DNA of 64,000 nucleotides from assembly GCA_051294905.1 (NCBI GenBank), contig CM119371.1:13952001-14016000 (forward strand), written 5' to 3'. Positions 1 to 64,000 of this stretch are shown piece after piece. How positions within the stretch are numbered: position 1 is the stretch's first letter; each line of letters opens with the position of its first letter. The position numbers were made by a program, and so were the translations under genes. Under the pieces are notes generated by a model, which did no database searches, was not told the origin of the DNA, and saw nothing but the letters and a program-made list of their open reading frames with translations. Source of the stretch: Botryllus schlosseri. Lineage: Eukaryota.

Positions 1-1710
1 AATGAGTTTCAGTTGTTCTGACACTTCAACATGATTTTTATTATATATGAAATGCCATTTTGACGTCGTTCAATGTTAGCGACAAAGTGCAAGCTGATTT
101 TATTGAGATACCTCTGATTCATTGAGTGACACATTTAAAAGTGTCGTTTCAATTGTTTTAGAAACAGACGTAAAACAATTTCATGTGGCACATTTGCACG
201 TTTTTTGGTGTATTTTCCATTGTAATATCCGTATTCGGCCAGATGTTTTTTTTGGTACCGTATCATAAGTCAAAAGTTACTGGCTCTTATTTGAATCTTT
301 GACTGATTGTCTCCTCTCTTATTCAAACGGTGTAGCAGTACTACACCTATCTGCAGTTTTCGTTATATTATTTATTAGTATCGGTGTTGGGATCAAGTCA
401 CTGCCTCCGAGTCACAAGTCGAGTCGAGTCATCGCACATTTTTACACGAGTCAAGACAAGTCAATCGATTTTTGAAAGTGACTCTTGGCAAGACAAGGCA
501 CCAGTCATGCAAAGTTTGATTTTCAAATTATGAGGCATATATCATCATAGTCATTGCATTTTGCTAGATGTTTGAAATGCAAATTGAGTCCCCATTTATT
601 CTGAATCTCGAGTCGACTGTGGAGTTGAATATACGCATACAAAAGTGTTGTGTGGTTCACGCATACGTTATAACTGCTATTTTCAGTTACATTGATACAG
701 CTTTCAGCTATTGCGGGATTTCTTTGAGCAAAATCCAGATGAACTTATCAGCATTCACATTGGAGTCTTTCATACTTATAAAGTCTGGAAACAATTCGAA
801 TATTTGGACTATTGTTATAGTTTACGTTTGCCTGTTTTACGTGTTCGCTATCCACGCCATTTGTCATTCATCTCTGTCAGCTTTTTTGCCTGCAATCTGA
901 GTTTCAATGATGTTGAACCTTCATTCATGCCCGTGCATCTGCTTCGAATTACTTTGTAAGTTATGGTAATCCTACACTTGAATGTCCAATTTTTGTCTTA
1001 TTTTCTATTTTTTTCTTTTTCCAGAGATACAACTAGTCATATTCTAGTGTAGAACCGTGTCCCATATGGCCATATCAACTGCATGATTGGGACTCTCCAA
1101 CAAGATTAGACAAGATTTTCGGATTTGGTCTCAGAAATACACAGCTGTCGAGAGGACTGAGATTCTCAAAATTCGAGATCCACTCATGGAACCAAGAGCA
1201 AGTTTCACTCCAAGCCGTCATAAATCAACATTTCAAATCCTATACACTTTGCTTTGGTTTGCCATTATATGGAGGAGTACCCATAATGGTCACACCAGCT
1301 GGTCTGATGTTAATGTTGTCAATAAATCAGTATTTTGTATCTGAATTTGGACACACTGGTGACTTAGGACCATCTGATCACACTAGGCTGCCTGAAGTCA
1401 GTTTTGGCTGAAGACATGAATATTTGGATTTGGTCACACATGTCTGGGTATTTGGATTTAGATGCAGTAAATTTTGACTAGTTTTCGGTCATTTGCATTC
1501 TGTCTCCTTAGCTATATCACAGACTTTTCGTCATTAGTGCCGTATTTATATATATCGTATTCGAGTGTAGTTGAATCAGTCAATTATTGTTATTGTTCAA
1601 AACGATTCAATTTATGTGATACTGGTGGTTATCAATGCTTCTGTCAAATCCCGCCTCCTATTATATTTTGTATAGTATATACTTGATCAGTGATCACTTC
1701 AGCTATCATA

Positions 1711-3360
1711 ATGCGAAATGTATGTTTGGATGCAGAAAAGCACGCAGTGTCTATGATGACTGAATTGCATCGAATGAAGCAAGATGTCGATCATTGTGAC
1801 TTCATAATTCAAGTTGAAGATGATGTCTATCATACACACAAAAATGTATTGTCGGCAGGTTCCGCATATTTTAAAGCCATGCTCCAACATGAAACAAAAG
1901 AGAGTCGTGAAGGAAAAGTTGTTCTCAAAGATGTGGATTCTCAGTGCGTAAAAAATTGTATCGATTTCATATATTCCGCGAAATTTTACATTCCCGATGG
2001 AAAAATCATTGAACTTCTTCACATCGCAATCATGATGCAGTTGGAAGATGTAAAGCAAGCTGTCTCCAATATTTTGGCGGAATCGATTACCGTTGAGAAT
2101 TACTTCTCTACCAGAAATGTTGGTGATATTTATGGACTGGCAGATGTTTCTTCGAGATGCAGAATATTTTTTCAAGAACACATCATGGAAATTGCAAACC
2201 AAGATGGATTTGGAAGCGTTGAAAAAAATGACCTTCTCTGTCTTATGAAGTCGGGAAAATTGAAATTATGTGAAGAGAAGAAACTAATGTTATCGCTCAA
2301 GTGGATCGACAAATGTCAACATAAAATCGAATATTTGCACGAATATCTCGAATTAATTAAGTTTGATCAAATCTCGCTGGTGTATTTGGAACATATTTTA
2401 GAAACTCACCCCCGTATCTGCAACGATTTCGAGCTGTACAAGTTGATCAATGGATATATTTTGAAAGCTTCGATTAAGGCAAGAGAAAATATTGATACCG
2501 ATGAATTGATAATTTATTTCGATTTGGACACGAATAACCTCCAATCCTTCAACCCAATAACCCGGGAAGTAAAAACTTTCCACGATGAAAAGGCCAATTT
2601 CTCCTTGAAAAATTTTACGTTGACTTCCCTTGACTCATATATTTATGTATTTTGTGAGCAGAAATCTGTTTATCGTCTACATTTTCTTGACAAAGATTCA
2701 AAATGGGAAAAGATGGACAATATGATTTGCGACCACGGTAAATTTCCTCGCTCGGTTTGTGCGACGGGATCCATATTCGTCATTGGAGGAAGCTATCCTA
2801 CAGCAACAACTGATGTGGAAAGATTTGACCCATCTGTAAATCGATGGTTTCAACTGGACAAGAAACCTTCAGCAATTTATTCTGCAAATCTCGTATCATT
2901 GGATGATTCAGTTTATTGTGTTGGAGGTCGAGGACAAGATGGTGTTGAAGTTTCTGCATTCTGCAGATTCACTCCATCGTCAGCAGAGTGGGTTGACCTC
3001 GAACGGATGAGGTATCCTGTGACTGGGTGTGGTGTTGTTGCTGTTGATCGAAAGATATTTGTTATTGGTGGGTGGAGTAGAAGACGGAATGTCAATAACA
3101 TGGAATGTTACGACGTTACTTCGGCACAGTGGTCTTCGTTGTCGCCGATGAAATATCGTTGCCTCTGGCTTTCCGCATATACAATTGGCAACTGGATTTA
3201 TGCAGTATACAATTGCGCCGGCTATGATCGTATTGAGAAGTATGATTTATCGAACAACAAATGGTATAACGTGGAATTAAATGCAGATCAATCTTGCTTG
3301 CATTTTAGATCTGCAATTGTGTGCTTAAAGTCACAGAGGTTGGCAAGGTTGTCAACGTGA
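1711..3360 (+). CDS. Kelch-like protein (BTB-BACK-Kelch), intronless ORF, type A copy 1
   Basis: BTB motifs (CDFIIQV, HKNVLSAGSAYFKAM, IDFIYS), BACK region and Kelch GG..Y/F..W repeats. First ATG at 1711 inside the GTG-started ORF 1690..3360. Confidence 0.92.
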   Translation: MRNVCLDAEKHAVSMMTELHRMKQDVDHCDFIIQVEDDVYHTHKNVLSAGSAYFKAMLQHETKESREGKVVLKDVDSQCVKNCIDFIYSAKFYIPDGKIIELLHIAIMMQLEDVKQAVSNILAESITVENYFSTRNVGDIYGLADVSSRCRIFFQEHIMEIANQDGFGSVEKNDLLCLMKSGKLKLCEEKKLMLSLKWIDKCQHKIEYLHEYLELIKFDQISLVYLEHILETHPRICNDFELYKLINGYILKASIKARENIDTDELIIYFDLDTNNLQSFNPITREVKTFHDEKANFSLKNFTLTSLDSYIYVFCEQKSVYRLHFLDKDSKWEKMDNMICDHGKFPRSVCATGSIFVIGGSYPTATTDVERFDPSVNRWFQLDKKPSAIYSANLVSLDDSVYCVGGRGQDGVEVSAFCRFTPSSAEWVDLERMRYPVTGCGVVAVDRKIFVIGGWSRRRNVNNMECYDVTSAQWSSLSPMKYRCLWLSAYTIGNWIYAVYNCAGYDRIEKYDLSNNKWYNVELNADQSCLHFRSAIVCLKSQRLARLST

Positions 3361-4584
3361 CAACTCAAGTAGGATTAGTGCCGTAAAGTTCCACTCAATT
3401 TCAAGCAGCTCTAGCTATTTCTGTTACATGAAGCTGAAGTGCTTGAGTAAGCTGCTCAAGTAAGTAATTTCAAATTGTAGAATTTGGTCGTCGGGTTTCA
3501 TAGTTCTAGTAGTAATAGGATGTGGGTAGTAGGCCTACTGTAGAAATTGCTAGATGCATCTTCTTGACTAGTGCAAAGTGACTGACGAAACTACAAACGG
3601 ATACATGCTTCCAAAATATATGTAGTTAAAATAGTCCATGGGCTATTTAAAGCCGTTCTTAGGAATCATAAACATGATCTACATGATGCAGATTTATCCC
3701 CAAACTACTTTCTACTTTTTACAATTATAAGAAGATGGTTATGCCTCAAAAACTGCTCAAGAATCGAACACGGGCAAAACTGTAGTACTCTATAAACGTA
3801 GAAGTAGCTCTTTACTGATAACCACTGATTTCTTTCGTATCGTTTTTGCATGGGGCACAGCAGAATTTCAATCTATCTTTAATAGGGTTACCATATTTTG
3901 AGATCCTGGATTTTTTCCACAGATTCAGAAAGCTCTAGTACCGGCAAAGAAAACTAGTGATATCGAGAAGTTTTCGACCAATAGAACTGTGTTGAATCAA
4001 AATAGAGAACATTTAGGCATCATCTCAGGACACTTACAATTTATTGGAAAAAGAGGACAAATCCTCCCGTATGGTAACCCTAACCTCTTATCGCTTTCAG
4101 GGTGTATGTTGAAAACATGACTACAGTCTAAAATTTTTCATGAATATCCTAGTATAAAAAGTGTATTGCTTAAAATATGTTGAGTAGAAGCAGATATTCC
4201 TGAGAAATATTAGTAATCTATAAATTTAACAACGTAAGTAAGCAGCGAAAGTAGGTTTTTCATGTTTGTATTCACGTACCTGTAGATGTTTTCTTTTCCC
4301 ACTATAAAAGGACAAAGTTGATGCTTTTGTTCCACCCTGATATTTACTGTCTCTTATTTGACTTGTGAGAAATGAGTGGGAGACTGGAAGCCCTACACCT
4401 ACTTGAATTTTTTTGTGAAATTAGGTGTTGCGGGTGACTTATCAATGGTGGTTATTCTATCATTATAAGAATTAGTATTATGCGTATTTTTTCTGCTATT
4501 GGTATGATATCTATATCTAATCATTTTTATTTTTTAAAACAGCACTAGCCTTTATTATATATCCTTTGCAAGCAATTTGTGATC

Positions 4585-6147
4585 ATGGTGCAGGTTCTTT
4601 TTCAAGATGTAGAGAAACATGCAGTGAAGATCCTCGAGGAATTACATCGAATGAAGCAGGATAATGATCATTGTGATTTCATAGTTCAAGTCGAAAATGA
4701 TGTGTATCACACCCACAAAAATATATTGTCAGCCGGCTCGAATTATTTCAGAGCTATGTTGAAGCATGACACCAAAGAGAGTCGCGAAGGAAGAGTTGTT
4801 TTCAAAGATGTCGATTCCGAGTGTGTGAAAAATTGCATCAATTTTATATATTCCAGTAAAGTTGAGATTCCGGACGGAAAGATGATTGAACTTCTTCACG
4901 TCGCAATCATTCTGCAGTTGGAAAATGTAAAGCATGCAATATCCGATATTTTGGTGGAATCCATCACTGTTGACAATTACTTCGCTACAAGAAATATTGG
5001 TGATATTTATGGCCTTGTCGATGTTTCTTTGAGATGCCGAATGTTTTTACAAGTCAATTTCTTTGAAATTGCTAACCAAGCAGGATTTGGAAGTGTTGAG
5101 AAAAATGACATTTTCAGTTTTATAAAGTGGGCAAAGTTGATGTTGTTGGAAGAAGAAAAACTGGAGTTGTCTCTTATGTGGATCGAGACAAGTTCAAAGA
5201 AGAAGGAACATTTGCATGAATTTCTCGAATTGATCGAGTATGAGGGAATTTCTCCGTCATTTTTGAAACATTTCCTTGACACTCACCCCATTATCAGGAA
5301 TGACTCCAAGTCGTACAAGTTGATCAGTGAACATATTCAGGAAGCATCCGAATTAGTAGTTCTTTTCGATGATAATGCAGATTGTATGCTAGCTCTTAAT
5401 CCAAGAACCGAAAACACAACCAAGTTTCACAACGCAAAGCTGAACCATGAGAACTATTTCACAACCATTTTTCTTGACCGGAATATTTACATTTTCTGTA
5501 ACGATAAATCAGTGTATCGGCTCGATTTTCAAAGAAAAAATTCAAAATGGCAAAGGATGGAAGATATGATTTGTTACCACGGTGTGTATCCTAGATCGGT
5601 GTTATTTTGTGGATCAATATTTGTCATTGGAGGAAGTGATGAAGTGAAAACGAATGATGTGGAAAGATTTGACCCCTCAGTAAATCGATGGTTTCAACTA
5701 CAAAACATTCCTAGAAAAATTTGTGATGCCGGTCTCGTATCACTGAATGATTCCGTCTATTGTATCCAATTCGAACCTTTCTGTAAATTCACTCCCTCGT
5801 TGTCAGAGTGGGTTGATCTCGAACCAATGAGATGTCCTGTTGGCGGATGTGGGGTGGTTGCAATAAACCAAAAGATATTTGTGACAGGTGGGTGGAGCGG
5901 AGGAGAGAAGACCGACCACGTAGAATGTTACGATGTCACTTCAGCTCAATGGTCTTCATTGTCATGTCTGAATTTTAAGCATGGACACAATACCGCTTAT
6001 CACATCGGCAATTGGATTTTTGTAGTGAATGCGTTTGAGGCAGAAGTCATTGAGAAATATGATTTAGTGAACAAAAGATGGTGTAGCGTAAAAAGAGAAT
6101 CGGATCAATCTTACGGAATACGCGGATCTGCAATGGTGAATATATAG
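4585..6147 (+). CDS. Kelch-like protein (BTB-BACK-Kelch), type B copy 1
   Basis: Same BTB/BACK/Kelch motifs; ATG at 4585; short in-frame deletion in one Kelch blade relative to paralogs (YCIQFEPFCKF). Confidence 0.9.
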   Translation: MVQVLFQDVEKHAVKILEELHRMKQDNDHCDFIVQVENDVYHTHKNILSAGSNYFRAMLKHDTKESREGRVVFKDVDSECVKNCINFIYSSKVEIPDGKMIELLHVAIILQLENVKHAISDILVESITVDNYFATRNIGDIYGLVDVSLRCRMFLQVNFFEIANQAGFGSVEKNDIFSFIKWAKLMLLEEEKLELSLMWIETSSKKKEHLHEFLELIEYEGISPSFLKHFLDTHPIIRNDSKSYKLISEHIQEASELVVLFDDNADCMLALNPRTENTTKFHNAKLNHENYFTTIFLDRNIYIFCNDKSVYRLDFQRKNSKWQRMEDMICYHGVYPRSVLFCGSIFVIGGSDEVKTNDVERFDPSVNRWFQLQNIPRKICDAGLVSLNDSVYCIQFEPFCKFTPSLSEWVDLEPMRCPVGGCGVVAINQKIFVTGGWSGGEKTDHVECYDVTSAQWSSLSCLNFKHGHNTAYHIGNWIFVVNAFEAEVIEKYDLVNKRWCSVKRESDQSYGIRGSAMVNI

Positions 6148-7561
6148 ATCAGTGGTTCTCCAAGTGAATACGGCGCCAATCTTAGGAGGACATGACATAT
6201 TTTCGAACTACAAACATCCCTGAATCATGTTTACACATGCATTCCTGACCTTGGAATCAATTTCAGTATTGCCAAAACTTGAATGATTTGAAATGCCGTT
6301 ATCAGGCATTCAATAACGGAGACAGATTACCTGTGTGCCAGCTCATTTTACTGAGGCAATTTTGATATTTTAGTGACACATCAACTCAGTTTTGTGTTAC
6401 AAATTGGCACGCATTGTTTGGAATAATTTAGTCGAATCCTTTTCCAACCCAAACCTAATCTAACAAGATATGTTTGAACTAGTTAAAATGACTTCTCAAG
6501 TAGAATTATCATTAGTGCCATTAATTTATACCTGTAATTAATTACAAGTAGCTGTAGCAATATGTAAGACATACCAAAAGCACTTCAAGTGGAAGTAGAA
6601 AATAAAAGGCCTGTAACCGAAAATAACTGTTTCGATGAGTAGACTTGGTTGATAGGCCGCATACTTAGCACTTAATGGGAGTTGGCACTTTTAAAATTGG
6701 GAGATGTCTTTTCGCGGCACAAATAAGATACCACTACTGTTACATGACCTGGAACATTACAGGTACAATATTTACAAATATTCACTATTCAGGTACGATA
6801 GGGCCGGCTATTCCACCTGGTTCTTAGCACTATTTCACAGAGTTGTAACCAAGTCAAAAGGTTCCGAATCACAAGTCAATCTCACTTTTCTAGTTTTGAC
6901 TCGACTCAAGTCGAGTCATTTTCAATTCCTCACCGAGTCAAGTCCTAGTCCAAGTCATTATGTTCACTGTTCAGTTTTCAGTTCAATCGGATTCAACCCG
7001 CTTTTTGCAACACTGCTCAAGTGATATTGAATGGCTCACATTTATAATATCATAATTTTTCTCAGTCACAACATTTTCCTGCCCATTTCCCAAGTATCAG
7101 GACTGATAGACGAAATACTAATAATGTGGTGACAATGTGTGGTTACAATGAAATATCTGTCTTGGCCGTCCTATTCTCGAGTCATATGACTTTGTTCGAG
7201 TCGTGCAAGATGGCTCGAGTACAAGTCGAGTCAATGCACAAATTTCTCTAGTCGAGTCATTTTACGCATTTCAAAAAATGACTTGAGTCATTATAACCCC
7301 AACTACTTGCATTGTTGTTTATTACCCTTAGATTTTATGAAGTAAAAGATTGTGTGAGTTATGTTAGCATTTTTAACCTTAACGAGTGAAATTGTCATAT
7401 CAATTGTGCTGGCTGTACCACAATAACTGAAGGTATTTTCTAAAATCGTAGAGTCCTGCATGGGCATTTTTTGAAATACGTCTTCAGTGTTCATGAAAAT
7501 TCTCCTGTTCTTCTATTTTTATAGCATATACCCTACTTAATCAGTGATCACTTCATCTATC

Positions 7562-9197
7562 ATGGTGCGAAATGTATATTTGGATGCGGAAAAGCACGCA
7601 GTGTCTATGATGACTGAATTGCATCGAATGAAGCAAGATATCGATCATTGTGACTTCATAATTCAAGTCGAAGATGATGTCTATCACACACACAAAAAGG
7701 TATTGTCGGCTGGTTCCGTATATTTTAGAGCCATGTTGAAACACCACACAAAAGAGAGTCATGAAGGAAGAGTCGTTCTCAAAGATGTCGATTCTCAATG
7801 TGTCAAAAATTGCATCGATTTCATATATTCTGCCACATTTCAGATTCCTGATGGAAAAGTTATTGACCTTCTTCACGTCGCAATCATGATGCAATTGGAT
7901 GATGTAAAGCAAGCTGTCTCCACTATTTTAGCGAAAGCAATTACCGTTGAGAATTACTTCGCTACCAGGAATGTTGCTGATATTTATGGACTGGCGGATG
8001 TTTCTTCGAGATGCAGAATATTTTTACAAGATCATATCATGGAAATCGCTAATCAAGATGGATTTGGTAGCGTTGAAAAAAATGACCTTCTCAGCCTTAT
8101 GAAGTCGAGAAAATTTAAATTAAGCGAAGAAGAAAAGCTTACGTTATCCCTCAAGTGGGTCGAGAAAAGTAAAAGTGAATATTTGCACGAATATCTCAAA
8201 GTAATCAAGTTTGATAAAATCTCGCCGGTGTGTTTGCAACATATTCTACAAACCCACCCCCGTATCTGCAACGATTTCGGGCTGTACAAGCTGATCAATG
8301 GATATATTTTGAAAGCTTGGATCAAGGAAAGAGAGAATATTGATGCTGACGAATTGATAATTTTTTTTGAATTGGACACAAATAACCTCCGATCTTTCAA
8401 CCCAATGACAGAGGAAGTAAAAAATTTCCACGATGAAAAGGCCAAGTTCTCTTTGAAGAATTTTACATTAACTTCCCTTGACTCATATATTTATGCATTG
8501 TGTGAGGAGAAATTGGTTTATCGGCTAAATTTTCTTCTTAAAAACTCAAAATGGGAAAAGATGAACAACATGATTTGCGACCATGGTGTGCTTCCTCCCT
8601 CAGTTTCTGTTACTGGTTCCATGTACATCATTGGAGGAAGTGAATTCACAGCAACAACTGATGTGGAAAGATTTGACCCATCTGTAAATAAATGGTTTCA
8701 ACTGGAAAACAAACCGTCAGCAATTTGCGATGCAAGTCTCGTATCACTGGATGACTCCGTTTATTGTATCGGAGGAAAAGCACAAGATGGTACAGTAGTT
8801 GCATCATTCTCCGGATTCACTCCATCCTCATCAGAGTGGGTTGATCTCGAACCAATGAAATATCCAGTGTATGGCTGTGGTGTTGTTTCAGTTCATCAAA
8901 AGATAATTGTGATCGAGTGGTGAAGGTGTCATCGATAACGTAGAATGTTACGATGTTACTTCAGCTCAGTGGACTTCGTTGTCGTCTATGAATGGTTGTC
9001 GTAGTGGGACTGCCGCATATCAAATCGGCAAATGGATTTTTGCATTGTCCAAGTCTGATGAGATTTTTGTCGTTGAGAAGTATGATACATCAAACAACAA
9101 ATGGCGGAGGCCTACCATGGGGTTGAGACTAAATCGATCTTACAATATCTACGAATCCACTATGGTGAAGGTAAAGTCGCAGAGGTTCTCAAATTAG
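7562..9197 (+). pseudogene. Frameshifted KLHL-like paralog of the 1711 gene (type A copy 2)
   Basis: ORF closely similar to 1711..3360 stops at 8923 after IIVIEW; homologous Kelch sequence (ECYDVTSAQWTSL...EKYDTSNNKW) continues in another frame to 9197. Confidence 0.8.
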
Positions 9198-9226
9198 TTG
9201 GTGTTGCAGTTCTCGAGTAGAGAGTA

Positions 9227-10052
9227 CCGTAATTTTCCATGTATAATGCGCAAAATTTTACCGATTTTTTGCTCTAAAATAGGGGGTGCGTATTATACAT
9301 GGGTACAGTAAGCCTTGAAAAAAAAATCCCTCGATCAAGAACTTGAAATTACACCTTTCTTCATGTTTGTTTAAATCGCGCATCACCTCTAGCCATTGGG
9401 CCCCGTAATTCGTATTATAGAGTGTAACGCGCTGCCAAATAGAGAAGCGTGTTGCTAATTAACGAAAAGCGAGTTTCTAATTAACGAGAGTCGTCTGCAC
9501 AGCACACGATCTCTTGCTTTTAGTTTGCCGTTTGTACGCGAGCGAAATTAGGTCGCTGATTGCTACAAGCGTGGCGCTGCGCGGCAATCCTTTCGGATTT
9601 ATCGCGTCAACGACAGGCCTTAACAATCGCATACACATGTGCGCAAGATAAAATCGCTTGCGTAATCAGTCGCATCTCCAACAGGACTGGTGCGCCCGAC
9701 ATAACCGTTGGCCTGAGAAATCGCATCTGTAATTGTAATAGGCCTCGTGTGCAAGATGTCGTGTGTCGCTAGCCTGAACTATCGCGTCGCCGACCTCACA
9801 GGCTTGGGCTACTATCTACTCTCGTTTAGAGACAATGCCGTCAATTGTATTTTGATTAGCGATCATTCTGTCATGATTGTTCGACAGTGACATCGGAAAA
9901 CAGAACAACATCGTGTACTAAAACGCCACTACTCATGTACTGCGAATGCAGGGTGCGTACTATACATGGGTACAGGCTTTTTCCTAGAATATACACGCCA
10001 TTTTAAGGGTGCGTATTATACATGGGGGCGCACTATATTCGGAAAATTACGG
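9227..10052. mobile_element. Non-autonomous Tc1/mariner (Tc2/pogo-like) DNA transposon
   Basis: TIRs CCGTAATTTTCC / GGAAAATTACGG flanked by TA; second copy at 21768..22689. Confidence 0.85.
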
Positions 10053-10354
10053 TACTCTAAATTTCCACTCAACAACATGTGTAAGTGGCAATTTCCAACA
10101 TAATAGCACTAAAAGTGGAAGTACAAAATTGATAATGGTCAATTCCAATATAATTCGGAAAATCTTTTGAGATTTGTAATGCCTACCCCCAGAATTGTCC
10201 AATATCTACATATGTTATTCTTTTTTAAAGTCTGAATAAATAAATAAAAATTTGAGAAATTTTCAGCGGTTCAAAAGATTACCGTTTGAAACTTTCTTGT
10301 CACTAGGTCGCACCGCATGGAGAAAACCATGAAAATCAATATTCTACGCTGCTT

Positions 10355-11527
10355 TAAGATGCCGAATGTTTGTACAAGAAAATATCATGGAAATCGCAAA
10401 CCATGCTTGATTTGGAAGTGTTGAAAAAAGTAACATTCCGTTCTTTAAAGTCTGCAAATCGGAAGTAATTGGAAGAAGAGAAACTAAAGTTATCGCTCAA
10501 GTGGATCGAGACCTGTGAAACGAAGAAGGAATATTTGACCGAATGTCTCGAATTGATCGAGTGTGATTGAATTTCTGCTGCCTTTTGACAAGAAATTCTA
10601 GAAACCTCCCCTGTTATCAGGAATGACTCGAACTTGTACAAGTTGTTTATCGGACTTCTTCCGGGATCGTCAGTTGAACAAATAGAGAGAAAAGAATTAA
10701 TACCGGTAGTTATTTTTGATGATTACGATAATTGTATACTATCCGTTGATCTAATAACCGAGAAAATCGACAAGTATCACAACTCAGAGTTGGCAAATGA
10801 AGATGGGTTCTCAATAATTTCTTATCAGCGGTGTATTTATTTTTTTTGCATCAGTAAATCAGTTCATCGACTCGGTATTGAAAGAAAAAATACAGACTGG
10901 CAAAGAATGGAATATATGATTTGTGACCACGGTGGGCGTCCTAGCTCAGTGTTATTGTGCGGATCCATATTTCTCATTGGAGGAAGTTATGAAATGAAAA
11001 CGAATGGTGTAGAAAGATTTGACCCCTCGGTAAATCGATGGTCTCCACAGCGAAACTCGCCGACAGCAATTCGTGATGCAAGTCTTGCATAATTGAATGA
11101 TTTCATTCAATATATCGGAGGTGAAACTCAAGATGGTTTCGAAGATTCTTCATTCTACAGATTTACTCCATCGTCATCAGAGTGGGATATATTTGAGCCA
11201 ATGAGATATCCTGTTTGTGGATGCGGTGCAGTTGCAATCGATCAAAAGATATTTGTGACCGGTAGGTGGAATGAAGGAGATTTCATCAATAGTGTTGAAT
11301 GTTATGATGTTACTTCAGCTCAATGGACTTCCTTGTCATCTCGGAATTTTGATCATGGATGCAATACCGCTTATCGCATCGGCAACTGGATTTTTGTAGT
11401 GGATACATTTGGCGTTGTACGTGATGTCATTGAGAAATATGATTTAGTGAACAAAAAATGGTGTAGCATCAATAAGGAAGTAGATCAATCTTTCCGTATC
11501 TGAGGATCTGCTATTGTGAAGATATAG
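10355..11527 (+). pseudogene. 5'-truncated KLHL-like pseudogene (type B copy 2)
   Basis: BACK and Kelch fragments in several frames with stops (e.g. 11090, 11501); no BTB; 3' end matches the end of the 4585 gene (GTGAAGATATAGATCAGTG vs GTGAATATATAGATCAGTG). Confidence 0.85.
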
Positions 11528-11564
11528 ATCAGTGAATCAATACCAGTCACTAGTCACTGAATAG

Positions 11565-11822
11565 TATTCAGCCTTCAAGTTAGACGGACCATGACCTGAC
11601 ATATCGATATCGCCTTCCGACACACGTCACCTCTTTTTGTCGCTTGTATTCTTTTACTTTTTGTTCAGTGTGCATGCCTCCTTTCTACACCGCTTAGGCC
11701 CAGGTGGGTCTCTGATTTCGAAGACTACTTCCATCTGTTTCGATATCTTCCTATCTTTTCATTGTATTACAGTCTTGTGGTGTATTGAAATGTTAAAATT
11801 GTAATATTAAATTGAATTGATT
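11565..11822 (+). mobile_element. 5'-truncated 3' end of the L2/CR1-group LINE family
   Basis: Aligns by eye to 40845..41119 (TTCAGTGTGCATGCCTCC, GTGGTGTATTGAA). Confidence 0.75.
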
Positions 11823-13849
11823 CTTTAAAGAAATGCAGCCCCACTGTTGGCGATATGACATATTCTATGCGCATTTACTTTGGTATCGTCTGATTAGTAT
11901 TTGTATGTAACTAGTAGGCCTAATTACTGTCAAACATCATTGCCTCGTGTTCCTTGACTTTTTACGTAAACCATGTGCTATGTACAAACCTGGACAGCTA
12001 GATGATTCTGGTTTTCTAGAGTTTTTGGTCACCGGTAATCTAATTCTAATCTAATTGTTGAAATGTTTCTATGCTCTAATTTCAATTCTAATTCAATTTA
12101 TAGTTCTCCTGTAAATACTTCAACTAATGTAGAGTGCAAAACGAGCCAAGCTTGCTATAGAGAAATTTACTATTGTCATAAGAATAAACTGATTTGATAT
12201 TAACAGAAATTGAGCAGCAGTTCTAATCTAATTTGGAAGGTGTGTACTGTGTAGCCTACATATAATTATAATTCTACTCCACTTTGGAAAATACTTTATT
12301 GTTGTAATTCTAATTTTTCTAGTTGTCCAAGTCTGGTTCTGTAATGTACTCGCCTTTGATAGCGATTCTGCTCCTGACAAATATAGACATTGGGTTGTTA
12401 TTGGAATTTCGTCGTATATGTCGACTGTTCTACCAAGACCTAGAACGTAACATTAGGATGAGCTAAATATGAATGTTTACACGTGCATTATTGAGCTTCG
12501 ATACGTTTGCATAATCAACCGTGCAAACTTGCCTGGTAGACGGTCGCTATCGGGATATAAACTCACAACCGCAAAGCCCTAAGCAATCCAGGCGGCTTTT
12601 GAACATTCAATTCTGTCGTATTATTAAAAATTGATTGGAGAAGTGCATTAGATTTGTCCAAAAATAACTACTTGCCATTAGGGCTGGACACAATGATTCG
12701 AGTACTCGAATCTGAATCGAGTATTACTTTTTGATGATTCGAGTCGAGTAGTAAAATACGATTTTTTCGAGAACTGAAATTATACACTCCTTTCAACTGA
12801 GAGGTAATTTACTAACGAGAATTATAGTTTTGATACTATTTTCCACTGAGGAAGCCTTGAAACCATGATTAGCCGTGTCGCAGCATACGAGACACAGTAC
12901 AAAGCTACGAACGTTGCTGGAAATATCACATTTCCAAAGTCGTGATCATTCCAAAACATTGATAAAAAGTTCAATGGAATCAGTATTGTCGAAAAAATAC
13001 CACAGTATCTGTAACGTGACGGAGAACAAGTATTCTGTTCTTTGTGGTGGCATAAAAGGAACATAGTGACATAATAACACGTGTTTATCGACTCGAAGTG
13101 ATGTGATTCAGAATCGAAACAGTCAGGTACTCGACTTTGCCCATCCCTACCCACTATTCGACAAATTTGTTAGGCAAGCTAGAAAATCACTGCATGCTCA
13201 ATTCCAACGCCCCTTCATGTAGTATAGCATTTCGGAACCTTGAACAACTTACTCGACGCAATGTAGCTGACTCGTGCGAAAATGCTTACTTTATTCAGTA
13301 GTTGCTGAATTTTATGGTCAATTTGTTTCATGTGATATAAATATATAATCAAGTCTTAAAATGGTGTTGCTGGAAAACGTCACTGAAGCTTGAGACAGAG
13401 ACAGCCAACGTGAGTTGGTCCTTCATTCCAAGTCAGGTCAAAGGTAGAGTGAGACGCCCGAAAATGATCCAATCCCAAGTTTTCAACCTAAACCGAAGAT
13501 ATACTCAGTATATCCAGAACAGTTTTTATGAAGAAATGCAATCCTTCGCGAGGGTGAAGCTGCAAAATGATGTATTCGTTAGAAATAGCTGCGAAAAATA
13601 TACAATACACGTTGACGGATAAACATGATTTTGAGCCAACTACATATTTATCGTAGTTTCTCCGGAATGATGAATCCCAAAATAAGAGGAAAAGGTCAAA
13701 CAGAATAAAGTTGTATATTTTGGCCGCATATACACCGACTCGTGATATACACACACACAATCTGTGCATATGCATACCATGAGTGCATGATGTAGCCTAC
13801 GTATGCCGCTGGACAAGGAAGTTGCAGAGATAGTCTTTCAAGGCTTTAT

Positions 13850-13990
13850 AAGTCTTGAACCACCAAGTCATGCATGAGCGTCAAGCATGATTACCAGTGT
13901 TATAATTCAGGTCTGGTCTGACCCAGACGGGGATCGAACCGACGACATACCGATCCAGAAGCCGGACACTCTACCATTACGTTATCTCGT
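13850..13990 (-). mobile_element. tRNA-derived SINE head
   Basis: Minus strand has A-box-like TAACGTAATGG and B-box GGTTCGATCCC at tRNA spacing, followed by non-tRNA body; boundaries approximate. Confidence 0.6.
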
Positions 13991-16497
13991 CAGCCACTTC
14001 TAGCAGCTTGCAGACACAATCATTAATGACGTACTTCTCCTTTTTCATAGTACTCAAGTACTACGGTACGAACGTTAGGAAAATATCTCTTATCAAGGTC
14101 TGTTTGCATTGATGTGAGAAATTTTATAGATCGTTGGTATGTTGGAGCGCATCAAACAACACATCCCTAAGGTCAGTGCTTCACAACCGGTGGGCTATTT
14201 CAGATAGGTCGTGGATAATTAACTAAATTCTATTCAATTTTATTACTATGCTAAGCACCTTATCTTCCCATGATTAGACGAACGAATAGCCGTTCTCCTT
14301 CTCGAAATTACATTGTTTTTTTTGCGCCCATAAGTACCTTAATCCACGTTCCCTTTTTGCGATTAATCATTTTGAGTTGATCGCAAAGTTGGACAGTGGG
14401 TTTTGTGTATGAATTCATTCTTTTTCTTTGAAAGCATTGCGAATAGTGATTGGAACATTGATTTGACACAGCATCCAAAACTACGTTCTACTTCACGAAA
14501 TCCAAAATGTCGAAAGCAAGTACCGTACCTACTTCTGTATAGAAACGGTTGAGTAGAAGCTTGAGTCCTGGCAATAAAACTATTTCAGTATGCCTTTCAC
14601 GGGAAATCGAAAATGTCCCCTGAGGACGCCTACATGTCATCCTTCTTGTGAATCCGTCCTCCTTTATAGATTTGACAGCCATATAGACAGCACCAGAGCA
14701 CTGCAGTATAAAGTGGGTCATTCGGGAGTCGAGATGGAAAAATTGACTTTTTTAATTGCGTGGTATTTATAAAGTGCGTTTTTTTCCAGATCCCGAATAA
14801 CCATAATAAGTAGCCAAAACCTACTTGAGTAGTCCGAAAAGCAGAAGTACTTTGTTGCAGACCACCTCTGCTTCAGAGTTGATGATTGTTACGTATATAG
14901 AATGTCGATGTCAATCGTATTTGTGCCAAGGTTGTTAAATATGTAGCCGGATAAAACTCATCTTGAATGACAATTGAAGACTTCCTTGCTTGAAAGTTGC
15001 AGCTTTCTTGACCATGATTGAAAGAAAATCCTTACCTGTGATGACAAAGAAAGGATACATCAATTTAAAAACAATCCAAATTCTAACACTGCAGTCACCC
15101 AATATATTGAGACTTCTTGTTACATACGGAATTGAGCTAGTTATAGGTGGTGGCACAAAAAGGCAAATATTCGGATACAGAATCATTGATTTTGGGAAGG
15201 CAGAAAATCAGAATTTACTGATCTTTGACCCCAAGGTAGTCCCTCAGAGAGGCATTGTTCTTTGACAGATATAAACTGATTGGTTGACATTGATGTATGA
15301 ATGTCTTTTGTGCTGCAAGTTATGATGCCGATGATTGAAGGAACAGCATTTACATGATGATCTTTAGATTGCAATCCACTGTAACTAAATAAAGAATGGT
15401 TGTATAAAGTAGAATCGATGAATCTAATATATCACAGGTTGTTCAATCCAGGCTATCTTACCAGTATATGTGGTATATAACGAATCGGCGATAGCGTCCT
15501 CATATAATTTAAAATTAAAATTTATAATTATAAATATTCAACCATATCACAGCATGCTATTTGGAGTTTTTAATGCCACTGCATGCTACTTGAGTTTTCA
15601 TGCTTGTCCTTGTTAATGACACATTCAGTCCCTCACAGAACTGTTACAACTCGACGGCGGACGGCGAGTTGGACTGGAGCAATCGTTGCGAATAATGACT
15701 GACTGAGTATAATTAACTGGCTAATAAGTCCGGACACAGTAAGTTTCCCCTTGTGTGTATTGTATAATGTCGATCAAACAACCCAGACTATATCATATCG
15801 TTAAAAAATACGCTGGCAAATACTCTAAATGAGAAATTACATTAATTAGAGTCAGATTCAGAGCGGCGTGGAAGCCCTGTTTACGGCACGACCGCTTTCG
15901 GAGAGAATGATTTGTGATCCAGTTTCTTCTTGCGTGCGGCGAGGTGACTCGAGCGTAACCAACCATTGATACGGACAAAAATCCACCGTGACATAAGCCG
16001 CCCCCGTGGCGAAGCGTAATTGCAAATAGGCAGTTATCGGTGAGCCACAGAAAAAATGAAGGAATGGTGGTTTTTTGGATTATGAAGACAATCGGGGCAT
16101 GAAGAAATATGCAAGGCAAATGCAATGTATAGAAAGCTGATACAGCGTCAGTAAGCGAAGGCAATGTACAGAAAACGTGCAATATGAGTAGGCAAAAGTT
16201 ATTTAATTCAAGGCAACACTATTTCGGATGCCACGACGAGTACCAGTTGTGTACAAAACAGTAAGTTTACGATTGGAAGTCTGGTCTCATGATCCAGAAT
16301 TTTTCTTAAAATTAGGGACAGAACTTGCAGTAGCAGGATAGTGACGTATTATCAAAGCGGGTGACATTGTGCGGTAAACTTATGGGTTTTTATGCTTCTC
16401 AAGGAAACTGAGAACGATTCAAGTCGGGACGGAAAAGAACATATGACAGAATAAAAATAAAACATGTCAGGTAACGCGCGCGCGGAGCGATCCTGGT

Positions 16498-19377
16498 TCA
16501 AGGCGGTCGTTGACGGACGAAGGCGTTGAATCGAGCGGAGGTCGTTTGAATGCTGCGGAGCATTGCGGTGCTGTCGATACAGAAGCGAGCGGAGTCGATA
16601 TCGTAGTCGAAATCTTTTACGTCTGTAGCAAGTTTGTTGCCGGATACGGCTGGGGCAAGTTGCAGTTTGCGTCTGCTTGGCATCTTTCGTTGTTGGGTAT
16701 GGAAATGGATAGGTTCTAAAGTTCGTTCCGACGAAGGCAGCAAGTCCGGCGGAACGGCTTGAGTGTACCCTCGAGACAGACCCTCGTAGATCTTTTCTTT
16801 ATACTTTCGAAAGAACTCGGGTTCTTCCGCGACTTTTGAAGGTCGGTTGTCGCGCGATTTCACGGCAGCTCCATTGTTGTAGGGCGGTTTGACAGTCTGC
16901 GTTTTCTTGAGCGGAAACACTTCGTGACGTATGTTTGTTGTGTGCGGAGGCGCAGCGTCTTCTACGTTGGACAGAGGTTGCGTGTCGGCATCAGAGTTTC
17001 CAGAAATGTCGAGTTTGCCATAACCAGGGGCACAGGAAGTCGGACTGTCACTTACAGTAACAGGTATCAGGTCTTTTTGTCCCTGCAGAGGGACTTCGTC
17101 GTTTGCAGATATGATAGGCCCAGTAGAGACATTGGTACTACTTGGAATGACTGTTCGGAATTGGGCTCTGGGAACAGCCCCGAAGAGTTTCATGGTTACA
17201 TCTCCGAAGAGTTTGATAGTTACAGCAGTATCATGATTAGGAGAGTCGCATGGACTAGGTTTAGGGTTTGGATAATTTGTCGGTGCGGGCGCCGGCCCAT
17301 TAACGGGCCTCTGACCGACACCACTGTGTGTTGTGTCAGACGCAGGTGGGAGGCTTTTGAAAAGTTTGCGGGGATAAGATGTGGTTTCGGTTCGAGCGGA
17401 GTACTTATCGTTAGGATTTATGTTTACGGGCTCAAGGACGCAATCGGATTCATAGATAAAACTAAAGGCAGGAGCGACTCTATCGCGAGCATGAGAACTG
17501 TATTTGTTGTGCGCTAAGGGCACTAGATCGGCATTGAAATCGTCTGTACGACGATGAGTTGCGAGTTTATCGCGAGAGCGAGAAGCGAGATCGTTGTGCC
17601 CGGTTGGCACATTACGAATATCGGCGGATTGACCGCGAGAACAAAGAATGAGATCGTTGTGCCCGGTTGGCACATTACGAATATCGGCGGATTGACCGCG
17701 AGAACAAAGAATGAGATCGTTGTGCCCGGTTGGCACATTACGAATATCGGCGGATTGACCGCGAGAACAAGGAATGAGATCGTTGTGCCCGGTTGGCACA
17801 TTACGAATATCGGCGGATTGACCGCGAGAACAAGGAATGAGATCGTTGTGCCCGGTTGGCACATTACGAATATCGGCGGATTGACCGCGAGAACAAGGAA
17901 TGAGATCGTTGTGCCCGGTTGGCACATTACGAATATCGGCGGATTGACCGCAAGAACAAGGAATGAGATCGTTGTGCCCGGTTGGCACATTACGAATATC
18001 GGCGGATTGACCGCAAGAACAAGGAATGAGATCGTTGTGCCCGGTTGGCACATTACGAATATCGGCGGATTGACCGCGAGAACAAGGAATGAGATCGTTG
18101 TGCCCGGTTGGCACATTACGAATATCGGCGGATTGACCGCGAGAACAAGGAATGAGATCGTTGTGCCCGGTTGGCACATTACGAATATCGGCGGATTGAC
18201 CGCAAGAACAAGGAATGAGATCGTTGTGCCCGGTTGGCACATTACGAATATCGGCGGATTGACCGCGAGAACAAGGAATGAGATCGTTGTGCCCGGTTGG
18301 CACATTACGAATATCGGCGGATTGGTGTCGAGAACGAGGAATAAGATCATTGTGCGCATTAGGCACGTAACGGATATCGGCGGGTTGACCGCGAAAATGA
18401 GAAGTTATATCATTGCGCGCATTTGGCACGAAACGGATCTCGGCGGGTTGACCGCGAGAACGAGAAGTTATATCGTTAGATCTAAGGTCACTCTGGCACT
18501 GCGGAGTGTTTCGAGAATACGAGGGAATGACCGGCCTCGAACCGGCAGTGAAACTATGCGAATGGATGGACTGGGAATGACATGGGATTGCTGATGCGAT
18601 TAACTGACGAGTGGTCGGTAACGGTTGGGTTATCGCCGGCTCCGGAACGAGCCTCTGCCCAGTACTGCTGACTGGTATAGATGCAGGCGTGCCCAAGGTA
18701 TTTAAAGTCATTGCTTGAGTAGTGGGCGAAGGTAAGGGTTCAGTACTCACAGCGTTTTCGGTGACGGTAATGTTGGACTCTTGTGATTTGAATGAACCAT
18801 CAGCAGATCTTTGTTCTTCCTCGGCAGCTGCCAATTCTGCGGTAGCTATGAGGATCTGACTTTCGGCGTCGATTCGTTTCTCGAGAATCTGCCTTCGTTT
18901 CATTTCCAGTTTGGCTTTATCGAGTTGCAGCTTAGCGTCCCGGACTTTGGCTGAGCCTCTTGAGGACGTGGCGGAATGAATACTCTGTGATTTATTGGAA
19001 GTTCGAGGTTTAATGCAGTCAAGGGTGACATTTGAAGACGAGTTCATGTTTTCTTCTCGGTAGGCTTGGTAAGCGCAATGTGCATAACGCTGACCAAGCG
19101 CGACAGTTAACAACAGTAAATGTATTTGTTGGACGCTCTCAAGGTAGAGGTCTTTTTCAGCTTCTTGGTACAATCGTTCCAACTCGTCGATGAGTTGAAT
19201 GCAAACTTTGTTGAATTCGTCTTTACATTTGGTGACGTGTGGTAGCGATGCATATTGTATGGCGTATGAGAAAGCGCGCTCGGCTTTCTGGTAAGCGGCA
19301 CTAGAATTTCGAAGGACTTCGTCGATATACTGCTTGCACAAAACCTGTCGACCGGCGGCTTGCAGTGTTCGATACAT
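16498..19377 (-). CDS. Element A single ORF: gag-like N-terminus and coiled coil, 21-aa repeats, fused BEL pol remnants
   Basis: 959 aa open. PPYNNGAA...PEFFRKYKEKIYEGLSRGY resembles the BEL pre-RT region and IDSTAMLRSIQTTSARFNAFVRQR the BEL RNase H region; no RT core or integrase. Confidence 0.75.
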   Translation of the reverse strand: MYRTLQAAGRQVLCKQYIDEVLRNSSAAYQKAERAFSYAIQYASLPHVTKCKDEFNKVCIQLIDELERLYQEAEKDLYLESVQQIHLLLLTVALGQRYAHCAYQAYREENMNSSSNVTLDCIKPRTSNKSQSIHSATSSRGSAKVRDAKLQLDKAKLEMKRRQILEKRIDAESQILIATAELAAAEEEQRSADGSFKSQESNITVTENAVSTEPLPSPTTQAMTLNTLGTPASIPVSSTGQRLVPEPAITQPLPTTRQLIASAIPCHSQSIHSHSFTAGSRPVIPSYSRNTPQCQSDLRSNDITSRSRGQPAEIRFVPNARNDITSHFRGQPADIRYVPNAHNDLIPRSRHQSADIRNVPTGHNDLIPCSRGQSADIRNVPTGHNDLIPCSCGQSADIRNVPTGHNDLIPCSRGQSADIRNVPTGHNDLIPCSRGQSADIRNVPTGHNDLIPCSCGQSADIRNVPTGHNDLIPCSCGQSADIRNVPTGHNDLIPCSRGQSADIRNVPTGHNDLIPCSRGQSADIRNVPTGHNDLIPCSRGQSADIRNVPTGHNDLILCSRGQSADIRNVPTGHNDLILCSRGQSADIRNVPTGHNDLASRSRDKLATHRRTDDFNADLVPLAHNKYSSHARDRVAPAFSFIYESDCVLEPVNINPNDKYSARTETTSYPRKLFKSLPPASDTTHSGVGQRPVNGPAPAPTNYPNPKPSPCDSPNHDTAVTIKLFGDVTMKLFGAVPRAQFRTVIPSSTNVSTGPIISANDEVPLQGQKDLIPVTVSDSPTSCAPGYGKLDISGNSDADTQPLSNVEDAAPPHTTNIRHEVFPLKKTQTVKPPYNNGAAVKSRDNRPSKVAEEPEFFRKYKEKIYEGLSRGYTQAVPPDLLPSSERTLEPIHFHTQQRKMPSRRKLQLAPAVSGNKLATDVKDFDYDIDSARFCIDSTAMLRSIQTTSARFNAFVRQRPP
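17587..18480. repeat. 63-bp in-frame tandem repeat (12 near-identical plus 2-3 diverged units)
   Basis: Unit GAGATCGTTGTGCCCGGTTGGCACATTACGAATATCGGCGGATTGACCGCGAGAACAAGGAAT, encoding SADIRNVPTGHNDLIPCSRGQ on the minus strand. Confidence 0.97.
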
Positions 19378-20244
19378 ATCGATGTCAGTCAGCTCTCGTA
19401 TTTTTTAACTTATGTCCTTGTTATTGACACATTCAGTCCTTCACAGAACTGTTACAACTCGACGGCGAGTTGGACTGGAGCAATCGTTGCGAGTAATGAC
19501 TGACTGAGTATAATTAACTGGCTAATAAGTCCGGACACAGTAAGTTTCCCCTTGTGTGTATTGTAGAATGTCGATCAAACAACCCAGACTATATCATATC
19601 GTTAAAAAATACGCTGGCAAATACTCTAAATGAGAAATTACATTAATTAGAGTCAGATTCAGAGCAGCGTGGAAGCCCTGTTTACGGCATGACCGCTTTC
19701 GGAGAGAATGATTTGTGATCCAGTTTCTTCTCGCGTGCGGCGAGGTGACTCGAGCGTAACCAACCATTGATACGGACAAAAATCCACCGTGACAATGCTC
19801 AACAAGTCGGAATGATGTTGCAAATGGGGATTTGATTCAATGTCGAGGGTTGCAAAACCATTTCTGTACCTCCATTTACAAATCCAGGTTCAAGAACAAA
19901 ATGACATACTAGTTTTCTGTTTTTTTATGCATTTTGGTGCAGCAATTGCTCATGTCTACTGTAAAATGTAGCCGAATGCATTTTTATAGGAGAGATGTCG
20001 GCCTTACTCTGCTGCCAGAGTTAGAAACCACACAAGCACAACATACAACAGGCAAAGCATCAATTAGAAAGAGGCTAACACTACATCTTGACAAGAACAT
20101 GGCACCACTTAGGTGATGCACCAGCCACTAATAACAGAACAACGACAAAATTCCCGCTGAAGAGTATGGGCTGGCCGCTTTCCAATGAACAATGTTAGTG
20201 GCTATCGGTTAACTTGAAGACGACACTACTTGAACAGCATAAAC

Positions 20245-20755
20245 CAGGGTTGTAATGACTCGAGTCAATATTTCAAAGGAAAGTTACAATATTATGAATG
20301 CGAACCATTCTATATCAATCAAGCAGAGCCAAGTGGGTTTAACCGGATTGAACTCAAAACTGAACAGTGAACAGTCTGAACACAATGATTTGGACTCGGA
20401 CTCAATTCACAAAATATGACTCAGGCTCGAGCTCGACCCTCTACTCATTGACAAGGACTTGACTCGGATGTGAATTTAAAATGACTCGACTCGAGTCAAA
20501 ACTATGAAAGTGAGATTGACTTGTGACTCGAAACCTTCTGGCTTGGAATGGATACAACCAATGTTCCCTCTAAGCTGCGCACATGTTCAGTGCTGACACG
20601 GTCTTTGCGCACAGCAAATCTAAGTCGCGCACAAAAAATCCGAAGTGATGACCTTTTTTTAGTCGTTACGCACTGTTGTCCAAGGGTTTGCGCAGTGATT
20701 TGGTGAGTGTGCGCAGACTCGTCAAAAATCAGAGGGAACATTGGATGCAACCCTG
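20245..20755. mobile_element. hAT-type MITE (CAGGGTTG ends, GACTC repeats) with nested ~185-bp hAT MITE at 20559..20743
   Basis: TIRs CAGGGTTG/CAACCCTG, TSD GCATAAAC/GCATAATC; inner TIR CAATGTTCCCTCT with TSD GATACAAC/GATGCAAC. Confidence 0.8.
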
Positions 20756-21767
20756 GCATAATCACAGCAACAAATTGAAATGCCGTGTCACAGTTTCATA
20801 ATTATTATGTTACTGAAAGTACTCACTGAAAGAAGAGACTGATGGAATATGTGACCTTTTTTCGAGATGGACGACTCTGGTTCTGAGCTCTTCTATTTTC
20901 ATGACTACTTACAGTTATTGATGCCAGTGGAATGCACTCATCATTGTTTGAACTTGACATCTTCCTCGACTTTCAGGCGAGACACCTGGAAATAGTACTT
21001 GTAAATAATAAAGATGAATAGCTCGCATAAATGTGTTCTGATCTAGAAATTCCACATTTACGTTCATACAGCTACGTGCTGTTAGGCAAACCAAATATTA
21101 AATATTGTACACCATAATTGAAAATTTAGATTGCATACCTTTCTAAAATGAGATGTGTCCCAAATACACGTAGTTTGATGTGGAAAATGTTGTCTTCTTC
21201 TTTACTGATATTTCATTACCGGTAGGTCTTTCATCATGCTTGGGTTTTTGAGGCCATTATGGCTCACAGCAGCACGTCCAAAGTTTCCATCCCTTCACAT
21301 ATCAAGTTATTAACAATAAAGAGCATTCACATTTCTGAAATGAACGAAGATGATATGATCGGTAATGGAATCATGGCATCATGTTATAATGACTAGGGTT
21401 CACAATCATACACAATAAGTTATAAACTTGTAAGTTCTGACAGTACGCACATATGGTTCGAGTAGCCCATAATTTAAAAAGAGTCAGATTGAAATTAAGA
21501 TAGCCAAAAGGAACAAGATTACTCCAAGTAGATGGTATGCATCTCAACAAAGACACGAGACAATCCACCCTCATTGAAATTTCCATGCACCGGTTGACAT
21601 GGCTATTCAATACAGAAATACCCGGCCAAATAAATGTAAAATATCATTCAGTCCCCAGTACGAAGTAGCCCAAGTTGTCCACTATTGATATCGGCCATGC
21701 AGCAATTGCGAAAACGTCAAACATCATTTACAATACACTATACACATATTCAGGAGAGAACAAAGTA

Positions 21768-22689
21768 CTCTAATTTTCCATGCATAGGCTAATGCGCAAA
21801 ATTTTACCAATTTTTTGCCCAAAAATATGGGGGTGCGTATTATACATGGGTACAGCAAGCCTTGAAAAATAATCCCTCAATCAAAAACTTGAAGTCACAC
21901 CTTTCTTCATGTTTGTTTAAATCGCGCATCACCTCTAGCCATCGGGGGGGGGGGCGTAATTCGTATTATAGAGTGTAATGCGCTGCCAAATAGAGAAGCG
22001 TGTTACCAATTAACGAAAAGCGTGTTTCTAATTAACGAAAAGCGAGTTTCTAATTAACGAAAAGCGTGTTTCTAATTAACGAAAAGCGTGTTTCTAATTA
22101 ACGAGAGTCGTCTGCAAAGCACGCTATCTCTTCTGAGTTAGTTTGCAGTTCGTACGCAAGCGCAATTAGGACGCTGATTGCTACAAGCGTTCGCGGCAAT
22201 CCTTGTTGATTCATCGCGTCAACGACGGGCCTTAACAATCGCATACACAAGAGGGCGAAGAGGCGATGCGCGCAAGATATAATCGCTTGCGTAATCAGCC
22301 GCATCTCCAACAGGACTAGTGCGCCCGACATAACCGTTGGCCTGAGCAATCGCATCTGTAATTGTATTAGGCCTCGTGCGCAAGATGTCGTGTGTTGCTA
22401 GCCTGAACTATCGCGTCGCCGACCTCACAAACTGTGGCTACTACCTATTCTCGTTTAGAGACAATGCCGTTGATTGTATTATGATTAGCAATCATTATGT
22501 CATGATTGTTCGACAGTGACATCGCAAAACAGAACAACATCGAATACTAAACCGCAACCATTCATGTACTTATGTACTGCGAATGCAGGGTGCGTACTAT
22601 ACATGGGTACAGGCTTTTTCCCAGAATATACACGTCATTTTAAAGGTGCATATTATACATGGGGGCGCAATATATTCGGAAAATTACGG
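21768..22689. mobile_element. Second copy of the Tc2/pogo-like MITE
   Basis: Homologous to 9227..10052 throughout, with an expanded internal ~21-bp repeat (AATTAACGAAAAGCGTGTTTCT). Confidence 0.85.
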
Positions 22690-23167
22690 TATGTCACACT
22701 ATTTACAATGTTGGCCACTTTGCATGAACTTTGGTAGGCTGCATCAATTAAAACTCCCCTGGCTATGCGACTGCGAATGTGGGTCACATTTCACTTTGGC
22801 AGGTCGGGTTTTAAAGAACATTTCCACAAAATTCATGTTAGTATTGCTATTTAATGTATAAATATACTAATTCACCCATATTACCTTGCGTTTGACAGAA
22901 TCTGAAAAAAAACTAAATTGATAAGTTCTGACGAATTGAATACGGAAGTAAAGTAAACGTGGTCTGATAAAAAGTCACACGAGTAACTAGTACATGGCAC
23001 TTTAATTGCAATGTTTCGAAATAACAAAATGTACAATTTCCAATGTAATGATGATTGAAATAGCATGATCATTGATCAATCGTAGCATTGATAGAACAGA
23101 CAACTGGACAATTTTAATAGTGATAAGATTAGGAAACCCTTCTTATCATGTCTTAGATCAGTACAAG

Positions 23168-24796
23168 CTAAACTTTTATAAATGTGGATTCATAAATTGT
23201 AAAACATTTATCAACTTTTGGTTTCACCATTATCCATTTGTCTTTTGAGACATCATACTTTTCAATAACATCAGAGATATTTCCATATCCTACTGCATAA
23301 ATCCACTTATCAATGTGATGAGCAGACAGAATGCGATGACCAGAAATCATAGATGACAATACAGTCCAATGAGCTGAAGTAACATCGTAACATGATACGT
23401 AGTCGACTTCGATCCCTCCGCTGTAACCACCCATCACAAAAATCTTTCGGTCAACTGCAACGACACCAGTATCAGTCACAGCATATCTCATTGGCTCGAG
23501 GTCCACCCACTCCGATGACGATGGAGTGAATCTGCAGAATGAAGAAACTTCGATATAATCTCGTCCCACGCCTCCAATACAATAAATGGAATCATCCAAT
23601 GATACAAGGCTTGCATCACGATTTGCCGTAGGTTTATTCTGCAGTTGAAACCATTGATTTAAAGAGGGAGTAAATGTTTCCACAGCATCTGTCGCAATAG
23701 GATGGCTTCCTCCAATAACGAATATTGATCCTGACAACGGAACTGATCGAGGAAATTCACCATGGTCACAAATCATATCTTTCATCTTCTCCCATTTTGA
23801 ATTTTTGCTTCGGCAATCGAGTCGGTGAACAGATTTATTCTCACATAAAACATAAATGTACGAGTCAAGAGAAATCGTCTCAAAACATTGAAAATGCTCG
23901 AACTTTTCATCGTGGAACTTCTCTACGTTACGGGTTATTGGATTGAGGGATCTGATACAATCCGTGTCTTGATCAAAAAGAATAATCAAGTTCCTGTTGT
24001 CAATTTCTTCTTTCGATTTCCTCAATCTTTTTGAAGCTTTCAGTAGATGCCCGTTGATCAAATCGTACAATCCAACGTCATCGCAGAAAATCAAGTTTGA
24101 TTCCAAAAGATGTTCTACAAAAGCTGGCGACATTCTGTAAAACTTGATCACTTCAAGACATTGGTCCAAATGTTCCACATTTTTACGATTATTTTCAACC
24201 CACCGAAGCAATAACGTTAGTTTCGCTTCTTCACATAATTCGGATCTTTCCGACTTCACAGAATTGAGGATGTCATTTTTTTCAATATTTTGAAATCCAG
24301 GCTGCATTGATATTTCCATGATATTTTCCTGAAGAAATACTCTGCATCGCGTAGAGACGGCATCCAGTCCGTACATATCGGCAACTTTTCTTGTGGAAAA
24401 GTAATTCTCTACAGTAATTGACCGCTCCAAAATATCAGACACGGCCTGTTTCACATCTTCCAGCTGCATCATGATCGCAATATAAAGAAGATCATAGATC
24501 TTTTCATCGGGGATCTCAAATTCACCAGAATATATGAAATCGATGCAATTTTTCACACACTCGGAATCCACATCTTTAAAAACGACTTTTCTTTCACGAC
24601 TTTCCTTAGTGTCGTGCTTCAGCATTGCTTTGAAATAATCACTACCAGACGACAATACATTTTTGTGAGTGTAATAGACATCATCTCCCACTTGAATTAT
24701 GAAATCACATTGTTCATTATCTCGCTTCATTCGATGTAATTCTTCCATCATTTTCACGGCATGTTTCTCCACACTTGGACACGCAATCTTCACCAT
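23168..24796 (-). CDS. Kelch-like protein (BTB-BACK-Kelch), inverted copy
   Basis: Intact ORF with the same BTB, BACK and Kelch motifs; ATG at 24796 (MVKIACPSVEKHA). Confidence 0.92.
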   Translation of the reverse strand: MVKIACPSVEKHAVKMMEELHRMKRDNEQCDFIIQVGDDVYYTHKNVLSSGSDYFKAMLKHDTKESRERKVVFKDVDSECVKNCIDFIYSGEFEIPDEKIYDLLYIAIMMQLEDVKQAVSDILERSITVENYFSTRKVADMYGLDAVSTRCRVFLQENIMEISMQPGFQNIEKNDILNSVKSERSELCEEAKLTLLLRWVENNRKNVEHLDQCLEVIKFYRMSPAFVEHLLESNLIFCDDVGLYDLINGHLLKASKRLRKSKEEIDNRNLIILFDQDTDCIRSLNPITRNVEKFHDEKFEHFQCFETISLDSYIYVLCENKSVHRLDCRSKNSKWEKMKDMICDHGEFPRSVPLSGSIFVIGGSHPIATDAVETFTPSLNQWFQLQNKPTANRDASLVSLDDSIYCIGGVGRDYIEVSSFCRFTPSSSEWVDLEPMRYAVTDTGVVAVDRKIFVMGGYSGGIEVDYVSCYDVTSAHWTVLSSMISGHRILSAHHIDKWIYAVGYGNISDVIEKYDVSKDKWIMVKPKVDKCFTIYESTFIKV

Positions 24797-25794
24797 GATT
24801 AACAACCAAATGCAATATATATCAAATTTCACTACAATTATTTATTACTGCATAGAACTGTTATTGGAGTAAAGGTTTGTTAACATGAGTAATGCCTTTT
24901 GAAAGCTACCACCAAAGACCGGGTATTTGCTCGTCTAGTTCAGAGAGTAGACGGTGTATGCCTAAGGTATCACCTGTCCCATTTTGTGAAATACCAAATA
25001 TGCATAATCAATATTTTTCAGTGTTGTGCTATCACACCTACAGTATTGTGTTGAGCCCCTATGGAATCTCGGTTCATTTTTTGAAATAAATCCTGCATGA
25101 TGAAAACTCTTTTCTGTATAGAATAATTAAGTAATTAAACAGAAGATCCTGCGTGACGTTGCCATCAGTTGCCACCAATTCCACTCTGCGTGTTGAGTGT
25201 TGTGCTGATGACGAAATTGCGGGTATGATGACGAATAACCGCGTCTCAGAATATAGTAATACACGGCGTGGATCGCATACTCAGGTTTAGCGCGTTATGT
25301 ATGAACATGAACAATTAGTACATGCTCAGTTGAAGAATGGCTGTCCGACTCCGAGTATGCTTGGATAACTGAACTGGATGATAGATTTCTAGTTGTCTAA
25401 TTTCATTAAATTATAGCGAAATGCCAGTAATCTAATTGTAATGTTATATGAGCTCGTGGAGCTTGTGCACGATCTGCCCTAAGTCAACGGTATTTCGGTC
25501 CCGGCGCTCAGGCAAAATCCGCCGTTTCATAAACGGAAAATTGTTAATGGGCACACGGCTTTTTACCGGGTGGAAATTACATTAACCTGTCTGCAGAAAT
25601 GGCAGAAATGGGAAATAAAGGTGTTAATGCTACTCTAGTAATTCTATAAAATCGAACGAGTGAATTTATGTAAATTGTTACAAATTAGTGATGTGAATAC
25701 TTATAAATACCGATATATATTATGTGAATATGTTTGCAGGCGAACTATAATGTGGGGCAAGTAGAATAAAGACTGACATATAACGAGTCGGTAT

Positions 25795-28700
25795 TGTGGA
25801 ACGCCCTGCGCCCTCTCACGGTTCATACACTTTGTAAGATACAACATCATTATGGTACATCGCCTATATCTGTATATCACGTGACTTATATCTTTCTTCT
25901 CGCAACCACGTGACTTACCATTTATCAGCTCGTGCATTTCAATTACAAACTAGACTCATACGCGATATCCTACTGTATATTCCATACGTATTCGACCAAT
26001 ATATCTATCCGAGGCAATACTGTCGTTGCATTTACGTTGGAGTTGTCAGATCAAGGACTAACACAGGGACGTGCGTCTACTACGAAAAGAGCTAAGTATA
26101 TCTACCCAGCCACACATTACGTGGGACTCAGGTTGCAACTCTAGCAGGTTATCAGACGCCATATCTGGTCTGCATGGTGCCAACTCGTGAGATGATTTCA
26201 GCTTCAACGAAGGACGAATCGCCTCCTACACAATTGGACTTACAACTGCTATGGAGCCATCCAGGACTTTTTCAGACTTACACGGTAAATCCGTTTATTT
26301 GACTTCGAATTTCGGGAATGCATTCGGCAGTGAGAATGATTTATCTCACTTGGCTTTATCGGCTAGCAGCAAATTTCTTCGTTATTGCTCGATTCGTGCT
26401 TTCTACATAATTATATTAGTTGTTTGTGTTTCTGTATTCAATGCCATGACATTCAGAGAACCAGATTTGAGTGATACTCTGACACTGCCAAGACGTTGTT
26501 CATTGGTTTCGTTTTTACATTACGGCCTTAAAGTCTGTTATTTTATTCTTAACGTTTTCCTTTCTAACGACATTATCACATCCATTCGGCGTCGGGAATT
26601 ACACTGTCGGCCGCCTGATAAAATCGCTTCTCTACCCCGTGAAATCGAATATTAACCACCGATCCACTATTCAATATTTTCATAAATAACTTCACTTTCG
26701 CACGATTAGCCTACCTGACTCGTTTACCAAACCATTTGCTTACAATTGTTTAATTGTTCAACAACTCCATTTCGATTTTATTATAAATTTTGCGGTTTTC
26801 CTACCCTCGTATTACCTCGTAACTCACTACCAATCACCATGGTTATTTACCAATCTATTTTTTGTTCGTTTTGTTATATTCACGTCATTTCCGTGGAACA
26901 TAACTACTAATCCCATTATTTTAATTTCGGAATATTTCTTTAAACCTAATTCATACATTACTTTTTGTGATTTCATCTGTCATTCATGCGACATTGACTT
27001 CCGCGCGTATTTAAGCGCTACCCTTTTTTTAACTACCGTAACTACATACCGTCAATGTGAATTCCATAACAATAGTGACGCGTCTTTTCGGCCGACTATA
27101 ACATAACATCCCACCGTATTTAATATGATAATTCTGCGGCAACATCAGCTCTTTTTAACCGGCAATTTAGATCTCGGCTATGAACTATTAAGATATACCA
27201 GTAGCACTGGGAATTGGGATTTTATAATTAACTTTATTTTTCTAACTTCAATTCATCTTATCTAATTACGCGTATTCGCATAGCCTCGCTTTGCTACAAT
27301 TTCTCATAATGGTTATTTGATTTTAATCACATATTTGCATTACTTAAAACTCAGCCTTATGCTGGAATTTGTGGATACGGAATTAATTTCCCATTTTTTT
27401 TAAAAAACATTGACTTATTTACTTTCTTTATACTAGGTCTTTTACATAATCGCTTACTTCTAATTACCCATACTTAAATAAGGCCTCTTTAACACGGTGA
27501 CAAATTGTCATTTTTCTTCGTAATTTACGTCTTTACATACTTACCCGCGATAATGTCATCTGAACATACTCAGATTTTACAACCTAGCTATATGCGATTA
27601 ACGATACATTTATTTTACCCGCAATGCCATTTGGACGCAATATTATCTAAATATCCCGTGATTTATTTTGGCCACGGACATTTCCCGTTTTATATATGCT
27701 ACTCCGACTAGGAAATCAAGAATTGTTTCGGCTTATGTGTTGTGATCTAAGGCACAAATTTCGACCCGGGTGTATCCGAGTCTTCTCAAAGCGTCGGCCA
27801 CGGGATTGCATATCTGGTCCCGCTTTACCGCCTTGATCAAGCGGTGGGGCGGAGTCAGTGTTGTAATTAGACTCGAGGTCTCCAGCGCTCAGACTCGCGA
27901 TATTACGAAATCTGATGCTGACGTTCGCACCGCAATCTGAGTCATTTCTTCGATCTACTAGGAAGTCCGTACTTACAAAAGCGTTACAGTCACTGTATAT
28001 TATATATATACTTTTAATGTGAAGCACGATTCTTACTTACGCAATTGTGCATTAACTGTCGCGACGTGTTTAACGGCACACGTCAATTTATTTCCGGAAA
28101 CCTTTTTATACCTGGAGAGCATATGGCGCGCAGATCCAGCGATATGTCTGGATTTGTGGTATGCCATGCGGTGTACATATCGCTAGGGACTTTTCTGGAC
28201 ATGACTGCGTGTTCGCAGCACTAAATTCGTACATGCCATTAGGCTACCTAACAATACAAACATTTGTCATTACTTCGGCTATTGTTATTACATTCTCTTT
28301 ATAATTTTTACACTATACTTTCACGACTTACTTTGTCATATAATTAAATGACGAATTCCCCGCGTTACGCTACGATTACATTCATCTTGACATGCTTTGA
28401 TGCGAATATTCCATTTCTAGATACTTTTGATCTGATTAATACACCCGGATAACCCGGCATAATTTCCATTCACTTCGAGATTACGTAAATTTTTATTTAT
28501 TTCTACTTGAAAGCTCAAATTACTCACAAGGCTTATATAACCGCCTTGCGTCCGTCACGCATGGAATAATCGATTCAATACTTAGTACTTACGCTTACAT
28601 TATAGCGTAGGCCTACTCGGCTCATTTCATTCCTATCGGTGCAGATTTTCACCACTTCATATCTGGTTCACTGACAATACAATGTGTTTATTTTATTTAC

Positions 28701-30638
28701 CTTCTTTTTCAATTTGTCATTAGGCTACTTTTATTGCTATTATTATTTTCCTACTTTGTGAAATAGCCTTTTTGCTGCCGATATTGCATTGCATTCTAGA
28801 ATTCGTTGTCGTCTGCCAACGGGTCTCGCGAACTGCCGCAATGCTCTCTACTACACAACAACCTCCGATCTCCGATTCCGCCGCCTATGTCAACATTTCG
28901 GGACATACCAGTTCAACATTACTTTGGTAACACCACGTATTTATACGCATTTTTAAGTCGACTTCGATAGTCGTGAAGAATATTCGCAGAACAGGCGATA
29001 CGCGTTTTAACCTTGGCGGAGTGAACTAATTGGATCTAAATACAATCATTATTGAGCAATGAGCATTGACTGTTAATTATTCCAGGCAGGTTCGCGACCC
29101 ACGGTGCACGGTTTAACTGTATATAAATAATTATTCGGTCTTCCTAAAGACTGATGGACATTTGACATTTCCATCGCGATGAATTTCCTAATCCTTGAAA
29201 TATTAGCATTCATGAACTTTTTCTATTATATTATATTAATTTTCGTCAATCGCACGTGGAAACCACGCTTCTCTTGCATGGCCGGTTATCGCGTGAACAA
29301 TCCCGTAACCCGGATACCCAAAGTGGATTTTGATTGACAGACATTTCCCGCAACCTCTTCCGAGATACTGATTTGTTTTGCCTACATTTTGAGAGATACT
29401 TGCTACTTGGTTTGTATAATTTTCCCCTATTGCGGCAGACTTAACGCCGCCGCCCGTACCGTCTAATGTGATAATCGGTCTTCCCCGCTGTCGTGGGATT
29501 TTCGGCGGCTAACAATAACACATATCTACCCCATTTCCCACACTAATGACCTATTCGTCATGCCGTATTCCGCGGCTCCTTTGTTTGTCATATATCGAAC
29601 CGATTGTCGGCCATTTTGTATTCAATTGTCGACCCTTTTTTCGTGTTATTTTTTTTTCCTTTTTCATTTTAATACAGATTTCATAAAATTGCCCTTTACA
29701 AGCCGTTCTGGTATCTTGAACCACGTGTTTCGATTAATTTGAAAAGTAGTTTTGACTTTAATATGCTCCCCAACCATACACTGGATTCCGCTTATAGGAT
29801 TTTGCCTTTACAAATAACATACACTCGTTTTAGAGCTACCACCAATTCGTTCTAGCGTATGACGCATTCGCCAGACCTAATGTCAATTACCTTGTGTACA
29901 TATTTTTTTTGCTTCTTTCGTACTTTTAATAAAACACAAAATTGCCTCAGATAACCAATTCGCCAATTTGACTATATTAAATCTTACCCTTAACGTGTTA
30001 TCGTCACGCTATCTCATACGGTTGCATTGCTATCATGTTGTATAAATATTCCAACATCAGGCTACAATATCGCATTTTCAATTGACGTTATTACCCTTCT
30101 ACCAATACTTTATTAACTACACACTTCGGCCTTACCTCGTTAATCAACATGCTATGTTTTATATGTTGAAATTATTACATTTCTTAATCGTACTACTATT
30201 CAATGCATGTAAATTTCATTTTCTATTGTCGCTAATCACGCCTTTTTAGCAGAGGCGATGTGGAACGCCCTGCGCCCTCTCACGGTTCATACACTTTGTA
30301 AGATACAACATCATTATGGTACATCGCCTATATCTGTATATCACGTGACTTATATCTTTCTTCTCGCAGCCACGTGACTTACCATTTATCAGCTCGTGCA
30401 TTTCAATTACAAACTAGACTCATACGCGATATCCTACTGTATATTCCATACATATTCGACCAATATATCTATCCGAGGCAATACTGTCGTTGCATTTACG
30501 TTGGAGTTGTCAGATCAAGGACTAACACAGGGACGTGCGTCTACTACAAAAAGAGCTAAGTATATCTACCCAGCCACACATTACGTGGGGCTCAGGTTGC
30601 AACTCTAGCAGGTTATCAGACGCCATATCTGGTCTGCA
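25795..30638 (+). mobile_element. Non-autonomous LTR retrotransposon, probably Gypsy-type (element C)
   Basis: 380-bp LTRs 25795..26174 and 30259..30638, TG...CA, about 4 mismatches; 4-bp TSD GTAT; PBS starting TGGTGCC at 26175; purine tract AGCAGAGGCGA before the 3' LTR; no long internal ORF. Confidence 0.92.
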
Positions 30639-33249
30639 GTATAGAAGCAGGAAAAACCGTGGAATCACAGTTATTATAACCAAAAGATCCACAATTAGGG
30701 ACCCGTAATTCTAGGATATAGTTACGCTGATGAATGCATAGCAACTATGGCTAATTGGCGCTATCTAAAATTCGGACCGTTGTGTGTGTTTTGAGATATC
30801 ACGGATTATTATCAAAATCTACGGACTGTAACGATGCAACACAAAAGGTTTATATGAATCTTTTTATTTGTTGAAACCCAAATTGAAATTAAATTGAGGT
30901 TGATGACATCATAAACTAGAAAATACATCACCAAGTTAAATGCCCGAGTGATGCGATGAGGAAGTTAGCTGAATTTAAATACCGGAAGCTTGGACATATG
31001 GCCAGATGTTGATCGTCACACATTAAATATAGGATAATACGTTAGTCGCCGTCATTATTGTATTAGCGCGGATCTAAACATGACGGTGATTCCAGACCTT
31101 TTCGAGAAATAGGATAGTGTTAGCGGATATCAGAAGTATATAGTCGGATCTTAAAATGCAAATGTAATGATAACAAATGAACCGTATTTAGCCAGTAGAA
31201 GCATCATGCGAGGAAGATTAGTTGTATTAATTGTAAAGATGTTGTTGACTAGTGTGAGAATGTAGTAAAAAGTGGAAGATTTGAAATTGAGCATATTTCG
31301 AAAATGAATGAAATATGTCTTTATAGTACTAGGAGCTCATAATGGATAAGGATCGAGCATCTAGATATAGGCTAATCAAAAATAATATTTACCAAAAGTG
31401 TATAGTTGTAGTATAAGCAGTCTTGACGCATTGTATATTAAAGTTCGAATGTAATTTTGTTAGAAAAAATCCACGTTGAGCTGAGATATCGAAATAACAT
31501 AATGCTTGCGAACCGAGGTATTAGGCTCTGTTTTATGGTGTTTTTATGTGATCCTTTTAAAGAAATAGTGTCAATTTGTGTCAAGCAATAGTGGCCACTC
31601 GTCCTGTATCATTATTCGCAATTTGTAAACGCTTATGAATCGTATATTTGGCTATATGGTGAAATACTAATTTTAATGTAACTAAAGCCTGTAATGCATT
31701 GTATTTCGCATTTCTTTATTTACTTATTTTGCACTCCAAAGATTAGATTGGAGATGAGATGTTTGAACTGTAAATTCTTGTGTGCTTTAACATCCGTAAT
31801 ATACCAATATAGGAACATGCATGTCTTTAAAAATTAGGATGACATATATATGTTGGCGATAGCCTTATAGAATATGAATTGTTGTTTATGTATTCTGTAC
31901 AGCTTTCGTTGAAGTTGAAACTAACTGGCACGGCGGCCCATAAGACGCCTTTCATCACACATGTGTCGTTGTCAAACAACAGAGGTGTGATTACCCACCA
32001 ATATTCCTTATAAGGAAACATTATCTAATGTTCTCTGGGAATAATGTCAGTATTGTAACCCATAAAATAATTACGACAGAGTGTAGGCTATAGGGTCGTA
32101 GCCAGTTAACTATTCTTGAAGCAGGCCATTAAAAAATTAGGTGATCGTTTTGGGTCAACTAGCTACCGATAGGTAGGTGATTAGTGAAACCACCCTACAT
32201 ACAACCCAAATCTGACACGCTTGTTATGCGTAACAAAGGTGTCTGAAGCGAATGCGAAGGATTAAAATATAGTGGCTATTTTCAGTTTATCTGTAATTTT
32301 TAATATTAAGTTGCTTTATAATGATGTATCCACCATTTTCGGTATCTGCGGACTTTTACAGTGAAAAGGCGTTACAGTGAATTGGCGATATATGTACTGT
32401 ATGTATATTATATTATATATTATGCGTTATATTATATCCACACATTGCGTCACGCCAGGAAAACGGTTGATAAAGTGATTACGTATATATGTGTGTAAGT
32501 ACTTAATGCCTTTTTGGGATCAATGTATATTGAAAATTGTGTGATTTTGTGTGAATTATTTAGTATGCGTTGTAACTAGTTCACGCAACAGCAACTAGGA
32601 CCCCTACACTTGAGTGAGGTTAGACGGTTACAAAACCAAGACAAGTTGCTTGTGAGAGCTGTCATAAAACTAGATGAGTAACACCCTAATATATCCTAGA
32701 TTATACAAATACACAAAAATCTTGATCAGCCTTGAACGATAATGTGACGATGTAACGAGCCCTTCGATAGAATATGAACATGTTTTGATTTTGGGTCAAT
32801 TATGAATACATGGATACGTGGAATTGCTATTGAAATATGGTCTGGATCGCATATGTGTTAGAGTGCACGATTTTAGCATGCTTTAGTAACAGTTGGATGC
32901 ATTTTAAGAATGTCTGTTGCTATGGTAACATCGCTACTTGAATGTGACGTATAATATTGGAGTATTTGGTTGTATTAAGGTACCAAGGTCAAGTACGTAC
33001 AGATATGCTAGCTAAAACTGGACCCTAAGGTCATTGAAAGTTCAAGACACTTCGAAGACTGCTCCGCCAGCAACAGTCATTCACCAAAATTGGATTACAA
33101 GCAAAAGAACCCAGGCAAAACACAATATCTTCCTACTAACAAGATTGAAGGCAAGATATTTCTACTAACACATATGGAGGCACCCAACGGAATTGTAATT
33201 CAAGGCGCCTGGTAATCATTGTTGCTTCTAGAGTATTCGTCTTTAGAAG

Positions 33250-35486
33250 AGAGTGGACTTTCACATATTTCTGAAGAGTGGGGAGGTGAGGGGTAATCAA
33301 TCATGAAGTTATTTTGGCTACGAAAACGTAACGAGGACACTTGCACCCTTCGCAAAAACACCCAACTGATGAAGACCACTCAACAACGACAGCTAACGAC
33401 TCGGGCTAATAAAGGTCAGGTGACAGCACGTGTCCAGCATCAAGCAAAATTCGTGAAAAAGGTGACGTCTATTCTACACAAGACGGCAAAACTATTCAAA
33501 AAAGCCAAAAGAGACGTCAAACAAGCGAGAACTTATTTGACTACCGTCCGGAAAGTGAGTACCAAAAGTACTGCCGCTTCGCTTGAACCAGTCTTAAGGA
33601 GCCAAGCAAAATCTGGAGTGGCCAGAAGTGAAATTACAGGCCGAGTTTCAAATCCGTTAGAAATGCAGACGCGGACAAAAGTCGAACCAGCGGTACCTCT
33701 TCGAGCGTACGGGTTCCTTCAGTCGTCGCCCGGAGTCACAGAAGATATGAAGTTGGAATCTGGAAATCACCCGACACCACGGTCAACGACAGAAAGAGTG
33801 TCGCTCAATGCGAACGCAAATCATCACATTGTACAGGGGACTTTCTTAACGCCCCTCGATCGAGAGAAGGTGCCACAGGTATTATTACCTTCTCAGCGTC
33901 CAAAAATGATCGATAAAAAACAATATATTACTGCGGAAGAAGCAATATTGATATCACCCAGTAATAGGCTGATTATTTGGTGCATGATAGCTGTTTTCCG
34001 ATACATGTTACATGTCGATACAGTTGCTGATAGTATTTTAGAAAATGTCGTAGGCCTACATTGTCCACTGCTGATGCCCATGAAGTCGATATAAAGACGC
34101 ATCAACAATTATTATCTTCAATTCTATTAAGTTCGTCCGGAGAACTTGATTAGATAGAGGAAATAAATTTTACGCTGGTCAAAGTAGTCAGTGTTGATAC
34201 TCAAGTAGAAGTAGGGATAACGTTGTATAGGTCTGCATGTATGAAAAACCTATTTGAGTAGTATTCTGGAATAGTAGACTATTTCCTTATTGAACATCTA
34301 TGATGCGACTAAGTCATTAAGTGGAGAATTCATGAATTTACTCGATGGAAATACAAAATTGAAGTTTTGGCAGATAATTATCCGATCGTAGAGGAAATTA
34401 GCTTTATACGCGGGTAATTGGCTACATCGACAATATTAGGTATAGGTGGATCGTCACAGGTCGAGTCATTGATATATCTAGAAATTGATGGGGTTTCAAT
34501 TCCTTTTGCGTGTGGTAATGTCCCGTTAAATATTATTGGATATCATGGGATAGACAAGGTTATACCGCTGCCTTCAATTGATACGGTGTTAAAGAGCCCG
34601 TCAATTGCAAGTTGCGAGCTGGCTCAGTCCGGAATAGGTGTTCCGTGTTCATTGTCGACACAAGCCGTAATAGAATATGATAGTGAAGGGTGGGAAATAA
34701 AAAACTTTGGCCAATCAAGGAAATAACGTGAAAAACAGCAATCGCGAGGCTGTTTCGAATGTTAGGTCGTTAGAAATTGTAAAGTCGCACCCGTGCCAAT
34801 ATAATAGTGACAGCGCCGTTAGGATATGCGCTGAAAATAGTGGTGAAGTGCAGGCACGGAATTTGGTCACATTCGGTGTAAAATGTGAGTGCGACGGGTT
34901 GAAAAGTTTTAGGGCGCAAGATCTTTTCAATCCAATAGGCCCCGAAGTGGATGTTGACGTAAGCGTACCGAAGCATCAAAAATCTCATAGTGGAGAGTTA
35001 TGTGCCTCGTTTCTAACGACAAATAAAAGGCCAAAATATTTCCCGCGAAAGGTATTCGATGGTCCAATAACGGAATATGTGTTGCAAAATGAATCGGATA
35101 TAGAGGTTAGATTGGAATTGGAAGAACTTCGTAAGCAATCCGTATTGCTGTCAAAAGCGCCTTTCCAACCGCCCGACCTTAATGACAACGCTAATTGCTA
35201 TTATAGAAGAGAAAATATGGAGAGCGGTGTATGAGCCGTTTGCCACAGAATTGGAAGATCTTGTCGGGCATTTGCGGGAGAAACAAGCCATGAAGTATCC
35301 ATGTAAAATAGAACTAAAAGATGAATCGACCCCTCCATTAGTGTCTTCACCTTATAATTTGAGAGGGATAGAACAACTGAATGCAGCGATGAAGCCAATA
35401 ACCAGAGTTTCACAGTTAAAAAAATGCGTAGTGTATTAGGGAATTATATAAAACAACCTACCCTTTTAAAAAAAGTGGGGGGAGAG
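33250..35486 (+). pseudogene. Decayed gag-protease remnant of an LTR retroelement ending in a polypurine tract
   Basis: Retropepsin-like ILGIGG...GNVPLNIIG (34418 ORF), pre-RT-like IELKDESTPPLVSSPYNL, PPT AAAAAAGTGGGGGGAGAG then TG at 35487; many stops and frameshifts; left boundary approximate. Confidence 0.6.
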
Positions 35487-36429
35487 TGATGGCCGTCTAG
35501 GTATGGTCATGCGATAGGAAAAACGTCTGAATAGGATTGCTACAAACGTAATGAGATTCTATATAAAATGATTTGACTCGCAAATGTTCTATACGTCCAG
35601 ACCAAAGGGTAAATTGATAGGAATGTATCATCGACATATTTAGTTCACTACTAAACGTGAAGACAAAACTGGAAATCGACCGAAGGCCTTACATTTGAAA
35701 TCGCAATAAGCAATGCTCGAATTGGGATTATATCGTCAATTCCCGATCCATAACTCTTTTTGGGCTAGGAGTCAATCACAGTGCATTGTTAAAATTGATG
35801 GAATAAATTGATTTATTGTATAGTTATATAGTACCGTATATATATGTATATAGCGAATAACGCAAAATAGAGTTTCTGAACGTCCTATTATTGTATATAA
35901 TGGTGAATATGAATTGACTATCTGAGTAGCATAATGTCGCAAGTGTATAATTTAGATCTGCAAAGCGAAAATGGGCGCAATTCTGATGCCCTGGAGATTG
36001 GCTAATATTCGGTGGATTGTTCATCTAAAATGAGGGAAGCTCTTGTGAAAAAATATCCATATGCTCGGTGATTAACAGTCGGAAATATGAATCATATGAA
36101 GCTGCGATCATGCATGAGATCATGCGATCATTTGCATCACACCGTCGTCATAGGTTATAGTGCGCCCCGTGACAACAGATATGCGGGCGGAAAATGCACA
36201 TGCTCCTATATCCTTGGCCTTGCATTTCTACGAGTTACGTTGCTTCGTGCATCAGCCCCGAGCTCGTATCCTACTGAGTAGTTAACTAACTATACGTAAC
36301 TCTCATTGCGATACTGAGAACGCCAGACAAGTACAGCTAGTAGCTACACTCAATCTTTATTCTTTATCACAATTCACAACAGTGAACAACAATAAATATC
36401 AATCAACATGCTGACTGGCACATTTTGAG

Positions 36430-36680
36430 CGTGCACGTCAGAGCGGTACGGATGTATCAGGATGGTAATATTCCAACGGTAACGCGCCAGGAATATGCGT
36501 ATACATTTGCGAGTCGCAATCGCTCGGATATAGTTTGTAGGTGCATTATGTGCAGCAACACCACCCTCCAGCAGATCATGACTAGCATTTTCAAGTTCGG
36601 AATCGAGGGGGAACGTTCTTCTGAAAAGTGTCTTCATCTGCTTGTTGCGCGTAGACGTCGTGTCGCGTGTCGTCCTGTTC
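36430..36680 (-). mobile_element. 3' part of a Gypsy remnant (ORF end, PPT, LTR start), split from 50096..50320 by a hAT insertion
   Basis: Joins 50096 across TSD TCCTGTTC; minus strand shows TGGAGGGTGGTG followed by TG near 36556. Confidence 0.5.
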
Positions 36681-37744
36681 CAGGGTTGTAACCAAGTCAC
36701 ATGGTTCCGAGTCACGAGTCAATCTTACTTTTGTGGTTTTGACTCGAGTCAAGTCGAGTCATTTTCAATTCAACACCGAGTCAAGTCCGAGTCCAAGTCA
36801 CCGTTTATCGGGTCAAGTCCGAGTCATAGTGTTATGACTCGAGTCCGAGTCCAAGTCACAGTATTGAAGTCGTGTTCATCCAATGTTTTCAATCCTGCTT
36901 GGGTGATATCGAATTCCTTGCTTGCCTAACATGCTTATTTTGTCCCTACCAGAGTCTTGACACATGTTTATTTAGGTAGATTACGGACAGTTCCTGGCCT
37001 CATTTACCGATGCTACAGATAGACGAGACAGGCCGCCAATATGATAACTTTACTAATCTTAGAACTTAGAATCAAATATCTGTCTTGTCAGTCTGATACA
37101 TCACAAATACAAGCATTCAGTTTTTATCATGACCACATCGACGACAGCTCACAAATAGCTGATTGAGAACCAACGAATTCAAGTCTGCATACTAGCTGAT
37201 AGAGAACCTACGAATTCACGTCGACAAATGAGGTGATAGAAAATCAACAGATGCATGTTTATGTTTATGTAGGGGTATTTTCACCAGGTCAGCATGCTGT
37301 TAAAGCGTGCATGTAGCTATGTGCAGTGACAAAAACAGATACCTTTTGATATTACTAAAGGTTTTCCAAATTGCATTACATGTAGCTATGATAATTGTCG
37401 AAAATCCAGGATTCTAGAAGACAAGAAGTCGATTTATCGAGTTAGATAGACAGAATTTTCACCAACCAAATTGATACACCAACGATACAGCAAGAAATCC
37501 GTTGAAGACGCAAAAAGTTTGATGAACTGGATATATCATTTGGAAATAGGATATCAAGACTGAACAGAACTGTGGTTGCTACATCGGGAAATTTGCCACT
37601 GGCTTCCATACTCCACCAACCGTCAGACAATCAATACCGATTTGGACCCAGCTTCGCCAACCGTTGGACAAAATACATAGCAATTTTGAACCGAAACTCT
37701 ACTTGATATTATTCATCCAAAGGTTTGGTGCTAATATATTTCGA

Positions 37745-40700
37745 TATATGCTACTGTAAAATCGCTATTTGTAGCGCTATTGTAGCGCTCTTCGCCCACT
37801 TAATTGGATTAAGCCACTGTTGCGTGACGCGAATCGAACAGCGCGAACGCATAAGTATCTCCATTCACTGACAAGCTAACATGGAAATTTGGGTCAACTC
37901 GGAATCATGACGAATAAGAATAGTTTCCCACTAATCAGAAAGTGTAACTCAATATCGATCAACGAGACGGCATCAATTCTGCAAGCCCCGAAGGGTAAAC
38001 AAATTAGTTTGATTCATACAAATATCAGAGGATTGCAATCTAATTCCCACCATGATGAGTTAAAAGACCTTATCGTTGACCTGAAGTCACCTACCTTCGT
38101 AGCAATTTCAGAAATAAACTTTTCAACCAAACCCACGCAAAACGTTGATATATCGGGCTACAACTTCGAGTATACTCAGGCACCGAAGTCAAAGAAATCT
38201 TACGGAGGTGTTGGTCTTTACATTGAAGAAAAAACTCCTTACGAAATTTGCAAGGACTACGATCTGAATGTCAAAGATTGCGAAGAGCTATGGCTGGAAG
38301 TTGATCACCCAATTGGAATTCACAAATCTTTTCTTGTGGCCGTATTATACCGTCATCCCACGAAAAACATGAACCAATTCGCAAAAGCGTTGGAGCGCTC
38401 ACTGGACAAAGTCAACAGCGACAAAAAGATGTGTTTCATTGCGGGAGATATTAACATAAACCTTCTAAAACACAAAGGCAACGAATACTCCAACGCCGTC
38501 AAATCCGCCGGTCTCTACCAAATGATCACCGAGCCTACACGCATAACCGAAAAGTCAAGGACTTTGATCGACCACATATATACCAACTCGCGCGACATGG
38601 AAATCATTCCATTTGTCATTTCGGCAAAAATCAGTGACCACAACCATATTGGTTTTCTATCACAAGAACAACAAAGGACACCCCCCGAAACATATCACCT
38701 CTGCAGACGACGAGAGTTAGTGGACGAAGAAGCGCTCGATGATGCCGCATTCAATCAATTTAAAACATCAGCCATCCCCCACATCTCGGTAAACAACTTT
38801 GACGAAAAATTTGTTGAGTTTATGTCTGCTATCAAATCACTGCTGGAACAATTTGCACCTCTACAGCGCCTTTCGAGAAGTCAAAGAAAATTGAAGCGAA
38901 ATCCGTGGATGACCACAAAGCTGATTCAACTTATCCGTAAACGTAACCGGTGGCATAACCGAATAGACACCAAGAACTGCCCAGAACATGAACGAGAAAG
39001 ATTTCGACGTTTCAGGAATCGCACCGTGCATCTTATTTCCAAGGCAAAAGCAAAGTACAATGAGAGATTCTTCAACAGACACATAAAGGACACTCGAAAA
39101 ACATGGTCAGGACTTAACTCTCTCCTACATCGAAAAAAAGGCCATAAGTCTGTTTCGGAAATTGTGAATTCGGATACCGGAAACAAACTTTCAGACCCGG
39201 CGGCCATCGCGAATCACTTCAATGAATATTTTTGTAACGTAGGCCCAAATATTGCTTCTTCTATTACAAAACCTGTGTCGGCCAGGTCAGAGGTGAGATC
39301 GATATCCCAGTCAATTGTGCTTGAACCTACGACCAAATACGAAGTAGAAGTAGCCATCCACAAACTGAAATCGCACAAGGCCGACGGCTATGACCAAATC
39401 CCATCATGGTTTTTAAAAATGATAAGCCTGCATATCGGTCAATATATGGCCCATTTTTTCAACTTCATGATAGAAAATGGAGTCTACCCAAGCTATCTAA
39501 AAAAAGCCAGAGTAGTCCATGTACACAAAGCTGGGGATAGAACTAATGTCACCAACTACCGTCCGATATCCGTTCTCCCATGCATCGGGATTGTATTCGA
39601 AAAGTTGCTCCTCTCCCGCCTGTCCTCATTCCTCGCCAAAATGTCTGTCATTTCCCTTCAACAATTTGGCTTCCGAAACAAACACCAAACCGCTCATGCC
39701 CTCCTAACAGTGGCCGAACAGTACTATGATATCTCAGAGAAGCGAAATGTGGGATGTAGCATTTTTCTCGACCTAAAAAAAGCGTTTGACTGCGTAGATC
39801 ATAAAATTCTCATCTCGAAATTGGCGCGTTACGGACTTCGGGGCCCACAACTTGAGCTCATGAAAAGTTACCTCACTGGTCGCCAACAAATGGTTGCGAT
39901 CTCAGACACCTTGTCCTCTCCTCACCCGGTGACCTGTGGTGTGCCCCAGGGCTCAGTACTTGGACCGGTCCTTTTCACCTTATATGTCAACGACATTTTT
40001 GAAACCTCCTCATTGAACACCACACTGTTCGCTGATGATACTCACCTCCTCTCTTCAGCATCTTCGACGGCCGAGCTAGATGCCCTGACTGGTGACCAAA
40101 TGCCCAAAGTCCATGAGTGGACGGCCCAGAACAACCTTTGCATAAACGCCTCGAAATCGCAATTGCTGACAGTAAATTCAAAAAATAACCTAACCGTTAA
40201 TATCGCTGGTCAGCCCGTTTCCAACACAGATAATGCCAAATATCTCGGAGTTTTACTGGACTCGAACATGTCCTGGAAGAGTCATATTCAGTCCCTAGAA
40301 ACTAAATTATCACCGAAGTGCGGCCTGTTCTACAGCCTTGGGCGCTTCATGCCAGCATGGGTTCTTCTGATACTCTTTAAATCCTTAATCCAATCGAAGT
40401 TACATTATGGCATCCTCTGTTGGGGGGCTGCCAGTAAAACTGCACTCAAGCCACTGCAGAAACTACAGCATAAAGTACTCCGAATCATAGCTAGGGCCCC
40501 AAAGGGGCCTGGCTGCCCATCGAATAAGTCGCTGCTGAAGAGATTCGGCGTCCTAAACATAGAAGATATGCGGAAACTAGAAATCGCCAAGTTTATGTAT
40601 CAGTTTCACTGCGGTCGTTGCCCCGAATATTTCAATGACTTCTTTACCTCTGAATCAAAAGCGCACAAGTACAACACACGCGCGTCCACGTCGTCCAAAT

Positions 40701-41119
40701 ATCATATGATCGACCGAAAAGATCATCGCTCCATCAAATATGCCGGACCTGATGTGTGGAACAGTATCCCGCCGGCCATCCGACAGTCGACGAGCATGTC
40801 CACATTCAAGTCGAAATACAAGCAATTACTACTAAATAAATACAGTCCATCCTCAAGATTACCGGACCACGACTGACCTATCGATCTCGCTTCCCATGAC
40901 ATGCCGCCCTATTTCTTGTCGCATTCTTTTTCTATACTATCTTCTTTACTTTCATTCAGTGTGCATGCCTCCTCTTTACATCGCCTAGGCCAAGGTGGGT
41001 GTCAGATTCCATAGACTACTCCTTGTCGCTTCGACATCTTCCTGTCTTTTCATTGTATCGCATTTTTGTGGTGTATTGAACTGATAAAATTGCTAATAAA
41101 CCAATGATGATGATGATGA
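37745..41119 (+). mobile_element. L2/CR1-group LINE with 3' UTR and (TGA)5 tail
   Basis: ORF2, 3' UTR with AATAAA, TGA microsatellite tail at 41105..41119; 5' boundary uncertain; no TSD found. Confidence 0.8.
37907..40876 (+). CDS. LINE ORF2 (APE endonuclease + reverse transcriptase), L2/CR1 group
   Basis: APE motifs HTNIRG, AISE, GDININ, IDHIY, SDH; RT motifs YRPISVL, FLDLKKAFD, GVPQGSVLGP, FADD; uninterrupted ORF. Confidence 0.95.
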   Translation: MTNKNSFPLIRKCNSISINETASILQAPKGKQISLIHTNIRGLQSNSHHDELKDLIVDLKSPTFVAISEINFSTKPTQNVDISGYNFEYTQAPKSKKSYGGVGLYIEEKTPYEICKDYDLNVKDCEELWLEVDHPIGIHKSFLVAVLYRHPTKNMNQFAKALERSLDKVNSDKKMCFIAGDININLLKHKGNEYSNAVKSAGLYQMITEPTRITEKSRTLIDHIYTNSRDMEIIPFVISAKISDHNHIGFLSQEQQRTPPETYHLCRRRELVDEEALDDAAFNQFKTSAIPHISVNNFDEKFVEFMSAIKSLLEQFAPLQRLSRSQRKLKRNPWMTTKLIQLIRKRNRWHNRIDTKNCPEHERERFRRFRNRTVHLISKAKAKYNERFFNRHIKDTRKTWSGLNSLLHRKKGHKSVSEIVNSDTGNKLSDPAAIANHFNEYFCNVGPNIASSITKPVSARSEVRSISQSIVLEPTTKYEVEVAIHKLKSHKADGYDQIPSWFLKMISLHIGQYMAHFFNFMIENGVYPSYLKKARVVHVHKAGDRTNVTNYRPISVLPCIGIVFEKLLLSRLSSFLAKMSVISLQQFGFRNKHQTAHALLTVAEQYYDISEKRNVGCSIFLDLKKAFDCVDHKILISKLARYGLRGPQLELMKSYLTGRQQMVAISDTLSSPHPVTCGVPQGSVLGPVLFTLYVNDIFETSSLNTTLFADDTHLLSSASSTAELDALTGDQMPKVHEWTAQNNLCINASKSQLLTVNSKNNLTVNIAGQPVSNTDNAKYLGVLLDSNMSWKSHIQSLETKLSPKCGLFYSLGRFMPAWVLLILFKSLIQSKLHYGILCWGAASKTALKPLQKLQHKVLRIIARAPKGPGCPSNKSLLKRFGVLNIEDMRKLEIAKFMYQFHCGRCPEYFNDFFTSESKAHKYNTRASTSSKYHMIDRKDHRSIKYAGPDVWNSIPPAIRQSTSMSTFKSKYKQLLLNKYSPSSRLPDHD

Positions 41120-41455
41120 CTACATCGCAGTTACACCATTGGAGAAATAATTGGGGCTGATAAAAAACATATTTTTCCAATTTTCCGGCTACTTCTTAGA
41201 ATTGTTAGATTGCCTGAAAAAACTTAAATTTGGCTCAATTCCGACCGGTAGAAAGCAATGCTCTGGGAGAAAATTTTGGATTAATTACGAATAGAGATTT
41301 TCGAATTTTACTGGCTACCTCATGACATTTTTAGATTGTGTAAAAATATGATTCATAGCAAATTTGGCTCAATTCCAACAAGAGGAAGCGAGGTTATCAG
41401 AATAGGATATTTTGGATATGAAAAAAATAGTCGGCTTACCACTAGTATGTAATTA

Positions 41456-42018
41456 TATTATATGAAAGAATTTCTCACTAAAAATACTCCATTAATTTTC
41501 AAATCCAAAATTTTCTCTTCTCATATCATTGATTCTAATTTTTAAAATCTAACCAGATTCAGTGAACGTCAAATGGACGGAGGGTATTGTGTGTTTTCAC
41601 AGACGGCAGATCAAATCAATGATGAGTTACACTTCAAAAATACCAAAGTAGAGAGGAGATCCTCAGATATATTAAAGCGGCGTGGCCTTAGAATAAATCC
41701 ACATTTACTGAATACACTTTCCACTGCATGGTGCACTAGATGCAGGAATTGACAAGCATTTTTGAACCTCACTGAAGAGCGTTGGATACTCGTTTTTTCT
41801 AGTCGACAAAAAATGCAACATATGCTAATCATCGCCTTCAAATCTACACATGAGCTTATCAGTCTCTTCCAAGTACTTGACGAACTGAGTCATTGCATTG
41901 GCTCTAATTGAACTTTGCTTGTATAATTGAAAAGTCTTGAGTATACGGTACTTTGATTGCGGAGGATTTATTACCTCTTCATCATTGGATGATTTTGTAC
42001 AATGCTACTATATGTACC
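41456..42018. repeat. 563-bp direct duplication, left copy
   Basis: Repeated at 47350..47912 with one substitution seen; abuts the LTR start at 42019. Confidence 0.95.
41611..41800 (-). pseudogene. hAT transposase C-terminal dimerization domain remnant (duplicated at 47505..47694)
   Basis: AVESVFSKCGFILRPRRFNISEDLLSTLVFLKCN matches the hAT/ZBED ER.FS..G.I....R..L.....L.FLK.N pattern. Confidence 0.75.
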
Positions 42019-42538
42019 TGTCGCGTAGGATCAGTTCTCGATAGAACTGGACTGGAATATTTGTTGCAAGTAACGACCGATATCTAACTGACCGTCAAAG
42101 TCCAGACACAGTGGGTTTCCGTAGCTTGTATTGCGAGTAGGATTAACTAACTGGTCTATAACGTATCGTTAAAATATACGCTGGCAATTACTCTAAATGG
42201 AAGATATTACGTTAATGCAATGCTACACGAAATGCGACACAAATTCCCTGTTTACTGTACGACGTCTGTCTCTAAAAAGGGCGAAAACGTGGTCGTCGCT
42301 TCTCTCGAGTTAAGAATTAAGTAGAGCATGACAGAGCCACTCATGCTGAGAGAATCCACCGTGACATAGCCGGCCCTGTGGCGAATGGTGAATGCCAAAT
42401 AAATGCAGTTATCCATGAGCCACGAATTGAAGGAATGGTGGTGATGAGCGTATGAAAGACTAATAATAGGCAAATTATGTTAGCACGAAAGGAAATAAAG
42501 AAAAACGTGTAATACGATTCGCGCGGTGCTAGCACAGA

Positions 42539-44422
42539 TTAAGGCGGACGTTCGATGCGGACATTGCGGAGTTGCAGATCGGACGAAGCGAATCGAGCGT
42601 ATTTCCGAAGCAGGTATTTCTTGATCTCGTCTCGGTGTCCACGGAATAGTTCAGGATCTTGCGAGGACTTCAAACGGTGAATATAGAGTGGCTTAGCGGC
42701 TGCCACTCTGTTGCGGGGCAGTTTCACGGTCTTCGTCTCCCAGGGCAGAAGCGGTTGGAAACGTCCAGACACGATATGCGGCGGTGCAGTGTCTAGTACA
42801 TTCGTGTGAGCTTGACTTTCGGCATCATAGTCTTCAAAATACCCCGGTCTGTCATAACCAGGGGTGCGGATAGTATGACTGTTGCTTGCAGTAGCATAAG
42901 AAAAGACTCTCTGTAGTTGCACAAGGACTTCAGTATTGCCAGGCATGGCCGGCCCAGTGGAGACATTCACACTGTGCGGAGTGGCCATTTGGTCGGTGCC
43001 ATTAGGATTAGCTTTCGTCGGGAAGTTGACGGTTATATCGTCGGTATGATTGGGGGAATGGACTGGACTAGGTTGGACATGGGCATTTCCAGGAATTGTC
43101 GGTATGGTCAAGTGGGAAGTAAGTAACGCAGTGACCGCCGGCCCATTAACGGGTCTCTGGCTAACAACCACAGATGTATCAGATGCATGCGTGCGAGTTG
43201 TGTCAGAGGTAGTAGGTAAAGGTGAATGTTCGGTACGCACGACAACGCTTTCTGGGACAGGTTTGTCTAGTTTTCGTGGGGATAAGTGGGACAATTTGAT
43301 ACTGGCGATTTTCAGCTTGGTGAGAGCGTCGACGAGTTCTTTCTTTGCTTTGATAAATTTCATCTTTGCTTCAAATTCGACTTCGAGTCCTTTCATCTCT
43401 ATTTCAAGTTCGGCCTTGATTTGTTCTCTTGCGGCTTCCTTGGAAATGGTGGCACTTATGCGAAATGGACGATTCGATTTAGTTCTTCTTCGTAGTTGAT
43501 TGGAATTATAGAAGGTACGCTGGTATGCTATGAATAAGGCGCTGTTGGCATTACTTCGACAGCGGGTGATATCTGCGTTCAGCTTGTAAATTCGTGGTAG
43601 GATGGAACCAGTGGACTCGTAGGCTTGTGTTATCTGTATCAGTTTGTGTAATGTATCCTTGAGCTTAAGGATTAGTTCGTCTAGTTCGCATTTACACTCG
43701 GCGACGTACGTGTGTGATGATGCGTTCTTGACGGTGTGGAAGAAAGCGCGCTTAGCTGTCTTGTAAGCGGCGGTGGATTCTTTTATAACTTTGTGAACGT
43801 GCTGCTGGCTGAGCACCTCCGCTTCGGCTGCTGGCAGTAGTGTATTGGAATGCTGCTGGCTGAGCACCGCCGCTTCGGCTGCTGGCAGTAATGTATTGGA
43901 ATGCTGCTGGCTGAGCACCTCTGCTTCGGCTGCTGGCAGTAATGTATTGGAATGCTGCTGGCTGAGCACCTCTGCTTTGGCTGCTGGCAGTGATGTATTG
44001 AAATGCTGCTGGCTGAGCACCTCTGCTTCGGCTGCTGGCAGTAATGTATTGGAATGCTGCTGGCTGAGCACCGCCGCTTCGGCTGCTGGCAGTAATGTAT
44101 TGGAATGCTGCTGGCTGAGCACCTCTGCTTCGGCTGCTGGCAGTAATGTATTGGAATGCTGCTGGCTGAGCACCTCTGCTTTGGCTGCTGGCAGTGATGT
44201 ATTGAAATGCTGCTGGCTGAGCACCTCTGCTTCGGCTGCTGGCATCGTCGGCTGCGTATCGACGGGCTGCTGGCTGAGCACCTCTGCTTCGGCTGCTGGC
44301 AGTGATGTATTGAAATGCTGCTGGCTGAGCACCTCTGCTCCGGCTGCTGGCAGTGTCGAATCCGTGTTGACTTGCTGCTGGCTGAGCACCTTTGCTTCGG
44401 CTGCTGGCAGTGATGTATCCAT
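42539..44422 (-). CDS. Element B single ORF, homologous to the element A ORF
   Basis: STAAYKTAKRAF vs SSAAYQKAERAF, QRPVNGPA in both, VKLPRN vs VKPPYN, DPELFR vs EPEFFR, both end in RPP; ATG at 44422 aligns with the element A ATG. Confidence 0.78.
   Translation of the reverse strand: MDTSLPAAEAKVLSQQQVNTDSTLPAAGAEVLSQQHFNTSLPAAEAEVLSQQPVDTQPTMPAAEAEVLSQQHFNTSLPAAKAEVLSQQHSNTLLPAAEAEVLSQQHSNTLLPAAEAAVLSQQHSNTLLPAAEAEVLSQQHFNTSLPAAKAEVLSQQHSNTLLPAAEAEVLSQQHSNTLLPAAEAAVLSQQHSNTLLPAAEAEVLSQQHVHKVIKESTAAYKTAKRAFFHTVKNASSHTYVAECKCELDELILKLKDTLHKLIQITQAYESTGSILPRIYKLNADITRCRSNANSALFIAYQRTFYNSNQLRRRTKSNRPFRISATISKEAAREQIKAELEIEMKGLEVEFEAKMKFIKAKKELVDALTKLKIASIKLSHLSPRKLDKPVPESVVVRTEHSPLPTTSDTTRTHASDTSVVVSQRPVNGPAVTALLTSHLTIPTIPGNAHVQPSPVHSPNHTDDITVNFPTKANPNGTDQMATPHSVNVSTGPAMPGNTEVLVQLQRVFSYATASNSHTIRTPGYDRPGYFEDYDAESQAHTNVLDTAPPHIVSGRFQPLLPWETKTVKLPRNRVAAAKPLYIHRLKSSQDPELFRGHRDEIKKYLLRKYARFASSDLQLRNVRIERPP
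43796..44418. repeat. Mostly 51-bp (17-aa) in-frame tandem repeat, 12 units with a 4-unit higher-order duplication
   Basis: PAAEAEVLSQQHSNTLL-type units; units 4-7 recur as units 8-11. Confidence 0.95.
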
Positions 44423-44767
44423 ATCGACGTCAGTCGGCACTCGTATATTTTAACTCTTATGTCGCGTAGGATCAGTTCTCGATAGAACTGGACTGGAATA
44501 TTTGTTGCAAGTAACGACCGATATCTAACTGACCGTTAAAGTCCAGACACAGTGGGTTTCCGTAGCTTGTATTGCGAGTAGGATTAACTAACTGGTCTAT
44601 AACGTATCGTTAAAATATACGCTGGCAATTACTCTAAATGGAAGATATTACGTTAATGCAATGCTACACGAAATGCGACACAAATTCCCTGTTTACTGTA
44701 CGACGTCTGTCTCTAAAAAGGGCGAAAACGTGGTCGTCGCTTCTCTCGAGTTAAGAATTAAGTAGAG

Positions 44768-47301
44768 CAGTGCTTTTCAACCTTTTTGAGCTTCGTTCGC
44801 ACTTTTTTTGTAAAATAAATTTCATTCGCACAAACTAACCGAATATTGATATGCAAAAAGAAGACGAAAATACAACATTTATTTGCTCAGATGTGCAACA
44901 AATTGGCTACTATGTATCTTAAGCTACCAAGTGTCTCATGAAAAATGCTACTATTTTCGCTCGTTTTGATTTCAGCTATTTCACTAAAACCCTTCTCCAA
45001 GTTAACTAGTGCTTGGATGGTCTGGTCTTAAAGCAGGGGTCACCAACACGCGGCCCGCGGGTCGCATGAGGCCCGCGATGTCATATTTTGCGGCCCGGGA
45101 TCTGTTTTCAGAAGAACGCCCAGTACTTAAATTTATTTCTGTTTAAAAATATTGTCGACGTTGTTCAAAATATGCTATTCTCCCTTTAGAAACGCGAAAC
45201 GCCCTCCTAAAACGTGAAACCCCATCCTTTTGAAATGGCCCTTCAGACCCTAATACTCGGTTGCAATTCAATAAGTCGTATTATCAGTGTTGCGCACGGC
45301 CAAATAACGAAAGGCGTGATACCAATTAGCGAGATTCGTCATTGCGCATTGCACTGCAAATGTAACGTGACACGAGCGACACGGTCTCCCGCTGAGATAA
45401 TTGCGAAATCACGTCATTTATTGCCGCGCGCTCGGCAAGCGTTGCTAGCCTGATCTATCGCGTCTCCAACAGGGCTAGTTCCGCTGGCTTGAATAATCAC
45501 ATCTGCAATTGGCGGTATGTGCACGATATCATCGCTTGTCTACACAATCGCATCTGCATTGACTTGGTGCGCACGATATCATCGCTGGCCTGCACAATCG
45601 CATCTGCAATAGGCCTAGTATACGAAAGATATCGCTAGCCTAACTACCAAGTCTTGGGCCTACCATACTTTGGCCGGGGCTACGTAAGACGCATTGGTCA
45701 GCGCGCGTATTTTATTGTTTGATGCCGTGATAAGCGCGGGTATTCAATTGTTCACAACAGATCAGGCAGTCGCTAATTAACATCTCTTTCGGACTCGTCG
45801 ACAAGCTTATCATACACGTATAATCGTCAACACGATGATGTTGTATAATCGTTATTTATGCATGTTCTTAACCCTAATGAATTGATGCTATATACCAGGG
45901 CCATAACTGCCGCACCCCAAACCCAATTTATGCAATATTTTCAAAAATATTTCGCGCTAGGCGCAATTTCAAGTCGCCAAATATCTTGATTATTGGGTGC
46001 TCTTCCCCCAAGAGAAAATACGCAAGATTTATAGAAATGGACATATTGGCGTAGGCCATTACCGCGGCACGAAGCACAAAGACATATAACGTTTTAGGCC
46101 ATGAAACATGCGACTCCAAGAAGTGTGCCAGAACGATCGCAGCGAGACAAACACACAAGACAAATACCATCCTTCAGGAAAAAATTAAATGCCATTGAAG
46201 AAATACCAATCCGAAACCGTGTGATCTTTCAGTCTAGTACGTTTGAGCGATTCTATATTTTTGATATAGCAGACAGGAGGTCACGAAATAACATCATGTA
46301 ACAAAGTCATACCAACGGGTCCGTCCGCCCGAAGATGTTCGATCATTATTTACGGACTGTACAGTTTCAAAGACACCTCACTCAGCTCTACCGGTAAAAC
46401 TCATTACGTGAGCAGAGAGGACAAGAAATTGATAGCAATATATATGCAATTCCCGATCTTATTGACCGATTTTATCATGAATCATCGAAAATTTTCGCGC
46501 TTAGCGCTAGCTCACTGAAGTTCAGTTTATCGCCATATGGGGGCCCAGGAACAACGTTTGGGGGGACTGACGAAGTGCTGTTACGGCCCTGTATATTACT
46601 AAATTCGGTAAAAATCACACCCGCCCCTTTATTTCAACCACCCTCCCCCTTTTTTCGGCTGGCTTCGCCGAACAGACAGATAGTCCTGGCAGTGTGAACC
46701 CAAATTATACCCTTTGCAGTATATACTTTAATAACCCCTGAAAGGGTAAAATTTGCGTTACTGTAACTTGCAAATGGCAGTCTGTAATGATAGTATTTAC
46801 TACTGTCCTCGTGCCTAGCACTAATCGAACAGGTATTACGCAAGTATTGATGATTGTTTAGCGAAAGTAAGCAGAAAGTGAATTTAACGTCATTTTCCCA
46901 GCCTCCGACGGGCTGCTATATGTCTGGTCTGTCACTACACCAGCTTCCAAGCCAGGGTTTTGGTTACGTAATAATTATAGTGCGAAAATATCAATTCACT
47001 ACGGCTTGTGAGAGCTACGACTAGTGGTACGTCCCAAGTTAAACGAGTTTTTACAATTGCGTCGCAACAACTAAGGTTACACTGCGCTTGAATTTCGTAT
47101 TATGTTTATTTGAAAAGCAATTATTATTCACGATTTTCATTCGCACTCATCCGGGATTTTCATTCGCATCGTTCGCACCACCTTCGTCATTCGCACTCAT
47201 CCGGGATTTTCATTCGCACCGTTCGCACCATGTTCATCATTCGCACTGCAAATTTTTTCATTCGCACAAGTGCGAACCGTCACACAGGTTGAAAAGCACT
47301 G
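44768..47301. mobile_element. Non-autonomous hAT element inserted in the 5' LTR of element B
   Basis: TIRs CAGTGCTTTTCAACC/GGTTGAAAAGCACTG, 8-bp TSD AAGTAGAG; the other LTR shows the empty site. Confidence 0.93.
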
Positions 47302-47349
47302 AAGTAGAGCATGACAGAGCCACTCATGCTGAGAGAATCCACCGTGACA

Positions 47350-47912
47350 TATTATATGAAAGAATTTCTCACTAAAAATACTCCATTAATTTTCAAATCC
47401 AAAATTTTCTCTTCTCATATCATTGATTCTAATTTTTAAAATCTAACCAGATTCAGTGAACGTCAAATGGACGGAGGGTATTGTGTGTTTTCACAGACGG
47501 CAGATCAAATCAATGATGAGTTACACTTCAAAAATACCAAAGTAGAGAGGAGATCCTCAGATATATTAAAGCGGCGTGGCCTTAGAATAAATCCACATTT
47601 ACTGAATACACTTTCCACTGCATGGTGCACTAGATGCAGGAATTGACAAGCATTTTTGAACCTCACTGAAGAGCGTTGGATACTCGTTTTTTCTAGTCGA
47701 CAAAAAATGCAACATATGCTAATCATCGCCTTCAAATCTACACATGAGCTTATCAGTCTCTTCCAAGTACTTGACGAACTGAGTCATTGCATTGGCTCTA
47801 ATTGAACTTTGCTTGTATAATTGAAAAGTCTTGAGTATACGGTACTTTGATTGCGGAGGATTTATTACCTCTTCATCACTGGATGATTTTGTACAATGCT
47901 ACTATATGTACC
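47350..47912. repeat. 563-bp direct duplication, right copy
   Basis: Begins immediately after the LTR terminal CA at 47349; matches 41456..42018. Confidence 0.95.
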
Positions 47913-48019
47913 ATTGTCTGTTGTTTTTACGGCCACCTATCTGATATCAGACGAGTGCAACAAAAGCTGTGGTGACAAAAGCGATGTCGGCAGAATTCGT
48001 CAGATGCGTTGATCTAGCC

Positions 48020-49892
48020 CAGTGGTTCTTAACCTTGCCTCCAGCGCCCCCAGGGGGCGCTGGCGATTTTGAAAGGGGGCGGAAAAGCTCAGGGGACGAT
48101 ATGGGGGGCGCTGGGCTCAGGGGGGCGGTATGGGGGGCGCTGGAGAAAAATGGCTTCGCAGTAGATGATGTGGTGGTAGGACATATCCTTGATGAGTATT
48201 CAGAGAAAATGAACACCGAAAACTTCGTTATATATAGCCTACAAAAGACATATAGGTTTAATTGTCCATGGGCGCCTAAATGACTGGCACCGAATATTCC
48301 TGTGTTGGCAATCTGAACCCCAGAAGAGGAATTCCATCCGGCAGGGAAAAATTATATGCCAGTGAAGAAATACCAATTTGAAATCGTTTTCGTATTTTAG
48401 TTTAGTACGATTGGGCGACAGGGATATCTATAAAACTAGATATTCTTGTTGGGCGATATCCCTTTTGGGCGATTCTATATTTTTTGATATAGCAGACAGG
48501 AGGTCACGAAATAACATCATGCAACGAAGTCATACCAACGGGTTCGCCCGCCCGAATATGTTTAATTATTAGTTACGGGCCCTACAGTTTCCAAGACACC
48601 TCACATTGTTCGCTCCACGTTTTGATGAGTCTGCGCACACTCAATAAACTCACTGCGCAGACCCTTGGACAACAGTGCGTAACGACTAAAAAAGGGTCAA
48701 AACTTCGGATTAGTTGTGCGCAACGTAGATTTTCTGTGCACAGATACCGTGTCAGCACTGCGCACGTGAGCAGCTTAGACGGAACATTGCACCTCACTCA
48801 GCTCTACCGGTAAGTCTGGTAACGTGAGCAGAGAGGACAAGAAATTAATAGCAATATATATGTAATTCCCGATCTTACTGACCGATTTTATCATGAATTA
48901 TCGAAAGTTTTCGCACTGGCTCGCTAAACAGTACAGCTGATTTCGTGGCAAAATGAACAACGTGATGGGGGCGGTCGGATTATCACCCTATGGGAGCCCA
49001 AGACCCAAGTTTTATCGGGGGGCCTGGCGAAGTGCCATTTCGTTCCTGCCAACGGGTATACGCCCGAAGATGTATAAATATTATTGAGGGGTCCTACGGC
49101 CCTACCTTTTCAATCACACAACACTCAGCTCTACCGGTAAATTTGTTTACGTGAGTAGAGAGAGGATAAATTTGATATCAATATACATGCAATTCCGGAT
49201 CATATTTACCAATTCAATCATTAATTATTGAAATTTTTCGCGCTTCGCGCGTCTAGGCGGGAGTACCTGGCTCAGTAAATGGACACCCAATTGGCCGACT
49301 AGTATCAGCAAATAGTGGATAGCCGAAAGGGGGTCTGGGGGCGAAGCCCCCCGGAAGTTTGGTTTATCACCCGAGGGGGGGGGGGCTAAGACCAACGTTT
49401 TTGGGGGGCTGACGAAGTGCTGTTACGGCCCTGGTAACGAATTAATTGTACCTACGGGCACGCCCGAATATGTTTAATTATTAATTACGTGCCCTCTATC
49501 TTCCCATACAACAGCTCATTCAGCGCTACTGGTAAATCTGATTACGTGGGCTGAGAGGATAAAAAGTTTATAGCGACTTATATATGTAATTACCACCTAT
49601 TCATTCATGCATTATAGAAAATTTTGTTACCTAGGGCGACCATGCCACACGAACTTTGCTGACCATCGAAATCACGCTACGGGGTTCTTGGGGGCGAAGC
49701 CCTCGGAAGTTTGGTTTATCACGCTATGGGTGCGCAAGGCAATAATTTTTAGGGGGGATTGCGAAGTGCTGTTACGGCCCTCTCTCTTACTCATTGTCTT
49801 TATTACATTCCTTACAATATGCGGTTGGGGGGCGCTGGAGCACGATAAATTTTGAAAGGGGGCGCTGGAGGAAAAAAGGTTAAGAACCACTG
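48020..49892. mobile_element. hAT (Charlie-like) non-autonomous element
   Basis: TIRs CAGTGGTTCTTAACCTT/AAGGTTAAGAACCACTG; TSD ATCTAGCC. Confidence 0.92.
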
Positions 49893-50095
49893 ATCTAGCC
49901 GTTACGATTCGCAAATTTCTTCGTCTTCGAGTCATATAAAATAAACCAAGTCAATGACTTGGATCGAGTCATGCGTAATGACTCGAGTACAAGTCGAGTC
50001 AATCCAAATATTGACTCGAGTCGAGTCGAGTCATTTTCCCATTTCAAGAAAATGACTCGAGTCATGACTCGACTCATTACAACCCTGTCCTGTTC

Positions 50096-50320
50096 ACGTT
50101 GGGAGCTTTCCGGTGGTCGTTGTGGAGGATCTGGGGATGACATTGAAGGATCAAGCAAGGGCGGTCTACAGATTGCAGGTGGTTTTGCCACCATGAATGG
50201 ATGTTCTTTGTCTTTGTTAGCTGGCTCGAGACTGTCCGCCGAAACAAGTTCTTCGCGCAAGCCAATCTTCAGTCTGAAAACCTTCTCTCTTGGGGAGATT
50301 ACTTGCATGGTCCGTCATTA
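50096..50320 (-). pseudogene. Gypsy integrase C-terminal (GPY/F region) remnant
   Basis: VISPREKVFRLKIGLREELVSADSLEPANKD...KPPAICRPP resembles the Gypsy V..R..K.F.L...G....VS.DRLKPA tail. Confidence 0.6.
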
Positions 50321-51356
50321 TGGGCTTGTCTGCGGGTGCCCATGTGCACCTATAATTATTGATGATGAAAGAATTTCCCACAGTAAATAGGCTACCATGT
50401 TTTTCACGCATCCATTTGTTGGAATTGAACCGTATTTGTTATGCACTATTTTCTTACAAAACTTCATAGCGACGGGCAGCCAGTATAATTTGAGAAAAAT
50501 GTGTATAATTTTGAGCATATTGAAAATTCTCCAGTTGTAATAACTTTTGCTTCTACAGGCTGGAGTTGAATTGTGCAGCGTTTGTTCATTGAACCGACCT
50601 AATCAAAGTCAGTCAAATTTATTAAAAAAACAAAAACATTATGATCAAACCTGATCTTCATGCTGATATTGCTCATTGCTCATGATGTGATGATTTAGGT
50701 GTTGATAGCCATCTTGCTAGTCATGAGTCATTCACACTCGTGTTGCTAAAATGTGAAATGAAAATTGCTGTGTCATTTAGGCCCACTGTAGTTTTGAATG
50801 TGTAGGCAAACATTGGAATTATACATCTTGTCACAGACCAGAGTTAGGCCTATATTTCAGAGAGCCTAATTATCCTCTGTAACTTGTTCTTTTTTTAAAA
50901 GTTATTAAATGGGACTTCCTATTTTGAAAATATTTTTGTATAAGGATGGAGTTGAACTGTAAATCTGGAAAATATTTTTCGATCAGGATGGAGCGTTGTA
51001 CTGTACATTTTGGAATTATTTTTGGATCAGGATGGAGAAGTACTGAATTTAAAATTTTCAGGACCAAACTTGGACTGTAAATTTTGAAATTATTTTGGGA
51101 TCAGGATGGAGTAGGACCGAATTGAACATTTCCGGGATAGGACTTGGACTGAAAAATATCACAGTCCGCTCATCGCTGATGTACAGTAGGGATGGTGTGA
51201 ACCTCTGAAAGGTTCTGTGTGAACGCGAACGTGAACCTCATGATGTCATGTGACGTCGCATTGCTAATTCCAACCCTACTTTTCAGTGAAGTGATAGCCT
51301 ATATTAATGTAAACGATACCTAGCGACGACTCGGGCCACATAATACCACAATGCTG

Positions 51357-54300
51357 CAGTGTTGGTATCAAGTCACTACCTTCGAGTCACGAGTCATTTC
51401 GAGTCATTGCACATTTTGACTCGAGTCAAGTCAAGTAAGTCGATTTTCGAAAGTGACTCGATTCAAGTCAAGTCACTCGATTTTTGCAGGTGACTCGAGT
51501 CAAGTTAAGTCAAGTCACAATTCAAGTCAAGTTGCCTTTCCGAAGTATCAGCCATGATCACGTCTTTGTATTTTGCTAGGTGTCTGAAATACACATTGAG
51601 TGGTGATTGATTCTTATCCGATGAACGAATATAGAGTTATAAATATGCACGCAAGAAGGCGCTGTATCGCTCACATACGTATTAGAGGTCGACCGATATT
51701 GATTTTACAGGCCGATACTAATACCGATATATCGACGCAAGGCCGATAACCGATATCATAGGCCGATATTAATATGGAAGGCGCGGAAAACAATTTCATC
51801 AAAATATTATATATTAGGCATGGTGGCACTTGTGCATGTCACAGAAAGCTGAACAACAAAAGAGAAAACTGAAATTGAAAATAATTATTGCCTAGTTGTG
51901 CACATTCGTTGAAATTTGGGATAACCCAAAAAGCAAAACATGATACAGAATTTCTAATCAGTCCAAAAAAGGTAGATTGTAATGCAGGAAGCATAGTTGC
52001 TTTGCATGCTCACCCAGTTAACCTCGTCCTGCAAGGGTAAATCTGTCGTATATAGCCCTTCGCATCGTCGTTTTTATGAGATTGAGAACACCGAGCATTG
52101 AATTTCCAATATTTTTGAAATTTTTTCAAATATAAAATGTCGGCCGCCATATCGGCCTTCATAAGCCGATATCGATAATCGGGAAAGCTGTAAATATTGG
52201 CCTCGATAATCGACCATGCCGATAATCGGTCGACCTCTAATACGTTTAACTGTTGAACTACGTAAGTTTCTATTTACCGGTCAAAATAAAGAATAGAGAA
52301 ACTAATTGATAAGATGCAATACATTCTCCAATTACAAATTGATATGATACAATTCGACCCTGCGTCAATAGTTCAGGACTATACAAACTATATTGCAGTG
52401 TTGGGATCAAGTCACTACCTTCGAGTCACGAGTCATTTCGAGTCATTGCAAATTTTGACTCGAATCAAGTCAAGTCATTCGATTTTCGAAGGTGACTCGA
52501 GTCAAGTCAAGTCACTCGATTTTTGGAGGTGACTCGAGTCAAGTCGAGTCAAGTCAAGTCAAGTCACGAGTCAAGTCACAATTCAAGTCAAGTTGCCTTT
52601 TTGAAGTGTAAGGCATAATTACGTCATTGCATTTTGCTAGCTGTCTGAGTTACAGATTTAGTGGTCATTGATTCTGAACCAAAGAACGAATATATAGTTA
52701 AATATACACGCAAGAAAGCGCTGTATCGCTCACATATACGTAGCACTGCTGAACTAATGAAGTAGCTTAATTGCACAGCCTCAGTTTATAGTTACCAGCC
52801 AAAATAGAGAATAGAGAAACGAATTGATAAGATGCACTACATTACCCATTTACAAATTGATATGATACAATTCGAGGGCGCAAATGGTTGAGGACTATAT
52901 AAACTATATTCGAATTCGATTTCAATAAAACAAAAGGTTTGGTTAAGGTAAGAACAGAGAATAGAAATAGACATTATGTTATTCAATTATTTTACTATAC
53001 TAGTTCACGATAACGTAAGTTGTAAGTTTGGATCACTTCGCTTGCGGTCAATTTATGTGTGAAAGAACAATGGAGGCTAAGTAAAACGCACGATCATTGA
53101 ATGATTGGTCGCTCTCACGGGTTACACCAGCATTTCGCAAACAATCCGACCATATGCAAGATACACTAAATTTTATCGACACCGATTACTTGATGACTTG
53201 AAATTGACTCGTGAATTTTGCTTCGAGTCACGAGTCAATCCACATTTCTGATACGCCGAGTCAAGTCAAGTCAAGTCATTTTAGCCAAGTGACTCGAGTC
53301 AAGTCAAGTCATACGAAAAAGGTGACTCGAGTCATCCCAACACTGCTATATTGTATATTCGAATTCAAGCTCCATAAAACAAGAGATTTGGTTAAGGTAA
53401 TTAGGAGCAGAACAGAAATAGACCTTTTGCAATTAAATTACTTTACCAAACTAGTTTACGATAACGTAAAGCTGTAAACTTCGATCACTTCGTATGCCCT
53501 CAATTCTTTTGTGAGAGAACAATGGAGTCTCGGTAAAGCGCACGATCATTGCATGATTGGTCGCTCTCATGGGTTACACCAGCATTTCGCGAACAATCCG
53601 ATTACAGCCTGACTGTATAGACTCTATACAGTCAGGCTGTAATCGGATCAGCACATAGCCTACCTGTTTGATGCTGGTGTGATCAGACCAGTGTTGGGAT
53701 CAAGTCACTACCTTCGAGTCACGAATCATTTCGAGTCATTGCACATTTTGACTCGAGTCAAGTAAAGTCAATCGATTTTCGAAGGTGACTCGAGTCAAGT
53801 CAAGTCACCCGATTTTCGGAGGTGACTCGAGTCAAGTCGAGTCAAGTCAAGTCAAGTCACGAGTCAAGTCACAATTCAAGTCAAGTTGTCTTTTCGAAGT
53901 ATGAGGCATGCTTACGTCATTGCGTTTTGCTAGCTGTCTGAAATACAGATTGAGTGGTCATTGATTCTGGACCTATGAACGAATATAGAGTTAAATATAC
54001 ACGCAATAAGGCGCTTTATCCCTCACATATACGTAGAAATGCTAAACTATACGTAAGTAATTGCATAGCCTCGGATTATAGTTACCAGCCAAAATAGAGA
54101 ATAGAGAAACGAATTGATAAGATGCAATACATTACCCATTTACAAATTGATATTAATACAATTCCAGCCTGCGCCAATGGTTGAGGACTATATAAACTAT
54201 ATTGGAATTCAATTTCAATAAAACAAGGTTTGGTTAAGTTAAGAACAGAGAACAGAAATATACGTTTTGCTATTAAATTACTTTACTATACGCGTTTACG

Positions 54301-55036
54301 ACAGCGTAAGCTTCGATCACTTCGTTTGCGATCAAGTTATCTGTGAGAGAACAATGGAGGCTCAGTAAAACGCACGATCACGATAATTGAATGATTGGTC
54401 GCTTTCACGGGTTACACAAGCGATTCACATACAATCCGTACCTATACAAGATAAAATTATTTTTATCGACATCGATTGCTTGATGACTCGAAATTGACTC
54501 GTGAATTTTGCTCCGAGTCAGGAGTCAATCCACATTTCTGATATGCCGAGTCAGGTCAAGTCAAGTCATTTTAGCAAAGTGACTCGAGTCAAGTCAAGTC
54601 ATACGAAAAAGGTGACTCTAGTCTGACTCAAGTCAAGTCATGACTCGAGTCATCCCAACACGGTCCCTTTACGGTCGTATCGATCATTCCTGTCTGATAC
54701 CGAATACTGTGCAGTGTGCATGCATTTTTTCTGTACCACCATCGTTGCCGCCAGTCTTTCATGTATTTTGGTTGGATGAAAATAAAGACTCTCTATCTCT
54801 CTCTCTCTCCAACCATGTGCAAGATACAGTGATTTCTGTCGACACCGATTACTTGATGACTTGAAATTGACTCGTGAATTTTGCTCCGAGTGAAGAATCA
54901 AACCACATTTCCAATACGCCGAGTCAAGTCAAGTCAAGTCATTTTAGCAAAGTGACTCGAGTCCAGTCAAGTCATACGAAAAAAGTGACTCAAGTCTGAC
55001 TCGAGTCAAATCATGACTCGAGCCATCTCAACACTG
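51357..55036. mobile_element. hAT MITE (CAGTGTTGG ends, AGTCA/GACTC repeats) with nested copies
   Basis: TSD CAATGCTG; nested same-family copies at 52396..53345 (TSD CTATATTG) and 53689..54663; nested TAGAGGTCGACCGAT MITE at 51683..52239 (TSD ATACGTAT/ATACGTTT). Confidence 0.88.
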
Positions 55037-55609
55037 CAATGCTGAAGTAGGCTACATATTGACGTTTTGAACGTCGCCAAATGTATCAACTGGGGCAATC
55101 AAATGATATAATAATAATAATCTCCTCAAATCAATATCTTCCGTCGCTTTGCCAACAATTTCGACCAGGACTTGCAAGGGAATATATAAGCTAACGCCTT
55201 GAGGGTCCAGGCCAGACCGGACAATGTATTCGGTGTCTGAGTATTGCTATGTTGCTATAAAGCTGAGTGTAAAACGGATTGCTATACTTGCTATACCGAT
55301 ATTACCCCATTAACGAGTTAGACAGCAGTAGCCAACACCCCAATCAGTGATGAAATCGAGATTCAACCCATACGTCTGCTAGCTTTTTACATCAGACAGC
55401 GATATCAACTTCATTGATTGGTTGAATATGCATCCTTCACTGACTACCTACATGTAGTGTATTTCGCTCGTGATGTTGTGAGATTCCGGGTGAAGCTCAC
55501 AGCAGAGAGTCACTACATATTCGAGCAAACTTTTGTAACAAAGCAAGTCAAATTTTTGAGATTGTCGACGTTCATGTATGTTTAGTGTTGATTTTTTATG
55601 CTGCCAGCG

Positions 55610-55631
55610 CAGGGATATCTAGATATCCCTG
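55610..55631. mobile_element. 22-bp palindromic hAT-type micro-insertion
   Basis: CAGGGATATCTAGATATCCCTG, perfect palindrome flanked by direct repeat TGCCAGCG. Confidence 0.8.
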
Positions 55632-56428
55632 TGCCAGCGCCATGCATATAGTGGCCCGCAGTTGCAATGCAATAAATTTCAACCAAAGGTGTCCTAATAA
55701 AATGAAAACTGTAATATATGAAAAAGATTCATAGTGCAAAACCTGCCAACGTTCATTTGTGAACGTGAACCTCTAAATTTCTCAGGTTCACACACAGAAC
55801 GCGAACAAGAACCTTACGTTAACACCATCCCTAGTTATATGCCAGGTTGTGGTCTCGAGGGCTGACTAGTATTGAATACAAATTGGTGACAGAAGGCTAA
55901 TCAAATGACATTTGATATTTTCTCCATGACCAGGGCCGTAACAGCAGTTCGTCAGCCCCCCCAAAACGTTGGTCTCAGGCCCCCATATGATGATAAACCA
56001 AAGTACTGGGGGCTTCGCCCCCCAGACCCCCTCAGGTTACACACTGTTTATCGCTACTTATCATCTACTTTGGGGGCGTGAGCTGAATCAGCTTTTCTCG
56101 TCTGCACGCGCCAAGCGCGAAAAATTTCCATGATTCATAATTGAATCAGTCAATATGATCGGGAATTGCATACAAATTGCTATCAATTTTTATGCTCTCT
56201 CGGCTCACGTAATCAGATTTACAGGTAGAGCTGAGTGAGGTGTGTTGAAAAAGGTAGGACCCCTCAATATAATAATTAAACATCTTCGGGCGTATACCCG
56301 TTGGCAGGGACGAAGCAACACTTCGTTAGGCCACCCAAAAAATCTTGGTCTTGGTCTTCCATAGGGGGATAAACCTACCCCCATCACGTTGTTCGCTTTT
56401 GCCACGTAATTAGTCGTACTGTTTAGTG

Positions 56429-57936
56429 CAGTGGTTCTTAACCTTGCCACCAGCGCCCCCCCCCCCAGGGGGCGCTGGCGATTTTGAAGGGGGGCGGAAA
56501 CGCTCAGGGGGCGATATGGGGGCGCTGGGCTCAGGGGGGCGGTATGGGGGCGCTGGAGAAAAATGGCTTCGCAGTAGATGATGTGGTGATAGGACATATC
56601 CTTAATGAGTATTCAGAGCAAATTAACACCGAAAACTTCGTTACATATAGCTTTCAAAATACATATAGGCCTAGGTTTAATTGTCCGTGGGCGCCTAAAT
56701 GACTGACACCGAATGTTCCTGTCTTGGCAATCTGAACCCCAGAAGACGAATTCCATCTGGCAGGGAAAAATTATATGTCAGTGAAGAAATGCCAATCTGA
56801 AATCGTGTGCGTCTTTTAGTTTAGTACGATTTGGCGACAGGGATATTCCTGTTGGGCGATATCCCCGTTGAGCAATTCTATATTTTTTGATATTGCAGAC
56901 AGGGGGTCACGAAATAACATCATGCAACGAAGTCATACCAACGGGTTCGCCCGCCCAAATATGTTTAATTATTAGTAACGGGCCCTACCGTTTCCAAGAA
57001 ACCTCACAATGTTCGCTTTAAGTTTTGATGAGTCTGCGCACACTCAACAACTCGCTGTGCTGACTCCTGGACAACAATGCGTATCCACTAAAAAAAGGTA
57101 ATAACTTCGGATTTGTTGTGCGCAACGTAGATTTTCTGTGCGCAGAGACCGTGTCAGCACTGCGCACGTGCGCAGCTTAGAGGGAACATTGCACCTCACT
57201 CGGCTCTACCGGTAAATGTGTTTACGTGAGCGGAGAGAGGATGAAAATTAATCTCAATTTACATGCAATTCCCGATGATATTGTCCAATTCAATCATTAA
57301 TTAGTTAAATTTTTCGCGCTTCGCGCGACTAGGCGAGAATAGCTGCCTCAGTAAATGGACACCCAATGTAGATACCTAGCAGGCTTTCAGCAAATAGAGG
57401 ACAGCCTAATGGGGGTCTGGGAATGAAGTCCGCCGGAAGCTTGGTTTATCACCCGATGTGGGCCCAGGACCAACGTTTTTTGTTAGGGGGGGCTGACGAA
57501 GTGCTGTTACGGCCCTGGTAACGAATAATTGTACCTGCGGGCACGCCCGAATATGTTTAATTAGTAATTACGTGTCCTTTATCTTCCTATACAACAGCTC
57601 ACTCAGTTTATCGCGACTTATATATGTAATTACCACCTATTCATTCATGCATTATAGAAAATTTTGGTACCTAGGGCGACCAGGCCACACAAACTTTGCT
57701 GACCATCGAAATCACGATAGGGGGTTCGTTGGGGCGAAGCCCTCAGAAGTTCGATTTATCACGCTATGGGTGCGCAAGGCAATCGTTTTTAGGGGGTTGA
57801 CGACGTCCTGTTACGGCCCTCCCTCTTACTCATTGTCTTTATTACATTCCTTACATTATGAAGTTGGGGGGGGGGGCGCTGGAGCACGATAATTTTTGAA
57901 AGGGGGCGCTGGAGGAAAAAAGGTTAAGAACCACTG
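56429..57936. mobile_element. Second copy of the Charlie-like hAT element
   Basis: Same TIRs as 48020..49892; TSD GTTTAGTG. Confidence 0.92.
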
Positions 57937-57994
57937 GTTTAGTGAGCCAGCGCGAGGCGCGAAAATTTACGATAATTCATGATAAAATCGGCAA

Positions 57995-58572
57995 TTAACA
58001 ACAGAAACTCGCCTACGTATATATAGGCTGTAAATAATAGTTACCTGTGGTGTTTTATCGCTATTACGAGCTATTTGAAAGTTAAAATGTCGATTTTCCG
58101 GTAATATGTATGTGGCATTAAATTTGTAAGTTTAGGCGTAAATCAAAACATGATTTTAGGCCAACATTTGAGTTGATATAATCTCTTTTATTCTTGAAGG
58201 TCGCGACGAAACATCCTTCATTGGCATGCTGTAGCTTAGCTTATAGTACACAACAAAACAAGTTAACAAATTTGAGTTTTTGAGCGTATGTCTCATAGGT
58301 CCCATGGTGGTGTGCCTTTGGACCCACCGGGTGGGGACCAATGACACGTTCGAGCTACAAATTTTAAACTTTCATAAATATTTTTTGAAAAGGCTGATAT
58401 TCATGTAAATGTCCGCGATAAGTAGAGCTTGTATCGAAGCAGGGATATATAGAAGTTCTATATATCCCTGTATCGAAGTGTTGAGAGAGCCAAAGATCTG
58501 CTATTCTCGACTGAAGATTTGAGAGCCAGAGATCATTTTGCACTTTTTGATCCATCGGTACCACATCTCCCC
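57995..58572 (-). mobile_element. Partial inverted copy of the GGGGAGATGTGG MITE
   Basis: Reverse complement of about 59894..60436. Confidence 0.85.
58440..58470. mobile_element. 31-bp palindromic hAT-type micro-insertion
   Basis: CAGGGATATATAGAAGTTCTATATATCCCTG with TSD TATCGAAG; empty site in the paralog near 59988..59996. Confidence 0.88.
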
Positions 58573-58716
58573 TATGTAGCTGTACAGTTACTCACGTACT
58601 TTATTAGCAGTTCTACGCGTGCGTTAGGGATACATAGCCTACACCGTCTTTTAGCATGTATATTTAACTAGATCATCACTCATACTTCGAAAATTGAATT
58701 TGACTTGACTCGTGAC

Positions 58717-58909
58717 CAATGTTCCCTCTAAGCTGCGCACGTGCGCAAATGCGCACTGCTTTCACGGTCTCTGCGCACAGAAAATCTAAGTTGCGCACAA
58801 AAAATCCGAAGTGATGACCTTTTTTTGGTCGTTACGCACTGTTTTCCAAGGCTCTGCGCAGTGAGTTGGTGAGTGTGCGCAGACCAGTCAAAAATTAGAG
58901 GGAACATTG
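58717..58909. mobile_element. ~190-bp hAT MITE (CAATGTTCCCTCT TIR); related copies near 20559, 48605, 57007 and 63458
   Basis: TIRs plus 8-bp TSD CTCGTGAC. Confidence 0.88.
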
Positions 58910-59893
58910 CTCGTGACTTGACTTGACTTGACTTGACTCGAGTCAAAATCTGCAATGACTCGAGATGAATCGTGATTCGAAAGTAGTGACTTGATCCCAA
59001 CACTGCTGTAGAGCGACCTGGAACGCCGAATATCAACGAAATGAGCGAGGCGCTCACTATCGATATTTCCATAGATCATTGACTGATGGCCACTTTCCAT
59101 CTATGTACCGACATAGAGAGAGAGAGTCTTTATTTTCATCCAACCAAAATACATAGCAACAGACAGCAATGATGGCGGTACAGAAAAGATGCACGCACTT
59201 GCACAGTATTCGGTATTAGATAGGAATGATCGATACGGCCTTGAGGGTGATTGGGTGAACTAGTCTGATCACACCCGCATCGAACAGGTACATTTGACTC
59301 TATTCGGTCTGGCTGTAAAAATGTTAGTTAAAATACGAAAATAAAAATAAAAATGAACGATGGAAGCAAATGATCAATGAAGCAGCGTCTGGGTGAGGTA
59401 TAGGGCAACAGTGCTTACGAACGATTAATAGTTCGACTTCGTTTAGGTCAGAGGTCTCAAACTCAAATGTGGTCGCGGGCCAATTTCTCGTTTTTGATGG
59501 CGCCGCGGGCCGCAGCGACAATAATAGGGGTTTTCAATGTATTTCCAAGTATAGGCCTTATTTTACGGGACCTTGCAGACTGGCATACAACACGCAAAGC
59601 GAAATGTGATTTACTATTGTGAATTCACGCCAGGTATGAAAAATATCACATTTTCAAATGTTTGAATAAAATTGTTGTTGTACTTGGCATAGTCTGTAAA
59701 AATATGTAGTTATAGACACCATGCGAGAGTATAAATACATCTCATGATATCGTAAAAGCTGTCGCGTTATAATTTGGAAGCTAGCGGACATTTGACGTGC
59801 CGCATTTATTGGTAGATGATATAAAAGTTTAACAAATATATTGATCTGATCGAAGCATTGGAGCAATACATCCTAATCTGGGTTGCAGGCATA

Positions 59894-60860
59894 GGGGAGA
59901 TGTGGTACCCATGGATCAAAAATTGCAAAATGATCTCTGGCCCTCAAATCTTCAGCCGAGAATAGCAGACTTTTTGCTGTCTCAACACTTCGATACAAGC
60001 TCTACCTATCGCGGACATTTACATGAATATCCGCCTTTTCAAAAAATATTTATAAACGTTTAAAATTTGTTGCTCGAACGTGTCATCGGTCCCCACCCGG
60101 TGGGTCCAAAGGCACACCACCATGGGACCCATGAGACATACGCCTAAAAACTCAAATGTGTTAACTTGTTTTGTTGTGTACTAACTACTAAGCTAAGCTA
60201 CAGCAAGCCGATGAAGAATGTTTCGTCGCCACCTTCAAGAATAAAATAGATTATTTCAATTGAAATGTTGGCATAAAATCATGTTTTGATTTACGCCTAA
60301 ACTTACAAAATTAATGCCACATACATATTACCCGCAAATCGACATTTCTACTTTCAAATACCTCGTAATAGCGATAAAACACCACAGGTAACTATGATTT
60401 ACAGCCCATATATAAGTAGGGGAGTTTCTGTTGTTAAGTGATTAGTTGGTCCATCTATTTTGCTTGATTTGGCTATGGTACCATACCTCCCCCACCCCAT
60501 AAATATTGTAATTAACTTGAAAATAGTCCACTCGAAGATGGTATTGATTTAAAAAACATGTGTTATTATATACCCTGATACAAACCCTATACTTCACATC
60601 AAAAATTATGGCAGGTTTGTTAGTCTGAAAGGTAATATAGAAAAATGCAAATGTCGATCCAAATTTACTTTACACCCCCTAAAACGTAAATCATTCGTCA
60701 CAGACCCCATAACTTACGCAGGTCGAATTTTTTTGCATATGAGGAAAGATTATGTCAGCATGTAATTGTAGACAAATTCACGGAGTGTAATCATGGAATT
60801 ATCCTGGAGAATTTTTCAAGTATTTTCGGTCCCAGTGATCCATCGGTACCACATCTCCCC
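59894..60860. mobile_element. TA-flanked MITE with GGGGAGATGTGGTACC TIRs
   Basis: TA|GGGGAGATGTGGTACCCATGGATCA ... TGATCCATCGGTACCACATCTCCCC|TA. Confidence 0.88.
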
Positions 60861-61914
60861 TACAACAGTCAGTTCTTAACAGCCAAAATATAGGACCTAA
60901 TACGAAGCTTCGAGAGGTTGAAACAAGTTGATATGGTGCAATAGCCTACACTACCCATCTACAGTTCTACTCATCCGTGAGAATATAAACGCACACAATA
61001 TATTCGTTCGATTTAAATCATACAAGAGAATTGGTAAATGTGAGCACTGGGCAACGTAAGCATTGAGCCGTCCAAGAAACAGGCACATTGCTATTTAGAA
61101 TAATTTTCTACTTTGCGGTCAATTCATTTGCGATGGAGGAACCTTGTAACGCACAATCAGTGAATGCGGACTGGTTGTTCTGACAAGTGACACCGGCGTA
61201 TATCGAACTATCCGATCATACACAAGACACAGTGATTTATTCGACACCGCTTACTTAATGACTTGAAATTGATTCGTAAATTTTGCTCCGAGTCACGAGT
61301 CAATGCACACTTTTGAAGCTCCCAGTCAAGTCATATTTCCAAAGTGACTCGAGTCAAGTCAAGTCATACGAAAAAGTTGACTCGAGTCATCCCAACACTG
61401 ATCTACAGTATTGCCATAATTTGGCTTTCGCCTCAGTCAGTGTGGCTAATTTCGTCTGCAATGGCAATGATGTGTGGCTCTGACAGGGTTGCAACCAAAC
61501 CAAGTTACAAGTCAATCTCACTCTTATAGTTTTGACTCGAGACAAAACCACCGACTCAAGTCCAAGTCAGTAAGTATAGAAGGTCAAGTCCGCGTCATAG
61601 TATTGTGACCCGAGCTCAAGTCCTTGGGTTCAATCCGGTTCAAGGTTCAACCCACTATTTTCTCTGTGCCCGAGTGATACAGAATGCCATTGCCTCGCAT
61701 TCATAATATCGTAATTTCCCTCATTCTTAACAGTTTCTGTGCCTATTTTCCAAGTATCAGGACTGATAGACGAAATACCAATAGTGAGGTAACTTAACTA
61801 TTCTTCGAAGCTACAATGAAATGTCTGTCTTGGCGGTCCTAGTCTCGAGTCACGCACATGTATACTACGTACAATGACTCGAGTCAATACAGAAATTGAC
61901 TCGAGTCGAGTAAA

Positions 61915-62160
61915 CAGTTCAGTTCAGTCTATTCAGAATTTTCATTATTTAGAAACACCACAAGACTGCGATATACAGTGAAAAGAGTAGTCATTGCAAA
62001 TCAGAGGGGGCATGCACACAGAATGATAAGTAAAAGAAAATAATACGAAAGGACAAGCGACAAAATGAGGTGGCATGTGACGGAAGGCGAGATTCATATG
62101 TCAGGTCGAGGTCCGATAAACTTGAGGGCTGACTAGCATTTATTCAGTAGAAATTGCTTG
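61915..62160 (-). mobile_element. 5'-truncated 3' end of the LINE family
   Basis: Reverse complement matches the ORF2 end and 3' UTR at about 40819..41100, with an internal deletion. Confidence 0.7.
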
Positions 62161-63789
62161 CATCTCATGACTTGAATGTGAACCTACAGTCGGATAGCCG
62201 GCGGGATTAGAACCGCTTTTCCATAGCAAAACTATCAGTTCCATCCCATCATGCGGTCGAATGCTAATGCTGTCGAAAATATATACCTACTGTGTGTGAT
62301 GTATCAGTATGAATCAAGCTCTCGACATCTCATCCGCGTAAACGCTCTCTTAAAAAAGCCTTACATTGGGCCGTGCTACAAGTCGGCAGCCACGGAATAT
62401 TGGCTTGTTGTAAATGACCATTTTAGTCGACGAACACCATAAATACCACAAACAACACAATTAAGCTCTCTACCTACGCCAAACGTATAGTTCAATTTGC
62501 AGTTTTTGACAGTCTATGCGAATGGCGAACATATTATCAACTACTTACGTACTTGAGTAGGCCTATATTTAAAGCCAGCCAATTCTACTTGAAGTAGTTT
62601 CAGGTTGCTTTTAAAAGTACTATTTGTACTTGAGTAGATTTTTGCGTCGCCAGTTCTACTTCTACTCGAGTAGCTCTCTTGACCACTTTTTCCACCTCTG
62701 CGTAAAAGTAATGTTAACCACTGTATCATGGCTTGACGTCGCGATGTCTAGGCCTACAGTATAACAGGCGGGTAAGCATCAGACCCGGTCAGAGGTCAAA
62801 GTAGTCAGCGGTGTTGGTACTCGTGTAGAACTAGAAGTAGCGAAATCGTCACGAAGGTCTACCCAAGGGCATGTAAAACTATCGAAACTACTTCCAGTGA
62901 GAAATGAAGGTCTATAAGTAGGCTATTAGTGAGTAGCCTAGCTATTGGGCCGACGCCAAACTGGATTGAAATATCGCATACAATCAGTGGTGGCTTTTGG
63001 GGTGGGCGAGGTGGGCGGTCGCCCGGGCTCCCCCTGGTCGAAGGGCCCCCCTCTTAGATCAATCATCAAATCTCTGCATTTGTTAGAAAAGTCCCATATC
63101 CCGATAATCATCGAGTCTCTGCATGCGGTAGAGGTACTTAGTTTCGATGCATATCCTTGCAACCATGCAATAATAGATATGACCTAATCCAGCGCCTGGC
63201 TCAAACCTTGACGTAGTGTGCTGGCTCATTACTAACGTCAGCCGATAGCTTTCCGGATTGGTGAGGGTCTATTTAGCCCGCAGCAGTTGTATCGCTATCC
63301 TATTATTTCACGCTACATGCCATACATCTTCAACATGAAGACATGAGCTATAATAGTTACCTAGTTCGCTTCTTTTTATAATTTGACAATGTCTGATACA
63401 AGAAGGCTCAGGAGCTAGAGCAATTCAACACTACGGGCTGCTTCAAAGCCTTGTTATCAATGTTCCCTTTAATTTTTGACTGCGCAGTGCGCACATTCAG
63501 CAACTCACTGCGTAGACCCTTGGACAACAGTACGTAACGACAATAAAAGGTCATCACTTCGGATTTTTGGTCCGCAACATGGATTTTCAGTGCGCAGAGA
63601 CGTGCGCGTTTGTGCATGTACGCAGCTTAGAGGGAACATTGCTTGTAATAGTGTCATATAGGCTACACATAATGTATTCCCGTACCTTAAGGCACACTCA
63701 TATCAAGTTGGTAACAATGAAAGCGAAAGGGGGTCTGGGGACCCGCCTCGGAAATCTCGCCCAGGGACCGCCCAATCGTAGGGCCACCT

Positions 63790-64000
63790 CTGCATACAAT
63801 CAATGTCCATATCAAAAAGAATTATCAATTCATTTATCAGTTTAACGGACGCTCCCAAAAAATGTCCGCTAATCAGCTCGTGCAACTTGGAGTCATTCCT
63901 GATAATGGGGTGAGTTGTGGAAAAATTGCCGGAGAGATTAGTCAAACTCGATCAAGGCGAGACTTCATGCAAATATCCCTTCTTCTCCTCATATGTCTCG
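63790..64000 (-). pseudogene. KLHL-like fragment (BACK/linker), disrupted and running off the window
   Basis: THPIIRNDSKLHELISGH..LIILFD..DCM matches the 4585 gene; frameshift near 63960; homology ends near 63790. Confidence 0.75.

Follow-up and report, generated by a model that had tools for sequence, protein, structure and literature searches.

Complementarity between the primer-binding site and the LTR suggests Tf1-like self-priming in BEL/Pao retrotransposons of Botryllus schlosseri

Two Non-autonomous LTR Retrotransposons in the Window

The window analyzed here is a 64,000-nucleotide stretch of the Botryllus schlosseri genome (GCA_051294905.1, contig CM119371.1, positions 13,952,001 to 14,016,000), which contains two non-autonomous LTR retrotransposon families, represented by elements A and B (Table 1). 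Element A is flanked by a 5-bp target duplication, AGCAT, that can be read directly at 19795-19799 and 15600-15604, and its LTR has at least 42 matches in the host genome. The open frame of element A encodes a gag-like N-terminus and also holds 21-aa tandem repeats, whose 63-nt units span 17435-18553, together with what is left of the beginning of pol; it shows similarity to P0002 of family C. A Pfam search of the element A and B ORFs matched no family. The junction between the purine run and the 3' LTR is matched by 207 RNA reads (loose end at 19794). The stem of the U5 hairpin stays paired in other families, where two of its pairs are compensatory (RNAalifold columns 180-186 with 191-197).

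The LTRs of element B (44460-44769 and 42019-42328) are 99.7% identical by self-BLAST, and no target duplication was found in its flanks. The coordinates given for both elements in an earlier note are borne out, with the amendment that the 5' LTR of element B in the window is truncated, as judged against its own 3' LTR (start 42366) and copy L066. The window also contains an unrelated LTR element with a conventional primer-binding site (PBS), which serves as a contrast; the longest complement of this PBS within its own 5' LTR (25795-26174) is 6 nt.

Table 1. Positions of the LTR retrotransposon features within the window
Feature	Position	Strand	Basis
Element A, non-autonomous BEL/Pao-derived LTR retrotransposon, 4.19 kb	15605..19794	-	self-BLAST LTR pair
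Element A 5' LTR, 382 nt, TGT...ACA	19413..19794	-	self-BLAST
Element A 3' LTR, 389 nt, 96.4% identity to 5' LTR	15605..15993	-	self-BLAST
Element A LTR motif CGTATTTTTTAAC, LTR positions 182-194, proposed primer, at or near R start	19601..19613	-	
Element A motif CGTATTTTTTAAC, second copy in 3' LTR	15800..15812	-	
Element A candidate PBS GTTAAAAAATACG, exact complement of own LTR motif	19397..19409	-	
Element A spacer TAA between LTR and PBS	19410-19412	-	
Element A variant poly(A) signal AATACA, the same in all 6 families aligned, followed by conserved TGTGTC	19557..19562	-	alignment
Element A poly(A) addition sites = R/U5 border, LTR positions ~250-254	19541..19545	-	poly(T) read ends
Element A U5 hairpin, 7-bp stem, 4-nt loop	19455..19472	-	RNAalifold
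Element A purine run GGGGGCGG, polypurine tract candidate, 4 nt (CTTA) upstream of 3' LTR	15998..16005	-	
Element A open frame, 968 aa	16498..19404	-	
Element B, second non-autonomous family	42019..44769	-	self-BLAST
Element B 3' LTR	42019-42366	-	
Element B 5' LTR, first 38 nt of family LTR missing	44460-44769	-	
Element B LTR motif CGTATATTTTAAC	44609..44621; 3' LTR copy 42168-42180	-	
Element B candidate PBS GTTAAAATATACG, exact complement of own motif	44442..44454	-	
Contrast: unrelated LTR element, conventional PBS (TGGTGCCAACTCG...) directly after 5' LTR	25795..30638	+	

The assignment of A and B to BEL/Pao, also made in the earlier note, is upheld by an LTR, leader and gag N-terminus in common with families C and E. 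Elements A and B have no pol of their own, and these shared features, together with the pol remnant, place them in BEL/Pao by sequence. A PF05380 (Peptidase_A17) domain is present in families C, E, F, G, H, I, K and L, with E-values of 1e-21 to 1e-51, and DUF1759 (BEL/Pao gag) and DUF5641 were found in three and one of the family C copies, respectively. The family C copies examined have lost the integrase core through internal deletion. Families E and E2 are autonomous relatives with ORFs of ~2,100 aa. Target duplications of 5 bp accompany I, J, K, L and H2, and the LTR of family M ends in ..ATA, compared to TGT..ACA in element A. The tRNA PBS that the ICTV lists for this virus family is absent from the elements described here; this feature is a descriptive and not a phylogenetic criterion, and BEL/Pao membership by pol stands.

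Complementarity of the PBS and the LTR in Host Families

It had been observed that TGG is absent after the 5' LTR of both A and B. This is the case, and in none of 15 families does TGG occur 0-8 nt from where the LTR ends. The candidate PBS instead starts 3 nt (TAA) past the LTR in element A and 5 nt (TAAGA) past it in element B. A sequence search of the window recovered all six 13-nt sites where the earlier note had placed them, compared to 0.15 expected matches, and 0 of 100 shuffles reached six. The single difference between the two families is likewise real: CGTATATTTTAAC is a one-mismatch variant of CGTATTTTTTAAC, and the complement is changed to match at each PBS. In both elements the geometry is as had been described, in that the 3' end of the primer would face U5.

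Complementarity between PBS and LTR was surveyed in 15 BEL/Pao (sub)families of the 495-Mb host genome, down to 33-38% RT identity. A perfect 10-13-nt complement is anchored 0-5 nt past the LTR end in 12 of the 15, and the sequences of these complements are unrelated between divergent families while covarying between PBS and LTR. No perfect complement exists in H or H2 (9 bp, one G.U) or in M (10 bp, one G.U), and these three failed the controls. Three paired alleles occur in the close clade, namely CGTATTTTTTAAC/GTTAAAAAATACG in A, C and C2, CGTATATTTTAAC/GTTAAAATATACG in B, and CGTAATTTTTAAC/GTTAAAAATTACG in E and E2. All 78 cells of the close-clade alignment pair, and double changes are seen in 2 of 13 pairs, such that covariation inside this clade is modest. 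The more distant families, each with a full PF05380 domain, carry pairs of their own (F, GATTTTTTAAC/GTTAAAAAATC; G, ATATTGTTAAC/GTTAACAATAT; G2, TGTTGTTAAC/GTTAACAACA; I, CTGTATTTAC/GTAAATACAG; J, CTGTATCTAC/GTAGATACAG; K, AAGTTTCTGAC/GTCAGAAACTT; L, TATTTTAAAAC/GTTTTAAAATA). LTR ends and target duplications were confirmed independently for G, I, J, K and L, and the ends of F and G2 are putative. The helix ends in a conserved ...AC-3' that is paired to GT and flanked by mismatches. The covariation of PBS and LTR proposed from A and B alone thus extends to further family members and autonomous relatives, in which pairing is kept with family-specific sequences. The expectation that complementarity persists in other copies was confirmed in part: six of nine A-family 5' LTR-PBS junctions are perfect, one has a G.U and two have a 1-nt deletion in the motif, while two of four C-type junctions are perfect, one has two mismatches and one has a disrupted LTR.

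Chance or low complexity in AT-rich LTRs could also produce such complements, and the 13-mer is indeed not rare genome-wide (85 sites compared to 63 for a reversed control). Several results argue against this explanation. The complements are anchored at the LTR border in families whose sequences differ, and compensatory changes separate the sister families A/B/E, I/J and G/G2. In a dinucleotide-shuffle test of 13 (sub)families (G2 included; J, M and H2 left out), no more than 15 of 1000 shuffles were as good in 12 of the 13. In a position control of 15 (sub)families without G2, with just 9-24 positions for B, C2, E and E2, the anchored perfect complement measured 10-13 nt in 12 of the 15, in which no complement within the following 150 nt exceeded 9 nt. 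Two tRNA-type LTR elements used as controls gave anchored complement scores of 5-6. The design also recurs in metagenome elements (see below). Chance complementarity is extremely improbable, and was ruled out by the shuffle test, the position control and the metagenome scan.

RNA Folding and the Search for a Host Primer

Folding of the R-U5-PBS RNA, which the earlier note had proposed, places the motif-PBS helix in the MFE structure of 14 of 15 families, the exception being F, and the helix is also present in the RNAalifold consensus. The fold of element A RNA includes the helix at -59.6 kcal/mol (z -2.8).

A helix of this kind could be merely structural or regulatory, with a function in packaging, dimerisation or control of gag translation, in which case some host RNA (a fragment of a tRNA, for instance, or a mitochondrial tRNA) would be the true primer. 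Stems between U5 and the leader surround the PBS in retroviruses and in Tf1, which lends this reading a precedent. The Tf1 structures are mentioned in the accessible portion of PMC7175516. The small sample of host tRNAs also leaves room for it: the longest complement of the PBS was 8 nt, among 19 nuclear genes of four isoacceptor types. These genes derive from 20 representatives of the 63 candidates scored, out of ~36,000 Rfam tRNA candidates, making this a weak test. Within this narrow set of genes, no host tRNA carried the complement of the PBS.

Other evidence weighs against a structural role alone. Comparison of the LTRs, together with the target duplications, puts the LTR 3' border 0-5 nt away from the helix, and the 3' end of the primer must consequently anneal exactly there. 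The site begins with GT and not TGG, and thus does not fit a CCA-3' end, and no second TGG-type PBS abuts the LTR. At least 12 PBS sequences each match their own LTR. The 13-mer was found in no tRNA or Rfam RNA, and none of its 25 non-LTR genomic sites is one. Furthermore, the close clade has three different PBS alleles, and one host RNA cannot match all of them; a U6 run would terminate Pol III. Together, a purely structural helix with a host primer is considered quite unlikely.

Transcripts and the Position of the Motif in R

Transcription was probed using run X21, raw reads with the same species label from a 3'-biased library. Sense-strand transcripts of element A are present in these reads. 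Poly(T) loose ends occur before 19541 (26 reads) and 19545 (8 reads), mapping the poly(A) site to 56-60 nt downstream of the motif, which puts the motif within R, on the upstream side of the R/U5 border. Molecule starts formed no pile in run X21, and the reads bracket the start only as upstream of 19541/19545. In most families, a CA or (T)CAGT initiator-like context precedes the first paired base by 0-2 nt; AT-rich patches that resemble a TATA box were noted ~25-35 nt upstream (both by eye). The initiator-like contexts may point to a start near the motif.

The position of the start bears on which copy of the element RNA would serve as primer. The RNA of the element may prime by a route other than its extreme 5' end in cis: transcription could begin further upstream (e.g., at 19631, 19683 or 19716), leaving the motif inside R, or a 3' R copy, a co-packaged RNA or a short LTR transcript could pair with the PBS and be cut. 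Read ends of the template-switch type at 19716 (12 reads) and 19683 (16 reads), both upstream of the motif, are consistent with this possibility; the leading tag on these reads is presumably the template-switch oligo, and if the ends are true starts, then the motif is internal to R and not at the RNA 5' end. Additionally, the ends of 12 chimeric reads, in which a 19-nt leader is joined to A-like sequence, map 37 nt upstream of the motif. This leader belongs to an abundant tRNA-primed LTR family (617 sites), and its junction with the motif has 0 matches in the assembly. The motif is present in both R copies, and just 6-19 nt separate it from the downstream poly(A) signal in families G and H. 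Against these observations stand the mapped poly(A) site of element A, well past the motif, and the initiator-like and TATA-like contexts described above. The upstream ends, moreover, amount to 1-2% of local depth in a 3'-biased library. Priming by the element RNA from elsewhere than its own 5' end is accordingly judged unlikely.

Proposed Mechanism of Self-Priming

Complementarity, its anchoring at the LTR border, covariation, the poly(A) position and sense transcription are the observations from which a mechanism can be proposed. The BEL/Pao elements studied here most likely prime minus-strand DNA from their own RNA, in a Tf1-like manner and not from a host tRNA, judging from the sequences compared. 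First, the genomic RNA of element A would start in the LTR at the motif or a few nt upstream (~19615), and would continue through a short R (~75 nt in A, ending at 19541/19545), U5 and a 0-5-nt spacer. Next, the first 9-13 nt of R (CGUAUUUUUUAAC in A) would fold back onto the site past U5 and thereby close off R-U5 as a domain. By analogy with Tf1, the RNase H of the element would cut behind the invariant ...AC-3' and free a 3'-OH that faces U5. Reverse transcriptase could then extend this primer across the spacer, U5 and what remains of R to yield strong-stop DNA, which would be transferred to the 3' R. Finally, plus-strand strong-stop synthesis would copy the RNA primer, rewriting the PBS of the new copy from the R motif, and the two sites would consequently stay complementary by the mechanics of replication.

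From these data we infer the exact start, the cut and the source of the primer (the 5' R or the 3' R copy, in cis or from a co-packaged RNA). The self-priming originally suggested for A and B thus gains strong support from the comparison of host families, in which 12 of 15 have a family-specific perfect complement and compensatory changes are numerous, and the priming step itself is inferred, as no cDNA-primer junction was seen. The chances are about even for a broader proposal, in which self-priming would be the normal mode of large, currently active BEL/Pao branches in several animal hosts, with the capped RNA 5' end as primer, cut after the conserved AC-3'.

Comparison to Known Priming Systems

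To our knowledge, the Tf1/sushi group of Ty3/gypsy is the only one for which self-primed reverse transcription has been established. The PBS of Tf1 is complementary to 11 nt at the start of its own transcript, according to the accessible text of PMC7175516. As in Tf1 and Tf2 of Schizosaccharomyces pombe, and in Tf1/sushi elements generally, the PBS described here is complementary to the RNA of the element itself, over 9-13 nt, and not to a tRNA. Further similarities to Tf1, as far as the same portion of PMC7175516 describes it, are a fold-back that closes R-U5, a primer 3' end that faces U5 and a U5 hairpin inside the loop. In contrast to the Tf1/sushi elements, which are Ty3/gypsy chromoviruses, the families described here carry a BEL/Pao RT and PF05380 and have no Ty3/gypsy affiliation. 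The helix also differs from that of Tf1 in ending in a conserved ...AC-3' paired to GT and in the presence of a 0-5-nt spacer. Finally, in Tf1 it has been shown where transcription starts and that RNase H cuts between nt 11 and 12; the start and cut given here are proposals. These families would thus appear to work like Tf1, yet they are not members of the Tf1/sushi group.

Self-priming has also been predicted computationally for plant and fungal Gypsy and Copia elements, based on PBS-to-5'-R complementarity and the lack of a tRNA PBS (PMC6317226, in the portion available). The sequence logic is the same as that used here, but no BEL/Pao element is among those predicted in that portion of PMC6317226. 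In contrast, BEL/Pao elements have been described as primed by host tRNA. The ICTV description of Belpaoviridae gives an 18-nt PBS complementary to the 3' end of tRNA-Arg or tRNA-Gly (PMC8742986, available sections), and Achilles, a BEL/Pao element of the olive fruit fly, has a tRNA-Tyr PBS (PMC4580426, available sections). The families described here resemble these elements in superfamily, gag-pol polyprotein, TG..CA LTRs and 4-6-bp target duplications, and differ from them in having no TGG-type PBS. A literature search for self-priming in BEL/Pao returned no report, and the available sections of a BEL/Pao survey (PMC3118150), the Sinbad paper (PMC554778) and the roo and Daphnia papers contain no PBS or tRNA passages. 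Tf1-like self-priming is therefore most likely new for BEL/Pao, insofar as the sequence evidence reflects the priming reaction.

BEL/Pao, which the ICTV recognizes as a virus family of animals, is the third superfamily of LTR elements and is described as tRNA-primed. If the broader proposal above is correct, Tf1-type priming would be recurrent or ancestral in a third LTR-retrotransposon superfamily, overturning this textbook description. Family-specific PBS/LTR pairing that covaries across many young BEL/Pao families would extend the mechanism to metazoan elements. Self-priming would make these elements independent of host tRNA pools, and would explain the failure of tRNA-based PBS finders on them. 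It would additionally provide a simple sequence rule for the annotation of U3, R and U5 in BEL/Pao LTRs, and would allow the evolution of priming (hairpin/self versus tRNA) to be tested in animals with abundant, recently inserted copies.

Relatives in Metagenomes

The design was also sought in BEL/Pao loci from metagenomes. Few matches came from an unanchored scan with a 10-nt minimum. In the strict-design scan, 26 of 33 loci had no match of at least 9 nt, and 7 of 33 matched, compared to 0.88 expected. Contigs with overlapping ends or in tandem (e.g., L143, L144, L159, L201) were not used for LTR borders, and L171, L173 and L204 (repeats without CA ends) were set aside from the anchored test. 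Among the four metagenome elements with defined LTR ends, one has an anchored complement of 11 nt and another of 9 nt. The metagenome matches have covarying middles, namely AGTTTTTAC, AGCTCTTAC, AGTTCTCAC, AGTTTCGAC and AGTTTCTAC.

Elements A and B and their assignment

The long terminal repeats (LTRs), primer-binding site (PBS) and LTR-internal motif, the latter being the proposed self-primer, are listed with neighboring features in the first table. The earlier note had claimed that the PBS of A and of B is complementary to a site within the LTR and that neither 5' LTR is followed by TGG. Direct reading of the sequence and a pattern search bear out the complementarity at all six coordinates, and TGG is indeed absent after the 5' LTR of both elements. 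With at most one mismatch, the 13-mer occurs only at these six places (6 matches vs 0.15 expected; 0 of 100 shuffles reach 6). Element A is flanked on both sides by the 5-bp target duplication AGCAT; B has no target duplication. The first 38 nt are absent from the 5' LTR of B and present in its 3' LTR (starting at 42366) and in a further genomic copy (L066). The 564-bp direct repeat, the truncated 5' LTR and the missing target duplication together hint that the DNA around B was rearranged or duplicated.

Features of the window and their coordinates
Feature	Coordinates	Strand	Basis or description
A, LTR pair	19413-19794 and 15605-15993	minus	self-BLAST, 96.4% identity
A, end of 5' LTR, ...CAAGGACA	19413	minus	read in sequence
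A, spacer TAA then PBS GTTAAAAAATACG	PBS 19409-19397	minus	read in sequence
A, LTR motif CGTATTTTTTAAC	19613-19601	minus	read in sequence; exact complement of PBS
B, LTR pair	44460-44769 and 42019-42328	minus	self-BLAST, 99.7% identity
Direct repeat, 564 bp	41455-42018 and 47349-47912		99.8% identity; one copy adjoins the B 3' LTR end
Tandem coding repeats, gag-like frames of A, B and C	17435-18553, 43749-44417 and locus L055		family-specific; 63-nt and 51-nt units
Third LTR element	25795-30638	plus	380-nt LTRs, 98.9% identity, TGTGG..CTGCA; 4-bp duplication GTAT
LINE (non-LTR) retrotransposon	37880-40876	plus	998-aa frame; apurinic-type endonuclease and reverse transcriptase
BTB-BACK-Kelch cluster	1687-3360, 4549-6147, 7541-8923	plus	intronless; tandem units of ~2.9 kb
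BTB-BACK-Kelch cluster, further gene	23168-24841	minus	intronless

A Pfam search finds nothing in the 968-aa frame of A. The N-terminus of this frame, its 21-aa tandem repeats and a C-terminal remnant match the polyprotein of family C (5.9 kb) from the same genome, which contains PF05380 (Pao peptidase), DUF1759 and DUF5641. This match upholds the earlier assignment of A and B to BEL/Pao, of which they are non-autonomous derivatives. The tandem coding repeats are the source of much of the length difference between A, B and C. A reverse transcriptase search of the host assembly (495 Mb, eukaryotic) gave 167 genomic matches falling in identity tiers: C (92-100%), E (84-87%; ORFs of ~2,030-2,150 aa), F (70-72%) and many families at 33-38%. 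PF05380 was found in all examined pol pieces (E, F, G, H, I, K, L; E-values 2e-34 to 1e-50). Family E is likely the autonomous partner of A, since their LTRs share 89% identity from position 140 onward.

Paired motif and PBS across host families

PBS and LTR motif covary in further families as well, both in the close clade, where three paired alleles are each exact, and in divergent families, where the same geometry appears with different letters. In this geometry the LTR ends in ..ACA and is followed by a 0-5-nt spacer and a GT-initial site, the complement of which lies 110-270 nt upstream in the LTR and ends in ..AC. Compensatory changes separate the sister families A/B/E, I/J and G/G2. The LTR borders of G, H, H2, I, J, K, L and M, as distinct from F and G2, were set independently by comparison of 5' and 3' LTRs (99.3-100% identity), and 5-bp target duplications are also present in I, J, K, L and H2.

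LTR motif and PBS in BEL/Pao (sub)families of the host genome
(Sub)family	LTR motif	PBS	Pairing
A, C, C2	CGTATTTTTTAAC	GTTAAAAAATACG	exact
B	CGTATATTTTAAC	GTTAAAATATACG	exact
E, E2	CGTAATTTTTAAC	GTTAAAAATTACG	exact
F	GATTTTTTAAC	GTTAAAAAATC	11 nt perfect and a G.U
G	ATATTGTTAAC	GTTAACAATAT	11 nt perfect
G2	TGTTGTTAAC	GTTAACAACA	10 nt perfect
I	CTGTATTTAC	GTAAATACAG	10 nt perfect
J	CTGTATCTAC	GTAGATACAG	10 nt perfect
K	AAGTTTCTGAC	GTCAGAAACTT	11 nt perfect
L	TATTTTAAAAC	GTTTTAAAATA	11 nt perfect
M	AATTGTTTAC	GTGAACAATT	10 bp, one G.U
H, H2	TCAGAAAAC	GTTTTTTGA	9 bp, one G.U

Individual copies show some decay. The exact motif is kept in 19 of 30 aligned A-family LTRs, and among nine A-family 5' LTRs with a PBS, six pair perfectly, one has a G.U pair and two carry a 1-nt deletion in the T-run. 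In the pattern set, an exact complement lies upstream of 8/9 A-type, 4/4 B-type and 2/4 C-type junctions; one failing C-type copy has two mismatches and the other a disrupted LTR. The variant GTTGAAAAATACG, found in at least two copies of a C subfamily, yields a G.U pair.

Within the close clade alone, 78/78 cells pair, 2 of 13 pairs show double changes, and the covariation score is reached by 4/500 shuffles. This covariation is modest, and the weight of the argument consequently falls on the divergent families. In dinucleotide shuffles of the upstream 390-450 nt (1000 trials; 13 (sub)families, with G2 and without J, M and H2), the length of the real anchored complement was reached 0-15 times for 12 of the 13; shuffles of family H equaled the real length in 832/1000. 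A position control examined the following 150 nt in 15 (sub)families (without G2; only 9-24 positions in B, C2, E and E2). The anchored perfect complement measured 10-13 nt in 12 of the 15, and no downstream position gave more than 9 nt; this control does not set H, H2 or M apart. Two TGG-type LTR elements, the third element of the window and the abundant tRNA-type family N, score 5-6 nt. The former, with a conventional PBS (TGGTGCCAACTCG) immediately past its 5' LTR, served as an internal contrast.

Host RNAs as candidate primers

A host RNA is an unlikely alternative primer. Because the PBS starts with GT, a CCA-3' end is unable to pair next to U5, and the longest complement between 19 host tRNA genes (only four anticodon types) and the 60 nt past the LTR is 8 nt. 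The 13-mer has 85 genome copies vs 63 for the reversed control. All 25 sites outside recognized elements were inspected: apart from four LTRs they are other repeats or singletons, and none is a tRNA or reaches the Rfam threshold. A U6 run would terminate Pol III. Furthermore, a single host RNA cannot match three PBS alleles. A dense tRNA-Lys(UUU) cluster of at least 20 genes within 20 kb was also observed on the host genome stretch G000 C3:34488226-34508096.

Predicted RNA structure and transcript ends

RNAalifold analysis of six families predicts an R-U5 domain closed by a 13-bp helix, with covarying U5 hairpins. The motif-PBS helix is present in the minimum free energy fold of 14/15 families (mean pair probability at least 0.82), F being the exception. 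The A RNA (19615-19391) folds at -59.6 kcal/mol (z-score -2.8).

Raw reads from one bulk and one single-cell RNA run with the same species label were mapped on 18650-19900 and are sense to element A. Poly(A) is added 16-20 nt past an AATACA hexamer and just 5' of TGTGTC, both invariant in six families, as shown by reads with poly(T) overhangs before 19541 (26 reads) and 19545 (8 reads). These sites set the R/U5 border at approximately LTR 250-254, placing the motif (LTR 182-194) upstream of it. Transcripts of the 3' LTR are present, as 207 reads span the internal purine-rich tract into U3. Bulk depth, with both mate classes summed, is ~8 (19658-19783), 46 (19574-19615) and ~16-25 (U5); this depth, blurred by sister-family cross-mapping, fits a transcription start between ~19657 and 19574. 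Molecule starts do not pile up anywhere in the mapped interval. An apparent template-switch oligo is carried by reads that stop at 19716 (12 reads) or 19683 (16 reads). In twelve bulk reads (run X23), such an oligo and a leader of 19 nt are fused to A-like sequence at 19631. This leader is LTR-internal sequence of the short, tRNA-primed family N (617 genomic sites; PBS TGGCGAGCACGCCAGGAC), and the junction is absent from the assembly; these chimeras could stem from a copy that is polymorphic, from recombination between RNAs or from an artefact of the library. An initiator-like CA or (T)CAGT precedes the first paired base by 0-2 nt in most families, and AT-rich patches lie 25-35 nt upstream; as start-site context these are only suggestive.

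Metagenome relatives

A profile of the PF05380 region matched 79 metagenome loci; contigs whose ends overlap or whose copies lie in tandem were kept unjoined. Usable LTR borders in four loci revealed anchored complements of 11 nt (L146; CGATGTTTTAC/GTAAAACATCG), 9 nt (L140) and 8 nt (L175), and none in L170. A strict-design scan of 33 loci (CA, 0-5 nt, GT..., with a perfect complement of at least 9 nt located 40-450 nt upstream) found 7 vs 0.88 expected. The matches form a covarying series, AG-N5-AC, and several have a preceding C, which puts the first paired A at the place where an initiator would set +1. In L146 the 5' repeat copy starts within the motif (at TTTAC; position 145) and the 3' copy contains all 11 nt of it (6918-6928); the 5' border is thus at the proposed primer site in this single case.

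Proposed mechanism

The end of an LTR is fixed by the start point of minus-strand synthesis, and therefore the primer 3' end must anneal 0-5 nt past the LTR. The sole PBS partner found is family-specific and within the element's own R, which points to a Tf1-like scheme wherein the R motif would prime minus-strand synthesis. Where the RNA is cut, by which enzyme, and which copy serves as primer (cis or trans; 5' R or 3' R) are inferred parts of this scheme. Plus-strand strong-stop synthesis is established to copy tRNA primers; if it likewise copies the self-primer, the PBS would be rewritten from R, which would explain why young copies are exactly complementary and why G.U variants are inherited.

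Tf1 pairs its PBS with the first 11 nt of its RNA, and RNase H cleavage falls between nt 11 and 12 (PMC7175516). Tcn1 and TAR/Houba/Osr-1 are predicted to self-prime (PMC6317226), the ICTV describes Belpaoviridae as tRNA-primed (PMC8742986), and Achilles has a tRNA-Tyr PBS (PMC4580426). The PBS of Tf1 likewise pairs with its own RNA, there with the first 11 nt and here with the R motif. In contrast to the ICTV description, the PBS studied here starts with GT and pairs with the element's own LTR motif. No report of BEL/Pao self-priming was found in the main texts of openly accessible papers; the mechanism is already known and its BEL/Pao form would be new.

The proposed primer always terminates in AC-3' in all host families and metagenome loci L140-L211, and the base following it is G or C, unpairable with the A preceding the PBS. 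Specificity at the cutting or the initiation step may underlie this constancy and the unpaired next base.

What the first reader, a model, noticed from the sequence alone, without database searches (positions are those of the whole stretch)
41456..47912. LTR element flanked by a 563-bp target duplication instead of a 5-bp TSD
Seen: 41456..42018 ends exactly at the first TG of element B and is repeated immediately after its last CA (47350..47912), with one mismatch; sister element A has an ordinary 5-bp TSD. Inference: non-concerted integration of the two cDNA ends 563 bp apart, or unequal recombination between two nearby insertion alleles. Either route lets an LTR element duplicate host DNA, which is relevant beside a tandem gene cluster.
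Basis: partly seen in the sequence, partly recalled or inferred. Interest (0 to 1): 0.7.

Follow-up and report, generated by a model that had tools for sequence, protein, structure and literature searches.

The report
BEL/Pao insertion with 563-bp target duplication
A small retrovirus-like jumping gene copied 563 bases of its landing site instead of the usual five, most likely through one botched insertion, an accident already known from human endogenous retroviruses and from HIV experiments.

Summary
D (41456-42018) and D' (47350-47912) differ at 1 of 563 bases and abut the intact outer TG/CA ends of element B, with no short TSD. B is a young non-autonomous BEL/Pao derivative on the minus strand; a hAT transposon later landed in its 5' LTR. 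D is not a gene: it is part of a high-copy interspersed repeat, 16.6 kb from the nearest Kelch ORF. Other copies of that repeat run through both borders of D, so the empty site held one D. D and D' share 11 of 11 listed letters at which most family copies differ, so one local copy was duplicated. Best reading (0.72): a single insertion whose two cDNA ends joined 563 bp apart. HERV-K has such long TSDs (13-450 bp, 8 of 451), and one-ended HIV integration gives the same product. I found no BEL/Pao case in print and no earlier long-TSD note in this scan. Not shown: a read spanning either new junction, the empty allele, or family-wide TSD lengths.

The parts
41456..42018 (.). Duplicated target segment D (left copy), an internal piece of a high-copy interspersed repeat
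   Evidence: X1 depth 55,000-89,000 over D against 42-1,225 over element B; depth is not a copy number
47350..47912 (.). Duplicated target segment D' (right copy), 562 of 563 bases identical to D
42019..42366 (-). 3' LTR of element B (348 bp); outer U5 end at 42019 joined to D with 0 nt microhomology
42367..42381 (-). PPT-position sequence before the 3' LTR (G-rich, not purine-pure); its last two bases give the TA that an unprocessed U3 end would carry
   Evidence: role inferred from position
42539..44449 (-). Single 636-codon frame with a 51-bp tandem array (43800-44418) and a C-terminal relic of BEL/Pao pol; no intact RT, RNase H or integrase
44442..44454 (-). PBS position: no TGG; 13 nt complementary to a stretch inside the LTR (self-priming-like signature)
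44460..47349 (-). 5' LTR of element B, split by the hAT; 347 of 348 bases identical to the 3' LTR outside the insertion; outer U3 end at 47349 joined to D' with 3 nt of possible microhomology (A|TA)
44768..47301 (.). hAT-type DNA transposon inserted later into the 5' LTR: 16-bp terminal inverted repeats, 8-bp TSD AAGTAGAG (44760-44767 and 47302-47309)
   Evidence: hAT label rests on the 8-bp TSD and CAG ends (recalled hallmark), no transposase tested
41174..41455 (.). Upstream part of the same host repeat (left border approximate), continuous with D in other copies
   Evidence: table 2 and table 8 records 4, 17, 18
47913..47921 (.). Natural continuation of the host repeat after D (only the first bases checked)
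   Evidence: table 7, loose ends at 42005 in X5 and X19

Best explanation
One copy of a non-autonomous BEL/Pao element, mobilised in trans, inserted into one copy of a host interspersed repeat in a single, non-concerted event. The U5 end was joined cleanly at 42018|42019, as integrase would do. The U3 end was joined to the opposite strand 563 bp away, at the start of D. Either a second, uncoupled integrase strand transfer did this, or host repair primed from the cDNA 3' end on a 3-nt match and copied D. Fill-in or replication then left D on both sides, as an oversized target-site duplication. A hAT transposon later inserted into the 5' LTR. Shown: the geometry, the single local origin of D and D', the one-D state of the host repeat family, similar young ages. 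Inferred: single event, which end used integrase, the repair route.
For: (1) Both borders of the duplication fall exactly on intact LTR termini. (2) The repeat family runs through both D borders: 3 of 24 listed pieces bridge the D start with at least 31 bases on each side, and loose ends in X5 (3 contigs) and X19 (6 contigs) continue from the D end into the ACCATTGTC motif that follows D', not into the LTR. (3) D and D' agree at 11 of 11 listed sites in D where family contigs carry another letter; in X5 and in X19, 9 of these 11 sites show the other letter in all laid depth. (4) Divergence matches: LTRs 1 of 348, D 1 of 563, Fisher p = 1.0. (5) A 10-nt exact-match check found no LTR end within 100 bp outside either outer edge of the duplication. 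(6) Precedent: HML-2 sites with 13-450 bp duplications, two with sequenced empty alleles (PMC5488345); one-ended HIV integration most commonly duplicates host DNA of hundreds to thousands of bp, usually with short homology at the aberrant end (PMC5041404).
Against: No read or contig shown spans either new junction: 0 of 15 listed joints (20 not shown) and 0 of 24 listed pieces (57,336 not shown); the only raw-read run laid 0 reads. The empty allele of this locus was not seen; continuity is at family level only. The 3-nt microhomology is not significant (52 of 858 positions, 6%, per end). Both ends keep a precise CA, whereas the aberrant HIV end is often, though not always, truncated. LTR identity does not separate one insertion from two, because a contig in X19 differs from this LTR region at only 1 of 461 bases. 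Local allelic divergence was not measured.
Confidence: 0.72

Rival explanations
1. Unequal crossover between two allelic insertions of the same young subfamily, one at each end of D on different homologues, gave a hybrid element flanked by D twice.
For: It gives exactly this geometry. Near-identical LTRs are allowed, because family contigs differ from B by as little as 1 of 461 bases.
Against: It needs two independent same-orientation insertions within 1 kb: 1e-5 to 5e-3 for assumed 10-1000 copies and 0.2-1 Gb, before the crossover itself, against 8 of 451 (1.8%) long TSDs in HML-2. D and D' would then be alleles: 1 difference in 563 has P = 0.024 at 1% allelic divergence but 0.23 at 0.5%; the true value was not measured. 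The 41460-to-42019 joint expected from one parental allele is not among the 15 listed joints (20 not shown).
Confidence: 0.09
2. Assembly artefact: two haplotypes or two loci were merged through the element.
For: No spanning read was seen; D and the element are both repeats.
Against: A merge of an empty and a normally inserted haplotype would need a join with 0 or 3 nt of overlap exactly at an LTR end (inference about assemblers). A merge of two different repeat copies is contradicted by the 11 of 11 shared rare letters. There is no gap in the window. A merge of two insertion alleles has the same low prior as the recombination model.
Confidence: 0.07
3. Pseudo-TSD (model of Kahyo et al.): a very recent segmental duplication existed first, elements inserted in both copies, and recombination between the elements deleted the interval, leaving one element between D and D'.
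For: Proposed in print for HML-2 long TSDs (PMC5488345); the window holds a tandem gene cluster.
Against: It needs a duplication, two insertions and a deletion within the time of about one substitution per 500 bp. The self-comparison shows no other near-identical segmental duplicate of the flanks in the window.
Confidence: 0.05
4. Ectopic recombination between B copies sitting in two unrelated copies of the host repeat (a chimeric rearrangement junction).
For: D is part of a high-copy repeat, so B can sit in several of its copies.
Against: Family contigs mostly differ from D at sites where D' agrees with it (11 of 11). A small young subfamily, or gene conversion over the whole 563 bp, would be needed.
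Confidence: 0.03

Closest known systems
HERV-K (HML-2) insertions with long target-site duplications (Kahyo et al. 2017, PMC5488345; parts 1-3 of 4 of the text read)
   Same: A near-identical direct duplication abuts the LTR ends in place of a 5-6 bp TSD; 8 of 451 putative TSDs exceed 10 bp (13-450 bp; 0-3 mismatches); empty alleles sequenced for the 111- and 250-bp cases.
   Different: Here a non-autonomous BEL/Pao retrotransposon in a non-human, probably marine invertebrate genome (inferred from GC, repeat content and marine holders); 563 bp is longer than their longest, but their search stopped at 500 bp; no empty allele seen here.
Aberrant one-ended retroviral integration (HIV-1 with suboptimal strand-transfer inhibitors or weak integrase; ASLV end mutants) (Varadarajan et al. 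2016, PMC5041404; background, results section 10, discussion and passages read)
   Same: One normal junction; the other end most commonly joined with a host duplication of hundreds to thousands of bp; short homology usual at the host-joined end.
   Different: Experimental and somatic, induced by drug or mutation (0 of 99 aberrant without drug); the aberrant end is often truncated, whereas both ends are intact here.
Integrase-independent insertion of the self-priming element Tf1 (Li et al. 2022, PMC11042837; passages read)
   Same: cDNA ends keep single-stranded PBS or PPT copies that anneal to the target; B carries a self-priming-like PBS, and its U3 junction matches the PPT-side dinucleotide.
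   Different: Tf1 events show longer PBS or PPT homology and are thought to truncate the far end; here 0 nt match on the PBS side, 2 nt on the PPT side, and both LTRs are complete.
LTR-LTR non-allelic recombination after new Ty insertions (GAP1 amplifications, PMC11790251; passages read)
   Same: An LTR element sits at the junction of a tandem duplication.
   Different: In cis this leaves LTRs at the outer edges too (inference); no exact LTR end was found there.
Dualen LINE insertions with very long TSDs in Chlamydomonas (PMC9977147; passages read)
   Same: Insertion flanked by duplications of median 900 bp, read as TSDs.
   Different: Non-LTR element using target-primed reverse transcription; there long TSDs occur at more than half of the insertions.

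Membership tests
BEL/Pao LTR retrotransposon (non-autonomous derivative) | Direct LTRs with TG...CA ends | tested here: met
   348-bp LTRs, 1 mismatch, TGTC...GACA
BEL/Pao LTR retrotransposon (non-autonomous derivative) | Pol homology to Pao-type polyproteins | tested here: met
   A's C-terminal 150 aa found 6 proteins at E<=0.001; 6 of 6 carry PF05380. B residues 560-618 align to one at 44% (pairwise E 3e-12) and residues 560-630 to another at 42% (7e-11); 2 of the 6 were tried. Direct Pfam scan of A and B gave 0 families.
BEL/Pao LTR retrotransposon (non-autonomous derivative) | Intact PR-RT-RNaseH-IN (autonomy) | tested here: not met
   Only a 60-70 aa relic is left; the element must move in trans
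BEL/Pao LTR retrotransposon (non-autonomous derivative) | Short TSD of 4-6 bp (general LTR value, PMC8220671 passage) | tested here: not met
   No 4-8 bp TSD at B; met by A (5 bp) and by the third element (4 bp)
BEL/Pao LTR retrotransposon (non-autonomous derivative) | tRNA primer-binding site after the 5' LTR | tested here: not met
   No TGG; a 13-nt stretch complementary to the LTR instead
LTR insertion with long TSD (HML-2 type) | Near-identical direct duplication abutting both LTR ends | tested here: met
LTR insertion with long TSD (HML-2 type) | Pre-integration allele with one copy of the segment | tested here: inconclusive
   Only family-level continuity of the host repeat across both borders; the locus allele was not seen
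One-ended, host-completed integration (HIV/ASLV type) | One normal integrase junction | tested here: met
   U5 end precise, 0 nt microhomology; being made by integrase is inferred
One-ended, host-completed integration (HIV/ASLV type) | Short homology at the other junction | tested here: inconclusive
   3 nt if the U3 end was unprocessed; 6% chance per end
Cis LTR-LTR recombination duplication | LTRs at the outer edges of the duplicated segment | tested here: not met
   10-nt exact-match check over 100 bp on each side; self-blastn shows no LTR match there
Real genomic structure (not an assembly artefact) | Single molecule spanning both copies | not testable with these tools
   No genome is held; none of the 24 listed runs holds more than 0.60 of the words; none of the 4 laid runs shows the junctions

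The most novel reading that the evidence does not exclude
In this apparently self-priming BEL/Pao clade the cDNA ends often keep PPT- or PBS-derived overhangs, so one-ended integration is common and B-family insertions routinely duplicate hundreds of bases of host DNA, possibly in nucleosome-sized steps (563 = 3 x 187.7 bp). That would make an LTR family a regular generator of small host duplications, as Dualen is among LINEs.
Probability: 0.07. Interest if true: 0.7.

Novelty: new member of a known kind. Interest (0 to 1): 0.3.

Why it matters
It extends the long-TSD accident, described for HML-2 and for impaired retroviral integration, to a BEL/Pao retrotransposon. It is a clean natural fossil of uncoupled end joining, with both LTR ends intact. 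Annotation pipelines that require a short TSD (as in PMC8220671) would drop such insertions, so their frequency is probably undercounted. The 563-bp direct repeats also allow exact loss of the element by recombination, a possibility Kahyo et al. raise for HML-2. As a single event that duplicated a piece of a repeat and no gene, it has little biological consequence. It would matter much more if long duplications proved to be a family trait.

Tried and rejected
Family-wide TSD table: not possible. No genome is held. An exact 22-nt LTR-end pattern found 0 matches in viral contigs and 0 in metagenome contigs. Spanning reads: 4 of 24 listed runs were laid on 40880-43790 only, a stretch in which both new junctions would show; X21 laid 0 reads, and X1, X5 and X19 are short contigs that show the element family and the host repeat but neither junction among the rows shown. 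This is no evidence against the structure. Rejected: tandem D-D first, then insertion at the joint with a short TSD (no 4-8 bp TSD). Rejected: hAT-driven rearrangement (breakpoints are at LTR ends, and the hAT has its own intact 8-bp TSD). Rejected: cis LTR recombination. Rejected: D as part of the element or of a Kelch gene. The ESM Atlas search of A's C-terminus gave only leads under 0.9 (Pao cluster at 0.79). Paper searches for a BEL/Pao or other retrotransposon long-TSD case gave HML-2, HIV and LINE cases only; most listed papers were seen as listings only, and subscription papers are largely outside the library. Scan look-ups for an earlier long-TSD note showed none among the rows displayed (8 of 74, 8 of 137).

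Full report
Observation. D (41456-42018) and D' (47350-47912) are ungapped 563-bp direct repeats with one mismatch (41985 T / 47879 C). One more A is shared on the left, which at 47349 is the LTR's terminal A. The window has no N. D ends at the TG that opens the LTR at 42019, and D' begins after the CA at 47349. No 4-8 bp TSD flanks the element. Element A (15605-19794) has TSD ATGCT and a third LTR element (25795-30638) has TSD GTAT.

Element B. It lies on the minus strand. The 3' LTR is 42019-42366. The 5' LTR is 44460-47349 and is split by a 2,534-bp insertion (44768-47301) with 16-bp inverted ends and an 8-bp TSD; I label it hAT-type from recalled hallmarks. Outside that insertion the LTRs differ at 1 of 348 bases. 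The insertion is in one LTR only, so it arrived after reverse transcription (inference). B has one 636-codon frame with a 51-bp tandem array and no Pfam hit. The C-terminal 150 aa of A's frame found 6 proteins, and 6 of 6 carry the Pao domain PF05380. B's residues from 560 align to the two of these that I tried, at 44% and 42% (pairwise E 3e-12 and 7e-11). B is therefore a non-autonomous BEL/Pao derivative. A and B are different families, with LTRs 67-68% alike. B has no TGG primer site; 13 nt at that place are complementary to its LTR, which agrees with an earlier scan note on this window.

What D is. No genome is held, so I laid 4 of 24 listed runs on 40880-43790. X21 laid 0 reads. In X1 the depth over D is 55,000-89,000, against 42-1,225 over B. 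Depth is not a copy number, but the contrast and the many variant letters show that D is part of a high-copy interspersed repeat starting near 41174. Three of 24 listed pieces bridge the start of D from the left flank. Loose ends near the end of D in X5 (3 contigs) and X19 (6 contigs) continue into ACCATTGTC, the sequence that follows D', not into the LTR. So left flank, one D, right flank is the natural order of this repeat, and both D-LTR junctions are new. Of 40 listed variant sites (202 not shown), 11 lie in D. D' carries D's letter at 11 of 11. In X5 and in X19, 9 of these 11 show the other letter in all laid depth; in X1 two of them are near 50%. D and D' thus come from one local copy, not from two family members. 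A small young subfamily is not strictly excluded. D has no frame over 92 codons and is 16,615 bp from the nearest BTB-Kelch ORF, so nothing ties it to the gene cluster.

What was not shown. Neither new junction appears among 15 listed joints (20 not shown) or 24 listed pieces (57,336 not shown). No run holds more than 0.60 of the words; the element makes up 61% of that stretch, so these are probably other individuals without this allele (inference). The structure is therefore untested by reads. Pattern scans for other family copies found nothing, so family-wide TSD lengths are unknown.

Mechanism. LTR and D divergence match (1 of 348 and 1 of 563; Fisher p = 1.0), as expected if insertion and duplication were one recent event. 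The U5 junction is precise, with no microhomology. At the U3 junction the LTR's last A and the next two PPT-side bases (TA) match the target, giving 3 nt if that end was unprocessed. This occurs at 52 of 858 positions by chance, so it is a hint only. Two routes fit: two uncoupled integrase half-reactions 563 bp apart, or integrase at U5 and host priming from the U3 end followed by recombination. I cannot separate them and give them 0.72 together. The second is the model of Varadarajan et al. (PMC5041404; background, section 10, discussion and passages read). There, aberrant proviruses most commonly carry host duplications of hundreds to thousands of bp; the aberrant end is often but not always truncated; 0 of 99 untreated proviruses were aberrant.

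Rivals. Unequal crossover between two insertion alleles (0.09) gives the same map. LTR identity cannot exclude it, since an X19 contig differs from this LTR region at 1 of 461 bases. It needs two same-orientation insertions within 1 kb, 1e-5 to 5e-3 under assumed copy numbers and genome sizes, and then a crossover. An artefact (0.07) would need a join without overlap exactly at an LTR end, or the same two alleles. The pseudo-TSD route of Kahyo et al. (0.05) needs more events in very little time. Ectopic recombination between two repeat copies (0.03) conflicts with the shared rare letters. Cis LTR recombination is rejected because no LTR end lies at the outer edges. A prior tandem duplication with a normal insertion at its joint is rejected because there is no short TSD.

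Comparison with what is known. Kahyo et al. (PMC5488345; parts 1-3 of 4 read) list 8 of 451 putative HML-2 TSDs above 10 bp, from 13 to 450 bp within a 4-500 bp search range, two with sequenced empty alleles. This finding works like those and meets their sequence definition; the empty-allele criterion is open. Tf1's integrase-independent path (PMC11042837; passages) offers a possible link to the self-priming signature, but the homology here is far shorter. Dualen LINEs make long TSDs routinely (PMC9977147; passages), by a different chemistry. New Ty insertions followed by LTR recombination also give duplications (PMC11790251; passages). PMC8220671 (passages) gives 4-6 bp as the general LTR TSD; PMC6298018 (passages) only cites Kahyo. 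Nine paper searches showed no BEL/Pao case; the library lacks most subscription papers. Scan look-ups showed no earlier long-TSD note among the rows displayed.

Verdict. A real-looking, young, one-off oversized target duplication at a non-autonomous BEL/Pao insertion: a new member of a known kind, interest 0.3. The boldest reading not excluded is that this self-priming clade makes long duplications as a habit, perhaps in nucleosome-sized steps (563 = 3 x 187.7; the nucleosome repeat length is recalled). I give it 0.07, since there is one case and the related element A has a normal TSD; it would deserve 0.7.

Noticed in passing
44442-44454 (B); 19397-19412 (A): No tRNA primer site; in B a 13-nt stretch 5 nt after the 5' LTR is complementary to the LTR. 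Self-priming-like signature, already noted by earlier scan findings; A was not re-tested for pairing.
   Followed up: partly
42019-43790: Run X19 holds contigs with only 1-3 other letters per record over most of this stretch, at depth about 190-590: a very close, probably young B-family copy. One record carries 186 unlaid letters left of the LTR, perhaps PBS-side sequence of a transcript or circle; the run type is not on record.
   Followed up: no
44768-47301: Gene-less hAT-type element in B's 5' LTR, with internal pieces 71-91% alike to repeats at 48.3-49.8 kb and 55.9-58.0 kb.
   Followed up: partly
48020-49892: Second hAT-type element with 15-bp inverted ends and 8-bp TSD ATCTAGCC, 107 bp right of D'.
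   Followed up: partly
37880-41120: LINE with a 998-codon endonuclease-RT frame, ending in a TGA-repeat tail just left of the host repeat; its 3' end is extremely abundant in the laid runs.
   Followed up: no
25795-30638: Third LTR element: 380-bp LTRs with 4 mismatches, 4-bp TSD GTAT, TGG after the left LTR, decayed coding region.
   Followed up: partly
1687-24841: Cluster of single-frame BTB-BACK-Kelch genes: 4 frames confirmed by Pfam plus a broken copy near 10.3-11.5 kb; 67-84% alike in DNA.
   Followed up: no
17587-18461 and 43800-44418: Elements A and B each carry a different in-frame tandem array (63 bp x 13.9; 51 bp x 11.9) inside a long open frame, although pol is deleted; the frames may be maintained for a gag-like role.
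   Followed up: no

Follow-up and report, generated by a model that had tools for sequence, protein, structure and literature searches.

Short palindromic inserts between 8-bp target duplications in Botryllus schlosseri as candidate excision scars of a P-type transposon

The window, a 64-kb stretch (64,000 nucleotides) of Botryllus schlosseri DNA, is rich in non-coding elements with 8-bp duplications, and it carries short palindromic inserts that go back to three independent insertion events. All three host sequences are high-copy non-coding repeats that are empty elsewhere. None of the 53 open frames of at least 68 aa between 44.5 and 64 kb matches a Pfam family, and a search of 44-64 kb against Rfam likewise matched no family. 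The inserts, named here by their start coordinates, and the sites with which they can be compared are as follows.

55602..55609, + strand: left copy of the 8-bp duplication TGCCAGCG, exact
55610..55631, no strand: 22-bp perfect palindrome, equal to two 14-nt tips overlapped at the 6-nt self-complementary TCTAGA
55632..55639, + strand: right copy of the 8-bp duplication TGCCAGCG, exact
58432..58439, + strand: left copy of the 8-bp duplication TATCGAAG, exact
58440..58470, no strand: 31-bp hairpin, with a 14-bp stem and a 3-nt loop when folded
58471..58478, + strand: right copy of the 8-bp duplication TATCGAAG, exact
59988..59995, - strand: empty paralogous site of 58440, with one TATCGAAG and a 39-bp alignment gap (31+8)
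48411..48418, + strand: left copy of the duplication TTGGGCGA, with further copies at 48449-48456 and 48465-48472
48419..48464, no strand: 46-bp compound insert, a 30-bp hairpin followed by one more copy of the duplication word and by a second right tip
56838..56867, no strand: insert with a 14-bp core, the duplication word and a second right tip
46243..46250, + strand: empty paralogous site of 48419 and 56838, with one TTGAGCGA
48020..49892, no strand: non-coding host element of the 48419 insert, with CAGTG ends and an 8-bp duplication
56429..57936, no strand: second copy of the CAGTG-ended host element, with the 56838 insert

The sequence-only reading of this DNA had reported a family of four inserts, and the inserts themselves are real. 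The 22-bp palindrome at 55610-55631 and the 31-bp hairpin at 58440-58470 stand as it described them, with exact copies of TGCCAGCG and TATCGAAG respectively on both sides, as does the inverted paralog of the latter that has no insert. The 30-bp and 14-bp units that it gave for 48419 and 56838 are also present, but they are only the inner parts of longer inserts: against a third paralog of the host that it had missed, which is empty at 46243-46250, the 48419 insert measures 46 bp (net +54) and the 56838 insert 30 bp (net +38). In both, the inner unit is followed by a 16-bp repeat consisting of the right tip plus the duplication. Because they have this extra repeat in common, together with a point change in the right arm, 48419 and 56838 are a single insertion event carried by two host copies (83-87% alike), which makes three events rather than four; the 14-mer at 56838 is a later loss of 16 bp between two GATAT repeats. 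The host element of 48419 is one that we take, from its end motif, to be hAT-like. Exact CAGGGATAT starts on the + strand of the window are confined to the four insert starts, and the - strand has two, which form the right ends of the 55610 and 58440 inserts. These two inserts fold as stable hairpins (z of -3.7 and -7.5), and the 48419 core reaches a z of only -1.7.

Empty copies of the host repeats are present in public data. In a comparison of the region 55480-58620 with the assembled contigs of four of the 24 listed runs (those with small shares were left out), a joint from 58429 to 58469 that skips 39 bases was found in 4/4 runs, as were empty-type joints from 56828. Before 55632 there are loose ends that resemble the upstream flank, in at least 271 X1 records and at least 116 X19 records, with a consensus agreement of only 0.63 (X1) and 0.61 (X19), and other copies of the host repeat at 55632..55639 look empty in these contigs.

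Inserts of this kind are rare in simulated sequence. Thirty Markov simulations of the window yielded three inserts in total of at most 60 bp with an exact 8-bp duplication and 8-bp inverted ends; the real window has six, three of the palindrome family and three of a satellite-like repeat. A second simulation test gave none in 12 simulations versus three in the window, two of them of the palindrome family. A relaxed scan for other scar families in the window returned 27 matches, mostly one satellite-like repeat, and none was accepted.

The family extends beyond the window. Metagenome contigs were scanned for two 9-bp ends spaced within 18-40 bp, a pattern that is blind to simple inserts longer than 40 bp and to tips shorter than 9 bp, so that the size ceiling is probed only to 40. 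The scan gave 118 loci (numbered with L below) from 6 of the 64 parts of the collection, and 27/27 loci from five data-set prefixes hold one and the same element, whose arm reads CAGGGATATCTAG; 26 of the 27 were selected by an arm criterion that took no account of duplications, and L055 was added by eye. A duplication adjoins the match at 15/26 arm-defined family loci versus 2/91 others (p=2.7e-10). In the window, the duplication of 56838 is imperfect (read directly, 7/8 to the middle copy and 5/8 to the outer one). The two non-arm loci with a duplication are L055 and L078, the latter left out as a different family; L009 and L151, at a contig edge, were left out of the duplication tests. In a control on viral contigs the paired pattern matched 41 times, with a duplication in 0/40 testable cases. 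Four loci (L061/65/75/92) are copies of one site, with flanks 92-96% identical, which leaves 24 independent sites; L061, L075 and L092 were counted with the L065 site, just as 56838 was not counted separately in the window. At the outer borders of the insert 22 of the 24 sites have a duplication of 7-8 bp (11 exact over 8 bp, 5 at 7/8, 4 at 6/8 and 2 of 7 bp), and of the remaining two L112 fits only with a one-base gap and L039 has none. In the window all three events have one.

The 58440 insert is identical to that of L069 at 29/31 positions, and the two changes are mirror-symmetric. Outside the element, the 17.9 kb of metagenome loci gave nothing credible against the window (best E 0.013), and therefore the loci probably come from another species. 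That host is probably another sea squirt, a suggestion with which one short match is consistent: next to L025 lies an exon for part of a tRNA dihydrouridine synthase, to which the closest named sequence is one of the ascidian Phallusia (78% over 46 aa).

Simple inserts at metagenome sites have a narrow size range, with 19/20 at 28-34 bp, 13/20 at 31-32 bp and one at 40 bp, so that 7/20 lie off the 31-32 mode; the lengths of non-family scan matches spread over 18-40. There are 25 distinct sequences at the 27 independent sites (24 metagenome and 3 window). Change is found near the junction, where arm positions 10-13 differ from the common arm at 19/152 bases (12.5%; L055 left out); the duplications have decayed by about 4% per copy, and junction-near change exceeds this decay about threefold. 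We note as a counterpoint to reading the inserts as scars that the simple centres are mostly one or two edits apart, as decayed master copies would be.

About one insert in five is compound, namely four of the 24 metagenome sites (51, 67, 75 and 98 bp) and one of the three window events. In L026, copies of its own left flank lie between two tips, and in L021 two different right tips are separated by right-flank DNA. A copy of the 13-nt arm sits between two 19-nt tips in L065, and L105 is a nest of tip copies that reads the same for about 24 nt from both ends. At these four sites and at L112 the two outer ends show one and the same tip over 16-20 nt, and compound junctions retain 18-20 nt of an identical tip to their left and right, which is more than 17. 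With L026 and L021 holding their own flank DNA inside the insert, the compound contents suggest that a free end once lay midway along it. Given a tip of 16-20 nt, the 22-mer and the common 30-32-mers equal joins at microhomologies of 1-6 nt, a matter of consistency only since these loci also supplied the tips. The 22- and 14-bp forms are what joining at 6-nt self-complementary tip words would produce. The inserts are presumably also comparable to the products of nearly precise excision of bacterial transposons.

It is very improbable that sequencing or assembly shortened long palindromic elements to their tips. The four runs compared are all assembled contigs, and the rows listed document empty alleles rather than filled or full-length ones, so that they bear on such an artefact only indirectly. 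Five separate metagenome assemblies show the same anatomy, paralogous copies have a junction in common and differ by later point changes (48419/56838; L061/65/75/92), duplications have decayed, and compound junctions contain rearranged flank DNA, all of which speak against it.

A second possibility raised by the sequence-only reading, that of tiny mobile units, has more to recommend it and nonetheless fares poorly. Under it, the 31-32-bp hairpin would be a minimal MITE, transposed as a unit by a Tol2-like transposase encoded elsewhere, with 8-bp duplications at a palindromic target, and the other forms would be decayed or mis-repaired. The sharp size mode (13/20 at 31-32 bp) would be explained, as would the small number of closely related centre types, the exact recurrence of two sequences twice each at unrelated sites, and the centre of the 58440 insert, which is the same as that in L069 and L094 from other data sets. 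A longer element has never been seen, a point tempered by the scan itself, whose pattern is blind above 40 bp. Yet the sequences at 25/27 sites are distinct and vary chiefly at the junction, roughly a fifth of the inserts are compound with some holding copies of their own flank, and identical junctions recur in fly P scars too, where single products were isolated 9 and 10 times (PMC5466332). Known hAT and P transposases moreover depend on sequence lying further in than 16 bp from each end. Because Tol2 needs 200 and 150 bp of end sequence (PMC10368747) and P transposase needs sites inside its 31-bp TIR (PMC7776569), a 31-bp unit should not move; as mobile units, the inserts (22-46 bp in the window) would lack the subterminal DNA that hAT mobility calls for. 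Overall we regard it as improbable that the hairpin itself moves. A mobile hairpin of this size would fall far short of the end sequences that hAT and P elements are known to require, and would be common to at least two sea-squirt-like genomes.

The other suggestion of that reading, a longer element repeatedly reduced to its tips, is supported, and the closest known system is the P element of Drosophila. P transposase is described as cutting 17 nt inside the TIR on one strand (PMC7776569), which leaves 17-nt 3' tails on the donor flanks (PMC5466332, PMC2895639). Donor junctions recovered in flies consist of the 8-bp duplication, a tip of at most 17 nt, a second tip and the duplication again, with up to 34 bp between (PMC5466332 Tables 1-2), and the same study documents joins at microhomologies, recurrent identical products and templated insertions, with insertion junctions at 24% (PMC5466332) and, in another, at 13% (PMC2895639). 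Most repair in wild-type flies is reported to copy the sister chromatid first, and pure tip joining was recovered without Rad51 (PMC2895639); pure tip joining need not dominate, therefore, which counts against reading the inserts as simple tip joins. Snap-back and loop-out synthesis have been put forward to explain inverted and direct copies at junctions (PMC2943611).

What is observed in each insert is two inverted copies of one end sequence between two intact duplication copies, with empty paralogs, a palindromic target preference and a variable centre. Because the inserts match fly donor junctions, and a hAT transposase would form a hairpin on the flank and take the end away complete, we consider it probable that the inserts are immobile excision scars, left by a P-type long staggered cut some 17-20 nt deep and sealed by end joining. 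A longer cut-and-paste transposon would have landed and made an 8-bp target duplication, and a P-element-type staggered cut would later have released it with its outermost 17-20 bases left as single-stranded tails on both flanks. The cell would then have joined the tails tip to tip, by a polymerase-theta-type joining suggested by the pattern of the sequence alone. A tail that primed on its partner or folded back on itself would give the recurrent 30-32-bp hairpins, joining at the self-complementary TCTAGA would give the 22-mer, and extra rounds of synthesis would give the 46-98-bp forms. Such scars would spread passively whenever a host repeat moved or was duplicated (48419/56838; L061/65/75/92).

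Identical tails of 18-20 nt appear to fit the compound forms best. Different 17-nt tails that meet at 2-3 complementary bases would give 31-32 bp too: the modal size is close to 2x17, and the simple sizes agree with 17+17 less 2-3, provided that the two ends diverge beyond base 13. The inserts seem to work like P-element scars, and the P superfamily is a candidate parent. Duplications in the P group are 7-9 bp (PMC3698922), usually 8, and such duplications are found at 22/24 metagenome sites and in 3/3 window events; long tips with both duplications kept at the donor site are likewise present (inserts of 18-40 bp, tips of at least 9 bp). Single-tip scans, and the 53 open frames compared with Pfam, yielded no parent element or transposase; the 2 viral and 19 prokaryotic single-tip matches (about 17 expected, a rough estimate) are all unpaired and were set aside as chance.

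The resemblance to fly donor junctions in the P{wa} assay extends to the kept duplications, the head-to-head tips, sizes mostly of at most 34 bp, microhomology, recurrence and about one-fifth templated insertions. The present inserts differ in that they are natural and fixed in a marine animal, have another end sequence and T rather than A at -3, hold 18-20-nt tips on both sides of compound junctions, and mostly have one long and one 13-nt arm. The inverted and direct break-adjacent copies in L021, L026, L065, L105 and the window insert 48419 are like those of synthesis-dependent microhomology-mediated end joining (SD-MMEJ; PMC2943611). Among chordates, the P-like Pdre/THAP9 elements of zebrafish have short TIRs starting with CA and 8-bp duplications and excise in cells; they differ in TIR sequence and in flank deletions after excision, and the available text of PMC10983969 reports neither a mapped cut depth nor tip-to-tip scars. 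The long staggered donor cut has been described as a peculiarity of the Drosophila P transposase (PMC7776569). A search of the open literature, with subscription papers and repeat databases outside its scope, found no natural tip-to-tip scars outside fly assays and no relevant mention of the end sequence.

The target sites speak with a different voice. The motif of 23 sites (L021, L039, L110 and L112 were left out of the 8-bp target test) is palindromic, which supports insertions made by a transposase. T at -3 or A at +3 occupies 25/46 half-sites (z=3.7 vs local flanks), a feature that is Tol2-like and unlike fly P, whose consensus has A at -3 and T at +3 (PMC2577343), as does that of 1360 (PMC3276498); this fly P feature is seen at 10/46 half-sites (z=-1.2), so that the narrow Drosophila pattern is lacking. 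Within the duplication there is a preference for T2/A7 (z=2.7) and T3/A6 (z=3.3; n=23 sites). The match to the Tol2 consensus (PMC2753552, PMC4825651) has a z of 5.3, versus 2.3 for that of fly P, and the count matrices of P and hobo (PMC3276498, including File S6) lie above background with z of 4.6 and 3.6. The target-site test thus leans to hAT without deciding.

The sequence-only reading had taken the CAGGG ends and the 8-bp duplication as hallmarks of hAT. These are insufficient for a hAT label, as P elements make 8-bp duplications as well and leave long TIR tips, and what the hAT assignment retains is a target motif that fits Tol2 best. The features shared with Tol2, Ds, hobo, Hermes and their MITEs are all present, namely the 8-bp duplication, T2/A7 and a weak palindromic 14-bp motif closest to that of Tol2 (PMC2753552, PMC4825651, PMC3276498). 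That reading was correct, however, that ordinary hAT footprints hold no TIR: hAT transposases form hairpins on the flank and free the end in its entirety (PMC5499845), and the ends need long subterminal DNA that is absent here (PMC10368747, PMC5499845). If the inserts are direct scars, their TIR-like tips between intact flanks are at odds with such excision.

A hAT parent would accordingly have to leave its tips by another route, and we consider this unlikely. An ordinary hAT-type (Tol2/Ac-like) or foldback element would excise cleanly, and the tips would arise by sister-chromatid gap repair aborted after about 19 bases, or as a long hairpin collapsed by slippage from one short repeat to another close to its ends. 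The target motif matches Tol2 in detail, including -3/+3 and -1/+1 (PMC2753552), many non-coding elements with 8-bp duplications lie in the window, the 22- and 14-bp forms equal joins at self-complementary tip words, the 14-mer did come from a later 16-bp deletion, and the reading of about 24 nt from both ends of L105 could be a parent end with an inner repeat. It is hard to see, however, why aborted copying should halt at one depth in 19/20 sites, and slippage does not place flank copies inside the insert, as in L026 and L021. Copies of intermediate length with these ends, like any longer element bearing them, number 0 in the 64-kb window versus three short events, and 7-bp duplications occur at 2/24 sites, compared with hobo, which has 8 bp in 1196/1198 (PMC3276498).

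If the inserts are P-type scars, a chordate genome keeps a readable record of the cut depth, which may be 19-20 nt instead of 17, and of the sealing of germline breaks, and the parent would allow the conservation of the long-stagger chemistry to be tested across the P superfamily. The coexistence of a P-like scar with a Tol2-like target motif would mean either that target motifs in the P group vary more than is apparent from the fly or that a non-P transposase cuts in the same way. Scars of this kind can readily pass for tiny MITEs or hairpin motifs, and mark the former positions of elements. We also note that C replaces T at position 11 of one end at 5/24 sites, all with atypical junctions, and the two ends of the parent may differ at this position.

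The 31-bp family insert at 58440-58470, one of the short palindromic inserts read as excision scars, is hosted by a structure with long inverted arms that enclose a 1.3-kb middle, and the host is possibly a foldback element.

57992-58576 and 59890-60440: the two inverted arms, with 91-93% similarity between them

Several of six non-coding elements in the window with CA-starting inverted ends are nested, and the one at 56429-57936 is present in its empty form in all four public data sets compared.

44768-47301, 48020-49892, 52396-53345, 56429-57936, 58717-58909 and 62985-63792: non-coding elements, each with CA-starting inverted ends and an exact 8-bp duplication

Among the metagenome loci of the family, L021, L025, L030, L066 and L105 carry C rather than T at position 11, at one end only, and in every case this is accompanied by an atypical junction. 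The one-ended C may mean that the two ends of the parent element differ; it may also mean that the perfect hairpins are produced through fold-back copying. A further family insert, at L039, has no duplication, and the five bases to its left and the five to its right are inverted copies of each other.

Two other palindromic structures were noted.

L078, 401-436: 36-bp hairpin distinct from the family, 15-bp arms, 6-nt loop
Window 53596-53648: 53-bp palindrome, 25-bp arms, 3-nt loop

The L078 hairpin comes from a separate data set, where the surrounding DNA is eukaryote-like, and an exact 8-bp duplication flanks it; it is possibly a scar from a related family having a longer tip. No target duplication surrounds the 53-bp palindrome, which begins where similarity to the repeats 53028-53149 and 54312-54438 ends.

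Genes and long reading frames lie elsewhere in the window.

1687-11503 and 23168-24841: intronless BTB-BACK-Kelch gene cluster
37880-40876: LINE-type element frame, 998 aa, endonuclease and reverse transcriptase
16498-19404 and 42539-44449: long reading frames containing tandem repeats of 63 bp and 51 bp

The BTB-BACK-Kelch cluster includes broken copies, and one copy is inverted. The tandem-repeat frames have no Pfam match and sit between long direct repeats.
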